The notes beneath the pieces were generated by a model. That model did not search any database and had not been told where the DNA came from. It worked only from the letters and a program-made list of their open reading frames with translations. Positions 1 to 64,000 of a DNA stretch of 64,000 bases are shown here, piece after piece. Source of the stretch: Azolla caroliniana (taxonomy: Eukaryota; Plantae; Polypodiophyta); contig JBHGNT010000001.1 in the NCBI GenBank assembly GCA_043228905.1, positions 868,001-932,000 of the forward strand. The letters are read 5' to 3'. Within the stretch, counting starts at the first letter, position 1. Every line of letters starts with the position of its first letter. Both the position numbers and the translations under genes were made by a program.

Positions 1-2339
1 GAGAAGCATACATATGATCCACTACCCTTAACCTGAAACCTAATATTTTCTTTAAAATTGACCATGAAATTAATTAATAACCATGGTAATATCTATGAAT
101 CAGAGTATAGCACATTTTGAGAGAAGATACAACCAGGAACACCTATCAAAAGTCTTTCTATGAGTCACTACCTGTCAAGCAAGATTGAAAAATTAAATCT
201 CTAGCTTAAGTGCAATTTTAGCAAGTAATAGCTCTGACTAAGATGTACGTGTAATGTGTGTCTCTCTAATGCATGAATGACCAAATCACATAAAGGATTT
301 CTTGGGCCAATGTGTGTCTCTCTAATGCAATGTGTGCCTCGGTTCTCCTTTCGCTACGCCTTCCTTTCTCGCTGGGTCAAGTTGTGCGCATTTTCGTTCG
401 TAGAGTTACCAAGTCCCCTCCCTCACCTACTCTTCCCCCTCCCTGCCGCCTTTCGATGAGAAATATAGAAAATGAAATAACGCCGCCTGTAAGGTCTTGC
501 ATCCAGCACAAGCACATACTTTCTAACAGCTCCAAAATTCATAAATGATCATTCAAAGTTCAGAATAGAACCTCTTCCTAATTTGATATTGCAATGACAT
601 CTTAGGAGCACATAGGGCATTTGTAAAGGAGCCAAGGGAAAATCTGCCTTCTGGAAATTTGTTCATAAAAGCTTCCCCCTTTGATGTTGGTTCTACATTC
701 TTAACCAAAGCATGTATTTGAGTTCCAAAAAGCCACAAATGATCAGTCAAAGCTCAAGACACCTCTTCTTTGATTCTCCGATTGATAACGGTACTAACAA
801 ACTATGTCATAAAACTGAGTAAACCAAGAAATAAACTATATTTTCCTAGAAATTAACATTAAATGAAAGATCGCTTAACAATTATTCAATTTCTGATTAT
901 TTTTACATCATTCATGCAATCCTTTTCTGAAGATGTCTGTGAAGAAAGTTTGGATTATAAATTATCCAACGTCTGATTAAGAGGTCACCTCATCCATGTT
1001 TAGCTTTTTGTTAAACTTGGATTGGGCGAGTTATATATCAGATCATGCATGACATATAGTTTTTACCTCGTGGCATTTGATCCTCCCCCACACCTTCCAA
1101 TTCGAGAAAAGAATCATATATTATATGGCTTCTGAGTTTATATTACCTCAGAAGCTTTGAGATGAGTTTCTTTGTCATGGATGTACAAGTTTCTACTAAT
1201 GAAGAAGATGTTTTTTTGGGAAAAAAAAAAAAACTTATCCCTGAGGAAAAGTTGCATAATTTTCTCATTCACATACTCAACTAGTTCGAGAAAAAGAATC
1301 AAGGGTATGGATATGGTCAAATCACTCACACGATGTTTGTTTGTTTGTGTGTGTGTGTGTTATTCAATTTCCAAGAGATGGAATCAAAAGCTTGAAGAAT
1401 TGCAGCCTGAGGCAAAATCAGTTATCCCTTTATAGGAAACTGAACAGAAGGCACAAAGATTGTGTAAAAATCATCATAAGTGTAAACATTGCTCAGAGTT
1501 TTAAGTGTAGAAAAAAAAAACTCCCTGAAGTTGGATAATGTATGATACGATCTTAATTCGAAGAAGAAAAGGAAACCATGAAAATCGTTAGGGAACATCA
1601 CAGTTTAAGAACTTGGATAATATACAGTCAATTTGGAGTTAATGTCTAGTAAGGAATGCACACCATGAAGAAGCTGGTTCATATATGGTCAATTCCTAAG
1701 AGATGAAGGCATAGAAATCTTAAAATGTTATTTGGTAAAAGTTTTTGGATTTGGATAATATTGGGTCAATTTCTTCAATAGGAAGGTATGGATGATGGAA
1801 AACCACTCACAACGTTCTATCATTCACAGTCAAAGTTAAGAGAAAAGAGAAGGGATAGAGGAGATGATGAATTACTTAGAACTTGGATAATGTAGGATCA
1901 GATCTCTCATTTATACTTGATTTGTCGAAAAAGAACGCATCCAATAGGTCATTTAACCTCTCGTTCATGCCAATCAAATGCTGGAGAATGAAGGTATGGA
2001 TTCACAGTCAAAACTTTCCTGTAATAGAAGGTAAAGATGAGGGGAGATCACGGATAATAAATTATTCGACCTCGCATTCACACTCAATATCAAGAAAATA
2101 TGGAAAGTTTGGATGAACCCCCAGAGTTAGATAATTTATGGTCGATTTCTAGAGGTAACATCCCTAAGAATTTGAATAATAATCACTAAGCGTTAGGAAA
2201 ATATATCTTGGAAAAACTCACTAACAACCTTGTAAAGGCTGTAGCCGTGGTAGACCAATAAAAACTACAAAGAGTCATAGTATAAAAGTACAAAGAATGG
2301 TGAATACCTACAAGAATGTTCTTTCCATCACCTGTAATC

Positions 2340-2870
2340 ATTGGCTTAAACACTGAACTATAATGAAAACATTGCAGGAGACTATCTTTCGAAATGAAAG
2401 CATATCCAACAGTTCATGTACTTTCTGTAAGACTCCACACGTATCATATAGATCAAGCAATGCATTGTTAACAACCTGGTTTCTCTTCAGCCTGCCCATC
2501 TCCTCAATCTTTACCTACATTTCTCTGCCCTTTTCTAATGCTCCAATGCAAGATTCAACCTGGTTTTGAATTGGAAACATATCCTGTAACAAGAACATTG
2601 CAGTAGACTATCTTTCGAACAGGAAGCATAAGAAACAGTTCATGTATGTGACTTCATCTCCAGAATTTCGTTGAAGTTGCATCTTCTTGACTTGATCAAT
2701 GCATCCTCACCTTGCTCCTCCTTTTGCTTTTTCAAGTGATCCAACATGTCAACTATTCATCTGAGATGATCCCTTGACATTGCATATGCTGTAAACCTTC
2801 GAACTATCATGAAGACCAGTCGTGCTACTAATGCCTTCCATGGCACCGCATCACGAAACGAGACCTTATG
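2340..2870 (-). pseudogene. Degenerate PLS-class pentatricopeptide repeat (PPR) gene fragment
   Basis: Minus-strand pieces read VSFRDAVPWKALVA, EQGEDAL..KMQLQRNSGDEVTYM and CIGALEKGREM*VKIEEMGRLKRNQVVNNALLDLYDTCGVLQKVHELLDMLSFRKIVSCN. These match PLS motif consensus (RDVVSWNALI; ALEKGREIH; VGNALVDMYAKCG..KAQEVFDKL). Stops and frameshifts are present. Confidence 0.75.
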
Positions 2871-2920
2871 GACTACATCTCTGACCTTATGGACTACATC
2901 TCTGACCTTATGGACTACAT
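2862..2920. repeat. 21-bp tandem repeat x~2.8 (GACCTTATGGACTACATCTCT)
   Basis: Copies start at 2862, 2883 and 2904. Confidence 0.95.
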
Positions 2921-2947
2921 TGCATATTCTTCGGGGATAAGTTTTAC

Positions 2948-4124
2948 CTCATGACCTTTGCACTTTGCATGCCTGATCACCTTCTTGGTGGCATTATGGA
3001 TGAGGATAAACGCAGGAGAGCCAAAGTTGTCACAATTCGTCATTAATCCAGAGCTACAAATGATAAAAAATTATGATGGCAAATAACGATAAAGATGCAA
3101 TACTACGGAAGAAGTGAATCAACAATGAAAACGCCAACCTGGAGCTATGTCAAAGAACAGAAAATGATAATGGAGAAAAAGGATGAGTATATTTTCGTCT
3201 ACAAGAAAGAGAATATTGACAAAGAAATCTTGAAACCCGAATCTACAAAAAATAACGGAAAATGATGGAAAAGAACGAGCATATTTTCTTCTGCAGGATA
3301 CCTGATTGACTAGCTAAAACATAGAAAACAAAGAGAAAGAAAAACAACAAATCTGTAAATGTTTCATCCACATCAAGAAAGAACAGGAAAAGTAAAGAGA
3401 TCAGAATCAGCATTAACGAAATCTTTAGTGTACCGAAGTGATGTACATATCTTCCTCCGCAAAGATGCCACAAAATAGCAACTAAGTAAATAAAAATAGG
3501 AAAAAATGGGAGAGTTATCAGCAATCCAGAGCTACAAAAAATGAAGAATGAAATATTTAAATCCAGAGCAATATTAAATGATGAAAAAAGAATGTGTTCA
3601 TATTTTTAACTGATCCAAGATTTAAACAAAGGTTCACAATTAATCTGATATATTAGCTACAATTGATTGGAACAAAAACGATGATGAAAAAGAATCTGTA
3701 AAATATATTTTCCTCTGATTATACTTCGTCTGATGAAAGTATGTCCGGGGTAGCTTAAAATCAAACATATCAATACAAAAGAAAGATTTAATCTAGAGTT
3801 AAAATTAGAAGAAAAATAAGAATATACATAAAGTTAATTTTACATCCCAAACAATAACATAAAAGCTAAGCTATGAAAGAGGGAATCAACAAAGAATTCG
3901 GGTTAGAGTTTGGAAGAATTGTGAGAAAAAGAAGAGGATGATCATCATCATAATCACCTGAGTGGGATCGTTAGAGTTAGAGGGAGCCATGACGGTTTCT
4001 CATTGTGAACGGAGAGATGGAATGTCTTATCAAGCTTACAGAATATTTTTACGAGGGGTTCATGGACATGATGATGATGATGATATTGTTGAGGGTGATG
4101 ACCAGTGCTGTTAGCTGAATCCAT
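2948..4124 (-). pseudogene. Euonymus lectin (EUL, ricin-B-like) gene, damaged; exon 1 4124-3958, exon 2 3053-2948; exon 3 possibly degenerate near 30-170
   Basis: Manual translation gives MDSANSTGHHPQQYHHHHHVHEPLVKIFCKLDKTFHLSVHNEK, then in a shifted frame VMAPSNSNDPTQ|LWINDE, then DNFGSPAFILIHNATKKVIRHAKCKGHE|. This resembles the EUL domain pattern VKVYCK..NYSLTIRDGKVILAPSDPSDEFQHWYKDE...DEEGFPAFALVNKATG. Borders are GT/AG. There is one frameshift in each exon. Confidence 0.7.
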
Positions 4125-5528
4125 GTCTTCTTCTTTCTTCTTCTTCTTTCTTCTTCTTCTTCTTCTTCTTCTTCTTCTGTGTATTCGTCAAGCCCTAAAA
4201 AACACAATGAAGGATTGCAGATCATCGTCTGCATGGACATGTTTGTTTGTTTATTTATATATGATATGAATATTGAACAAATAATAATAAAACGATACCA
4301 AGTGAATAAATTGCTGAAATTAACATTTTATTCACAAATTCAAGTGAGAATAATAACATTATCCTTGGACCTTTACAGAAAGAAAGAATCATCAACGTTT
4401 TCTCGTTATTTATAGGAAAACATATATATATGATTTTTCGTTCGTCTTAATTTTTTCTTTTGTTCAGTGCACCGGCATTGTAGCTAAGAGTTTACGTACA
4501 TTATACATATACAAATACATATATATGTTTTGCTTGAAGACCACATTCTTTGTTGATCGAGTGAGTGGTCCTCCTCTCCACGCGCACACACACGCAGCTA
4601 GCTAGGGTAATCCTAGATACTCAAGTGCTCACTGCTCCACAAAGTTATGACCCAAATTGTAGACCCAAGCTTTTTGTCTCCCTTGCCAGCCCCAAACCAG
4701 GTCATGACGTCTTAGTTGTTGAGGGTTCACGCACGGCTGGTCATTGAGCCCCCAAGTCCCACTAATATTATAGTTATGTGCTAGTCGTTGCCCAATAGGC
4801 ACATTATGATTGGGCACTTAGACTAATGTGTTGATTTGGACAAATATGTGTCGATTCTGTTGTGGATTGATGCGGAACTCCTAAGAAGAAAATGGATCAT
4901 TTTCATTCTTCAAAGGAGATTGAGAACGAACCGGGTTTTCCCTAGTTTTATAGGATCATGGAGAAACAACATAGGAAACACACGATGAAACATATCAAAT
5001 GGATCCTAGATTCCATCGGATGCCCAAGAAGCAAACACGAGGAGTGTGCTGCTTCGTAAATAGAAGCTCAAAGAGAAACGTTGCTTTTTGTTGGGCATAT
5101 AGAAACAATGAAGATTTGATGGACGTTTCTGCCCGGCATAACCTTCCTAATGAAGCAAAACACGGGGTTCATGTATGTATGTATGAATGTGCATAATCCC
5201 ATGTAGCGGAGACCCGCACACGACGTCCATCCATAAATGCTGCGAAAAGGGAAGGGAAGGGAACCCAATCCTGAGATGTGGTCCAGAGGTGATGATCTCT
5301 TTCTTTCTTTTTCTTCTTCTTCTTTTTGTTTTGCTTTGCTTTTTGCCCTCCACTCCACTCCACTCCCCTGCCTTCCCTTCTATCTGTCCCTTTTCGTTCT
5401 ATCTCTTCCCTCTCCCTTCTTTTTGATTTTTCTCAAGATCGATTGATTATTCAAACAATATAATTTTTGTGGTAAGATAAGCTCCTCCTGTGCTCGCATT
5501 GCTTCAGAAGTAGTCGTAGAAGAAGAAA

Positions 5529-8453
5529 ATGGCTATGACTGTATCTCTCTCCGCCAGGTCTTCTTTCTCCACTGTTTCTGCTGCTGCCTCTTCTTCTTCA
5601 GCCGTTGGGCCTCGCGACTCCTCCTCTACTACAGTGAAGCTTTCTCCTCCTCAGCTCTTTGGCGCTAAGTTGAAGGTTTCATCATCATCATCATCATCAT
5701 CTTCTTCTTCTTCTTCTTCTTGTTTTCGACCTCGCACTCCACTCACAGTTTGCAAGGTATGCAGTCATCGACATTCTTTATATGTACATTTCTGCAGAGA
5801 AAAAAATACCAGTCCGTTTCTAGAGTCTGGAAATGGGGAATGAATGTACATGTCTATGGAAACAGTGGAAACTCTGAATATGTATGAATCTGCTTGGAAA
5901 TTGTGAACGTGGGTGACTCTGTTTGGAAATGGTGAAATCTGCTTCACAATACAAAATGTATGTGAATATGTTTGGAAATGGCAAATGTGCCTCTGTTTGT
6001 TAGGAGACGATGAATGTGCGTGAATATGTATCTATGAAGATGGTGAATCTGTTTTGAAAATTATCCCTGTGTGAATTCACGTTAGATATTTGAAGGTTCT
6101 GAATGTCTGAGAATATGCGTGAAGACTGTGAATCTGTTTGCATAGTTCCATTTCTTCTCTTTTGGATAGCTTTTTCCATAGATATCACTTCATTCTCGTA
6201 TCTTTCCTGTTATAAATTGTACATCTTTGCCCTTTAGCTCATATGTGTGGAAATGGCGAACCTGTGGATCTCCTTCAGATTGCCTAAATTGCTTTATTTT
6301 CTTGGAAGACATTCATTCTTATCTCTTTTCTACCAGAAATGATGAATCTTTGATTCATCTTTCAAGCTTCTTTGGTGGCAATTATCTTATTGTATCATTG
6401 AGTGCATATTGCAGAGCAAACTATAATCTTCAATGGTGTGGAAATAGCGCTTCTTTTTCTCCTTTTTGATGGAAATGACATCTCTCTTTTTTATTAGAAA
6501 TGGGGTTGTTTCATTTCTTCTCCCACTTTCATGGAAATATCTTCATATTTTTTGCCAAAATTTTGATTGGAAATGTTGATTCAGTTCCATTTCCCTTGTT
6601 TCCATGGAAATCGCCTCATTTCATGTTAGACAGGTTGAATATGTTCCAGGTATTCTCTCGTTATTACGTAATTCTCTCCATTTTCATCATGCTCTAGAGG
6701 ATAGTGTATCTATTGTCTTTCTTCTCGTAATGACCCCAATTTCATCTCTTCTCTGTTAGAAACAATGAATCCATGCTCCATTTCTTCAAAGTTATAATCT
6801 GCTTCCTTACCTCTCAAGGTCTTCCTCAATTGTCTATCCAAGTACTTTGTATTTTTATATGTAGGCAATGTATCTCTTACCACATGCTATAACCAGCATA
6901 TTATAAACATCAAAATACAACTATCTTTTGTGTATTTAAGAGAATACCCACCAGTTTCGCACACAACACCAGAATACTCTGTTTAATGCAAAGACTGTAG
7001 AGGGGTATTCTGGTGTTCTTTGTGAAACCTAGGGGTACTTATGGTTAATACACAGGAAGTTAGGGTTACTTTATATTTGCCATAATGTGATTCATGCATT
7101 GGGGAAATTCAAAGCCAATTGGTAGAAATTCATGTAATGAATTTCTATTTCCAATGTAATTCAGGTGTCCAAAGGGGATGTTGCCCCACCTTTCTCGCTG
7201 AAGGATCAAGATGGCAAGACAGTCTCTTTGTCCAAGTTTAAAGGGAAGCCTGTGGTTCTGTACTTCTATCCTGCAGATGAAACTCCAGGTTGCACTAAAC
7301 AGGTATCTTTCTCTCCCACACATCAATCTTATGTTTGCTTAATCAAAAGTAATTGATGAGAATTCATTTTCATTATTCTTCTCATTGCTTACTGAAAAAT
7401 GTGACGAAGATGCCTCTCTCATTAACATTATCCTCTCGCACTGAAAATGTAATGGACATGCATTTTCATTGATCTTATCTTTTTGCTTAACGAAAGTTGA
7501 GTGATGATACATTTTCAAATATCTTATCTTCAGTTGACAGAAAATGAAGTTACGAGGAATTCTCTCTGATCTTAGTAAAGCAAAATGAGAACTCGTTGTC
7601 ATTGGTAAAAATAACACGATGACACATTCTTTTTATCTTATATCTTTGCTTTTTCCAGGCGTGTGCTTTCAGAGATTCATATGAGAAGTTCAAGAAAGCC
7701 GGAGCTGAAGTTATTGGAGTGAGTGGTGATAGCTCTGAATCTCATAAGGTAAATTCTTAAGGCTGATGTTGAGTCTACATTATGGATGGATAGGCAACGT
7801 CTTTTCCACTTGTAGAGAGACGGTCATTGTTTGGGTAAATTCTCAAGGCTGATGTTAATTCCACATTATGTATGCATGAATGGATGGGCAGCGTGGGCTC
7901 GTTCATTTGTAGTTGTACATTATAAATCTATGGAGATAGGGGTCATTGTTTGGGTGATGAGATTGTCAGTTCAGCAGTGTGGATTTAAAATTTGTGTTCA
8001 TAGTATTCTGTCAAAATTTTGGATAAGGACACAAGGATTTGGTCACATGAGGTGTGTGGTTTATTAATTTTTGGTTCCTCTGTAAGATGAGGATATGCCA
8101 TTTGAGTCAAATCTTTATATGAATTGCCTTGTGATGCAAAGTTTTGCAAACAAATACAGTATATTAAATTTGTTTCATTTGTAAGAGGATGAGGAAATGC
8201 CATTTACGTCAATATGTATTTCTTTGTCATGCAGAATTTTGCAAAAAAGTATCGATTACCTTATACACTATTAAGCGATGAGGGAAACAAGCTGAGGAAG
8301 GAGTGGGGTATCCCTGGCGATTTCTTTGGAACTTTACCAGGAAGACAAACATATGTGATAGACAAGAAAGGCATAGTTCAACTCATCTTCAACAACCAAT
8401 TCCAACCAGAAAAGCATGTGGAGGAGACCCTCAAAATCTTGTCAAGCATCTGA
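5529..8453 (+). CDS. PRXQ: Peroxiredoxin Q, chloroplastic; exons 5529-5756, 7165-7302, 7659-7748, 8235-8453 (224 aa)
   Basis: Ser-rich transit peptide; [24 protein letters not shown] (CxxxxC BCP/PrxQ motif); [10 protein letters not shown]. All introns are GT-AG, phase 0, and the frame is intact. Confidence 0.96.
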
Positions 8454-11201
8454 AAATGAGTTTGATTTTCTTCCAGAATGCAATTGTCAATATCCCACAC
8501 TTCATATAAAATATCCTTGTAATGTTGAAGTTTTTTGAGGTTCCGCATTTGGCATGTTATGACAATTGATTAATCTAACAGCATAATGCTTGAACAATTC
8601 ATTTTAATCATAAATGGCTTTGGTATAAACAGCCTTCTCTATGTGTCATAATTTGTAAGGCTGAATCATGAATGGCTGTTTCGGGAACACAAAGCCCCTA
8701 TTGCATTCACGTGATGGGAAATAGCACCACTATTTTTACAAAAGACGCATATGTTATCTTAGTATTGACGCAAGTGATTAATTTGCCCAACAACAATGCT
8801 ATTATTGCTAAATCTATATACGAAAATGTTACACATTTGCATAAGAAAAAGGAACATTTCGAGGAAGTTGCATAGATCACCAAGAATTTGCATAAAGATT
8901 GATTAGATACTTGAAAGTAATGGAACTAGCTTTGGAATGCTAAGCAAATAGGTCATCGTGAAAGATAATATAAATGACAATTTTGACTATTTGTTAAGCA
9001 AAGAACATGTTTACTATCAATATGAATGCTAAGTGAAACATTTTGATGGGTTATATATGGTGTCGGCTATTGACCATTCATATTCAAAGTGTCTTACCAA
9101 TGGGTATTGGAATTGAGGATGTGGATTGTCACATGAGAGAAATGTGCATAGGGATATGTGCACATTCATAGTGTAGTGGAAATAAACTCAACTATTATCA
9201 AAGGTGGGGCATTGTTGTAGAATATGATTGCTTAAACTTGTTTCACACAAAATACACATTATCGAAGAATCTCCTTGCTATAGTGCCCAATGCTCTGTTT
9301 GACATTGAAGAGAATGTTAACTGAAGTGTATGGATGCAATGATGCAAATATTGGGAAAATGGAAAGCAAACTCATTGGTGATCTAAGGTGGATCATTGTA
9401 TTACAATGCAGCTAGTCCCCTTTATGTAGTCCAACCCATAAGGCTCCTAAACAACCACATGTCGTAGTTCCTTGTGGGTTTGTCTGAATACCTCAAATAA
9501 TTGGTTTCAAATTTGGTCCTTGAGTTTATGCCTATAACCTAAACCCAATTATCTTGTTGATAGATCATGATCATCAAATATATTTGCTCTACGATTTGAT
9601 TTATGTATGCCATTTGACCATCAATGAGACCTTCACCAAGGCAAATCATGAAGTTTATTAACGATCAAATGATGCTACATGGCAATTCATGATCATCAAA
9701 TGATGTTGCATTGCCATTCATGAAGTTTATTAACCATGCTCGTGTGTATAAGATCTTTTTACCAAAACCAAAATATCCTTCCATTAGTTTTTAGAAAAGT
9801 CATAACAACTGCAACATACAAAATATTTTTTCCCAACTCATCTTTATAAGACGATGGTTAAGGAAACAAATCTATGTACTCCAAAGTAGAGGAAAAACTA
9901 ATCTGAAAATTATTCTATAGACACATTCCAAGCTATTCCATTGATAAGAACAAAAGTAGTTGCATCCAGAGACAAGCCCTCGCAGCTCATAGATATGAAC
10001 CATTTCAATGCTTCTTCAACCTACTCTTGTTCAGCATAATTTGTAATCAATACATTCCAAACTATTCCATAAACAGAAACAAAAGTTGTGACATGCAGGG
10101 ACAAGCCCTCGCAACTCCTAGATTGGAACCATTAGAATGATTTTTCAGCACGCTATATCCACCAATGCAATTCCAATAAATCTTCCTTTACCCTAAAAAC
10201 CGAATGCTACCACAAGCTCGTGTGTATAAGATCTTGTCGTTTTCTATTGAGATAAGACTTATATCAAGGAGTAAAGTATGACAACTTTGTAAAAAGATAT
10301 TGTCATTTTTTCTCTTGAGATGGACTTATGTCAAGGAGTGTAAAGTATGGCAACTTCATAGACTCATCCACAACAACCAATTTGGAATCAAACCCATTAA
10401 CTTACGAGAGGCATGTGATGAAATCCACGTAAATTGAGGCCCTATGTTGGAAAAGGATTGGAATGGCGGCATTAGACAATCATGGGAAAGTTTTGATCAA
10501 GCACATACATTGTGAGATATAGCAACTTCTTTGATTCAATTCTAGTATTGAAGTCATGGATAGTTACATGAGAGAATCTTGAGGTTTATTGCTCAAGGGC
10601 TAGCCATTTGTGGCGTTGTGGCTATTTGAAAAGATTTGGATTCAAATAGGCTTCAACCAAGTCCCACTAATGACATTTCCATATTCAAATATGAATTGGT
10701 CCAGGTCATTGTATATTTGAGGATTTGGTTGGATATGCCAAACTTTCGACAGTTGCCTTTGCTTGCGAACTAAAGCACATCACTATAATGATATCTTTTA
10801 GTCATTACATTGTCCATAATGAGGATTTTGACTTGGTTCGTTTTGAGAAGGTATCTGGCTTATTCAAGGTGATTGAATGACGAGCTTGGTGACAATTCAA
10901 GGTGTGCATGGGTGTATGATCACCTCCAACCGAATGAGCCATCGTATGTTCCGTCATGAGAAGACTGCCGACTACTACAACAACACCTAGATTGGTTTTG
11001 AAGAAGGCAACCACACCAATTCTCTCAATAACCATGGAACCCCCGCCCGCGTACACACACACACACACAACTATCACCAAGGGACTTATGCATACAAGTA
11101 GACCACCACATATCATCATATGTATTTTATGGACTGCTGTTTGTATTTTGGTGCTGTGGTAGGATAAGGCAAGAAAGGAAATTCTTAGAGCCCAGCGAGC
11201 G

Positions 11202-13551
11202 ATGGCGAGCCTCCAGCAGTCCCTGAGCAACCTCTCCATCAACACCGCCAATATCAGCAGATATGGATTATCTTCTTCCTCGTTCATGGGATCAGCCATG
11301 CCCCTACGGCATTCACATGTAAGAATTTGTGGAAGGAGAGAGAGAGAGAGAGAGAGAAAGAAAGAGAGAGAGAGCGAGAGAGAGCACAACGATTCATTTA
11401 CTGAAGAAATGAGAGAGAACTGAGCTACTTTTTCTTTCGTCTTTCTTTTCTGTGCAGGGAAATGAAGTGAGAAGGATTGGTCCAATCACCATGGTAAAGA
11501 AAGAAGAAGAAAAACATGACAAAATTCTGATTCTTTTTTCTTTTTATGATTCTCATCACACTGTCTGATATAGTTAGTAGGTTTTGTAATTTGTGTTTGG
11601 AAATGCCACATTTTATTCTATTTTTCTTCTCGTGATCCTCTTGAGTTTTATAAAATATATATTACCAATTCATTCATATTTTTGGCCGAAATGCTGTAAT
11701 GTTTTCTGTTTCTTTTCTTGATTCTCGTCACACTAAATATTTTTGTATTCAAAAGTCTCATTTTCTCTATTTTCTCTATTTTATGCCATTTTAATTCATT
11801 TTTATTTTTGTCGGTCTTTGATATAATATACACTGTCAATTCATGCATATCTGCGTGCGACAATACCATAATGTTTCATGTTTGGTGTTCCTTTTCTTGA
11901 TTCTCATCATGGTACAAGTCTTTGTGTCAAAATGCCACATTTGTTCTGTTTCTTTTCTTGATTCTCGTCTGACTGTCATATAGTAGACACTAACACTTCG
12001 TACCTTTCTTCTGTGCTGTGAAATTTGATGAGAACAGACTGTAAGGCGGTGGGAGAGGAAGGATTGTAAGCCTAATAGTAAACCTGTGTTGTCGAAGCTT
12101 CATGTGAAGGTTGGTGATACTGTGAAGGTCATAGCTGGCTCAGATAAAGGAAAAATAAGTGAAATTGCCAGAGTATACAGACATAATAGCAAAGTCTTGG
12201 TAAAAGATGTGAATCTGAAAACAAAGCATGTTAAGGGGAAACAAGAAGGTGAATCTGGTCAAATTATACAGGTATGTGATTATATAAACATGGTTATATT
12301 CGTTTTCATTACATTTTAATCATATATAAGACTGTTGTTCAGAAACATCCGTTGTTTAGAGTACATTTATCTCCCTTCATTCTAGGAAATATTGATTGCA
12401 GTATAAGGCTGTTTTAAAACATTTTTTTACTTATTGCACAAAGAATCATATATAAGGCTATACATTTTGCAGTGTTCAACACGTTTAATCTCATTTTGCA
12501 TTTTACGAACACCTTTAATCGTGTGAAAGCTTGTTCTTAATAACCTTTTTGCCAGTTTGCAGCATATTCAGTTATATTTAAGACGTTCCTTAGAAAACAT
12601 TTCGTAGTTTAATGCAGATTCTATCACAGACAATGTAATTGTTATGAATGTTGTCTGCTGGTCTTAGGAATCATTTTGTAGTTTAGTGCACATTTAATCC
12701 CTGAAAAGGTTGTTTGTGATGCAGTTTGAAATGCAATGCAGTTAATCATGGTTACGACTACTGTAAAAACATATTATTTTTTAGTGCACATTTAATCAGA
12801 GAAAAGGTTGTTTGTGGTGCAGTTTGCAATACAATACAGTTAACCACATGTAAGGCTGTTTGTAGAATTGTCTTGTAGTTTAATGTGCAGTGAATGACAC
12901 AAAAGGTTGGTCAACGAAACATTTTGCATTTCACAGTGCATTTTCATCACATATGAGGTTATTTTTAAGAAACAGTTTTACAATTTAGAGCACATTTTCA
13001 TCACATAAAAAGGCTGTTTTAAGAACCATTCTGCAGCTTACAGTACACTTTAATCACGTCCAAGGCCGTTTTGACAAACATTTTTGCAGTTTAGAATACA
13101 GATAATCGCACTTAATGCTGCTTATGACAATTCAATATCAATATAAACTTATATTTAGAAATGTTTTATAGTTTACAATATATTTTAATCTCATCAAAGA
13201 GATTTTTTTTATAAACAATTAGGAATCTACAACACATTTTTTAATCACCTGCAAGGAAAATTCTGCAGTTAACAGCACATTTTTTTATCACATGTAAGGT
13301 CTAATTCTGAGTAAAGGAGGTCACATTGTGAACAGATTGAAGCACCGATACACAGTTCAAACGTGATGGTGTACTCGAAGAAGGAGAAAGTTGCAAGTAG
13401 AGTAGGCCATAAAGTATTGGAAGATGGTAAGAAGGTGAGGTATCTTTTGAAGACAGGGGAATTGCTAGATAGTGCTGATGATTGGAAACGCATTCACAAG
13501 ACTGAAAAGAAAGAAAAAGAAAAAGAAAAAGGTCAGATTGTTGCAACCTAG
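11202..13551 (+). CDS. RPL24: Plastid 50S ribosomal protein L24 (uL24c); exons 11202-11318, 11458-11493, 12038-12271, 13336-13551 (~200 aa)
   Basis: Transit peptide, then [30 protein letters not shown] (KOW motif) and [33 protein letters not shown]. Introns are GT-AG. The 36-nt exon 2 is inferred from splice signals and phase. Confidence 0.93.
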
Positions 13552-14425
13552 CTTAGTAGTCATGAGTAACTTCTCATGATTGTTTTCTGTTTCTTTCTTT
13601 GTCATATGGCTGATTACTAGCATTTTGTAGTACGTATATCACACATGATTGTAGAGAGGTTTTCAATTCCTTTTTCTCTTTGTAAAACCAATTCTTTACA
13701 TCTTTATTGCTGAAACGTTTGCTTCTTTCTAAAGGTGAATGAAGTGCATTATCTACATTTGTAATTCCCTGAAATTCGATGACAAACTTGTTTCTGGTAA
13801 ATTCTTTCCATATTTGTGAGATAAAGCAAGGTATACCTAACAGTTCATGCGATTAAGCTTTTTACATTCATGATATTATAGGTTAGGTTTGATAATATCT
13901 TTACTTTATGGTAAATTCTTTTTGGAAAGGTTGTGAAATTTCTTTGCATGTTTTAGGTCTTTTAGTGTGTTCGTCACCACTGAATTGGGCAAATATACCC
14001 TGTAACTCTTTAGGTATTTATCAGAATTCCTCTAGGTTTCCAGAAATGACCTGAATCCCCCGCTCTGCTGTACCAGAGTCTGGTCTTCTGTTACTTTCTT
14101 GAGAAATCAGGAGTTTCATCCTTCATGCACAACATGATGGAAGGGATGATCTCTGGGAACCAAGTTCTTTCTTTTGTAGCCTACATACTGGATAAATGAT
14201 ATGACTTGTGAAGAACCTGTAAAGACCATGGGTAAAATATGGTTTGATGATCTAGCATTAATACTGATATACTTTTCGTGGATGCAAAGAATGCATCTGT
14301 AAAGGGTCACGGTGTCAAAGAAGTTTTTGTTTTCAATTTGAGGATGTACTTTAAAACAAAAGGAAAAAGTAAATTTGAGTTTTTCTATTAGGTTTCTTTA
14401 ATTTGATGAAAGTGTGAGTTATTGA

Positions 14426-14474
<49 letters not shown>

Positions 14475-14991
14475 GTATATGCTCAGCCAGCTTAAGTGCA
14501 TTTCATCTATATACTCAGGAGTACAACTAGTATTCATTGATAAGGCAAACAAACTGATGATAGATATATTTCCACGAATGTGGATGAGGTAAATATATTA
14601 GTCGAGATTATGAAAGGCGTGTGTCAAGATGTGATTAAATATAATAATGAAAACAATGCTAAAGCCTTAGATTACATGTACATGTTTAAGTTATGTTAAG
14701 CTACATCAGTATTTGGCAATTGCTGAGGCTATGGTTATAAGTCTTGGAACTTAATCCGAATCAATTGCAACTTAATATTTGTTTAAACCACAAATGTCAC
14801 CAAAATCCTTTCAATTGAGCTTGATTGGTTTGGAACTCTTTTTCCTTATCTTTAATGACTAAAGGACTATTCTCATAAGTATATGCTTGTTGTGGCTATA
14901 TAAGTCATATGCCCTCACCAATGCTTGATATTCACACAATCACCAATCATGGTTTTCAATATGTGCAAATGAGTCTCTTGTCCTCTTTGTC

Positions 14992-15198
14992 CAATCTATC
15001 ATAATGGGAAAGCGAGTGGGATACTTAGAAAATCTCCACTTCATTCATTACATGGTATCTTCCATACAATTATTACAAGAGTGAAAATGAAGAGAGCAAG
15101 TTTGAACAATCTATCATAATGGGAAACCAAGTGGGATACCTAGAAAATCCACTTCATTCACTACAAAGTATCTTCCATACATTTATTACAAGAGTGAA
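14992..15198. repeat. Imperfect direct duplication of a ~92-bp unit
   Basis: CAATCTATCATAATGGGAAA...TTACAAGAGTGAA at 14992 and 15107. Confidence 0.85.
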
Positions 15199-16288
15199 TA
15201 TTCAACACATATGTGCCCAAAGAGTGTTTTGTTCACCCACAAAGGTGTGAGTTGAGCATGATGTATATCTACATGTTCCTACAACCTTAAATTTATAATA
15301 CAATCATTAATCAAATGGGAAAAGATTTCCTTTTTCCTCTCTTGCTAGAAATACTGCATTTGCTCTCTATCTCTATGGATCGAAGCTCAATATCATTGAA
15401 AATTTGTTTAATCTTATCTATGTTTATGTCATGGTGCACTAGATAGGTATAGTTAAGGTGAAACAAGGTCCTAAATGTGAAATTGAACAACAATAAAGAA
15501 ACGGCCATAAAAGAAGAAATTGCAAAGATGTCCAACAAGTTTACATGATGATGTCCACAATATCCTTTGTGGTCGAGAATTTTGCAAAATGCACAAATAT
15601 AACCGTAATGGCTTCAAATTCTACAAATTGTCCAAAAAATATCACCCAAACATTTTGAAAAACGCCCAAATCTTGCAAAGCCCATGATGGTGTCATAGTA
15701 ACAACTCCTTGTTGTTGCACACCCAGTTAGGTTTGTGGCATTTTATGTGCATATCTATAGAACCTCCTATTCAATAACTACATATTTGTATGAACAATCT
15801 CAAGAGCATATATATATATATATATATTTATTTAATTGTAATATTAAATTGTAACGATTCTCACATGTCCAATGATAACTATTTTTGGTGTATGATGCAT
15901 GTTGCACTCGAAAGCTCGTGACAGATTCATAACAAAAAGCTCATTATATGGATAGTGTCATAGCAACTCCTAAATGTTGCTAAGACGCACTTGGTTAAGC
16001 CAAAAGTGCTCATGAAACCGATAGTATCATAACAATAGCTGTGTACCCATATATCGATCATTTCTGTAGCAAATGACTCCTTGTATCGACACACACCCAA
16101 ATAGGTACTCCTACTCTACACATCGTCCATAGAGGTCCATGATACAAACGTCCTATTATTACCAAAGCTCAAACACTCTTGGGACATTCACATAACGTAG
16201 AAAACACTGCAGATCGAAGAAGAAGAGGAAGAAGAAAGAAAAAGAAGGAAGACGAAGAAGGAGGAGGAAGAAAGTAGTAGAGGTAGCG

Positions 16289-19200
16289 ATGGCGAGCCGA
16301 GGAGGAGGAGCTGGATATGATCGACATATCACCATCTTCTCTCCAGAGGGACGATTATATCAAGTTGGTAAGGATTCTCTCTCTTTCCGTTTGCTTTGAG
16401 GACGTATTCTGCGTCTTCTCTCTGTTTCCGGCTTCTTCTCCTTTTCTCTTCTTCGTTTCTTTGCATCTTTAGGATTGGGAAATATAGTTAGGGTTTTCCT
16501 GAGAACGTTTCCGCATCTGTTTCCTCACTGAAGTGCGTTCCTTCTCTCCGCTTTCCCGCGTTGCATTTTAGGCTTTTCGGGCTTCTTCTACCTTATTTGT
16601 TCCTATTTTCAGGTTTTTCAGGGAGTTTTGGCTCTTCTTTTATTATTTTATTCCACTGGTTTTTAAGATCTGAAGAGATCTTTACGGGGTTTTAACAGCA
16701 TTTCTGCATTTTGTTTTTGTTTTTACTCTAGAATATGCATTCAAAGCTGTGAAAGCCTCTGGAATCACATCGATTGGTGTCAGGGGGAAAGATTCTGTCT
16801 GCGTTGTCACTCAACGTAAAGTTCCAGTGAGTTTCTATGGCTTTCTTCTCCTTAAAAGATTTGTGCTCTTGATTATGGAGATGTGGTTTCTTTTGTAACA
16901 AAAAGGTTTCTTTTGTAACTTACTACTATCCTAGCCCTGCCTGATCTTTATAAAGAATATGTTTGTGTTCAAGATAGTAGTTCCTTTGTTTATCCGAAAA
17001 ATTTATTGCCTTCTTTAACAGTGACTCTGACACAAAGCTTAATTTAGTTTATAGAGATTTGAAGTCTTGAAAGCTGTTTGCGCTGCAGCTTATGCAGAAT
17101 TTTTTCTTGAATATGATAGTTCTAACAAAAATACACTAGAGTATGCAACCATGGGGCAAAACGTACTTGATTGTTTATCTTGAAGATTCTTGTCCTTTGT
17201 AACATTTCTTTAAAATGGGAACAACGCGAGGTCAAATTTTTATAATAATGTAAATCATGTTAAAATATATTATTATGACTCCATACATGATACCAGCAAT
17301 GTGTAATGATAGAAACTTTTAACAATAATCAATGCAAATCCTATCATTGCAAGGGTGATGAAAAGGTTTATTAGAAAACGACCAGCAAGGAAATACAAGA
17401 ACGAGGAATGCCTGTCACATACTCCATTTTATACAAAGATCATCTTATGCCTTTAAGAAAAATATCCCAAGAGGCAAATAGCCTGATTATAATGGAGACA
17501 TCGAGTACTGGGATACATGGAGCATGGGCATATCACCAGCAGGTCATGGAGAACTTTGCTCACCATGTCTGATATACTTCACATGAACCAACATAAGATA
17601 CCATGTGTTCTCACCACCTCAGAATGGATGACTTGAATTCACCCATATTTTTCAATGAGGTTTCAAAGAGCTGTCCCAACTTTCTTTTCTCAGGCCACAA
17701 GTTAATGCCACCAATGAGGCCACATCCTTCTCCCTCCTCTCACTCACTCACTCTTTCTTTCTCTCTCTCTCTCTCTCTCTCCCTCTCTTCTTAGGAAGGA
17801 TACACACATCAAGATAACTTTTGTACTTAGGTCCTATGGGTCAATATTGGCCTCTCTATGGACGCTAAAATCTCTGTCTTTATCTCGCTCTCTCTCTCTC
17901 TCTCTACCTTTTCTCCTCTCCTCTCTGTATTACAGTCTAACACATCTCGATATCTAAACAGAGTCCTAATCTGATATTGTAGTTTTATTGGTCAGGCAAT
18001 GGGTATTTGGATTTCTCTATCATGACTTAATTTACTTTTGTTTTAAATTTGGATTATTATGTAGCCATGTTTAGTCAGTATCTGAAGGTGAGAACCCCGT
18101 ATTAATGCTTATGTTACATATTCTATTATATTGTGTTGTTTAATCTTTATTGAATAAACTCATTATTTCTTTTTCTAGGCTAGTTTTTTTTTGTGTTTGA
18201 TTGATTTTTCTCCCCTTCTTGTATGATTGGTTGCAGGACAAATTATTGGATCAGACAAGTGTGAGCCATTTGTTTCCTATCACAAAATACATTGGGTTGC
18301 TTGCAACAGGCATGACTGGTAGGATGCAAAGTGATGCATCATATTAAGTTCTTTAATTATATCTTCTCTTTGTTACTTTTTGGTTTTGCACATGTTTCAC
18401 TTTAAGCTGTTTAAATATGTTGCTACTTTGTGGTTTCTCAGCGGATTCCAGATCCCTTGTTCAGCATGCTCGGAATGAAGCTGCTGAGTTCCGGTTTAAA
18501 ATGGGCTATGAAATTCCCATAGATTATCTTGCAAAGAGGTAGGTGTATTACCTTTTACGTTCATATTAATGACAGTTTTTCTTTGTTCTTATATCTATTT
18601 TTTCAGACTTGCAGATAAGTCTCAAGTATATACTCAGCATGCATATATGAGACCTCTAGGAGTAGGTATAGAATTTGTTTTTCTTTAATCTTGTTGGTTC
18701 ATCTTCTTCCATCTTGTTCTCATCTTCAAATGTTCACTTACACGGAAACACGGGACCTGTTAACTTAGAATATTCTTGCCTTCTTATCCAAGACTATGGA
18801 TTTTGCTCATTGAGATTATCATTTTTTTAACACCAGCTGCTATGATTCTTGGTATCGACGAAGAATTGGGACCACAATTGTTCAAGTGTGATCCTGCAGG
18901 CCATTACGTTGGCTACAAGGTATAAGTTCATGAGTTTGTTGCACTCTGCACTTCATTGGGAGAGATCAACGAAAAAGTATATGAGATTAACCATCCAAAC
19001 ATTACCTTAGTAAGCATATCCTTGTTATTTGTGATGGAGTAGCTCTTGCATTTATTACTTCATTAGGATATTTAGCTATAGCGACAATTAGCCTGAAACA
19101 GGTCACCTTGAATCCACGTCATCGACAGTATAATGTGTCATTATGTAAGCATATCCATGTTATTTGTGATAGAGTAGCTCTTGCTTCTATTACTTCATTA

Positions 19201-20055
19201 GGATATTTAGCTATAGCGACAATTAGCCTGAAACAGGTCACCTTGAATCAACGTCATCGACAGTATAATGTGTCATTATGCAAGCATATCCTTGTTATTT
19301 GTGATAGAGTAGCTCTTGCTTCTATTACTTCATTAGGATATTTAGCTATAGTGACAAATTAGCCTGTAAAAGATCACCTTGAATCCGAGTAATCGACAAT
19401 ATAACGTGTCATTACATCCATACGTGAAAACATAAAATTAGCCAAGATAAATGTCATATGTTTATGTCTACAGCGACATATTATGGCTGTTTACTCATTG
19501 AAGAGTTATCATTCTGGCTCTTCATGTTGTCTTTACCTTGCATTTTGAATTTTCACCTTTATGTTTCCTTAATAGATCATATGTGAACAAATTCAAGAGT
19601 GTTCTTTGTTGATAGGCTGCAAGTGCTGGTTTGAAAGAACAAGAAGTCATCAACTTTCTAGAGAAAAAAATCAAGAATAACACAGAGCTATCATATGAAG
19701 AAACTGTTCAGGTATGGATCTTTGGTCTTTTTGCAAGGCAGGTCCAGTCAGATGTGTACAAGAAGTAAAGATCCATGATAATACTCATACTTCAATTGTT
19801 TCATTTGGATTTTGCAGACTGCCATATCTGCATTGCAATCGATTCTACTAGAAGACTTCAAACCAACAGAAATCGAGGTAATGTAAATATGTATCCAGTG
19901 TGGTTTATTTCAAACTTCAAAGGATGATCACCATCTATTCACAAGATACATTCTCAATGTAGGTTGGAGTGGTAAAGGCATCAGATCCTCTGTTTCGCAT
20001 TCTGTCTACAGAAGAGATTGATGAACATTTAACAGCGATTAGTGAACGAGATTGA
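16289..20055 (+). CDS. PAA1: 20S proteasome subunit alpha type-6 (alpha-1); exons 16289-16367, 16732-16826, 18237-18318, 18442-18538, 18607-18665, 18837-18919, 19616-19711, 19818-19877, 19963-20055 (247 aa)
   Basis: [33 protein letters not shown] alpha signature; [11 protein letters not shown]; FKCDPAGH; C-terminal [14 protein letters not shown]. The nine exons sum to 744 nt in frame. The ORF track misses it because the exons are short. Confidence 0.96.
19011..19414. repeat. 135-bp tandem repeat x3 in PAA intron 6
   Basis: Units begin (T/C)AAGCATATCC at 19011, 19146 and 19281. Confidence 0.9.
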
Positions 20056-21984
20056 TGCTTTAAAACTGCAACATTTTTTCCTCAAGTACTCAGAAAAGCA
20101 ACTCTTTATAAGTTAAAATGTTAGGTACTCTTATTCATTTCTAATACCCAAGAGTTGGTTATTTTGCATCGTAAACCCAAGAGTGAATATAGTATATACG
20201 TCACTGCAAATAGATCATTTTGGTTTCAAATTAGATGAGCATTTGGTGTGCATGGGCTTGGGGATGCCAGAATTGTGTTTTAACTGTGACATTTCTTTCA
20301 ATTCATTGGTCACCAGCCTTCTATGTTGATGTGACCGTTTGAGTGGAGAGAATTTTATACTGTTTTCGCTTAGGGGTATGTTGTATCTCAATGGATATCA
20401 TCATACTTGTCTTATTGAGCTCACCTATATGCTATAATTATGAAATATGATGTGCATCATCATTTATCATTGCCCCCTCAATTTCTTGTCTATTATCTCA
20501 TTTAATCATGAGGTCGTTTTCATATGATTTATGTTTTACAGATGTGATGGGTTGGATATATGTATAGTGATTTTGGAAGGCATTTAATACAATGAATTTG
20601 TAGCATGGAAATATTTAGTCAACAGAGATGGATATTTTAAGTTACGCAAAAGGTATTATTTTGCAAATTGCATAAAACCGTGATTAACATTGCAGCTAAA
20701 GAACTGCGTCCTTGTTGTACCATTAAGCTGCCTCTATTTAGTGCGAGTGCATGATTATTTAAAGATATCAAGGTTGGAAGTTTCATGTTACTAATGTGTT
20801 GGAAATATATGAAAATGCTTGTACATTTGTTACTTTCAAGTAAATAACTTACAGGCAGCTTTTTGCTTGAGGCTGTATAAGTTGATGTGTATAAGAAGAT
20901 GAATATATAGGATATGAGATGGTATGGGCAATAGAAATTAGGAGCCATGACATTCATGGACACGGCCATTGGTATTCTTGCTATCTCTTTGTGGTGCTAC
21001 AGAACAGGTTGTATACTCGTAATCTAGATGAATATACTGAGTTACACTCAACTTTCTATTACATATAGGAGTAGCTCACAATGGTGGTTCACTTGGCACT
21101 TACACCTTAGAGTTTAAATGTGATCTGGTCGACCACAAAGCTAGTTGTTACAGATAATACTCACAGTAATGTAAGAGAGACAATGGGTCTTTAGATTTAG
21201 TAGTGGGGATATTCCTTTTTTGTCAATGATGTGACATTTAATATTGCTAATGCTAGCAATACTGATCTTAGAGTCAATTTTATATCTTTTCTTGTCAATC
21301 ACAACTATGATTTCCCACATTGACACGTTGTCCATCCACTATGATCGGGTTGCACTATAGCTTCTTCTCCTTTGGGATGCTATTACAAAATGTGCACTCT
21401 AAGAATACATGGAGATCAATTTATTGCTTGAGGTTGATGATTGATTATATCTAATAGTTGTAGGTACACTGAAAGAGCAAGACAATAAAAAATCAAATAG
21501 TTAATATCAAATATTCTATGCCTTACTAAAATTCTATGATCTTCAACATACGTTGATGGTGGTTATTTGAATAATGAATGTACATGTCAAATGGTGGTTG
21601 TGTTTATAATCCTTGGGTACATTTTGGTGCCAAGATTCCCATCATGCTCTATTGTTTGACTTGTAGTTGATTGTTTATGGTGGTTAAGCAATTTGCTAGC
21701 ACCTTGATGCAAGTGTATTTCCATTCTGCAAGAAGTCTTGGTCTCCATTAACAATGGGCTTGGTTTCGACTAGAACCGAACCGAACCGTTAAACTGTGGC
21801 TTAACGGTTTATCGGTTCAAAGATAAATAAACAGTTTGGTTTGGTTTCAGTTTGGTTCGGATTTGACTTTAATGGTTTATCGGTTTCGGTTTAAAGGTTT
21901 ATAGGTTAAAAAATATTCTTAAATTTTCACCTCTACGCTCTAACTTATTAAATTTTATATGCAATATAAGTAGAGTCTCCTTTT

Positions 21985-22085
21985 GATGTATGATTATCAA
22001 ATTTATGATAAGTATGATTACCAAATTCATGGTATGTACGATGACCAAATTTATGATAGGTATGATGACCAAATTTATGACAGAT
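21985..22085. repeat. Degenerate 21-bp tandem repeat (TATGATGACCAAATTTATGAT-like) x~5
   Basis: Periodic YDDQIYD pattern in ORF 21983..22186. Confidence 0.8.
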
Positions 22086-22178
22086 TGATGATGATTTTCT
22101 CAGATAAATTCATAATATGTATGATAATCAATATCTCTAAAAAATGGTTTGGTTTGGTTTTGATTTATGATAAATTGG

Positions 22179-22895
22179 TGTCGTGATGTTTTTCGCCCAT
22201 GGTGAGAAAACCAAGCGGGATAGAGAAAACGGAGATGTGCAACATTGCACATGAACTTAGCGAAATTGTAACATAGGGACAAATAAGCAAATGTAAAGTG
22301 TAAGGAGTTAAGGTGCTCTACAAAGTTGTTAAGTGTGAATGTGATGTGCACTTTGTAGACTAGAGGGAGGTACATAGAGAATGAGTGTAAGAGTGAAGGG
22401 CATTGAGTAGGACGGCTAGAGGAGAGAGAGTTAAGGCCCATCAATCTTGAGATCGGGGCAAATATTCTCCTTTGAATGAAAAGGGGAATTGACCACTCCT
22501 ATTGTATTGTGCCTCACCCCTTACCACTATAAAAGGGAGTGAGGGGTCCCTTTTGAGGGGTTACCTATTTTGTGTATGGGAGGTATACCAATTAGTCTAG
22601 AGTTCTTACCATTTTAGGGTTAGGGTTTCCTTATTCATCTTCGGTTAGGGTTTTCTCATAGTCGTTTGGTATGGCCCATGCGGCCACCATTGTTGTAATC
22701 ATTCGTTTGTTTTAATATAACTTGTTGAGTATCTTGCCTCCGCCGATCTCTCATTCTATGTCATGCTCTTATTCTTACCTCTTCTCCTCTTGAGCTAAGC
22801 TTCCATATCATATCTTATTCTTTCTCCTCTACTCCCTCGTTCGAGACCCCTGTGGTTCCGCCCCTTTCTACACTCACGTGCGTAACAACGCGACA
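22179..22895 (+). mobile_element. Solo LTR A (TGTCGTG...CGCGACA family, related to D LTRs)
   Basis: TG..CA termini; 3' half similar to the D LTR (ATAGTCGTTTGGT..GCGGCCACCATTGT..CGTAACAACGCGACA); TATAAAA near 22528. The 4-bp flanks are TTGG and TCGG, differing by one CpG-type change. Confidence 0.88.
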
Positions 22896-23260
22896 TCGGT
22901 TTGGTTTGGTTTCAAGACCAAGAAACCGAACCGGGCCCATTGCTAGTCTCCATAAGAGGAGAAAAGTTGGTTTCACACATGATTCACAAGTACCCACTTC
23001 GATCTTTTGGCAATTTAGTTCTACAACCATACCACAAATGGAATAAGTGTTTTGTTTTTATCAAAATTGAATTTAAGTCATGAATGTTTGATATTGAGGT
23101 GAACAAGTTTGCCATTAACTTTACATTTGAATATGTGATTTACATATACTTTATATTTGAATGCTTGTATATCAATATAAAAAATGTTGATACAAATAAC
23201 AACCATATATGTATGCCTTACTTGATGGGGTAAAAACAAAAAACAGCACCATAGAGTGCA

Positions 23261-23980
23261 ATGGTTGGAGAAACGGAACTTCCAGCAAAACCCATTGTAC
23301 TTCATGAAGAAGACGGAACAAATCTTGACATCACCTTGTCCCTAGAGGCTAATCGGCTCTTAGTGGAAGAAATTGAACGCCTACATCGTACTTCCTTTGT
23401 ATGTAGGTTCCTTGCAGGTAGACCAAGTCATGGCATGGTTCGGGACATGCTCCAAGTGGCTGTGAAGGAAACCATGCCTCCGATCAAGAGTGTCCGGGGT
23501 TTGGGGAAAATTTTCTTCCACATTGAATTGGGGGATGGCGCATTGGCGCAACCATTGATAGAGCTCAAGGTACTTGAATTGAAGTACGGTAAGGTGTTGC
23601 TCCAGCCATGGTCACCAGGGTTCAATCCAATTGAGGAGGTGCAGAAACTTAACAATCCTAGGGTGATCACCGCAACATTTCCTGGCCTCCCTCCTCACTT
23701 GTGCCATTTGCTTCCTTTTTTTGGCAAACAAATAGGGACGATTTGCCCTAAAAAAATGTCTATGGCAGATATAGTAGCAGAGGTGCCCAAGCTACGCATC
23801 TTAGTGCCTTCCCTCCATGGACTTCCAACTAGAATTAGGCTCTACTTTGAGGAGCTAGGTCTCACAATGGTGAATGTGGTATATGAGGGACTCCCTGGGC
23901 AGTGTTTCATCTGCAAACAAAAAGGGCACCTAGCTAAGGAATGTCCTCGTAAGACTGGAAAAGGAAGCTCGGGCCCTTGA
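23261..23980 (+). pseudogene. LINE ORF1 (DUF4283-like + CX2CX4HX4C)
   Basis: LQPWSPGFNP; VVYEGLPGQCFICKQKGHLAKECP. The TGA is probably premature, as a degenerate tail continues to ~24690. Confidence 0.85.
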
Positions 23981-24697
23981 ACCTCAGGGAAGGCCGAGCC
24001 ACCCAAGGACAACGAGGCTCCTTGGCACCCTGTTAAGAAGCAGGGGAAACTTCGAAGCCTAGGTGCAGCCTCTCCCCCCCTCTTTCTAGACTGTCCCGTA
24101 GAAAGTTCTCCTACCTTGTCACCAGCAAGTGTGGACGAACAACCCTTGAAATGGGTGAAGATCCTCTCGGGGAGTGTGGAGGCGCACAACCTACAGGTGA
24201 GAACGTCCAACAGATTCACATTGCTCCAAGGGCTAGGGGATGGCGACCCAGAAGCGTTGGCAGCAACAATGTCCCCCTGCGAATCGTTGTCCCCCAAACT
24301 CGTGTTCTCCACCCCGATGGAGATGCAACCACAATAGGTATCGTCCACCCCATAGGAGATGTTGTCAAAGGCCCCCCTCAAGATGGAACGTGAATGTGGT
24401 GGTGACCTCAGATTAGTGAAGTTGTGGATCCGAACTGGCACGATCAAGAGAAAAATAGGCAGCCTATCACCTGGTTTGACGACGTGTCTTTGGGCTAGAG
24501 GGGTGCAGGATATGCAACCGCTGAGGAACCAAACTGTATCGCGGGAACTATTTGAAGTGGGTCGGGCACGACATGTTGGGGAATCCCTTAGGGGCTCTCC
24601 AATCTACTATGGAGTCCCTACCCCCAGAAGTAGATGATAGTTTGCCCCCTGACATGGGGGTCGGCCCCGACATGGGCGTCAACCTCACCGGCTTCAG

Positions 24698-27518
24698 ATG
24701 AGGATCCTAACGTGGAATGTGCAGGGCCTTGGTGGAGGCCGTCAACAACATGAGTGCAAAAGACTTCGGGAGGAGTTGAATCCCCTTAATATAGGGGGCA
24801 ACATTGACATATTGCTTTTGCAGGAACACCACCTCTCTCAAGAGAGAACTCAATGCCTAGTAAACCCCTTGTCGGGTGGATGGACCACATGGTGGTCGGC
24901 TACACAGGGTGACCTCCACCAAAGAGGACGGGTCTGCATCTCGATTAGCGATCAAGCCTGTTACGAAGTAACATCACATGGCATGCTAGTGGCGGGTAGA
25001 GCCTTATATGTGCTGATGAAGTGGAATCGCCTTCAGATTGGGGTGCTAAACATTTATGCCACTAACTCTTCCCCCAAGAGAGCAATCTTTTGGAGGATGT
25101 TAGCGACAACATTGCTTGATGCAGAGGCGTGGGTAATGGCCGGAGATTTCAACATGACTGAGCATCTGGGAGATAGGAAAGGGGGGACCCAAAGACCGCT
25201 TCATGGTGTGGAGTTGGACTCATGGGCTTTCCTAATTGGGAAAATTGGCGTGAAGGATACATGGGGCTCTTCCCTTAGGAGATGCTCGCATTCGCTACAC
25301 ATCTCTCGAGCTGTCGTGAATGCTTGGGGTGGTAGTCTTGCACGACTAGACCGCATATACATCAGCTCGTCCCTCGAAGAGCTGGGGGGCTCCTTCACTA
25401 TCTTGGCAAGTCTTACCTTCTCGGATCACCAGCCGATGAGACTAGACCTTAACCCACCCCGCGGAAGCAAGGGGAGTCTCATTGTGAAAATCCCCATAAA
25501 GATCATGAAGAGTGCAAAGGGGAAAGTAGGGTTGCAGAGCATATGGTGGGAGACCATTGTAAGTGGATCGGCCAGTGAGGATTTGCAGAAGAAACTGACC
25601 CTCTCCTCCATTTTACAACAGGAAACCAAGTTGGCCCTCCAGCAGGCTAGAGCCATTGAAACAAAATTACAGAAGTCCATTGCGGCTGCGCAATGATTGC
25701 TACAAGCAGACCCTAGCTGCAATTGGTCTAGAGCTAAGCTGGAGGAAGCAAAGTTGAAGCTACGGGAAAGGACGTTCGAGAAGAACCGCATGTTATTTCG
25801 AAGGGCCCCATCATGGTGGGCTAGAACAGATGGCAAGGTTAACCGTCATTTCTTTCACTCCATGGCACCCAAGGGTGGTGGTGGACATATACAGGGTTGT
25901 GCAGAGACCAGACGGCTCAATAACAGAGGACAAGGATGAGATTCTGCATAAGGCTACACAATACTATCGCGACCTGCTCACACCTATGCATATGCAGCAA
26001 AACACGGAGCTGGTTGAGAGAGTGATGGCTTGCATTCACCCCAAGGTCACCCATGAGATGGAAGTTGTGCTCGATAGCCCCATTTCTCGATTAGAACTCT
26101 CGGAGGCACTTAGGGATTTGCGGAGAGGAGCATGCCCCGGCCCTGATGGTCTCTCACGAGATTTTTTTGAGATTCATTGGGAAACTGTTATACCGTCAAT
26201 GGAAGCCGAGATTCCAGAGATTTGGTCCTCAAGAGCGATGCCAACTAGCCTGGTGGAGGGGATGATCTATCTCATCCCTAACGCGGCAGGGCAAAGCCTC
26301 GAGCTGCGCCAATGGCGTCCAATCATGATCCTTAACACGATATACAAGATACTCGCAAAAGTCCTAGCTAGGCGGATAACAAGCTTCCTACCGGACATCA
26401 TACATGAGAATCAAACAGGGTTTATCATGGGTAGGTGTATCTTTGATAATGTGCTGCTTCTCTGGGAAGTTATGGCATTGGTAGATCGCATCGCATCGAG
26501 CTCGGCTATTCTGATGTTAGACTTTGATTAGGCCTACGACAGGGTGTTATGGCCCTTTTTGGAAAGAGTGATGAGAGCTATGGGCCTTCCCCCGCAATGG
26601 AGGAATTGCACTTCTGCACTCTATTGGACTACTACTAGTAGCGTGTTGGTATCTGGTGCTAGGGGCCCCGCCTTCCAACTACATCGCTCAGTGAGGCAAG
26701 GTTGTCCCCTAGCCCCATATCTTTATCTATTTGTAACTGAGGCTTTCTCGGCCTACTTACAAGCACCAAGCAACGGACTGAGGGGATTGCCCTTACCCAA
26801 TGTGACTGAGGATCTTCTGTTATTTGAATATGTCGACGATACGGTCCTTTTCTTGCAGAGCGATGATGCAAATTTGCAGCGAGCTGAACATCTTGTTGAA
26901 GACTTTTGTCCGGCTGCTGGTGCCAAGATCAATTGGGATAAAACCCAAGGCCTCTGGTTCAGCGAACAAGAGATGCCAAGGTGGCATCCCCATGTTGATT
27001 TTGCATGGGTCCTTGATGGGACGAGATTCAAGTACCTCAGATTTACGATGGGGAGGGCAATCACCAAGGGAACACACTTATCCCATGTGCAAGCCAAACT
27101 AAGCAAGAAGTTGAACCAATGGAGCAGGTCTAAACTATCCTTCGCTGGTAGGGTTCTTATTGCGAACCAAGTGATGCTCGCCACCATGTGGCACTCAGTC
27201 TCGTGCTGGATTATGGACCCTTCACGCTTGCACGTGATTAAGGTTACCATCAGGGGTTTTATATGGTCAGGTAAGGACAACCCGATGGCTGCTGCTAGAG
27301 TATCATGGCATTGGTTAACTCAACAGCGGGCCAAAGGGGGGTTAGCCTCATAGACCCCTTAATGCAGAGGCGAGCATTGCTAGCCAAAATGGTGGTTCGT
27401 TGCCTCCTGCCAGGTAAGGGGTGTTGGAAGGTTCTACTTCGCAATAGGTTGCAGGCAGGGACTCAAGAGTATGGTAGGCCTTGGCCCAACTCCTTGAATT
27501 GGTGTTGCACGAGCGGAG
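24698..27518 (+). pseudogene. LINE ORF2 5' part (AP endonuclease + reverse transcriptase), with stops and frameshifts
   Basis: MRILTWNVQGL, LLQEHH, AGDFN, RLDRIY, SDHQP, PGPDG, WRPI, QTGF, LDFD*AYDRV, RQGCPLAP, YVDDT. Confidence 0.93.
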
Positions 27519-27950
27519 TGTTACCGATTAGGAACACGGTCTGCGGTCAGTCCTTCGACCTAGACCTCCAAGTGATTGTGAAACAACGAATGGTGGCGTA
27601 TGTGCATAATACGTAGGGGAATGTTCCCCGCAACCTAGCAGCATATAAGGGAGACGGCTTCAACCGACTCCTTATCAATGGTTACACGCTCACGTTCTTA
27701 CACTCTCAGGTATTCCAGACACACAATAGATTAGCCATAGCTATACATAGATTTTTAGAGAAGATAGAATTCTATTACGATACACTTCCAAAATTACACA
27801 CTACCTCTATTAGAGGTTTTCTGCCCTTTATATACGCAGGGTCTTTTTAGCCATTCACGCTTCCTGCGTGAACCGTTACATGCGTTATGATCTTATATTA
27901 TTTCTTATTCCTACGCTCTTGTCCGTCGGTTACTATTCCGGCGGACAACA
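27519..27950 (-). repeat. Element B 3' LTR (432 bp)
   Basis: Matches 49269-49709 apart from scattered substitutions and a 9-bp indel; TATATAAA on the minus strand. Confidence 0.95.
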
Positions 27951-28022
27951 CCTGGCATGCCTGTGGGACGTCGGACCCATCCCGTTAATCTAATTCCAAA
28001 ATGGCGCGGATGTTTGGCTCTG

Positions 28023-31000
28023 CTACGGTGTCGGCGTCCGGAGGCGACGTAGGGCCCGTAGGTGCATCGTGGTGTGGTTCCCCTGTTTGGTCGGGATGGG
28101 CGGTCCGGGTACGATGGGCTCTTCTTGAGCTAGTGGGTTGGGCTCAATCGTCGTCGTGCTTGCAGTCGATCGTGGCTCTGTATCAATCGTCACTTCCACC
28201 GTGGTGTCAGACATCGTTGTACGCTCCGGGGGGTAGGGTTGCGATTCCGTCTGGTCCGCAACGTTCTCCGTGTGGTCGGCCGATAGCGTGGGCTCCTGCG
28301 GATGGGGCTCCTCTTGGGCAGCGGTTTTGCTGTCTGGTACTGTGGGGAACTTCGCTCGTCGTTCCGCGCTGTTCACCGTCGTTGTAATTTCTGGTGATCT
28401 GGCTTGAGGTTCCTCTTCATCGACAGTGCCCGAAATTGGTGTCGCGATGGATTCCTCATTTGTTCACGTGTTGCCGGCTTGTGTGATTTGGTGAAATAGC
28501 TCCTCCTGGCTTTCACCAAAATCATCTAAGAGTTGCGCGAGTTCATCAGAATGTTGGTCAACTAGCGCACGATAGTCTTGCGCTAGGTCCTCGCGTACGG
28601 CCGCAATGCTGTCCTCATTTAGTTTATAGAAACCTCGGCTGTCTTTTCGCTGGTTCTCCCAGTCCGCACGATACGCGTGCAATTCCGCTACTTGGGCTGC
28701 CCACGCCATCCATCCTTTGTCTAGCGCTGTTTTTAATTGTAGTGTGAACCTCTCCCGATCTGTTTGTAGAAGGATACGCACGTTATCTGTGATGGCCTGG
28801 CAATGGTTGTGTGCGTCCTCCACCGACTTCTTGAGGTTTGCAATTTCTTCCTGACTAACTGCTGTTGCTTCTTTGTACGTGGTCTTCAGGCCCGCCCACA
28901 GCTGGGATTCCTTTGCATGGTGTTCCTCTAATTTCCCCATTTCATTGTTTAGGTGGATTTCGAGTTGATGCCTTCTTTCCTGTTCGACCACCAGTTGCTC
29001 GTCGAACCATACCTTCTTTTTCTCCAATAAGGTCCAGAGTCCCGCGATTGCCGCCTCCGATTTCTTCACTTCCTCCCGTAATTGGGCGTTTTCGTCTTTT
29101 GTCCGGATGTGCTGTGCTACCTCCGTATCGAGTTTCTCTTCAAGGGTTTTTACTGCCTTCCGACTATTAACCCGGATCTCCTTTTCCCTGTCTGAGGATT
29201 GGCGCAGTTCAACTCGAAGGCGGTCAACTTCTAATTCCACTAGTTGCATGGCCCTTTTCGCTTTTGAGCCTCAATTTCTTCCTTCAAAGCGTCGATGGTG
29301 TGGTTTGGTGGCGGAGTTGCTTGTTGCACCGTAGTCGCGTTAGTTTCCAACTCCACGATGCGTTCGTTGGCTTTTTGCAACTTGGTTTGGGTCATTTTCA
29401 CCTTCTTCCAGACATTCTTATTTATAATGGCCATCTCCTTGGTGCCCATGCTGACCTTTGCCAGTTCCCTATGGACTTCAACTAGGGCCGTGTTTAATGG
29501 GGGTAGCTCCATCCCCACTCGGCGTACACCGGCGTTCCTCTGTCTGCCGACCCTAGCTAGCCGGTCCTCATCGTCGCTCTCCGCCGTTTGTGTTAGGGCG
29601 CGCTCGATCATCTGGCGCTCCGCGTGCTCCTCGACCATTCGTTGTGAGGCCTTTATCTGTTGCGTTGCCAGGAATTCCATGAGCTCAAAGGAGGTTCCGA
29701 ATTGTAAGAGGGCGCTGAACTCATGGGTTGTGTCCAGGATATCTGGATATGCCAAAATCTCGCTTTCCGCCGTCAATCTGGCTTTCCCTCGTTGTGACTG
29801 GGTCGTAATGATCGGCCGTGGCTCCCGGATGATTTCGAAGGTGGTATTGGGCTCCGTAGTTGCGGACCCATCGCCTTCGGTCGTTGTCTCTGCCGTTGTG
29901 GGGACGTCTTTGACCAATCCCCGCCCATCTTTCCTGTCCAATCTCCGTCGTTTCGGTCTGCGGTTATCCTGCCGTGTTTCGGTGTCTGGCTGTGGGGCTG
30001 ATTCTGCGGAGCGTGCCGACTGTTCTTCCTGTGTTGTCCGTGTGTCTGGTTGGGCGGATTGGGGTTCCTCTTCCCACTCTGGGGCAACTAACTCTGATAT
30101 CCTGCGCTTCGCGGATCGGGGCGGAGGCGTGGGTCGGCTAGGTTGCGGTGCAGGTAGGCCTCAGGGTGGGAATAGCACCGTAAGGTACTGTTGTATGATC
30201 GGCATGAGCTTCTTGCCTTCCTGATACGCATGCAAGCCTTCCCTTAACGTCTGCCCTGTGATGACCCCCCAATCGACCGCACGCCCTTCAAAGGTATCAA
30301 TGATGATACCCGCCTTCTGCTTGGGCATCCCATATGCGTTGACGTGTACGCAGCCGACCTATAACAGGAACTTGGCAACTTCACGAAAGAAGGGATCCGG
30401 GATCTGCTTCGTTCTATAGGCCTTGGCGGAGGTGGAATATGGACCGAAATATCTCTGTAGCGCCTCTGCAGGAGAGATTTCGAAATGCCTTTCGCCTAGC
30501 GATGACAGGTCCAACTTTTTCCGGATGGAAGAGTTGGTGACCGTGTCGATGTTAAGCTTTCTAGCGATGTCCATGGCATCCGAGTGTCGAGGTGCCTCTG
30601 TGACCCGGTGTCGTGGAGAAACCCGTCCCTAGGCGGAATCTGAGTATAACGTGCGTAAACTGGCCCTTACACGTGCGCACAAGTTTTATTGTTTAGTACG
30701 TAGGTAGGTACAAGTCGCTTGAGGCGAAATCCTAGGTAGTACGCGTTCGGTAGGGAGGAAATCGAGGCGTATCCCTGTCCGAAAGGACAAGGAATTAACA
30801 TGATGTAACAAGTGGTAACGGCCTCCCTCCTTGGGTTATAAAAGACAAGGAGAAGTGAGGGGAAGGTATCGCGTCTTTTGGAGCAAGGAGGAAGGGCTGG
30901 CGGACCGGGACCGAGTTCTCACCTCCATCGTTCGACTTTCTCTGCAGGATTTCAGACTTTGTTGCCTCTGCTTCGTGGACAGCCTGTGTGCTTCCGGCAG

Positions 31001-31314
31001 AGGCTCCACTGTGTAGTTGGGCTGAGTGCGTGCGTGAGCATCGTGTGTATGTGTGTGTGTCCGTCTGGGTTGGGTCCGTCGCCGGCTTGCCGGTTGTAAT
31101 CGTTGTTGATTGTAATTAAGATTTTGTTCTTTGTCTCTTTCTTCCTCTGTGTTTTTGCAAGCTGCTCTCTCTCTCTCTCTCCCCTCTTTCTCACGCCCCC
31201 GCGGTCCCGCCTCTTTCCGAACGCGAAGAGCGTAACAACACAACACCGGATGTACCCATCCAGGTGTTTCTCCACGAGCCATTGGCGTAAGGCAGTAGAG
31301 ATGAAGATCGGCAT
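28023..31314 (-). pseudogene. Element B extra 3' ORF (env position), split by solo LTR F; globular N-terminus plus long coiled coil
   Basis: Removing F restores MPIFISTALRQWLVEKHLDGYIRVTEAPRHSDAMDIARK. The frame continues through two C>T-type stops to 29240, then frameshifted ORFs 28464-29249 (E/K/Q/L heptads) and 28023-28376. Confidence 0.7.
30609..31245 (+). mobile_element. Solo LTR F (637 bp), TSD CCGG
   Basis: TGTCGTGG...CGTAACAACACAACA; CCGG at 30605-30608 and 31246-31249; TATAAAA near 30837; 3' end resembles the D and A LTRs. Confidence 0.88.
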
Positions 31315-31549
31315 CGCGAGAGTAGGTTCGTGGGGAGAAGACTGGTGGTTGCGGTGGGTTGGAGATCTGTGATAGGATGGAGGAGAAGGTCAGGGGGAGG
31401 AGCGATGGGAGCGCTGATAGTTAGAAGGTGGGTTTCTGTTTTGTGCAGAAGATCTTCTATTTCCTTCTTTTTGTGGCTTAGGGTTCATTGGGCGGTGAGC
31501 CATCATGGTGCCGCGTGTTCTTGATCTAGGAGTTTGTGCATGCATTTAG

Positions 31550-31930
31550 TGAGCGCAACTATCCGTCCCCTATGCGCAACGCTCAGCCACAACTAAGCTT
31601 AGAATCAAACACAAAAAACAGGAATGAATGCACGACACAGTGAAGAGAAGAGTACACAGGATGTTTATGTGGAAAACCCAAACTAGGGAAAAAACCATCA
31701 CTATGTTACAGTGTACAACAGTAAAGCACCGAGGCAACAACCTCGAGCTTTCTATCTTCGCCACAGGCGGCGGTTACAACAGAGGCAACGACCTCTTCCT
31801 CTCTCTCTCTCTCACTCTGTACACAGTTACGCGCTCTGATCTCGCGCCAACAAGAATAACAACAACACTCTACATCACACACAATAAGTTTGCCCTAAGT
31901 CATATTTATACTAATATGACTTTTCGGCTA
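31550..31930 (+). mobile_element. Family-E LTR, 3'-truncated (left inversion breakpoint)
   Basis: Homologous to the 5' part of 51074-51678 up to GACTTTTCGGCTA; left flank TTTAG. Confidence 0.85.
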
Positions 31931-33225
31931 CGGGCTACGCGCCGGGAAGAGGAAGCGCGGCTTCCCGGAGGGCATGCAAGGCCAAGCGGACCCAGAGGGC
32001 GCAAGTCGAGGCGAAGCGGTAACGAGAGCCTCGAGGGACACCGACACAGAGGTCGGGATGGCAGTACGCTCTACCGCGAGAGAGCACGGCGAACAAGGGG
32101 AAAGCGAAAAGCGCGTGATGGGGTCATTGAAGGACTGAAGCACGAGCACGCACTCGGAGGAGAGCATCGACATACGGGGAAAGCCTACGGAAGGCAAGCG
32201 CGGAGCGGAGAAAGTCGGCACGTCGAGGTGCGTGGCACGCAAAGGGCGAAATCCGGCAGTGACCGGGAGTGCATCCGGAGGATATACGGGGCGGACAAAG
32301 GAAGAGCAACCGGGTCGGCGACGACGTTTGGGAAGACCGAATAGGGAGGAAAGCACGGGCATCGGATACGGCGGGTCGGATGTAGTCAGTGGTTCAAGGA
32401 CCCACGGTGCACGTGGCAGATCGGGTGGAGGCAACGACTCGGCGAACATCGTCGAGTGTGGCGGATCGGATGGCGCCGACGGTTCGAGACCATTCGGCGA
32501 GGATTGTGGACTGGAAGGCGGCGGTGGTTCGTGTGGACGGGGTGGTCTTGCTCGAACTGGAAGACAAAACGGGGCGGGCCCACAAGGATGCTAAGGACTC
32601 GGCCGGTCGTCGTGGCCGAAAATATCGTGTTCTCTCCCCTATGTTTTGGCACATACCGGTGGATGTGCGGTTTGGTGGGGGCGGATGTCGTGAAGATTTT
32701 CGTCCATAGGCGGAAACCGGGGTGGAAGGGGCAAGTCGGTGGTGTGCAACATGTGCACATGTATACTAGGATATGGTGTATAGAAAGAGAGGGGGAAATT
32801 TTGTCCCACATTGTAAGGTCCCTCCCTCCTTGGGCTATAAAAGGAAGGGAGGGGTCACTTATGAGGGGGTTGCCTATTTTGAGGGAGAGAGGCATACCAC
32901 TTAGGTCGAGGATTTCCTATTTGGTTTTAGGGTTTCGGTTAGGGTTTTCTTCTTGGGTTTTCCTTTAGGGTTTTCATATAGTCGTTTGGTGCAGCCATGG
33001 CGGCCACCATTGTAAAGCGTTTATGTTTTCTTAATAGAACTTCTTGTTGAGTATCTTGACTCCATCTTCTTCATCTTCTTCTATCATAATGTTATATTCG
33101 TTCTCTTCTCCTCTTGAGCTATGAGCTAACCTTCCATTCGTTGTCTTAACCTTTCTCCTCTTCTCCCTAGTCCAAGACCCCCGTGGTCCCGCCCCTTCCA
33201 CACGCACGCGCGTAACAACGCGACA

Positions 33226-33568
33226 ACGGCTCCACCAGCTACTCGAACTCGGCGAAAAACGCGTACACAACATGGCTGTGTTGGAGCAGGAAGAACGACG
33301 ACGTAAAGAGTTTGTGGATCGACATCGGAACGCATGGGAAAAGGATTTTGCCGTCGGTCGAGCGGTGCTAGTTTTCGAAACTCGCATGGGGCATATGCCA
33401 GGGAAGTTACGATTCTGCTGGACAGGCCCGTACTGGATAATTGGAGCGGAACAAGGCACGTTCCAACTAGGTATTTTGGCTGGGGAAGTCTTACGACAAA
33501 AGGTGAATGGGTTTCGCCTTAAACCTTACCTGGGCCCTATGCCACCGAACCCATTCACCGCCGGATAG
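33226..33568 (+). pseudogene. Element B integrase C-terminus, now inverted
   Basis: RLHQLLELGEKR...GKLRFCWTGPY..VNGFRLKPY continues the minus-strand integrase that stops at 36336 (..SEEVR); the two parts are joined by TSD ACGG. Confidence 0.88.
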
Positions 33569-33725
33569 GACAAAGCCGGAGAACCCGCGGCGTAAGGGGA
33601 CGGCCCCACTTGTATCATAATGTAAAAATAGGTTGTATGTAACCGTTACGAAGAAAAGAAGAAGAAGAGGAAGAAGAAGAAGAAGAAAGAGAAAATAGCG
33701 ACACTATTAAAGAAAAAGGACTAAA

Positions 33726-34461
33726 TGTTGGGAGATAGGTCCCTCCGGATGGGAAGGGAGAAGAACAGTGCTGATGAGCAAACTCGGCCGAGGCCGAAAC
33801 TGGATGAGGAGTACCCGGTTTCGAAGAGCCGGATGGTGCAGACCCGGTGAGAATCGGATGAGGAGTACCCGGCTTCGGAGAGCCGGATGGTGTAGACCTG
33901 GTGAGAACCGGATGAGGAGTACCCGGCTACGGAGAGCCGGATGGTGAAGACCCGGTGAGAACAGGATGAGGAGTACCCAGCTACAGAGAGCCGGATGGTG
34001 CAGACCCGGTGAGGAGTGCTCACCGGATGAAGAGACATATTCGTAAATATGTTTCTGATAGTCCATCGAGACTATATTTGTAAATAGCCGGAAAAGTCAT
34101 ATTACTATAAATATGACTTAGGGCAAACTTTTAGTTGTTGTTGTCATTTTCTGTTTTGCACGAGATCAGTGTGCGTAACTGTACAGAGAGAGAGAGAGAG
34201 AGAGAAAGAGGTCGTTGCCTTTGTTGTAACCGCCGCATGTGGCGAAGATTTGTGAGCACGAGGTCGGTGCCTCAGTGAACTCACTGTTGTATATTCCTAC
34301 ATAGTGACAGCGTGGTTTTTCCCCTAGCTTGGGGTTTTCCACGTAAACCTCCTGTGTATCTTCCTCTTCTTCTTCCCGTGTTTTATTTCCCGTTTTTTGT
34401 GTATCATTCTAATCTCGGTTGTGGCCGAGCGTTGTGCATAAGGAGCGTTGAGTTCCCGTCA
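33726..34461 (-). mobile_element. Family-E LTR, chimeric (right inversion breakpoint), with 54-bp tandem repeat x~4.5
   Basis: Reads TGACGGGA..TCCCAACA on the minus strand. Its flanks CTAAA and CCTTC do not match each other, but CTAAA is the reverse complement of TTTAG at 31545-31549. Confidence 0.88.
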
Positions 34462-34519
34462 CCTTCGGTCCTCTTGTATATGCCCGTTCCGGGCCTCGCA
34501 TCCTCATCTTCGCACGTGT

Positions 34520-35758
34520 TCACTCCGGGCCACGCCTCCTAATGGCCACCGCCGTAGTCAACGGTCTCGGTGTCGAGAGGTCTTGCCTCCGTCCGCTATG
34601 ACCTTGTTCATCGTCGTTTCGATCGTCCGCTTTGCCGCCGCCACCTTCCGTCTCTCTGGTCTCACGTGGGCTCTCGGGGCCGACCGCCGAAGTCTCTAGA
34701 ATAGGTGTGGGAAAAGTCTCGGTACCGTTACTCGCCGATGCCATGTTCGTAGCCACCTTCGTTCGAACGCCGTGGTCCGTGGCTATCTCGTCTCCAATCG
34801 CGGAAGCCTCGATTACGCCTGCCGCCTCCTCTTCCTCGATCTCCTTGCCGTCGTCTTGGTTGCCCACCTTGCCGCCGCCACCGTCCGTCACTCTAGGTCT
34901 CACACCGGCTCTCGGGCCGGATGCCAGAGTCTCTAGGACCGGTGGGTGTAAGCTCGCGGCACCGCCGCTTGTCCGCTCCTCACTCAATGTTTCGGGCCGC
35001 CATGTCCCGAATCCGTAGTTACCGGCGTCCATGGTCGTCCCTTCACCGCAAGGCAAGAGGGTCGCTTCCTCCGCACCCTCTCCTATGTCGCTGTCGTACG
35101 CTCTCCCGGCCTCCGTATAGGCCCCATCTTCTACGTCTAGGGAGGCTTCTTCCTCCGCATCCTCCGATCGCCTCCAGCCCGTCTCCATAACAAGCCCTTC
35201 TTCGGCTCCGATTTTCACCTTCACAAGCTCGCATGCCTCCCGTATTAGCACCTCTAGGTCGAGCTCCTCCGAACCGTTTTGCGTTGAGCTCTCTTCCGGC
35301 GGTAGTGCGTACTCACTCACCGCTCTCTCTTCTCCGCCGCTCGCGGGCCGTGTTGTGGCCGACCGCCTCGCATCATGTTGCCGGCACACCCACCGATCGA
35401 ACTCATGTCGACCTCTTCCTTCCGGTTCCGTGTACCCGTACGCCTCCAATAGGGCTCCCTTAAAGGACACCCACGACTTATGAGCTTCTCGTAGCTCCTT
35501 GACCTCCTTGTGCACCGATACGGCCGCCACTCGAGGAAAATACTCTAGCCACATCGCCTCATCTACGCCCCCTTTCGCCATCTCGGCATCGTACGCTTCC
35601 AAGAACCTCGGGACATCGTCCCCGTTGAATCGGCCGACTCGATCAACCACCCTCTCGATGGCTTGTTGAGCCGCATCTCGCCTCGCCTTTTTCCGTCGCG
35701 CATCCATCAGGATCTTTGCCATCATCTCCTCGAAGTCGAAGTCTTCTTCAATCTCCAT
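34520..35758 (-). CDS. Element D Gag-like ORF (412 aa) with acidic low-complexity tail
   Basis: VGRFNGDDVPRFLEAYDAEM..SWVSFKGALLEAY aligns by eye with C gag IGMFDGTNISKYVNIYYDEM..DWNAFKEALVSEY. Confidence 0.75.
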   Translation of the reverse strand: MEIEEDFDFEEMMAKILMDARRKKARRDAAQQAIERVVDRVGRFNGDDVPRFLEAYDAEMAKGGVDEAMWLEYFPRVAAVSVHKEVKELREAHKSWVSFKGALLEAYGYTEPEGRGRHEFDRWVCRQHDARRSATTRPASGGEERAVSEYALPPEESSTQNGSEELDLEVLIREACELVKVKIGAEEGLVMETGWRRSEDAEEEASLDVEDGAYTEAGRAYDSDIGEGAEEATLLPCGEGTTMDAGNYGFGTWRPETLSEERTSGGAASLHPPVLETLASGPRAGVRPRVTDGGGGKVGNQDDGKEIEEEEAAGVIEASAIGDEIATDHGVRTKVATNMASASNGTETFPTPILETSAVGPESPRETRETEGGGGKADDRNDDEQGHSGRRQDLSTPRPLTTAVAIRRRGPE

Positions 35759-36335
35759 GCTCCCTTGCCGCCCTTCACGTCGGGTTCACCAAAGATGTCG
35801 CGTTGTTACGCGCATGCATGTGGAAGGGGCGGGACCACGGGGGTCTTGGACTAGGGAGAAGAGGAGAAAGGTTAAGACAACGAATGGAAGGTTAGCTCAT
35901 AGCTCAAGAGGAGAAGAGAACGAATATGACATTATGATAGAAGAAGATGAAGAAGATGGAGTCAAGATACTCAACAAGAAGTTCTATTAAGAAAACATAA
36001 ACGCTTTACAATGGTGGCCGCCATGGCCGCAACAAACGACTATATGAAAACCCTAAAGGAAAACCCAAGAAGAAAACCCTAACCGAAACCCTAAAACCAA
36101 ATAGGAAATCCTCGACCTAAGTGGTATGCCTCTCTCCCTCAAAATAGGCAACCCCCTCATAAGTGACCCCTCCCTTCCTTTTATAGCCCAAGGAGGGAGG
36201 GATCTTACAATGTGGGACAAAATTTCCCCCTCTCTTTCTATACACCATATCCTAGTATACATGTGCACATGTTGCACACCACCGACTTGCCCCTTCCACC
36301 CCGGTTTCCGCCTATGGACGAAAATCTTCACGATA

Positions 36336-38181
36336 CCGTACCTCCTCCGACTTGGCTTCTGATAGTCGGTTCCGTACCTGAATCCGCAAACTGGGTATCT
36401 GAAACTCTACCGGTATCACGGCCTCCAGCCCAAACGCTAGTCGAAACGGTGTTGACTGTATGCTTGTTTTGTAGCTGGGTCTGTACGCCCATAACGCACT
36501 CTGTAATTTGGTATCCTAGTCTGTTCTATTTTCATTGACGATTTTCTTCAAGATGGTCTGCAACGTCTTGTTGGTGGATTCCGCTAACCCATTCGCTTGT
36601 GGATAATATGGCGTACTCTTCTTGTGGACTACGACGTAATGATGTGTTAGTTCTCGAACCACCGTATTGAGAAAGTGGCTCCCCTGGTCACTGATGAGCT
36701 CAATCGGACAGCCGAACCGGCACCATATATGCTCGTAAAGGAATCTCCCTGTGACGGCCTCTGTATTTTCTCGTAGTGCCTTTGCTTCTACCCACTTGGT
36801 GCAATAATCTGTGGCTACCAATATGTATTTATTGCCCGTACGGGTTGCCACCGGTGTGAAGGGGCCCACAAAATCCAACCCCCACTTTTGTAAGGGGTCT
36901 AACGGTAATACGGGCTGGTGTGGCATCCTTGCGCCCTCCGTGGGCTGGCCTATCCGTTGACACAAATCACACTTTCTACAATACTCGGATGCATCCTTCT
37001 GCATTGTCAACCACCATAGGCCCACCTACCATATTTTCCGGGCTGTAACATCGCTCGCGTAATGGCCGCCTGCCGTGCCGCAGTGCGCCTCATGTAAAAC
37101 TGCTTCTTTCTCATCTTGACGTACCCCACATCGCCAAATGTCGTCACTTCCTTTGTGATATAAAATTCCTTCTACGAGGCAGAAGTTACGGCTCCGGACG
37201 GCTAATCGTTTCTTCTCGTCCGTGCGTAATTGTGGTGGAGGAAGTCCCGTAGTCAAAAAATATGTCATTTCCATAAGCCACCGGTCCGGAAAGGTTGATT
37301 CCGTTCTTTCTGCCAATGCTGCTACCCGCAGGATGTCGGCGTCCGGAAAATCATCGTCGTCCTTCTGTACTGTTTCTCCATTATCGAGTCTGCTCAAAAA
37401 ATCTGCCACTACATGTTGTGTCCCCGGTCGGTGCTGAATTACAAAATCGAATTCTTGAAGCAGCAGCATCCATCGCGCCAATTTCCCCGTCAGGGCTTGT
37501 TTCTCCACCAAATACAGCAGCGTCGAATGATCCACGTGGAACGTGAATTTCCTCCCCAATAAATAATGCCAGAATTTATTGATGCTATAGATCATCCCTA
37601 GCGCCTCCCGTTCCGTTGTGGAATAGTTACGCTCCGCTGTTGATAATTTGCGACTACTGGCCGGTACCAATTCGGTTCGGTGAGCTACATTAGCGCACTT
37701 CCTATTGCTATGTCTGAGGCGTCTACGAACACGTGGAATGGCTTCGTCCAAACTGGAGGTTGTACGACCGGTGCCTGTGTGAGCATTATCTTGAGCGCCT
37801 CATAGGCCTTGTCCTCCGTTGCAGTCCATTGGAAGGGAGTCCAATGCACGACGGCATGTAACGGCGTGGCGAAGTTCGCCGAGTATCGTATCATCCGACT
37901 ATGCCATCGTATTTGTCCTAAAACCGGCTCAATGATTTCGCGTTTGTCGGAGTTTTGGCTTACGTAATCGTGGAGATCTTGTTCGGATTGATCGTTATTC
38001 CCTCCTTGCTAACTATATGGCCTAGGAGAGTCCCGTTGGTCACGCCGGAGGCACATTTCGTGGTATACAAGCTTAAGCGTGCGGTGCGGCAACGATCTAG
38101 GCACAGTTGCAGATGCATAAAATGGTCGATTGTTCTCCCATATACCGCAAAGTCGTCTAAAAAAACTTCCATGAACGCCGG
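36336..38181 (-). pseudogene. Element B RT 3' part, RNase H and integrase core, disrupted
   Basis: FMEVFLDDF; VFVDASD; ERNYSTTEREAL; HHCC region; KWGLDFVGP; ISDQGSHF; PQANGLAE; ALWAYR..TPFRL. Confidence 0.9.
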
Positions 38182-39283
38182 TGTCGTGAAGTACGAAAGC
38201 TTCACATTAAAAGTCTACAATAAGATAAATACGTAACTAAAATAACATTTGATAATGTTTTATATAATATTAACAACACATATGATAATATTATATATAT
38301 GTAAAAAAAAATATATATATATATATAGATAAATATATTATATTACACGAACAAGAGAGGACTTGAACCAATAACCCCACCCTATGACTCTCAAACCTTA
38401 CCATTTACTCTATACTAGTAATATACATAAAATAAAGCATACTTTATATATACTTTATATTACATAAAGGATTTGCTTCATGATATAAAAATAAAGTTGT
38501 ATGTTGTATTCAATAGCATTTTGAGACTCGAACCCACAACCTCATACACCAAAGTTGACACACCTACCATTAGGATAGGCCCTTTCTCTTTAAGATTATG
38601 TTTTCATGTTTATTCTTATTGCATATATTGTTTCATACATAAAAGCTCAAATGAGCGAGATGTTTATCATGCATCACATGTAATGCATGAACGCCAAATG
38701 GCGATCATGCATCACATGCATTTCATGCACTACATGCATGATTTGTACCCTCCAATGCATCATATGCATGGGGGCACCTATTTAAATGGTGAAAGAGAAG
38801 ATCAAAGGGGAGATATGTATGAGATATCAATCAAATTATGTACTTCATAAGAGATACCATAAAAATAGAGAAAGAAGGGAAGAAGTTTAACATAAACGTG
38901 GAGCTCTAGCTTGGCGGTCGTGGTGGTCAACTCTCAACAAGAGGGAGGCGGTTCGAGCCTTATCTTCATCAAAATATTGAAGTGAAGATTGTAGTGGTCT
39001 ACGATCAAGAAAGAGAAGAGCGATTACCTTGCATCACAAAGTTCGGAGGTTCAACGACGTGCACAATCATTTTGTAACTCTTTCATCAAATAATTATAAA
39101 TCTCTTTTATTGCTTCAAATATCATTCTATATCCTATCTTGTCATATCTTGTTGATCACTATTTATCTATCTCTACTCTTTCGTCTCTTCCGTCCATAAT
39201 CCCAGTGATTCCTTCCTCACTTTCACGATATCTTTTGTCTACGCAACGCTACGCTTCTAGGCGAGCCACGCCACGACACAATT

Positions 39284-39301
39284 TGGTGAACCCGACGTGA
39301 A
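39284..39301 (+). other. Element C primer-binding site, tRNA-Trp (TGGTGAACCCGACGTGAA)
   Basis: Complement of the plant tRNA-Trp 3' end TTCACGTCGGGTTCACCA; the identical PBS occurs in D. Confidence 0.88.
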
Positions 39302-39345
39302 ACGGGGAAGTAGAAGAGACATCTAAAGTAAAGATCAACATCAAC

Positions 39346-41520
39346 ATGGCAAGTATGAGTACAATGGATCCGGTAATGTTGTTTATTGAAAAGTTGAATC
39401 AAGATCGATTATTTCATGCCTTACGAGAAGTCCGAGAGAAGATTGGTATGTTTGATGGCACAAATATTTCGAAGTATGTGAATATATATTATGATGAAAT
39501 GGAAATGTTTGGTATAAATGATGTCAATATGATAGCAAACTTTTATAAATTAGTGGACATGGAATTAAGAGATAGAATTCATGAAATACAAGCATTGCAT
39601 AGTTTGGATTGGAATGCATTCAAAGAAGCACTTGTGTCTGAATATGCTCGTGAGGATTTCTCTCGAGTTACTATGCGTTCATTTCATGAATGGATCTTAA
39701 AAGAAGATAAAGGGTTATCTGTGGCTGACACAAAAAAAGAGTTTGATAGGATGTATGGACACTTAAAGCCAGAAGAAAGAAATTCTTTGTCTTGGCAAAA
39801 GGTTGCTTTATTTTTGCAGGCAGTTGACAAGAGATATAGAAAAGAATTGGAATTTATGCTTGAAGTGCCAAATACCGAGGATGGTATAACGACAGATTGG
39901 AATGAGGTAACAAATGCTTGTAATAAATTTATGAAAAGAATGCAAAGGAATGGTGTAATGCTACAAATACCACATGTGGGAAACACAAATCGGCTTGAGC
40001 AAAACATTGAAGTTCAAAGACTTGGTCGAGAACCATCACACGAAATGGTCCATCAACCACGAGAAATGACGGGAACTAAGAGTGAGTTTTTGCTTGATGA
40101 TTTAGTTCAAAGTATGAAAGATCTAACAATTAAAGTGGCAAAGCTTGAGAATGGTCAGACTTCGAGGTCAAGGGAACCATTTCGACCTCGATGCATGTGG
40201 TGTGATAGTCTCGAACATCGTCTACGTGATTGTGAAGAATATAAAGACATGGAGAATCGGGACTTGGTCTATTGGAAAAATGGTAACATTTACTTAACTG
40301 AAACTAGATCTCCGCTTACAAAGAACTTTGGTGATGGTGGTGTTAAGGTTAAATTTGAAGAAGCTGAAGCAAAGAAGGCTTCCGCAATGTATTACTCGGC
40401 AACGGCAGGAATGCGCCTCGATGACATGCCATCCCGATCATCATTCTGGGAGAAGGTTGTAAGTACCGCACAAAAGCAAAAGATGAAGATGGAAGACCTT
40501 CGTGTTGCCGGAGATTCTGTAAGGAAAAACACTGGATGGGATGTTCCAGTAGATGCTATGACGGTCTATGCTCAGATGGCAGAACACCAAGAGCATGAGG
40601 TGATAGTGGAAGAAAAAAGGAAAAGATCGGATGATGAGATTGGCTCAACCAAAAAGCATGAAACAAGAGAAAGCAAAAGAAAAGAGATGGACGCAAAAGT
40701 TGAAAAAGGTAAATCTGGTCCTTCATTCAAATTAATGTCTGATATTGAAAAGGATACAGATTTAAAGAAAGTTTTAGAAACAAGAATACTAGACAGCCGA
40801 GTAGAATTTACACTAAGAGAAGTATTAGGTATTGCAAAAAAGGAATTTCATGATGAAATAATTGATATTGTGCGAAGAAAGAAGCAAGTAAATGAGCAGG
40901 TTAAAGAGACAAATCCGAAGGTGGCATATGAAGTGGTGAGCAACGAGTCAAACAATATTGTTGTTGACTCTCAACATGCATCAACCTCAATGATAAATTC
41001 AACAGATGTAAGAAGCCATTACTCTCTCAAATGTTGGGCAAGAGCCACTACTGAGCATCATGTGAAGATTGGAAATGTTCCAGACCCCGTGATGGCACTT
41101 ATTGATCATGGTTCTGAAATAAATATAATGAGTGCTGATTTTTACAGGAAAGGTAGATGGCCAATTGATACTCAACATGGTTGGCGAGTAAAAGCTGCCA
41201 CATCAGTCACGGAAGATTTATTTGGTGCATGCCCAAATGTAAAGGTTACTATTGGTGATATAGAGGTAGATCAACATTTCTTTGTGCAGGAAGGATCTAC
41301 CTATCCAATAATCCTAGGGCAACCATACATTACAGCGGTATGAATGGAGACCAAAGTCCTCGACAATGGTTCTGCCTATGCGAAAATCCGTAGCCAAGAT
41401 GGACGACGAACTGTACAATTTATGACAGTTCGCCCAAATCATGAGAGGAACAAGCAAGAGCTTCGTGATCATTTAATACCAAAAGACTGTGATGATTTTG
41501 ATAATCAGGTTTTTGACTAG
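39346..41520 (+). CDS. Element C Gag-protease; in-frame TGA at 41341-41343, natural stop likely TAG 41518-41520
   Basis: CMWCDSLEHRLRDC knuckle; LIDHGSEIN protease motif; IILGQPY. The frame stays open for 58 codons after the TGA (METKVLDNGS..). Confidence 0.88.
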
Positions 41521-44500
41521 GACTGTTGCGAGTGAGGGTTGCAATAGTCCCATTATTAAAAGACCCTCATATAGGGCATTACAACATATGAATAAGTCAT
41601 TTCATGTTTCTGAAAGTGGTGCTATATGTGTGACTAGGATGTATGAATGCAAGAGGAACTTGAAAAAGAATGCTAATCTGTTTCAGCAGGCATTGAAGGA
41701 TAATGGAGTACTTGAAATGGAAGAGCAGATTGAAAGCGTTATGGAAGAAATTTCTTTTGCAAATACTTTAGAAGAGTTAGAAATGTATTTGAAAGAAGAT
41801 GATGAGAATGTTAGAAAGATACATGTAAACTCAATTGATATGTATTATGAGATTGATAGGTATAATTGTAAATATGAAGAAGTAGAAAGTTTATGTAATA
41901 CAAAATACAAAACAATAGATAAAAAGGTCAAACCTGCTGCAGTACCATTACCTATTGGTAGTGAAGAGAAGATGGAGGCAGCAGCAACTGAGCCTATGCT
42001 TCGACCAATAGAGAAGATTGGACATCACTTCACTTCGGAGACAATAAATAACTTGAGAATCGGAAGGGGTGAATTTCTTCTGCAATCAGAGATCGCGACT
42101 TTCAAAGAAATGATCTTTAGGCATGGGAAAGCGTTCGCATTCAAAGCTGAGGAGATTGGTTGTGTAAATCCAAAGGTGGTGACGCCAATGGTAATATTTA
42201 CTATCCCTCATATTCCTTGGAATTTTAAACCTATTGCAGTACCGAGAGCTCGATTACCTCAACTGTTGGAGCTGCTGAAGGATAAAGTCAAGATGAAGAT
42301 TTTAGAGCCTTCAAATGCACCATACTCCAATAGATGGTTCACAGTTCCAAAGAAAGATGGTTCTCTAAGATTCATCCAAGATCTACAACCAGTCAACAAG
42401 GTCACAATCCGAAATGCGGGAATCGGACCGATCGTTGATGAATTTGCGGAAGCGTTTGCTGGAAGAGCGATTTACTCTATGGGAGACCTATATTCAGGAT
42501 ACGACCAATTTCAACTAGCAATTGATAGTCGCAATATCACAACAATGAAAACACCAATTGGGTTGGTTCAAATGTGCACTCTACCTCAAGGTGCGACAAA
42601 TTCAGTTGCTCATATGATGAATGCAATGAACAAGGTTCTACATGAGTACATCCCAAAGGTAACTATGCCATTTTTAGATGATATTCCTATTAAGGGATGC
42701 TTAGAAAGAGAGAAAGATGAGACTATGGTTGGAAATGGTTGCAGAAAGTTTGTGATGGATCACATTAATGACTGTGAAAGTATTTTAAATAAGCTTGAGC
42801 AGGTACATTTGACACTATCAGGAACAAAGTCTTGCTTTGGGCAAAACGAAGTTCTAATAGTTGGTCATATGTGTGGGTGGTATGGGAGGAAGCCTTCACC
42901 GATCAAAATTAATGCAATACAAAATATGAAGGAAGTTTGCGACTCGGTAACAGAGGTGAGAAGATTTTTGGGTGCATGTGTGTTTTATCATATTTGGTTA
43001 CCACACTTTGCACATGTCTCAGATCCTCTCTACCAACTTTTAAGAAAAGGAAAGAAGTTTATTTGGACTGATGAACATACACAAGTTGTTCAACAGCTGA
43101 AAGAAGCATTACTGAAAGCACCAGTTCTTCGCCAACCAGACTACAAAGGTGAAAGACCAATTATAGTAACAGTTGATACTAGCCCAATCGGGATCGGTTG
43201 GGTTATCAACCAAGAAGATGAAGACCAACATCGATATGCTATTAGATTTGGAGCAAAGATATTAAATGAAAGACAAAGAAACTATGCACAAGTTAAACGA
43301 GAATTGTGGGGTTTGCTTACTGCATTAAAAACAGATAGAGATTACTTGATCGGAGCAGATGTAGTGGTTGAAACAGATTGTTTGCCACTCATTGGAATGA
43401 TAGCAAGTTGCACGACACCAGATATTGCAATGCTTCGGTGGATTGCATACATCAGAACCATGAACCCAGAATTGCGGCATATAAAGGGAAAAGACAACCC
43501 AGTTGCAGATATGCTGTCAAGGGCAAGGTTCATAAATGAAAAGGTGATGCAAACTGAATATAAGAACTGGGCAACTACAAGCCATCAATTTGCTCATCAA
43601 GAATCTATTACGCCTCATGATGAGTTTAATGTAAGTATAATGTTCAAAGACACAGAGTATGAAGGTCAATGGTTCGAAATAGGAAATTTTCTAAAGACTC
43701 AAGAAGCCAACCCATCATGGTCGAAGAAACAATTAAATGAATTTCGAAGACGAGCATTCAAGTTTTTTTTACATGAAGGGCATTTATGGAGGCGTCCAAA
43801 AAGGCCAACCGAAAATCCTCTTCGAGTCATTTGTAAGGATGACATTAAGAGAAAATTAATTAATGAATTCCATGATAGTTTGTGGGCAGGACATAGAGGC
43901 ATATGGGCGACATTTATGAAGTTGAAAGAAAAGTATTGGTGGCCACATATGTATAAAGATGTAACGAAATTTGTGGAAACCTGTGAGGTTTGCCAGAGGT
44001 ATTCAACTATCCGGTATCGAGATGAGCTAAAACCAACATATTCATCATCAATGCATTATAAATGGATGGTCGATCTAGTGACAATGCCACTTGGGGAAGG
44101 TCAAATGCGATATTTAGTACTAGCAAGAGAAGACCTTACAAACCAAGTAGAAGGAAGACCACTACGACAAAAAACAACTAGAGCTGTATGTAAATTTTTG
44201 TTAGAAGATGTAATATGTCGTTATGGGTGTGTTGGTAAAATAATTGCAGATAGAGGAGAACTCGACTCTGATGAAGCTAGAGAATTCTTCAGCCGAATAG
44301 GGGTCAAATTATCACTTACAACTGCATATAATCCAGAAGCCAATGGAAAGATTGAAAGAGGACATAGCCCAATAGTTAAGGCGATCGTGAAAAGCTGTAA
44401 AGGTAAAATAAGAGATTGGCCACGCATGCTACCTTATGCACTATGGGCGGATCGAACAACTCATAGTTCAGTAACAGGGTACATGCCAGCTGAATTGATA

Positions 44501-44971
44501 CTTGGCCAAAAGCCCATCATGCCGATAGAAGAATCAATTATGTCATGGATATCTATTCCATGGAGAGAAGAGGTGAGCAGAGAAGAATTGCTTGCTTTAC
44601 GAATTCAACAATTAGAGCGTCGACCTGAAGATATAGAAATAGCAGCCCAACGATTGAAGGAGGCTCGACTAAAGAATAAAATCCGTTTTGATAAAAGTCA
44701 TAGAATTCGACCTAAGAAAATAGAAGAAGGAGATTGGGTGCTCGTGTATGATAGCAGTTTAGATAATCAACATAGCACCGTCCGCAAGTTCGCTGAAAGA
44801 TGGTTTGGGCCTTATATAGTAAGAAAAGTATATGATAACTTTACTTATAAGCTTAGTGAATTGGATGGGACACTAATCCTAAACGTGGTAGCTGGAAAGA
44901 GGATAAAAGTATTTAAGAAAAGGTTTGAGCTTGAACCTCCTCCAATAGATCAACATGAAGATGAAAGATAG
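41489..44971 (+). CDS. Element C Pol (RT-RNase H-integrase), open for 1160 codons; presumably reached by frameshift
   Basis: DLYSGYDQ, LPQGATNS, FLDDI, VDTSP, NPVADMLSR, HHCC (H..GH..C..C), IIADRGE, PEANGKIER, WFGPY. Confidence 0.96.
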   Translation: MMILIIRFLTRTVASEGCNSPIIKRPSYRALQHMNKSFHVSESGAICVTRMYECKRNLKKNANLFQQALKDNGVLEMEEQIESVMEEISFANTLEELEMYLKEDDENVRKIHVNSIDMYYEIDRYNCKYEEVESLCNTKYKTIDKKVKPAAVPLPIGSEEKMEAAATEPMLRPIEKIGHHFTSETINNLRIGRGEFLLQSEIATFKEMIFRHGKAFAFKAEEIGCVNPKVVTPMVIFTIPHIPWNFKPIAVPRARLPQLLELLKDKVKMKILEPSNAPYSNRWFTVPKKDGSLRFIQDLQPVNKVTIRNAGIGPIVDEFAEAFAGRAIYSMGDLYSGYDQFQLAIDSRNITTMKTPIGLVQMCTLPQGATNSVAHMMNAMNKVLHEYIPKVTMPFLDDIPIKGCLEREKDETMVGNGCRKFVMDHINDCESILNKLEQVHLTLSGTKSCFGQNEVLIVGHMCGWYGRKPSPIKINAIQNMKEVCDSVTEVRRFLGACVFYHIWLPHFAHVSDPLYQLLRKGKKFIWTDEHTQVVQQLKEALLKAPVLRQPDYKGERPIIVTVDTSPIGIGWVINQEDEDQHRYAIRFGAKILNERQRNYAQVKRELWGLLTALKTDRDYLIGADVVVETDCLPLIGMIASCTTPDIAMLRWIAYIRTMNPELRHIKGKDNPVADMLSRARFINEKVMQTEYKNWATTSHQFAHQESITPHDEFNVSIMFKDTEYEGQWFEIGNFLKTQEANPSWSKKQLNEFRRRAFKFFLHEGHLWRRPKRPTENPLRVICKDDIKRKLINEFHDSLWAGHRGIWATFMKLKEKYWWPHMYKDVTKFVETCEVCQRYSTIRYRDELKPTYSSSMHYKWMVDLVTMPLGEGQMRYLVLAREDLTNQVEGRPLRQKTTRAVCKFLLEDVICRYGCVGKIIADRGELDSDEAREFFSRIGVKLSLTTAYNPEANGKIERGHSPIVKAIVKSCKGKIRDWPRMLPYALWADRTTHSSVTGYMPAELILGQKPIMPIEESIMSWISIPWREEVSREELLALRIQQLERRPEDIEIAAQRLKEARLKNKIRFDKSHRIRPKKIEEGDWVLVYDSSLDNQHSTVRKFAERWFGPYIVRKVYDNFTYKLSELDGTLILNVVAGKRIKVFKKRFELEPPPIDQHEDER

Positions 44972-44999
44972 TGGCACATGCCGGAGGATGTGCAGGTCT

Positions 45000-45011
45000 A
45001 GAGGGGGTGGA
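45000..45011 (+). other. Element C polypurine tract AGAGGGGGTGGA
   Basis: Lies immediately 5' of the 3' LTR. Confidence 0.85.
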
Positions 45012-46113
45012 TGTCGTGAAGTACGAAAGCTTCACATTAAAAGTCTACAATAAGATAAATACGTAACTAAAATAACATTTGATAATGTTTTATATAATAT
45101 TAACAACACATATGATAATATTATATATATGTAAAAAAAAAATATATATATATATATAGATAAATATATTATATTACACGAACAAGAGAGGACTTGAACC
45201 AATAACCCCACCCTATGACTCTCAAACCTTACCATTTACTCTATACTAGTAATATACATAAAATAAAGCATACTTTATATATACTTTATATTACATAAAG
45301 GATTTGCTTCATGATATAAAAATAAAGTTGTATGTTGTATTCAATAGCATTTTGAGACTCGAACCCACAACCTCATACACCAAAGTTGACACACCTACCA
45401 TTAGGATAGGCCCTTTCTCTTTAAGATTATGTTTTCATGTTTATTCTTATTGCATATATTGTTTCATACATAAAAGCTCAAATGAGCGAGATGTTTATCA
45501 TGCATCACATGTAATGCATGAACGCCAAATGGCGATCATGCATCACATGCATTTCATGCACTACATGCATGATTTGTACCCTCCAATGCATCATATGCAT
45601 GGGGGCACCTATTTAAATGGTGAAAGAGAAGATCAAAGGGGAGATATGTATGAGATATCAATCAAATTATGTACTTCATAAGAGATACCATAAAAATAGA
45701 GAAAGAAGGGAAGAAGTTTAACATAAACGTGGAGCTCTAGCTTGGCGGTCGTGGTGGTCAACTCTCAACAAGAGGGAGGCGGTTCGAGCCTTATCTTCAT
45801 CAAAATATTGAAGTGAAGATTGTAGTGGTCTACGATCAAGAAAGAGAAGAGCGATTACCTTGCATCACAAAGTTCGGAGGTTCAACGACGTGCACAATCA
45901 TTTTGTAACTCTTTCATCAAATAATTATAAATCTCTTTTATTGCTTCAAATATCATTCTATATCCTATCTTGTCATATCTTGTTGATCACTATTTATCTA
46001 TCTCTACTCTTTCGTCTCTTCCGTCCATAATCCCAGTGATTCCTTCCTCACTTTCACGATATCTTTTGTCTACGCAACGCTACGCTTCTAGGCGAGCCAC
46101 GCCACGACACCGG

Positions 46114-49014
46114 AATATATTCCCCAAAGATCTCTGTAATTGTTCGTTGAAATGTTGTTGGCGTCGTCTTTTGCCCGAACATCATGACGACTGCCACATA
46201 GACTCCCCAGTCCGTGACAAATGTCGTCTTCTCTTGGTCGTCGGGATGCATGCGTACCTGGTTATACCCACTGAAGCCATCTAAAAAACTGTACATCTCA
46301 TGTCCTGCGACGACGTCTAGTACACTATCTGTGAATGGTAACGGGAATGCGTCCATAATGGTTACGACGTTTAATTTTCGGTAATCCACGCATACCCGTA
46401 TTTTGTCATTTTTCTTTGGAACGACTACTATCGGACTTAACCATGTGGCTTGTTTAACTGGTCGTATGAATCCTGTTTTTAGGAGTTTGTGAATTTCTTC
46501 TTTCACGCGAGTCGCGTAGTTCGGGTTCATGCGGTAGCGGCGCTGCTGGACGGGTTTTGCGTCGGTTGCTAAATTGATCTTATGTTGGTAGAACTTGGGA
46601 TCTAACCCCTTCATGTCTTTGTGAGCCCAAGCGAACACATCTTTATACTTCTTGAGTAGTGCGATCATCGTGTTTCTCTGGTCCGGCCTTAATTCCTTTG
46701 CGATGGAGAGGAAACGGGGTTCTGACTCTGTACCCACGTTTACTTCTTCCAGGGCGGAGGCGGTGACTTGTCGTGAAATTTCCATTTCCCTTTCGAATGC
46801 CACTTGTGCTCTGCTAAGTTCCAATATGGACTCCAGGTTTGGTTCGTAAGCCTCGTCGTGGAGAATAGTGGTCGTGGCATATTCTGTCGCGGTTGCGATG
46901 ACGTCGATTTCGAACAGCGGAATGATCTGAGGGTGCTCATCTAGGTATGCCTCTAATTCTGCATCCTCCACCCCAGCCAACATATTTATATCTTCTACTT
47001 ATAATGGTGTGATACCCTTGGGTTGTGGCGTGCTTCCTTCCGTAGGTACGCGAACCTTAGTGCGTCCATGTCGGAAACTGATACACTTGTGTTGCCAACT
47101 CTGCTTGATATTTGCTGCCCGAAGCCACGGTCTGCCCAGAAGCACTGGCTACGCCCCTAGGGCGGCCAAGGTGAGGACGAATGCCGAGATGTCGAAGCAG
47201 TGTCCGCCCACGATAATGCCTATCTTGCGAATTAGCCCCAATGGTCGTACTGAGTGGGTATTTGCCATTCGGAGCTAGAATGGGCAAGCCTCCCAATCTA
47301 AAATGCCTAACTGCTTGCAAGTATTCACGCTAATTACATTAACGCTTGAGCCGCCATCGCTTACGCATCCAAGAATTTCCTATCCGTGTTATATCAATGT
47401 AATAGTCGGGTTGTGGTGATCCACTACAGGCGGTCCGTCGCTAACGTCTGTCAGGTTTGTAGTGACGCTCACCCCGGGTATGCCCGTCACCCATTCTTCC
47501 ATGGTTTGGCGGAAGCGTGGGACTAGCTGCAACAGCTTCTCCATGGTTAACGTTATCTAGTAGCCTGCTAATGCCTGCCAAATGGGGTCCGGGATCGGTC
47601 CTTCGTCCTCCGCTCGCTCCATCATATTCGCAAACTCCTTCCGCATGTGCTCTGTATTGGTCGCGTTTGCTTTTTCCACCCATGCATGGGCTTGTCATCG
47701 TATCTCATATTGCGCGGCCCAATCAGCCATTTTTGTTTGTCGGCGTGTCATGACTTTCTGCACTTCCGTCATAATCATATTGACGACGGGCCCCTTGCCC
47801 TTGCGTGTTGGGCATTGCGTGCCATAATGTCCAGGTTGCTGACAAACAAAATAATGGATGCTTGATTCGCCCTTCTCGGTTCCTGGTGGTGTTTGTCGAT
47901 CCCCTGGTGCGACTTGCTCCTCACGGTCCGGCCTCGTTTGTCGGAACGCACGCGGTGGTTGTTGTTGGTCCCAACGTGGTTCTTGGTGTCGCTCATCTCC
48001 CGAGCTTTCATCATATCACCGGTGGTCTCGATATTGTCGCAGCTTCCCACGATAACCATTGAAGCTGCCATGCTTGTTTGTCGGCCAGTGATTCTCATAG
48101 CGTCGGCCCCCTTTAGCATAACTCGGAGGTCCACGGTAATCCTCATCCTCTGGTTCTTCTTCCTCGAAATCGTTATGATTCCGGCGATTCCAGTGGTGTC
48201 GGTCGTCACGTGGGTTGCGATCCACATACCGTGGTCGGTCTTCTTGCCTCCTTTGTTTAGTACGGCATGGGGGACGTTGTGTGTCCATGCTGCGTACTGT
48301 GGGAGCGGCTCTATTCAACATATTGTATTCCAATTGGTCGACTGTGTGAGCCTTCGAGTGGCAGATTGGGGAGTGGATTCGCATGTTGCAATCCACTGCG
48401 GAATGCCCCGAGTTCAAGCAAATCGTGCACTGGATTGCTTGACGAAACTATCGTTCCTCGTCCTAGGGTAACGCTTGTCGTAAGGAGGACATAGAAAACC
48501 TTTCCTCCTCCTCGTCCAACTCGAGCTGTAACGCTTGTTCAATGACCATATTTGTTGTTTCCCCTTTCACGCTATTGTTGTTGAGCGTTGTCCGTATGGG
48601 TCGGCGTAATGCTGCTACAAATGTCTCTCGAGCCTCATCCTCCGCGGGGCTCCATTCTAGTTTCCGCCGTAAATTTTGGAAACGTAAGCTGAAGTCTGCG
48701 ATCGTCTCGGTCGGCAGTTGCTTAATCGTGTAGAACTGTCCGAGGATTTCGCGTTGTGGAACCCTCCGATGGAAGAACCGCAAGAAAGCGGACTGCAGCT
48801 GATCGAAGGTCGTGATTGTTGGCAAATCCATCTGTGAATGCCAAAATGTCGCTCGCCCATCCAATGTTAACCCGAACTCCGCCATTTTCGACTGGTGCGC
48901 TACCACCACCGAAAGGCTCTGTGCCATGTGGTTCGCATTCCAGACATTGAGGAACATGCGAATATGGGTTGCGGCGTTGATTTCGTCGTTAAAGCGGGGA
49001 TAGGCAGAGGCCAT
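46114..49014 (-). pseudogene. Element B gag-protease-RT (5' part), disrupted
   Basis: Retrotrans_gag-like ORF 48463-49014; degenerate knuckle FVCQQPGHYGTQCP ~47815-47855; DGGSSVNVI ~47335-47360; RT ORF to 46983 cut by element C. Confidence 0.88.
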
Positions 49015-49250
49015 GCTAGGGGCTACGGCGGGTCGGGAAAGACCACAATGTTTTTGTGGTGAGCGTGCTCCCCGCGTATCGTCGAGGTATTTGGAGAGCG
49101 AAGAATCACCTTTGTAAGCTTTTGTCGTGCGTGTTCCTTTGCCTGGCGTGTCACGGACCTTGTGATTGGCCGGTCTTGTCGTGTTGGTTCTCTAGGGCGT
49201 CTGCGGCTAAACATCCATTCGCCGTTGTTCGTCTGTGAGAAGACACACAT

Positions 49251-49264
49251 CACCGGGCGTGCCA
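49251..49264 (-). other. Element B primer-binding site TGGCACGCCCGGTG (tRNA-Arg-like)
   Basis: Lies 4 nt inside the 5' LTR. It is complementary to the plant tRNA-Arg(UCU) 3' end as recalled (..CACCGGGCGTGCCA). Confidence 0.75.
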
Positions 49265-49268
49265 AAAG

Positions 49269-49709
49269 TGTTACCAATTAGGAACACGGTCTGCGGCCAG
49301 TCCTTCGACCTAGACCTCCAAGTGATTGTGAAACAACGAATGGTGGCGTCTGTGCATAATACGTAGGGGAATGTTCCCCGTAACCTAGCAACATATAAGG
49401 GAGACGGCTACAACCGACTCCTTATCAGTGGTTACACGCTCACGTTCTTACACTCTCAGGTATTCCAGACACACAATAGATTAGTCGTCGCTATACACAG
49501 ATTTTTAGAGAAGATAGAATTCTATTACGATACGCTTCTTTACATTCCAAAATTACACGCTACCTCTATCAGAGGTTTTCTGCCCTTTATATACGCAGGG
49601 TCTTTTTAGTCGTGCACGCTTCCTGCGTGACCTGTTACATGCATTATGATCTTATATTATTTCTTATTCCTACGCTCTTGTCCGTCGGTTACTATTCCGG
49701 CGGACAACA
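49269..49709 (-). repeat. Element B 5' LTR (441 bp)
   Basis: Direct repeat of 27519-27950; followed on the minus strand by the PBS and gag. Confidence 0.95.
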
Positions 49710-49714
49710 CGGAG

Positions 49715-51790
49715 TCCCACCCAAGATGGCTTGTCTTCCAGAGGAGAGGGTCATGAACTCCATCTTGCGGGCATGGTGTCACGTACGACATCATTTGGTC
49801 AAGCACACGCCGGAGACACTAATCGAGTGGTGTAGACAACCATTATTTTGGAACCCTCAGGTGCGAACAAGTGAGAACATGATGTTAGGTCAGCTTAAGG
49901 GCCTAGCATGGGGAAAGCTGGCGCAAACAGGGCTTCACTATTTAGATGATTGGAGAGGCACAGTGGCTTTAGGAGGAGCCCAAGAGGTCCCATTCCCTCC
50001 CCTCAAGGGAGCCATGAAAATGCGGAGATTGATAGTTGAGGCAGTTGACAGGTTTTCAATGGGGGAGGTGAGAGAAGATGCTTGGTTCGGTCTCTTTGAT
50101 GAGGCTGTAAGGGTTAAGGCGCTAAAGGGCGTGAGCGGATCGGGAAGAGATAGGGTTTTTGGGGAGAGTCAGAGTAGGGGCTCTTGGCACCCAATCCGCG
50201 TGGTGGTGCAGGTTGGTAACATCTGGAAAACAGACCCAGATGTTGCTAAGGTGAAACCCCATTGGAAGTTATGGGTATATGGTTGTCGTCCCCTCTTTGA
50301 ACTAGAATGGGACCCAAGGGATTTCAGGTGGAAACATGATGGCAGACTTCGCCATTTCTTCGAGTACAACACTAAACTGGGTCAGACTTTTCAACTGCAG
50401 CTAGATGGCCCCTTACGCAATAGCTGGCGTACATTGGGCATCCCTGATGAGGTGCTCATTACCTTTTGGAAGGGTCTCTGGCATCTCCACTCGCCAGAAA
50501 AGATAAAGTTTTTTTGGTGGCAAATCGGTCATAATGTGGTTCCTATTGGCGAATGGTTAGGTAAACGTGGCGGCCCACTTTGCCATTCACCTACTGAGAC
50601 TTTGAGGCGTTGTCTGCGGGATTGCCCTCACGCTCAAAAGGTATGGGATAGAGTGACTCACCTCCTTGCGGCATGTGAAGTGGAAGGAATAGCATCGTGG
50701 AGTGTTGCGGCATGGCTTGATCACTCCGTTGATATGTGGATGGACACCTTCAATGCGGATAGTTTGTGCTACGTATGCATGAGAGGCAAAATTGCCAAGA
50801 TTCGATTTGAGAGAGGCTTGCAGTACGCATCCCCTAGGTTCCCGGACATTTGGATGTGGATCGCGGGATTCACCCTGTGGTATGTATGGAAAGCGCGTTG
50901 CCTAAAGGTCTTCCAAGATCTAGTGCAGCCCCCGGAGGAAGTGATCATGGACATATGGTTTGCGCTTATTAGTTGCCTACGAGGGCAATTGGACGAGGTT
51001 TGCAGCCATTCCACTGACGTGGGTACTGCCCGTTTGCACTTTTGGCAAAAATGGCGGAACACGCCTATGGTGATGATGGGAACTCTTGTTCCTTATACGC
51101 AATGCTCGGCCACAACCGAGCTTAGAATCATACACAGAAAAAATGGGAAATAAAAGCACAACACGAAGAAGAGGAGAGTACACAGGATGTTTACGTGGAA
51201 AACCCAGAGAGGGAAAAAACCACGGCAGCCCACAGGCTGCAAACTATCACTATGTTAGAATGTACAACAGTGAGTTCACGGAGGCAACGACCTCGTGCTC
51301 ACGATCTTCACCACAGGCGGCGGTTACAACAGAGGCAACGTCCTCTTTCTCTCTCTCTCTCTCTGTGTGTACACAGTTACGCGCTCTCACTTTTCTTGCA
51401 CCAACAAGAAAAATGACAACAACTAAAAGTTTGCCCTAAGTCATATTTATACTAATATGACTTTTCGGCTATTTACAAATATAGCCTCGATGGACTCTCA
51501 GAAACGTATTTACGAATATGTCTCTTCATCCGGTGAGCATTCCTCACCGGGTCTGCACCATCCGGCTCTCCGTAGCCGGGTACTCTTCATCCGGTTCTCA
51601 CCGGGTCTGCACCATCTGGCTCTCCGAAGCCGGGTACTCCTCATCCGGTTCCCATCCGGAGGGACCTGTCTCCCAACAGGTGACACAAGGAGGAAGTGGC
51701 CCGAGGTGGAACTACTAGCACCCATGCTGGATGTTTCCGGCTCACTTACCACCCTCCCTTCGTTGTCAACCCCAAGAGTTGTCTCGTATT
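49715..51790 (+). pseudogene. LINE ORF2 3' part (zf-RVT region), interrupted by solo LTR E
   Basis: FWKGLW..PEKIKFFWW..LC...ET....RDCP.AQKVW; LWYVWKARC. It resumes after the LTR as VTQGGSGPRWNY*HPCWMFP. Confidence 0.85.
51074..51678 (+). mobile_element. Family-E solo LTR (605 bp), TSD GGTGA, in the LINE 3' end
   Basis: TGATGGGA...TCCCAACA termini; GGTGA at 51069-51073 and 51679-51683; ~2.5 copies of the 54-bp repeat. Strand is nominal. Confidence 0.92.
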
Positions 51791-52194
51791 AGCCATCACT
51801 GAAGGGCGCCTTTTTAGTTGTAGGTACTTACATTAAGTAGTCAGTCCGAAAGGCGATGTAACTAGTCTCATTTTCTTGAACTTGATTGGAGGGAGATTCC
51901 CCGATCTATGTTTAAGCCTCCTTGTACAGTCTCTTTGTAATAATCCTTCCTAGCTAATGGGAAAGTAGCTTCATTTTGGGGGAAAAAAAAATCAATACCT
52001 TTACTAATTGATTTATGTTATGCCAAACCTTGATTCATAGATCATACACTTGGTCCGGTTTCGGTTTGGTTTGGTTTTAACAATTTGAAACCACAGTCTA
52101 AATGGTTTAATGTTTTTTTAATATTTTTTTTAACAACCTTTTCATTTTTTATAAAAACTCCTTCATTAGTTATAAAATTTTATAAATGAGACTA

Positions 52195-52442
52195 TTATGT
52201 ACAAATCCCTGTAGGGACGCGATAGTTCCATCTTATGTGGATGCCCACTGACTCAAGAAAGGGAGAGGACGACCATTGTTGGATGAAGGCTATTCGTTGT
52301 CTTTCGACTCCATCGGAGCCGCCCTTGAGGCCATCATATTGGCTCTTTAGAGTGGCTACAATTTCACTCCATATCTCTTGCAGTAACCTTGTTGGATGCG
52401 CAGTTTGATTGGAGAAGACTCGTCTATACCGTTGTTTCCATT
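52195..52442 (-). mobile_element. Short fragment of a second L1 LINE (ORF2 C-terminus)
   Basis: WKQRYRRVF..LLQEIWSEIVATLKSQYD..FIQQW..RWNY parallels WKARCLKVF..IMDIWFALISCLRGQLD..FWQKW..RWNY of the main LINE. Confidence 0.75.
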
Positions 52443-54003
52443 TTTTAAGACTAATTCTCATATTTTAGGAAAAATCTTTAAATTTTGAACTAATAAAAAA
52501 AATTGAAATTTTGAATTTTAACCTAAGTTGAAAACCAAAACCGAACCACGAAACCGCGGTTTTAACAGTTTAATGGTAAAACAGTTTGGATTTTTACTTA
52601 ACAATTCCGTTTAAATGGTTTAGGTTTAACGGTTTTGTGGTTCTGTTTGGTTTGGTTCAAGTTTCAAAACTTTTAAACGGTTCGGTTTTGACAATCTTGA
52701 ACCGAACCGAACCGTTGCTTGTTCTTAGTTTGCTATATGGAATAAACTTCTACTCATCCGAGGGCGTATCTTTTTGTCAAAAAATAAATAAATAAATAAT
52801 CTTCTACTCATCAAGGTAAAAGGGCCTACAACAATATTGAGTTCTAGTAGAATATCATCCAATGGGCCCAAAAGCTCAAAAGTATTTAGTGAGTGTCTTT
52901 GTTGTGAAAATTTTGGTGCAGGGTGTTATTGGCATAATAAGGTTGTGAATCATGGAACTTTTTTATCATTATAATTCACTTCTGAGCAACACACATTAGA
53001 CAAATCCAACCTTTAAATGTTTGTGTGTATTATAATATAGTAGTTTTAGGATTAATTATGTTAATGGGTGAGTGTTGGAGTGGTATATATAGTTTTCATT
53101 TACAACTTATATTTAGTGGTATACCTCTTTCTCTATTTGGTCTTATAGGGCATTTTGGCCTCTTAAAAGACGTTAATATATCTTTCATTCTTTCAATGAG
53201 GCTTGACTTGTATCATGTGAGAAATAAAACATAGTTCTTCACAAGATGCTCTAGTGGTAAATCTTGTTTAGGCTGATCACCATTCATTGGCATGTAGATA
53301 TGTCTTCAAATGGGTTGTTTAATAGTGGTCAAGGGGGAATTGCAACAACCACTTCTCCTTGATCATGTCTGATGATTCAAATACAACATTTAATTGGCAT
53401 GCAAATTATCCTTTATGATCACATATCGATGATCAAGTTGTTGGTTCCACAACTAATTTGAGTTGGGTGACTATTTTGAATAGAAAAGTGTACTCATGTG
53501 TCTTTGTTATTTTAATAAACTAATCGTAGTTAAAAAAAGGCTTTATCAATATCTTTGTCGAAAGTGTCAAATAAAGTCTTCTGAATGTAGTGTTAAATAT
53601 GTCTATAAATCATTGTCGATTTGCATCTTATAATGGTGAGCATGATCGTGAAATTTATCTTCATATAATGCAGTATTATATTCAATGCTTTCTTTGGTAC
53701 TTACTAAAAAATTTCCCACCTAAAAGACTAAGCCCATTTATGCATCTAAGATTTCAATATATTGATGTATATTTTTTGGAAACAAAATTATATATATATA
53801 TATATGTTGATGTATAAGGATAAACTTCAATTAATGATATTGCTAATTGCAAATGATATCTTGTGTTAAATATCGTAGAATGTTTTACCTTACATGTATG
53901 TTCAACCAACAAAAAGGAAAAAGGAACATTTGATTTCTTAATATCTCATGCAATCATTTTTTTTCATGTATCCAAAGTTATTTAAGCTTGTCCTTTGAAA
54001 AGG

Positions 54004-54117
54004 ATACTACATTTGTGTTAAGAAATGCCTTGAGGCTATAGATGAAATTATGTAGTATCCTTTTCAATACTACATTTGTGTTAAGAAATGCCTTGAGGCT
54101 ATAGATGAAATTATGTA
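54004..54117. repeat. Direct duplication, ~51-bp identical unit, period 63
   Basis: ATACTACATTTGTGTTAAGAAATGCCTTGAGGCTATAGATGAAATTATGTA occurs twice. Confidence 0.9.
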
Positions 54118-57100
54118 CATATAGGTAATTGCCCCTACTTCTAAACAAAGGCTAAGTTCTAGTGATCGGATTAACTGAAAAACCACTCCACCTTATCATC
54201 TAATGAACTACAAAATATACCATTGTCCCATATGGATGAAACCTTTCAGAGTCATTTTTTATGTTATTCAAAGAACCTCTTAGATTATCCACAATCTCTA
54301 TCCAAATTCCGATAATTGTTTGAGTAGACCTTTCTGGTCACATTTTGAAATACCTTCAAGCACCTGGCCTTCCACATATACAAAATTATTATACTACTTA
54401 TCAATTGCCATATTTAAGTTTTACTGTTTGCTATTTGTGGATTTTGAGGTATATTTGTTACTTAAGCATGTAAAGAAGGCAATATCTCATTTCAAAGAAA
54501 TAGCAGAAAAAAACTCTTTTTGTTGATTTACAACTACCATATGCCTACGTTTGTAGTATTATAGACTTCATGGAGGGAATATATTTTCTTACATAATTAA
54601 GTTGTCTATGAAGTAAAAGAGGATCTATGACTTGATAGGATACAAGTTGTGGGGAGAGGTGTTAATAGGTGATTGTTGAAACATTATAATTATAAAGCAT
54701 TTGATTTTGATGTCCAAAAAACAAATGTTTGACTCCCTTTATATTTTGCTCAAGTAAGACGTATTTATGTGAATGTGGAATGTAAGGAGCGAACCAATAC
54801 ATATTCTTTCTCGATCATAGAAAATGTTTTTTATGATTTTTAAGGAGAAAAGCAAATCAAATTGGGCAACAGTTGTCAGTATAAACTTGTTTACTTAATT
54901 AGACACCAACTAACTTGTATAATAATGTTTCCATAATGTGCACACTTCTAATGTCTCCCTTGTCGAAGATATGATATGTAGATTCTGAGTGTGAAGGTGT
55001 GGCTAACTTGAGAAATCTTTGTGAATGAATTGTATGGCATTTCACATGGACACCTTTATCTTGTTGGATTTGCATACACATCTGAGCAAAGGCTTGTGAT
55101 AAATACATTTTCTCCATGAATTCCCATCAACTTGCTAATGCACTTTCTTTTTATTGAATTGTTTGGATACCATGGCTTACAAGGTGGAACATTGTAAGGT
55201 TTCTATAATGTATACACTTTCAATGTGTGCTTTGTCGGAGATATGGTTTACAGATTTTTTAGTATGGAGGCTAAATTGAGACATTTTTGTAAATGAATTG
55301 TTTGTCATTTCACATAGACAATTTGGGTGCACATGTGAGAAAAGGCGTGCGATACATATCTTTCATCATGAATATGACCAAGTTGCTAATATGCTTTCCT
55401 TTGATTGAGATTTTTGGATGAAGGAATTGTAGGGTGGAACATTGTTTAAACTACATAGAAAAACAAACACATCTTTAGTGAAGACTTCATAAAACATATG
55501 TATATTATATTTGCTACGTTTTTATCATTATGGTGAGGCATTGATGTAAATTACATGGGAGAATAGATCATGAAGGCATTCAAGAGATAACTCTACAGCA
55601 AGTATTAGTATCCATAAATATGGTGTGTTCTCAGGACGCACGTCTATTTGAGCATATGTAAAAGGGCTTCATCCACTTTATCCTTCTTCTTCTTCTTCTT
55701 TCTACTTTATCCTTTAAAGAGAGGATTTAAACATTGCGCAAATGTATCATTAAATGCTTGTTAAAGTTAGTTTCGCGGAAAAGCTTAATCCATTCATTTA
55801 AGTCACTCAATAAGGTTTATGTACTGTGTGGTTGACACAGTTTATTGATCTTGACATTTATTCATGCCTTGATCATTTTCACGGTACAACATCCTCATAA
55901 TTCTTTATACATGAAGATATTATGCTTCATCATTGTCACTCCTATCGATGCATGCGAAGTCCTTTTCCTAATTATCCATGTAGAATACTACAACCATATT
56001 TAATCAGCTTCGAGTGTTCATGCAATCTAGCAATTAATATCAAGAATGCAACTTTTGTTGACAAACATATAAGAAAGTGATTTGAAAATTGAATGAAAAG
56101 TTGGTATGCACCCCAATTTACGTCGAATGTAGAGGAACCATGCTGAATAACAATTTCTTCATGATTGGCAATCACTTAAAAATCCATAGATACATAGGAA
56201 ATGTCAGTATTAAAACATCCATTTATTTATCAACTTGCGATGTTCAATGCATACTCGTGACTTTGGAGGACTTTGTCAAGTAATGATGGATATGGATTTA
56301 TATGTGTTAGGAGCTAGGATTCATGAATAAACTAGGCGTATAAGCATGCATATGTTTAGCATTGCAAATTGTTTAGATAAATGTATCACTCAATTGTTTA
56401 AAATATGGGAAATTGTAGCGGAGCTTTGATGTACAATATTATCGAAGATGCATAGGGTTTATACATTATTGTCTTAAATATATTGTGTGATGAGCCATCG
56501 ATGAAGAATAACGAATACAATGAATGGAAATCCGCAGTTTATGTATGTTGACATTTGAAATTGAGAAACTCAAACATTAAAACCTAGGCAAAATAAATTG
56601 AGTTTGGTAATTGTTACTGAAGGGGCTTAGTTTATCAATGGCCTTGGTTGATATTGCAATGTCCTAACATATACAATAATATCTATACATATATGAACAT
56701 TAGATAGTTCCATTGTATTTATGATGACTTAACTAAAAACTAGAGATTTAATATTAAAACTGGTACATGTGAGTGTAGCACTATACTAGCAAACACAATC
56801 ATGCATATATTACAGTGGGTAAGCACAAGGAGAGGGAATCTTAATTAGATACTAAGTGTGAATTTCCACTTTTCCTTTCCAATCGCAACATGTTACCCAC
56901 CACAAACTTTTCCATGTTGGATGTCGATTAAAAAGAAACACGTTAAAATGACAAATGAATTAAACATAATTATATAAAAAGTAAGCTCTAGTAAAGTAGT
57001 AAATGATGCTTTATTACTTTCTCTTTCATAACTTGGGTTCTAGCTAGGTAAAGTTCACAAAAGGAGAGGGAATTTTAATTCGGTAACATATATCGATGAA

Positions 57101-58821
57101 ATCTTCTTCCAACATAAGAAGAAGCCACCCTTATTGGAGATCACATCACCCCATTTCAGTTGGGATGACGAAATGAAACTTAGGTCATAATGTTCTTGTG
57201 TTCTACTTGCATAGCGAGATGTGTTATGTTGATGGCCCATTGAAACAAACTATTGAGTGAGATGCGATCTTTTCCTTCACCCCACATGAAATGGGCCTTA
57301 GGATCGTTGACAGATTATTCCCCAATTTTGTATTTAATCAATGTGTGACGGAGCTGTTTGAAAAACACAAGTTTGGAACATGGAACCTCCCCTTATTATA
57401 CACAATCCCCGTGAGACTGTCACTTAATAAAAGCAAATAGAAATACATTTATAAAGGAAGAAATAAGAGAGTATTCATTGTATATCAATGGTTGAACCCT
57501 CGAAATTGTGCTTTAAACAACGAACCCAACAACATGTATGCTAGGTCAATAGGGAAACAATGATTTAGGTGCCCCAAGGGACAATTGATTTATGTCTTAC
57601 AACCAATAGAAATAAGAAGTAATTTTGTTTCTCTATGTGTGTATAGACAATACATATTAAAATGATATTTCATCAATTTTTAGGAGGGGTGGGTCATCGA
57701 ATCCCAAGCCAATGTGTGTGTGTGTGTGTGTGTGTGTGTTAAGGGGGGAGGGGGGGCTGCTCAAAACGAAAACCAGACTTGGTCTTTCTAGGGATGCGAG
57801 GTGGGGTCATGTGCAAGTGAATACTTTTCTGAATTTTCTAAGAGATATACATTGCGTTGGGGGCAAGCCCATAGAGATCCGAAGGACTCAAAGATTTGTT
57901 TAATGTCTACTTTTGTGCAACAGTTATTATTCATTCATGTGAGCAAAGAGAGAGGGAGGGAGGGGGAGGGGAGGGGAGGGAGAGAAAGAATACCGTTTAG
58001 ACCCAAGCCGACACGAGACAACTTGGGGGGGAGGAATCGATGTTGCTAAGTTGTGATTAAAAAAAGATTATTAAAATGGGGGCAAACTGAGAGTTGGGAA
58101 CTTGGGAAGTAGTTAAAAAACTAGGTGGAGGATTGTAAATTTTCATGAAGGTTTGGATGGAACATCATCGAGTAGACTCTCAATACATTAAAGTGGACTA
58201 AAAAGGTTGTAATTGGGAATTGAGAGGAAGTATTCTACTCTCTTTGTTGGTTGAAGGCACGAGGTGTGGTGGAGGGGGGCACATAACACTTTTTGTAAAT
58301 GTGTATGAGGAGAAGGAGATGGTTGAGAAATGGGAAAGAGACCCTCTCCCATGATATATATGTATATGTATATATGTATTGGATTGGTCTTTGGATTTTG
58401 GATTTTGGATTTGGATGAGGATTGGATGCTCAGCTCTCCCTTCAACATTTGGGATGACTAAATAACAAAATATAACAAGAGCTTTTCTTTTATGTACATT
58501 TACATAGTGGAATGGGCAGGAAAAGAAGAAGAAGAGCGCGCGCACACACACACACACACATTATATATACATATGTATGTATACATACATATCTTAATGC
58601 TCTTTTATATCCTCGAAATTAGGGCCCCATTGTCGGAATCTCTCTCTCTCTCTCTCTCTCCCCTTCTCTTAATTCTGAATCCATGGACAACTCCATTCTA
58701 TTATTTTATTTATTTAGTTATAAATTATAATAATATCATTATTATTATATGCATGATGATGATGATTTTGTTTCTAGTGGGATTGTTTTTTGTTTTTTCC
58801 ACTCACATATTACATATTGAC

Positions 58822-58823
<2 letters not shown>

Positions 58824-58885
<62 letters not shown>
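58824..58885. repeat. (CT)n microsatellite upstream of AHL
   Basis: About 31 CT units read directly. Confidence 0.95.
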
Positions 58886-58888
<3 letters not shown>

Positions 58889-59196
58889 GTACATATGTAT
58901 TTACTTCTCTACTTGCTAGTTCTTAAAAGAGAAAAGGGAATGCATTGCCTGCCGCATTGCCTGCCGGGTGCTCCTTTTAAAGAAAGGAAATTTAGAAATT
59001 ACGGATAAAAGAACAAAGAAAAAGGAAGGCGTGTGAGTATATGTGTATGTATGTATGCTCAACAACATCCTTAATTTTGCCATTTACTCAAATTTTGATA
59101 AGCAAAAAATAACACAAAAGACGAAGGATTTCTAATTATTATTTTTTAGATTTTTAAAATTTTTAAAATGTTTTTAAATTTATTTCTTTTTTATTT

Positions 59197-59232
59197 GGGG
59201 GCGGGGGGGGGGGGGGGGGGGGGGGGGAGGGG
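59197..59232 (+). repeat. Poly-G tract (~G25 core)
   Basis: Read directly from the sequence. Confidence 0.9.
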
Positions 59233-60604
59233 CTTCATTGAATGCTCTGCTCTCGTTCTTTCTGAGATTTATTCACATACATACTTAAAATGGAGCGACA
59301 ACAACACACACTTTCTTCAGTTCACAGTTCACTTATTCTCCTTCCTTCCTTCACAACCTGGAATCTCAATCTTAATCTCAATCTAAACCTCGATCTCAAT
59401 CACAATCTCAACTCTCAAGAGAGCCAAAAGTCCATATGTCCTCCCAACCCCCAAAATCACCACCATCGTAAAGTGACTGACTGGAATGAATTGGACGGCC
59501 TTTTTCTGTTTGCTCACCTCCAAATGGAATGGGCCCCCAATCCCAGAAGTTGACCGCTCTCCCTTCCACACACACACAGACACACGTGTGCCACACCCCA
59601 CCTTCCTCTACCCACCCTCCCGCCTTCTTAAAACAACAAAATGAATGAATGAAATGAATACATACATGATACATATACATACATAATACCCTTCCTCCCT
59701 CCCTCCTCGTCCTTCTTCCCATTCTTTCATTCTCTTCTCCTCCAGCCTGCTTCACCCCTTTCTTTCCTCTTCGCTTTCTTCTCTATTTATTTTCTGCACA
59801 CCCTCCCTCCCCCCCCGCCCTCCTCTTCTTTCTATACGGGTGACCCATATTTATTTAATTCCTCCCTTTCTACAAATTAAGAAATAAGAACAACAACAAT
59901 ATATTATTATCATTATTTAAATTTACTATTATCCATATTTAATCTAATTCCTATCTAGTTAAATATATATATCTCTCATATTGTAAGTCGGAGACACACA
60001 CTCACTTCTCTCCCTATCCCTACATCACCAAAATCTTATCATTCTTATTCTTATTCTCTCATTATACATGGTGAATTAAAAATGCTTATCACTAGACACT
60101 CCATATTATACATCAATCATTCAATATATGTATGTATACACTTGGTTGGATTAAATCCTGTGATAGACGTAATTAACTAATCATTTTCTTGTACTAATTC
60201 GCTAATTACTTGAATTAATCCATGATGAAGCCATCGGCACACTGCAGATCGAATCAAGATTGAATTGTTGCATCATAAACACAACACATATCCAGCCTGT
60301 TGATATATTAATTATGATAGCAAGAAGAAGTGGATACATAGACCGAGCCTAGAAGAAGTCGATATACCTAGATCAATCAGAAGAAGTACGGTCGTTTCAA
60401 ATATGTGCCTAAATTAGTGTTATTTATTCAGGTTACAGAACACACAATTCCGGGAACAGCCCAGATCATCATCGTCTTCTTTAATCCTCATCTAATCGCG
60501 TCGAACAAAGTTAATAAATATTACATACTGATATTTAACGACAGTGAATTTATACATGATTTGAGAAATACAGTCTAAGTCCTCGTCATAGATAAATCTA
60601 GAGA

Positions 60605-61648
60605 ATGGCCAATCATCAGCTTCAGGGATCGAGGTTATTATCACATGCGGGTCCTAACAGCATGTTGCCAGGGGGTGTTCATTCTGCGTATGGTAGCCAC
60701 CTCAGTAGTCAGCAGCATCATCAGATTCATCATCATCAACAGCAGAATTCGGAGGAGGAGGAGGAGGAGGAGGACACGAGCGGGAATAACAGTCCGGGGG
60801 GCCATAACCACCTGGCAATCACGACAACAGGAGGAGGAGGCGATGGGGGCGGCGATTCGGGCGGATCACGCCGGCCCCGTGGACGGCCCCCAGGCTCCAA
60901 AAACAAGCCCAAGCCTCCCATCATCATCACGCGCGACAGCCCCAATGCACTGCGCGCGCATGTCCTGGAGATCGCCAATGGCTGCGACGTGGCGGACAGC
61001 GTGGCGTCCTTCGCCACACGACGGCAGCGCGGGGTGTCCATTCTCAGTGGCAGCGGGACGGTGACCAACGTGACGCTGCGCCAGCCAGCGGCTCCAGGCG
61101 CCACCGTCATGCTGCAGGGCCGCTTCGAGATCCTCTCGCTCACCGGCTCTTTCTTGCCACAGCCGGCGCCGCCGGGGGCCACGGGCCTGACCATCTACTT
61201 GGCCGGGGGACAAGGCCAAGTGGTGGGAGGCAGCGTGGTGGGCGCCCTCTTGGCCTCCGGCCCCGTCGTCGTCATCGCAGCCTCCTTCCTCAATGCCTCG
61301 TACGACCGCCTCCCCTTGGACGCCGACCCAGATGAGGGGTTGCACCACCATGCCCACGCTCACGCCCACGCCCACGCCCACGGGGGAGGCCCACAAGCAC
61401 AAGCACAAGCACAAGCACAAGCACAAGCGGCGGCGGCAGCAGCAGCTAGCCTCCTGGCCGCCGCCCAGATGCAGCAGAACGTGGACCACAACAACGGGAA
61501 TAACATCAACATGGGCACCCTCTACAGCAATGTGCCGCCCAACCTCCTGTCCGCCAACTGTGCCCCGCCACTCAACCCGTCCGATGTGTATGGCGCATGG
61601 TCTGCGGGGGGTGGGCCGGCCGGGAGATCGTCGGGCGGACCCTACTGA
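60605..61648 (+). CDS. AHL: AT-hook motif nuclear-localized protein, clade A (single AT-hook + PPC/DUF296), intronless CDS, 347 aa
   Basis: [35 protein letters not shown]; [16 protein letters not shown]; [12 protein letters not shown]. Confidence 0.96.
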
Positions 61649-62724
61649 ATTAAATGACCATTTCCACGCCCACCCGCCCACCCCCTTCCATATACCCAAG
61701 GACCACCGCCTGTCCAATACCATAGAATCCTTCCATCAATTACATAACCCTGCTGCTGCAAATTCTTACAGAAGGAGATTATAATGTTACTCAAGTATGT
61801 GGTTCTGCTGCCAATATTGACCCACCACGATCCTACCTAAATTTGGACCAGAGTCCTCGCTTCACATCGAGGGTTCGGAAGTAGTAGTATGGCGAGAAAT
61901 CGTGTTCCTGGGATCCCAGGTACCACCACCAGATTGAGATTAGGCAGCCAGGATATTTGCTGGTTTCCGTCAGTCAGCGGTCAGTCTTTGGGGTGTATTT
62001 TTCAAATAAATTGGTGTGTGTTTTGGTTCGTCTTGGTTAAGTTTCTTTTCTAGTTGTTTCAGTTTCTGTGTAACTTTAGAATATGCACTTTGAATCCACC
62101 GTTTTCATGATTGATCAATTGGTTGATGAGGAGGAGGAGGAGGAGAAGGATCATCAACTATTATTAAGAAGGGGAGATGGATTGACCACACACAAGGTCA
62201 TCAACCGACTAATGACTCCGATTATTAATAACGAAATTTATGAATTCAGTTTACAGTGGATTTTAGATTTTCAAACGTAGGTTTGATTTTGAGCCATTAT
62301 TTATGTCTATTTTGCACATTTTTGTTTTTTTCAAAATATTTTGTCTGCTGATTTTGCGTTTTCTTTTATGTTAATTGTTTTCTATATGTATTTTGATTTG
62401 GGGGAAGTATGTATTTATTTGAGAATATCATCAGAAGGGAGAGGGCATTTATGTAGACAAGAATATGTAATACATATATAATATATGTGTGTGTGTGTGT
62501 GTGTGTAAGAAAGACAATCCGATGAAACGTAAGCCAACACAGGATTTAGGTGCAAAATTCAGAGTATGTACATATGTATATATGTATACGTAGATACGTA
62601 CGTGTGAGAAAGAGATGCCTTAAGTTTATTTAGTAAGTAGCTTCTGCTTTTTCTTTTTTGGAGGGATTGCATGTGTGGACGAATTTGCGTTTTCTGCTTT
62701 TTCTGGATGAAACTGCACTGCGTT

Positions 62725-62775
<51 letters not shown>

Positions 62776-64000
62776 ATATTCAAAGAGAAGAAGAAGAAGA
62801 AGAAGACAACGAAGGGCAAAATATCGTGCTGTGTTTGTTGTATGGAGAGAGCTGTTACAAACGATGACGTGGCGATGACGCAATCAAATGACGTGGGTGA
62901 CAAGTACACAAATAATGCATGGGTAATGAAGTGACCCCACACGTGCTATAGACTTATTCCTTTTAATCCACATAATTGACCTCGACCTAGAGTACATAAG
63001 CTATGTAGATAGATCGTTGGAGTGCCACTCAGATCCAATGTGTTACCGGATGAGAGATTGACATAGAGATCATGCTACTTACTCCTTTGATATTTGCCCC
63101 CCCCTAGTGGTTACGGTGAAGACGAGATCTTTATAAATTGTACCTTGCCATGCAAACTTGCGCTTCTCATTCACATGGACTTTTAAACTATTAGTCATAG
63201 TACAGACCCTTTATTTGTTCCCAGTATGGACATATTGGAATTTGGGACATAGACTTGCAGTCACTTTCATATCACATAGCCTTGTATCGACGTTAGTCCC
63301 ATGTCATCCTCATCATCGGTTGCTCAAGTGAGGGACAATTTGTTATGACAAGTGATATACATTGGTTGTTGTTTACACAAATTTCATCTATTAGCTACCC
63401 ATAGTTTCACAAGTTCAATGTGACGGTAACACATACTAATGTGCCACCTACTTCAATCAAGATGTGCCCATTTCTTGCTTGTTGATGTGTCAACTCTATG
63501 TTAGGATTCAACTTTTTAATGTGCCAATATTGTTATTTATTATCGGGTTTTGCTTTCGCACCATTTATTTTCTTCTCTTTCTCGTGTGTATTATGTGTGG
63601 TTTATTTAAACCATACATGAATCATTGGACTTCTTGAACATATGACTCTACATCCATGTGTCCACCATCCATAATATTATCTTTTTTTGGCATTAGAGTC
63701 ATGGTATACTCTTTGTTTTATCTTCTTTGTGTTGAAGTACACTACTCTTAATGTTCTCTTAGTGTTCCTTATGTAATAGACACATATATCAATATGATCT
63801 TTGAATGAATTATATGGAGAGAGAGAGAGAGAGAGAGTATGAACTTAAATCTGCGGGAAGATGTTCAAGAATATGTTTCAATGATTTTATCATGAGTCAT
63901 GTAATGACAAGGTGGGCATTCTTGATCTAAGTTGTAAATTAGATGTCACAATAGTAGAAGAAATCACATTCTTAAGCTTAATATAATCTACAAATTAACA

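What the first reader, a model, noticed from the sequence alone, without database searches (positions are those of the whole stretch)
27951..27980. Element B has a tRNA-Arg-like 3' end in place of a polypurine tract: inverted PBSs at both internal ends
Seen: on B's sense (minus) strand the 3' LTR is preceded by ATGGGTCCGACGTCCCACAGGCATGCCA-GG, not by a purine run. On the plus strand this reads TGGCATGCCTGTGGGACGTCGGACCCA, 2 nt from the LTR. It is an inverted counterpart of the true PBS TGGCACGCCCGGTG (49251-49264). It matches the recalled tRNA-Arg(UCU) 3' end (GTGGGTTCGAGTCCCACCGGGCGTGCCA) through the T-arm and ends in CCA. Inference: (a) a second tRNA anneals to minus-strand cDNA and primes plus-strand synthesis; (b) the element's own tRNA mimic pairs with its PBS for self-priming or RNA circularisation; or (c) the element replicates from either strand. 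I know of no canonical plant LTR element organised this way.
Basis: partly seen in the sequence, partly recalled or inferred. Interest (0 to 1): 0.85.

Follow-up and report, generated by a model that had tools for sequence, protein, structure and literature searches.

The report
tRNA-binding site replaces polypurine tract
A group of plant jumping genes lacks the purine-rich patch that normally starts their second DNA strand and carries there a conserved two-part mirror image of a tRNA end, so a second host tRNA likely starts that strand, which would be a new way to copy such elements.

Summary
Element B is a Ty3/gypsy LTR retrotransposon (LTRs 27519-27950 and 49269-49709, target duplication CGGAG). 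It has no polypurine tract; 2 nt from the 3' LTR lies an inverted site complementary to the 3' 28 nt of tRNA-Arg(UCU). It is not a one-off. In metagenome contigs, 118 of 123 pattern matches are the same cassette (41 flank clusters); 108 of 118 sit 2 nt from an AACA end; 46 of 46 with element genes on the inner side are inverted. The intact cassette has two tRNA-complementary blocks split by a covarying hairpin at tRNA position 59; the window copy lost 13 nt of it. A retro-copied full tRNA-Arg-CCA (L004, L015) supplied the tRNA sequence. Two elements (L027, L064) have a different 5' primer site but the same cassette, which argues against pairing with the element's own PBS. Best reading (0.6, inferred): a second tRNA anneals to minus-strand DNA and primes the plus strand. 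Main rival (0.25): the element's own RNA copy of the cassette is the primer. No priming was measured; ten literature searches found no precedent. The scan reported this three times before on other pieces of this genome.

The parts
27514..27518 (.). left target-site duplication CGGAG
   Evidence: same 5 letters at 49710-49714
27519..27950 (-). 3' LTR of element B, 432 bp, TG...CA
   Evidence: 412 matches, 20 mismatches to the 5' LTR
27951..27952 (+). 2-nt spacer between the LTR end and the inverted site
   Evidence: 108 of 118 related cassettes have AACA plus 2 nt
27953..27968 (+). block 1 of the inverted site (read on the minus-strand DNA): complementary to tRNA-Arg(UCU) nt 76-60 with one tRNA base at the acceptor/T-stem junction skipped; two C-to-T changes in this copy still allow G.T pairs
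27969..27970 (+). remnant of the hairpin spacer; 13 nt are missing behind 27969 in this copy
   Evidence: loose ends in runs X1, X3, X4, X13; loci L068, L087, L123
27971..27980 (+). block 2 of the inverted site: complementary to tRNA nt 58-49 (T-loop and 5' side of the T-stem)
28023..30640 (-). broken extra ORF on the sense strand 3' of pol; one 1194-aa frame in relative L061; no Pfam family
33225..33568 (+). integrase C-terminal part, flipped with a block of nested DNA
   Evidence: collinear with the integrase core in L008 and L061
36516..37799 (-). RNase H and integrase (zinc finger, core), with stops
   Evidence: Pfam PF17917, PF17921, PF00665
46054..46998 (-). reverse transcriptase, N-terminal part, cut by nested element A
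   Evidence: Pfam PF00078; 64% identical to L061
48463..49191 (-). gag
   Evidence: Pfam PF03732
49251..49264 (-). true primer-binding site, 14 nt complementary to tRNA-Arg(UCU), 4 nt from the LTR
49269..49709 (-). 5' LTR of element B, 441 bp
49710..49714 (.). right target-site duplication CGGAG
38182..46110 (+). nested element A (not part of the finding; control): 4-bp TSD CCGG, other PBS, ordinary G-rich purine tract before its 3' LTR

Best explanation
This clade of Ty3/gypsy elements has no polypurine tract and carries in its place a two-part site complementary to tRNA-Arg(UCU), and a second host tRNA likely anneals there to the new minus-strand DNA and primes the plus strand. Steps: (1) tRNA primes the minus strand at the ordinary PBS (standard; supported by full tRNA-CCA copies at the PBS position in L015). 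(2) After the first strand transfer RNase H clears the RNA (established for LTR elements). (3) Inferred: the freed DNA folds a 5-bp hairpin and binds tRNA nt 76-60 and 58-49 on either side of it, leaving position 59 and the adjacent A58 (methylated in tRNAs, recalled) at the junction. (4) Inferred: RT extends the tRNA's CCA, copying 2 nt and then U3, which fixes the LTR's left edge exactly as a polypurine primer would. (5) Inferred: RNase H removes this tRNA, and integrase trims the 2 nt. The cassette is inherited through the RNA, not recopied from tRNA, which would explain why the skipped base and the hairpin persist.
For: Position: CCA ends 2 nt from the LTR in the window (TSD-defined) and AACA plus 2 nt precedes 108 of 118 cassettes; the end of the plus-strand primer is what sets this boundary. 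No purine run longer than 3 in the last 25 nt in 41 of 41 flank clusters (partly forced, since the search pattern covers most of those 25 nt), while nested element A has a run of 8 there. Orientation: 46 of 46 cassettes with element genes on the inner side are antisense to them; 72 of 118 had no such hit. Features the pattern left free are conserved: spacer 14 or 15 nt in 118 of 118 (1-16 allowed), the fifth letter A in 41 of 41, the tenth only C or T, flanks only 0.39 alike on average. The hairpin covaries (94% of 155 cells paired, 30 double changes, 0 of 500 shuffles reach it) while the tRNA-facing letters that could vary change only in wobble-compatible ways at three positions. Predicted tRNA binding is stronger at the inverted site (-22.5 to -25.5 kcal/mol net) than at the true PBS (-15.7, -20.1), RNA parameters as proxy. 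The cassette stays Arg(UCU)-type when the PBS differs (L027, L064). The true PBS of B and of the L008 family is also followed by a hairpin and CGAAC at offset 32-33, against 31 in the cassette. Coverage of block 1 equals that of the inner region in runs X1 and X3.
Against: No priming product was observed; no RNA run holds the stretch. The two blocks were fixed by my search pattern, so their invariance among the 118 hits is circular, and relatives with an ordinary tract could not be retrieved. All 118 hits come from one series of assemblies, perhaps one host. The same letters fold in the sense RNA into a T-arm-like hairpin of -12 to -17 kcal/mol with a free CCA tail, which fits the rival equally. 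One-sided changes in the hairpin do not tell DNA from RNA strand (T-G 3, C-A 3, A-C 4). The last two letters of block 2 are poorly kept (31 and 26 of 41). A tRNA on DNA is an RNase H substrate and might be cut before it primes (inference). No full tRNA copy was seen at the U3 side, but the search could not have found one. The window organism's own tRNA genes were not seen.
Confidence: 0.6

Rival explanations
1. The element's own RNA copy of the cassette is the plus-strand primer: it folds into a T-arm-like hairpin that escapes RNase H, stays paired by its last 10 nt, is cut after CCA (reusing the enzyme's habit of cutting at tRNA ends) and is extended. A tRNA mimic in cis does the job of a polypurine tract.
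For: Same position argument. Sense RNA folds into a hairpin with a free GGGCGUGCCA tail in three of four examples. It keeps the usual logic of a leftover RNA primer, and purine purity is not absolute in known tracts (PMC3185511, passages).
Against: An RNA primer pairs with its own DNA copy whatever its sequence, so a 26-nt match to one host tRNA needs an extra reason. The T-stem-like outer helix shows no double change in 31 rows, while the inner hairpin shows 30 (the outer helix was partly fixed by the pattern). The hairpin interrupts the T-loop, and 12 of 41 clusters change the loop base that is invariant in tRNA, which spoils a structural mimic but suits a U.G pair with tRNA.
Confidence: 0.25
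2. The cassette pairs with the element's own PBS to circularise the RNA, aid the first strand transfer or self-prime; the plus strand starts by some other route.
For: In Arg(UCU)-PBS elements the first 10 nt are complementary, predicted -18 to -26 kcal/mol. 5'-3' bridging through tRNA is known in Ty3 and Drosophila gypsy (PMC1635307, passages).
Against: L027 and L064 have another PBS and pair weakly (-9.4, -11.4) yet keep the cassette; block 2 has no partner in the PBS; it leaves the missing tract and the exact 2-nt spacing unexplained.
Confidence: 0.07
3. The element is two-way: an antisense transcript uses the inverted site as its PBS, so either strand can be the genome.
For: The priming signals are symmetric, and both LTR ends read TG(T)...ACA.
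Against: All long coding frames lie on one strand; a TATA-like box is seen by eye only on the sense strand of the LTR; no antisense RNA data.
Confidence: 0.04
4. A neutral relic or assembly artefact: an inverted PBS or retro-copied tRNA end fixed by accident.
For: tRNA retro-copies do occur in this clade (L004, L015), and B is a decayed, nested copy.
Against: 41 diverged flank clusters keep it at fixed spacing with compensatory changes; RT only 64% identical between B and L061; non-coding derivatives (L064; also L021 and L038, in which the protein search found no element gene) keep it; TSD and host LINE frame confirm one insertion.
Confidence: 0.04

Closest known systems
Canonical LTR retroelement priming (tRNA at PBS, RNase H-resistant polypurine tract; HIV-1, Ty1, Ty3)
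   Same: tRNA-primed minus strand at a PBS next to the 5' LTR; a signal 2 nt from the 3' LTR that sets the U3 edge; RT-RNase H-integrase. Mechanism as described in PMC10886601 (first of six parts read) and PMC3185511 (passages).
   Different: No purine tract; its place is held by an inverted, two-block tRNA-complementary site with a hairpin.
5'-3' bipartite primer sites of yeast Ty3 and Drosophila gypsy
   Same: A second tRNA-binding site near the 3' end of the element (PMC1635307, passages).
   Different: There the second site is on the RNA, binds the anticodon/T stems and not the CCA end, and was dispensable for cDNA synthesis in gypsy; here it is on the opposite strand, binds the CCA end and abuts the LTR.
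Plant non-chromovirus Ty3/gypsy, OTA superclade (Athila, Tat, Ogre, Retand) and Phygy, Selgy (Neumann et al. 2019, PMC6317226; passages and supplementary table 5 read)
   Same: gag-RT-RH-INT order, no chromodomain, 5-bp TSD, extra ORF 3' of pol, tRNA-Arg PBS (common in TatIII, Ogre, Retand).
   Different: No archaeal-type RNase H, so not Tat; PBS not Asp/Asn/Ala as is dominant in Athila; no inverted site appears in the passages I saw.
Helenus and Cassandra TRIMs (PMC10886601)
   Same: Small-RNA-derived sequence conserved in an LTR element.
   Different: There the tRNA or 5S piece lies inside the LTR as a Pol III promoter and a normal PBS and polypurine tract are present.
Self-priming Tf1/sushi and Tcn1 elements (PMC6317226, passages)
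   Same: A departure from the standard primer.
   Different: They replace the minus-strand tRNA; here the minus-strand tRNA is kept and the plus-strand primer is replaced.

Membership tests
Ty3/gypsy LTR retrotransposon | direct LTRs TG...CA with target-site duplication | tested here: met
Ty3/gypsy LTR retrotransposon | domain order gag, RT, RNase H, integrase | tested here: met
   Pfam on B and on intact-frame relative L061; protease not hit by Pfam
Ty3/gypsy LTR retrotransposon | tRNA primer-binding site after the 5' LTR | tested here: met
   14-nt match to tRNA-Arg(TCT) of L004
canonical PPT-primed LTR element | polypurine tract before the 3' LTR (usual, not universal, per PMC6317226) | tested here: not met
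Tat clade (TatI-III, Ogre, Retand) | extra archaeal-type RNase H domain | tested here: not met
   no such Pfam hit in the 1410-aa pol of L061 at E 0.05 or in B's pieces
Athila | no extra RNase H, 5-bp TSD | tested here: met
Athila | dominant PBS tRNA-Asp, Asn or Ala | tested here: not met
   PBS is Arg(UCU); table
Athila | clusters with Athila in RT-RH-INT trees | not testable with these tools
   labelled reference proteins (supplementary fasta of PMC6317226) could not be read
Phygy / Selgy | 4-bp TSD; PBS Trp (Phygy) or Ala (Selgy); no extra ORF | tested here: not met
   5-bp TSD, Arg PBS, extra ORF
chromovirus (incl. Tcn1) | chromodomain after integrase | tested here: not met
   none in L061 pol
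Helenus-type TRIM | tRNA-derived promoter inside the LTR; PPT present | tested here: not met
   cassette lies outside the LTR; no tRNA hit in 27400-28600
Ty3/gypsy-type 5'-3' bipartite PBS | second site on the genomic RNA, complementary to a tRNA part other than the 3' end | tested here: not met
   opposite strand, 3'-end match
dual-tRNA priming (proposed) | plus-strand DNA starts on a host tRNA | not testable with these tools
   needs cDNA-end mapping or in vitro RT

The most novel reading that the evidence does not exclude
A whole clade of Ty3/gypsy elements in seed-free plants primes both DNA strands with host tRNA: the polypurine tract, thought near-universal in LTR retroelements, has been replaced by a structured DNA docking site that binds tRNA-Arg(UCU) around a hairpin placed at the modified A58 corner, and some families use two different tRNAs for the two strands.
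Probability: 0.6. Interest if true: 0.9.

Novelty: new variant of a known kind. Interest (0 to 1): 0.78.

Why it matters
Plus-strand priming from an RNase H-resistant purine tract is a textbook step shared by retroviruses and LTR retrotransposons. An abundant natural clade that dropped it shows the step can be rebuilt, and gives a short, defined substrate to ask how RT picks a plus-strand primer and how a tRNA on DNA escapes RNase H long enough to be extended. Either surviving mechanism (host tRNA in trans or tRNA mimic in cis) would be new as far as my searches go. In practice, LTR annotation tools that require a polypurine tract or orient elements by the best PBS match would miss these elements or turn them round, because the inverted site matches tRNA better than the real PBS does.

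Tried and rejected
No whole genome is held for this window, so no genome-wide copy count or host tRNA set. ARAGORN finds no tRNA in the window; Rfam finds nothing meaningful in 27400-28600. Viral contigs: 3 matches to a 17-letter pattern, not examined further and taken as chance; no relative of the integrase. No RNA holder listed. Run X12 (organism C) gave no laid contig (no proof of absence). The variant table listed one row and missed differences that one search showed, so I drew nothing from it. Five of 123 pattern matches (L046, L052, L065, L075, L088) were dropped before all counts: short spacer, no LTR-like end. My first idea that the window's C-to-T changes prove tRNA:DNA pairing was dropped: most relatives have C there, and the changes sit at CpG. 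The idea that one tRNA is recycled from the minus-strand 5' end to prime the plus strand was set aside, because L015 shows the tRNA still attached and copied at the U5 side. The conserved part of the extra ORF has 82 relatives, none with an informative name. A recollection that Drosophila micropia has a second tRNA site was not confirmed. Literature searches without a precedent: (listings only, except the papers named as read); the library lacks most subscription papers.

Full report
Observation. Two direct repeats, 27519-27950 and 49269-49709, align at 93.5% with a 9-nt gap (412 matches, 20 mismatches), begin TG and end CA, and are flanked by CGGAG on both sides. They interrupt a LINE whose frame has no stop across the empty site. 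So B is one insertion. Its gag, RT, RNase H and integrase core lie on the minus strand, which makes 27519-27950 the 3' LTR. The only purine run of 8 or more in the 200 nt upstream of it starts 176 nt away. Nested element A has a run of 8 purines just before its 3' LTR, and C a G-rich stretch with a run of 5. The true PBS is 4 nt from its LTR, not 2.

The tRNA. No genome is held and the window has no tRNA gene. A pattern scan of metagenome contigs brought two loci with a complete tRNA-Arg(TCT) ending in CCA (L004, L015; ARAGORN, Rfam). In L015 it stands at the PBS position, followed by the spacer and LTR start seen in L008, which is direct evidence that this tRNA is the minus-strand primer of the clade. 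B's PBS matches its last 14 nt. Among 2023 TGG-starting sites in the window, 27953 is the best match to its complement (score 15, next 11). The host of these loci is probably another species: its LTR regions are 68-82% like B's.

Other copies in the same and nearby organisms. Contigs of four runs from four studies cover the stretch 27800-28250 deeply (469 to 2418 pieces each). Depth over the inner half of block 1 is close to depth further inside the element (51,000 against 46,000-58,000 in X1; 9,000-10,000 against 6,000-8,500 in X3); these sums are rough and are no copy number. Loose ends behind 27968-27969 show the same 13 extra letters in runs X1, X3, X4 and X13, labelled as three organisms. 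None of the 22 pieces shown, of 877, bridges the window's shorter junction with 31 letters on each side. The window copy is thus a deletion variant, and its nearly continuous T-arm match is secondary.

The cassette across families. Five lack an LTR-like end and have short spacers; they were dropped. The other 118 all come from one series of assemblies. The pattern fixed the two blocks, so their invariance proves nothing. What it left free is informative: the spacer could be 1-16 nt and is 14 (106) or 15 (12); AACA plus 2 nt precedes 108 of 118; 96 with full flanks fall into 41 clusters whose flanks score 0.39 on average. Where element genes lie on the inner side, they are on the opposite strand in 46 of 46 cases; L008 and L061 show the full order cassette, extra ORF, integrase, RNase H. 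B and L061 share 64% of RT residues. The spacer is a hairpin: on the 32 cluster representatives of length 38 (31 distinct; 9 of 41 left out for length), 94.2% of 155 cells pair, 4 of 5 pairs show double changes, no shuffle of 500 reaches this and slid partners pair at 21-47%; on all 41, 181 of 205 cells pair against 146 +/- 4 in shuffles. Kinship among families inflates such counts. A looser search in the same loci found two further, decayed cassettes at LTR ends and nothing of another design.

How it fits the tRNA. By the Rfam alignment, block 1 is complementary to tRNA nt 76-60 with one base at the acceptor/T-stem junction skipped, and block 2 to nt 58-49; the hairpin sits at 59. That A58 is methylated and blocks pairing and copying is recalled, not tested. 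Cofolding, with RNA parameters as a stand-in for an RNA:DNA hybrid, gives a three-way junction and net binding of -22.5 to -25.5 kcal/mol for three cassettes, against -15.7 and -20.1 for two true PBSs. Changes at the three half-free block positions are C to T (10 and 9 of 41) and A to G (12 of 41), all compatible with wobble pairs to the tRNA; the first two are at CpG and may be decay, and the third was limited to A or G by the pattern. The last two letters of block 2 vary more.

Uncoupling from the PBS. In L027 gag follows a PBS that begins TGGCGACCAC, and L064 is a complete non-coding element (overlapping LTR ends) with that PBS; both keep the Arg(UCU) cassette. Predicted pairing of the cassette RNA with its own PBS drops to -9.4 and -11.4 kcal/mol from -18.1 to -25.8. 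This is two loci, L027 has low coverage and may be chimeric, and L064's orientation is by analogy; still it argues against pairing with the own PBS as the general function.

Mechanism. The left edge of an LTR is set by the 3' end of the plus-strand primer (established; the usual 2-nt offset is recalled). A CCA ending 2 nt before TG, with no purine tract, says the primer ends at this CCA. It is either a host tRNA bound to the minus-strand DNA (0.6) or the element's own RNA (0.25). I favour the first because an own-RNA primer needs no match to a host tRNA, because the hairpin breaks the T-loop a mimic would keep, and because the real PBS in B and in the L008 family shows a similar block-hairpin-CGAAC layout (3 of 6 PBS regions at offset 32-33, one at 15, two none). 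Against it, the sense RNA does fold into a T-arm-like hairpin with a free tail, the strand on which the hairpin forms is undecided, and RNase H could cut a tRNA on DNA; the RNase H acidic residues of L061 look intact by eye. All steps after minus-strand priming are inferred.

Classification and host. Domain order makes it Ty3/gypsy. L061's pol has no chromodomain and no second RNase H, so it is neither chromovirus nor Tat; TSD, PBS and extra ORF exclude Phygy and Selgy, and the PBS is atypical for Athila (PMC6317226, passages and supplementary table 5). I leave it as an unplaced non-chromovirus. Supplementary files 1 and 3 of that paper could not be read and may hold related elements.

Novelty. 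Ten searches gave no description of a tRNA-primed plus strand or an inverted PBS in place of the tract; I saw listings only, plus passages of PMC6317226, PMC11963269, PMC3185511, PMC1635307 and PMC2797524 and the first sixth of PMC10886601. The nearest cases differ: the 3' sites of Ty3 and gypsy are on the RNA and bind other tRNA parts; Helenus keeps its tract. The scan's own notes report the same feature three times on other pieces of this genome and a possible case in a fungus; I first saw one after forming my reading and do not count them as support. Verdict: real, clade-wide in the data seen, a new variant of a known kind with a probably new priming step; interest 0.78.

Noticed in passing
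L004:1190-1265 (+); L015:2079-2154 and 2800-2872 (-): Full-length tRNA-Arg(TCT) with CCA written into DNA; in L015 it stands in place of the PBS, followed by the family's 5-nt spacer and the LTR. Looks like read-through copying of the whole primer tRNA. Both copies are preceded by TGTTA, which is also how the LTR begins.
   Followed up: partly
L027 (PBS near 2251-2270), L064 (PBS near 3060-3082): A second PBS type, TGGCGACCAC, in elements that keep the Arg(UCU) cassette; recalled as fitting another tRNA-Arg isoacceptor, not tested. These families would use two different tRNAs.
   Followed up: partly
window 49227-49264 (-); L008, L028, L032, L076: The true PBS is followed by a small hairpin and CGAAC (complementary to the tRNA T-loop) at nearly the same offset as in the inverted cassette; the two ends may be old copies of one module. 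Absent in L021 and L027; folding pairs this box with tRNA only for the window copy.
   Followed up: partly
window 31565-36333: An inversion between two opposite copies of a third LTR (31565-31930 and 33726-34461) flipped the integrase tail of B and the 3' half of nested element C, so C's LTRs now face each other (538 nt, 99%).
   Followed up: partly
window 38182-46110 and 32686-36335: Nested elements A and C share a PBS type, have 4-bp NCGN target duplications (CCGG, ACGG) and G-rich tracts: features listed for Phygy. A's LTRs are 99.9% identical over 1099 nt, so it is very young.
   Followed up: partly
window 26532-27353 and 49715-51153: B sits inside a LINE; the frame runs without a stop across the empty site.
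   Followed up: yes
L061:139-3723 (-); window 28023-30640: The extra 1194-aa ORF has a conserved N-terminal domain of about 150 aa and a coiled-coil-like part, with no Pfam family and 82 unnamed relatives.
   Followed up: partly
L012, L020, L021, L025, L038, L044; L060: Short derivatives, some in tandem, keep both the cassette and (in the first group) a PBS of only 10 matching nt.
   Followed up: no
window 19010-19414, 33798-34013, 51543-51659: Tandem repeats of 135 nt (3 copies) and 54 nt (inside the third LTR family).
   Followed up: no

Follow-up and report, generated by a model that had tools for sequence, protein, structure and literature searches.

Candidate pseudoknot-stimulated -2 frameshifting in two sister families of Ty3/gypsy retrotransposons, likely derived from a -1 signal by loss of one base

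The retrotransposon and its gag-pol junction

The window (the whole 64,000-nt stretch of Azolla caroliniana DNA that was analyzed) contains a young 7.9-kb Phygy-like Ty3/gypsy retrotransposon, whose gag-protease (gag-PR) and pol frames differ. Its features are given below; L001 and L002 are two related loci, the latter representing a sister family.

38178-38181: 5' target-site duplication CCGG, directly before the 5' LTR
38182..39278, + strand: 5' LTR (TG...CA), differing from the 3' LTR by a single A within a run of As
39284..39299, + strand: primer-binding site, putatively of the tRNA-Trp type; its 16-mer (0-1 mismatch) occurs in 42 of 80 related loci
39301..41520, + strand: gag-protease frame (start mod 3 = 1), interrupted at 41341-41343
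41477..44971, + strand: pol ORF from stop to stop (mod 3 = 2), in the +1/-2 frame relative to gag-PR
41507..41514, + strand: predicted slippery site AG_GUU_UUU, the same in L001 and L002
41515..41519, + strand: 5-nt spacer GACTA, preceding stem 1
41520..41570, + strand: H-type pseudoknot, with stem 1 (S1) at 41520-29/41541-50, loop 1 (GA) at 41530-31 and stem 2 (S2) at 41532-40/41562-70
41551-61, + strand: A-rich pseudoknot loop CATTATTAAAA
45000..45011, + strand: polypurine tract, immediately 5' of the 3' LTR
45012..46109, + strand: 3' LTR
46110-46113: 3' target-site duplication CCGG, directly after the 3' LTR

The TG...CA LTRs, target-site duplication, primer-binding site, polypurine tract and domain order PR-RT-RH-IN are those of Ty3/gypsy elements. 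Phygy elements are described as having a 4-bp target-site duplication NCGN, a size of 7656-9968 bp and a primer-binding site mostly of the tRNA-Trp type (Neumann et al. 2019, PMC6317226). The window element resembles them in that CCGG at both ends fits NCGN, its 7928 bp fall within this range without an extra domain or extra ORF, the coding region fills the internal part and pol has no chromodomain match in Pfam; this is a comparison by description, and that paper gives the polyprotein organization of Phygy as not determined. Named homologues came from Physcomitrium, Riccia and Adiantum. Pol (1164 codons from stop to stop, 1153 counted from the slip site) comprises a linker, RT, RNase H and integrase, and the gag-PR frame includes the protease motif D-H-G-S-E and a DUF4100 match slightly below the Pfam cut-off. 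Undamaged gag-PR proteins of the window family are 724 aa long with the C-terminus NQVFD. The window copy itself is dead: a premature stop at 41341-43, missed by the original prediction, interrupts its protease frame upstream of the slip site. Most of the contig depth (~66-100% by run, four runs) has a sense codon at this position, so the signal is a trait of the family which this copy could not use. Self-BLAST detected no second copy of the junction within the window, and Rfam returned two chance miRNA matches (E 0.52), both in the LTRs.

The junction reads as originally proposed. The gag-PR frame ends CAG GTT TTT GAC TAG (41506-41520), and the 5-nt spacer, S1, 2-nt loop, S2 and 11-nt A-rich loop all lie at the positions first assigned to them; the last base of the gag stop TAG (41518-20) is also the first base of S1. 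Gag starts at mod 3 = 1 and pol at mod 3 = 2, which is the claimed +1/-2 offset. A slip of -1 runs straight into TGA, whereas one of -2 or +1 enters pol. The claim of a frameshift-type pseudoknot was borne out by a score of 44, reached by 0 of 300 dinucleotide shuffles (mean 4.3, maximum 28). RNAfold, which cannot form knots, recovered the S1 hairpin (z = -2.6, with equally good structures in 4 of 200 shuffles), and an Rfam search gave no match for the pseudoknot. The slippery heptamer, a spacer within 5-9 nt and the 3' pseudoknot of a -1 programmed frameshift (PRF) signal are present, but a downstream ORF in the -1 frame is absent from the window, L001 and L002, where this frame stops immediately (window and L001) or after 5 codons (L002). 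Stop-codon readthrough was ruled out: a further stop follows 4 codons later in frame 0, which has 16-22 stops in the linker.

A frame offset fixed in two sister families

Purifying selection acts on pol, beginning close to the junction. Between the window and L002 (dS ~0.9-1.2), dN/dS was 0.18 for codons 29-124, which belong to the linker, and 0.08 for RT and everything after it; the linker had no stops in the +1 frame versus 16-22 and 8-10 in the other frames, and a 24-nt indel within it was in-frame. In L002 the two frames overlap by 26 nt, so that any single shift must adjoin the slip site. CAG GTT TTT plus spacer was identical at 13 of 14 nt between the families (P ~0.001 at 50% background, 0.008 at 60%), and dS of the pseudoknot codons was 0.32 versus ~1 elsewhere, on small counts.

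Both families are fixed for the frame offset. The junction was surveyed in Logan contigs, which drop rare variants, from 8 runs with 6 labelled organisms; one of these runs may be the window's own source, and X20 is probably DNA. At least 9 contigs, in 7 of 8 runs, spanned the T run with no gaps (depths include 114, 624, 705 and 2431), and no inserted base was found there among the matches listed for all 8 runs. The original prediction had named T6 or another extra base that puts pol in -1, in most copies or reads, as the finding that would overturn it; no such majority appeared among the contigs, and the offset was upheld. L002 (dS ~1.2) does have a T6 run, yet its junction length and +1/-2 offset are unchanged. 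The alternative raised at the outset, that one T was lost from a T6 run in this copy or its assembly, was therefore rejected at the level of contigs. The slippery site was common to L001 and L002 and missing from the other 78 loci (18-mer, up to 2 mismatches). Besides, 6 of the 15 listed members of the window-family protein cluster reach the C-terminus and all 6 end in QVFD, QVFY ends 2 of 4 proteins in the sister cluster, and the pol proteins P0153 and P0154, from other contigs, begin in the same frame across the slip site. The known +1/-2 families number two, the sister family being represented by one low-coverage contig (L002) plus two proteins from other contigs; both positives of a pol-linker protein search (2 of 88 candidates) came from these families, and no relatives were found among viral contigs. 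Two minor DNA contigs skip the junction, by 32 nt in X18 and 67 nt in X13, with ends that are not GT-AG; we read them as decayed or diverged copies.

Relatives with pol in the -1 frame

Pol lay in frame -1 at 55 of 59 scorable junctions and in the +1/-2 frame at three (window, L001 and L002); one was broken. The 55 relatives carry G_GAU_UUY-type or G_GGU_UUU sites, a 6-nt spacer and an H-type knot with a long S1, and -1 frameshifting is predicted for them; we found no description in the literature of such a predicted -1 signal running through a whole clade of plant gypsy elements. In trees, both midpoint-rooted, the +1/-2 elements formed a single clade nested among -1 types. L035 has pol in -1 behind G_GUU_UUC, which means that GUU by itself is no marker of -2. 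L070 scored as +1, but it carries the ancestral site and its pol frame is interrupted 202 nt further downstream, so we class it as a decayed -1 type.

The pseudoknot is common to the -1 relatives and covaries across them. A strict perfect-stem finder detected nothing at many -1 junctions, owing to single mismatches or bulges, and these were scored by the junction and stem comparisons instead. Over 34 junctions, both-sided changes occurred at 8 of 10 S1 pairs, the S1 covariation score was reached by 0 of 500 shuffles, and slid registers scored far lower; S2 (26 junctions) was above shuffled, swapped and downstream controls (0 of 500). A fixed-register S2 count, in which the window rows were one column off (57.7% paired), is indicative only. 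The stem covariation proposed as a check was thus found across relatives, where S1 and S2 covary or pair, but not within the -2 clade, where changes fall on one side of a stem and two terminal pairs of S2 are broken. The argument from a short spacer is weaker than claimed: the 5 nt are present, but at 17 of 39 distinct -1 junctions one more pair could be added to stem 1, which would likewise leave a 5-nt spacer.

Proposed -2 frameshifting, its alternatives and known systems

We propose that the two sister families probably make Gag-PR-Pol by a pseudoknot-stimulated -2 frameshift, likely born by one-base loss from an ancestral -1 signal. Most ribosomes would stop at the gag UAG and yield Gag-PR, while a minority would pause 5 nt before stem 1 with GUU and UUU in the P and A sites, and tRNA-Phe would re-pair on UUU two bases back, giving ...N-Q-V-F-L-T-R-T.... 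Slips of -1 would terminate at once in the window family or after 5 codons in L002, producing a harmless, near-normal Gag-PR. The lost base, ancestral to both families, is best assigned to the A of G_GAU_UUU: its deletion would convert an ancestor such as CAG GAU UUU UAG AUA GGG into CAG GUU UUU NNN UAG GG in one step, yielding the GUU codon, the 5-nt spacer and a stop one codon later. Two independent coordinated changes (A to U plus a shorter spacer) were dropped as an origin because one deletion explains both. Loss of this A probably gave rise to AG_GUU_UUU, the -2 site of PRRSV, from the ancestral -1 signal. In a stem-anchored alignment, the -2 slip would put tRNA-Phe on the UUU of the ancestral -1 slip, at equal distance from stem 1.

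The site, knot and offset of the predicted -2 frameshift stand as observed; from them we infer frameshifting itself and its direction (-2 rather than +1). Re-pairing of tRNA-Phe at -2 is perfect in all three +1/-2 elements, and it is not possible on the ancestral G_GAU_UUU. In the P site, by contrast, a -2 slip allows no re-pairing (GUU to AGG), which counts against -2. In engineered work on U6A, pseudoknots drive -2 at 5-8-nt spacers, and oligonucleotide-driven -2 was effectively abolished by replacement of the first base with A, C or G (PMC3458567).

A pseudoknot-assisted +1 shift, in which the P-site tRNA-Phe moves forward on UUU_K with GAC or UAC in the A site, or in which the shift occurs at UAG as in antizyme, would reach the same net frame and appears unlikely. 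GAC and UAC are not known as slow codons, a point against it. In L002 (U6) tRNA-Phe re-pairs perfectly on UUU at +1, but the high-copy window family, whose contig depth is very high and whose LTRs are nearly identical, has only UUG there; its base change after the U run abolishes the +1 match and keeps -2. A +1 shift at the stop gives no re-pairing (GAC to ACU, UAC to ACU). Antizyme +1 frameshifting does use a stop with a 3' pseudoknot nearby, and the +1 or -2 output of an antizyme cassette varies with host and spacing (PMC5009743, PMC3498833); besides, the split-frame plant elements as of 2003 were all +1 (PMC5009743, summarizing Gao et al. 2003). On U6A, however, an apparent +1 product was shown by mass spectrometry to be -2 (PMC3458567).

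It is very unlikely that pol starts separately, by termination-reinitiation or from a subgenomic RNA, at a pol-frame AUG just 5' of the gag stop, with the pseudoknot kept for another role. An open pol-frame ATG does occur 3-6 codons upstream of the site in all three +1/-2 elements, but these ATGs differ in position between the two families and derive from Asp/Asn codons, and a +1-frame ATG of like kind occurs by chance in 12 of 39 -1 junctions. The calicivirus reinitiation-type signal UGGGA is absent from the 100 nt before the gag stop. Reinitiation would leave the conserved U run and spacer unexplained, and free Pol would require another route into particles.

Regulated splicing, with CAG/GUUUUU as 5' splice site and an intron that takes out the gag stop, also seems improbable. 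The donor-like CAG/GT is common to all three +1/-2 elements and frame-restoring AG acceptors lie downstream, but the donor is a poor match to the usual consensus after GT, and the nearest acceptor (88 nt, AAG) is absent from L002. Acceptors common to both families lie 133-180 nt off and would remove 44-60 pol codons that are stop-free with dN/dS of 0.1-0.26; splicing also gives no reason for keeping both stems. Ogre elements do join GAG-PROT to RT by splicing (PMC6317226); the non-coding, stop-containing PR-RT intron expected of them is not seen here, the linker being open in the pol frame with the dN/dS of 0.18 given above, although a short intron would still be compatible with this.

It is highly improbable that the +1/-2 copies have a dead pol and depend on rare in-frame or -1 helpers to copy them in trans, or that transcriptional or RT slippage along the T run rescues them. 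Rare helper variants would be dropped from contigs, the window copy is itself dead and RT slippage on U runs has been described (PMC5737442); against this, pol has been under purifying selection over dS ~1.2 in two families, each of them with the offset, master copies would hand their own junction to progeny, and the T run is merely T5-T6. An assembly error or one-off mutation in the window copy is hardly credible, since junctions of both families, across the 8 runs and the 6 organisms named for them, have the same length, even if the one-base LTR difference in an A run makes homopolymer errors possible in the assembly and this copy has a premature stop.

On balance we lean towards a natural RNA-pseudoknot-driven -2 frameshift, which would be the first for a retrotransposon and for any plant nuclear element, born by one-base loss from a -1 signal, with the ribosome pulled back into an unchanged register with respect to the knot. 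Natural -2 frameshifting is catalogued for phage Mu, arteriviruses and Trichomonas vaginalis virus 1 (TVV1) (PMC5009743) and has been proposed for ASXL2 (PMC5644247). In the literature we found no description of it in retrotransposons, and pseudoknot-driven -2 only in engineered or heterologous settings, the arterivirus case being protein-driven. The elements would show that recoding can absorb a frameshift mutation. The -1 and +1/-2 elements represent matched natural cassettes, with the same pseudoknot, -1 or -2 output and essentially one base between them, so the determinants of slip direction and size are directly testable.

The 55 relatives match the layout of canonical -1 PRF (X_XXY_YYZ plus pseudoknot, as in PEG10 and PNMA3; PMC5009743), whereas the two derived families have pol outside the -1 frame. 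The parallel with arterivirus RG_GUU_UUU drawn in the original prediction holds for the window, L001 and L002, which match in both site and long +1/-2 ORF. The PRRSV -2/-1 site is AG_GUU_UUU (PMC7618472) and its -1 slip meets an immediate stop (PMC6675879); this site and stop, A-site re-pairing at -2 and poor P-site re-pairing are the likenesses to arterivirus nsp2TF (PRRSV, SHFV; PMC7618472, PMC6675879, PMC5644247). The arterivirus shift is stimulated by nsp1beta and PCBP on the C-rich motif CCCANCUCC ~10 nt downstream and uses no RNA structure; PRRSV depends on this protein complex, a point against -2 here, and the motif is absent from all three +1/-2 elements, which instead have a cis pseudoknot 5 nt downstream, and their predicted product is the essential Pol. 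The CP/RdRp -2 frameshift of TVV1 is similar in its capsid-polymerase fusion, short overlap, U-rich C_CUU_UUU site and close relatives (TVV2-4) in -1, but TVV1 is a protist dsRNA totivirus whose -2 shift was shown by mass spectrometry, and the available part of the report names no pseudoknot stimulator (PMC3622925). On the engineered HIV U6A site with a stem-loop or pseudoknot, pseudoknot-driven -2 is likewise favoured by a spacer 1-2 nt shorter than that for -1, and this system is the basis of the mRNA-tension model (PMC3458567). That system is artificial and has partial P-site re-pairing, whereas the window families would be natural, selected and on G_GUU_UUU; if true, their pull-back to the same register would provide an evolutionary test of that model.

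The gag-pol junction and the reality of its frame offset

The gag-protease frame ends CAG GTT TTT GAC TAG at 41506-41520, and re-checking of the sequence confirmed all the coordinates, stems and frames of the original prediction, which placed a slippery site and an H-type pseudoknot at 41506-41570. In a perfect-stem search the pseudoknot reached a score of 44, whereas the best of 300 dinucleotide shuffles scored 28. The junction lies within a Ty3/gypsy LTR retrotransposon:

38182-46109: whole element, 7928 bp, holding the junction; LTRs, CCGG target duplication, PBS and PPT present
41477-44971: pol ORF in the +1/-2 frame (same net frame) relative to gag-protease; RT, RNase H and integrase by Pfam

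The two LTRs differ by a single base within an A run. Moss, liverwort and fern genomes were the sources of the named homologues. In size, NCGN duplication and absence of extra domains, the element agrees with Phygy as tabulated by Neumann et al. (2019, PMC6317226), a likeness that rests on these traits; the ORF organisation of Phygy is given there as not determined. Despite its near-identical LTRs, the window copy is interrupted by a premature stop in its protease frame (41341-43). Because this stop precedes the slip site, the copy itself is unable to frameshift. Most contig depth of other runs (4 runs) had a sense codon at this position.

Surrounding features were as follows:

36516-38008 and 46054-46998, minus strand: older broken gypsy element, whose pol gene was the insertion target of the 7928-bp element; RT on one flank, RNase H and integrase on the other
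32688-33225 and 35796-36333: inverted repeat, 538 bp, 98.9% identical; candidate readings are a fold-back element or a pair of oppositely oriented LTR pieces
34523-35785, minus strand: gag-like ORF, 421 codons, enclosed by this inverted repeat
27517-27951 and 49267-49710: direct repeat, ~440 bp, 93.5% identical; the nest may lie within an outer element whose LTRs these are
23255-27350: broken ORFs of LINE-like look, with endonuclease-like and RT-like motifs judged by eye
19010-19414: tandem repeat, three copies of a ~135-bp unit, 90-93% alike

The main alternative raised originally was loss of one T from a T6 run by mutation or assembly error. The stretch was present in 20 of 22 listed runs (10 studies). 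Eight runs, one of which may be the window's own source, were examined as Logan contigs rather than raw reads; organisms A and B were covered by four studies and organisms C-F by two, with one study common to both sets. No insertion at the T run was listed in the contigs of these eight runs. Nine listed contigs bridged it without a gap in 7 of 8 runs (run X6 had no bridging piece among the contigs listed). They include contigs at depths of 114, 624, 705 and 2431, as well as diverged contigs that differ elsewhere by 17 and 28 letters. Among minor contigs, one had the whole site deleted and one skipped it. Also, QVFD was the C-terminus of all six end-reaching members among 15 listed of 35 in the window family's protein cluster, and QVFY that of 2 of 4 sister-cluster members. 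On these grounds sequence error was rejected and is extremely improbable. In the sister family L002 the run counts six Ts, yet the junction length is unchanged.

Ancestry and selection

We compared the window with 80 metagenome loci, the best of the 175 that were confirmed. Junctions were scorable in 59 of these 81 sequences (12 had no usable gag-protease end and 10 no RT in reach). In 55 (39 distinct), an open pol in the -1 frame followed a heptamer (G_GAU_UUU, 48; G_GAU_UUC, 4; G_GGU_UUU, 2; G_GUU_UUC, 1) lying 6 nt 5' of a homologous stem 1. Three (the window, L001 of the same family, and L002) were of the +1/-2 type, with AG_GUU_UUU and 5-nt spacing, and one, L070, was a -1 type in decay. 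A separate family is represented by L002, whose PR and RT are 84% identical to those of the window, with dS about 1.2. A clade-wide -1 signal in plant gypsy elements (L003-L071) is predicted from the 39 distinct junctions: G_GAU_UUY, 6-nt spacer and covarying H-type pseudoknot. The decayed relative L035 (1257-1330; G_GUU_UUC, 6-nt spacer, pol in -1) serves as a naturally occurring control for the families of the -2 type.

The three +1/-2 elements formed a single clade (support 100/100) in a midpoint-rooted tree built on PR-RT-RNase H from 30 rows, after 10 duplicate junctions and 19 short or stop-ridden rows (29 in all) had been set aside. Among 135 gag-protease protein ends, 84 had F directly after the site, as -1 loci do, 2 were VFD/VFY, 31 were other, mostly five residues later, and 18 had no end motif. 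In a midpoint-rooted gag-protease tree, built from 115 proteins with 21 others excluded and carrying long-branch warnings and labels that are proxies for frame, the +1/-2 elements were nested in two sets, each with support (SH-aLRT 96 and 95) and made up mostly of F-stop proteins. The ancestral state was very likely -1.

Between the window and L002, dN/dS was 0.18 in linker codons 29-124 and 0.08 from RT onward, and the linker had zero stops and one in-frame 24-nt indel in the pol frame; therefore, pol is made and translation passes through the linker. Slip site and spacer had 13 of 14 nt in common, the upstream gag tail was far more diverged, and dS in the pseudoknot was 0.32 (few sites). Stem covariation, proposed originally as a check, was found in stem 1: 8 of its 10 pairs had changes on both sides (34 junctions), with a covariation score reached by 0 of 500 shuffles, a test inflated by relatedness, and slid registers far below. 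Stem 2 exceeded three controls (26 junctions). Within the -2 clade, stem changes were one-sided; all stem 1 pairs were kept and two stem 2 end pairs broken. The frame switch is real, family-wide and under selection.

Candidate mechanisms

Sequence comparison suggests that pseudoknot-driven -2 frameshifting at AG_GUU_UUU is the probable mechanism. The nearest -1 families, aligned on stem 1, read CAG GAU UUU UAG AUA GGG. Deletion of the A of GAU would give CAG GUU UUU NNN UAG GG, which is how both derived families are arranged, and in a -2 slip tRNA-Phe would re-pair on the UUU used in the ancestral -1 slip, at an identical distance to the knot. At the ancestral site, re-pairing at -2 is impossible. 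Pseudoknots with 5-8-nt spacers are described as driving -2 on U6A, the best spacers being 1-2 nt shorter than those that suit -1 (PMC3458567). Several observations count against -2: P-site re-pairing is nil at AG_GUU_UUU; oligonucleotide-driven -2 was abolished by a non-U first base in that study's experiments (PMC3458567); L035 combines G_GUU_UUC with pol in -1; and stem 1 can be extended to a 5-nt spacer in 17 of 39 -1 junctions.

A +1 frameshift, which yields the same pol frame, is unlikely: L002 permits perfect +1 re-pairing, which also counts against -2, but in the window family a +1 slip finds only UUG. Reinitiation from an AUG close by is distinctly improbable, as a comparable AUG occurs by chance in 12 of 39 -1 junctions. 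Splicing from CAG|GT is just as improbable, with no close acceptor common to the +1/-2 elements. Helper copies or slippage are more doubtful still.

Comparison with known -2 systems

A 2016 review names phage Mu, arteriviruses and TVV1 as cases of -2 frameshifting; by its account of a 2003 survey, split frames were found in only two types of plant element, each of them +1 and unresolved (PMC5009743). PRRSV is the -2 example in the relevant part of a 2022 review (PMC8915115), and frameshifting appears in general terms only in the sections concerned of a 2025 plant review (PMC12786077). A literature search, with most subscription papers outside its scope, found no report of a -2 frameshift in a retrotransposon and no description of the -1 signal of the L003-L071 clade. 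The case for pseudoknot-driven -2 in these elements, built on predicted signals, is strong. PRRSV depends on a protein complex, and the +1/-2 elements lack the motif for it, which counts against -2; the PRRSV -2/-1 site, AG_GUU_UUU, is identical to theirs in the site description of PMC7618472, and a -1 slip likewise meets an immediate stop, as described in PMC6675879. The closest evolutionary parallel is TVV1, a -2 lineage amid -1 relatives in the comparison given in PMC3622925.
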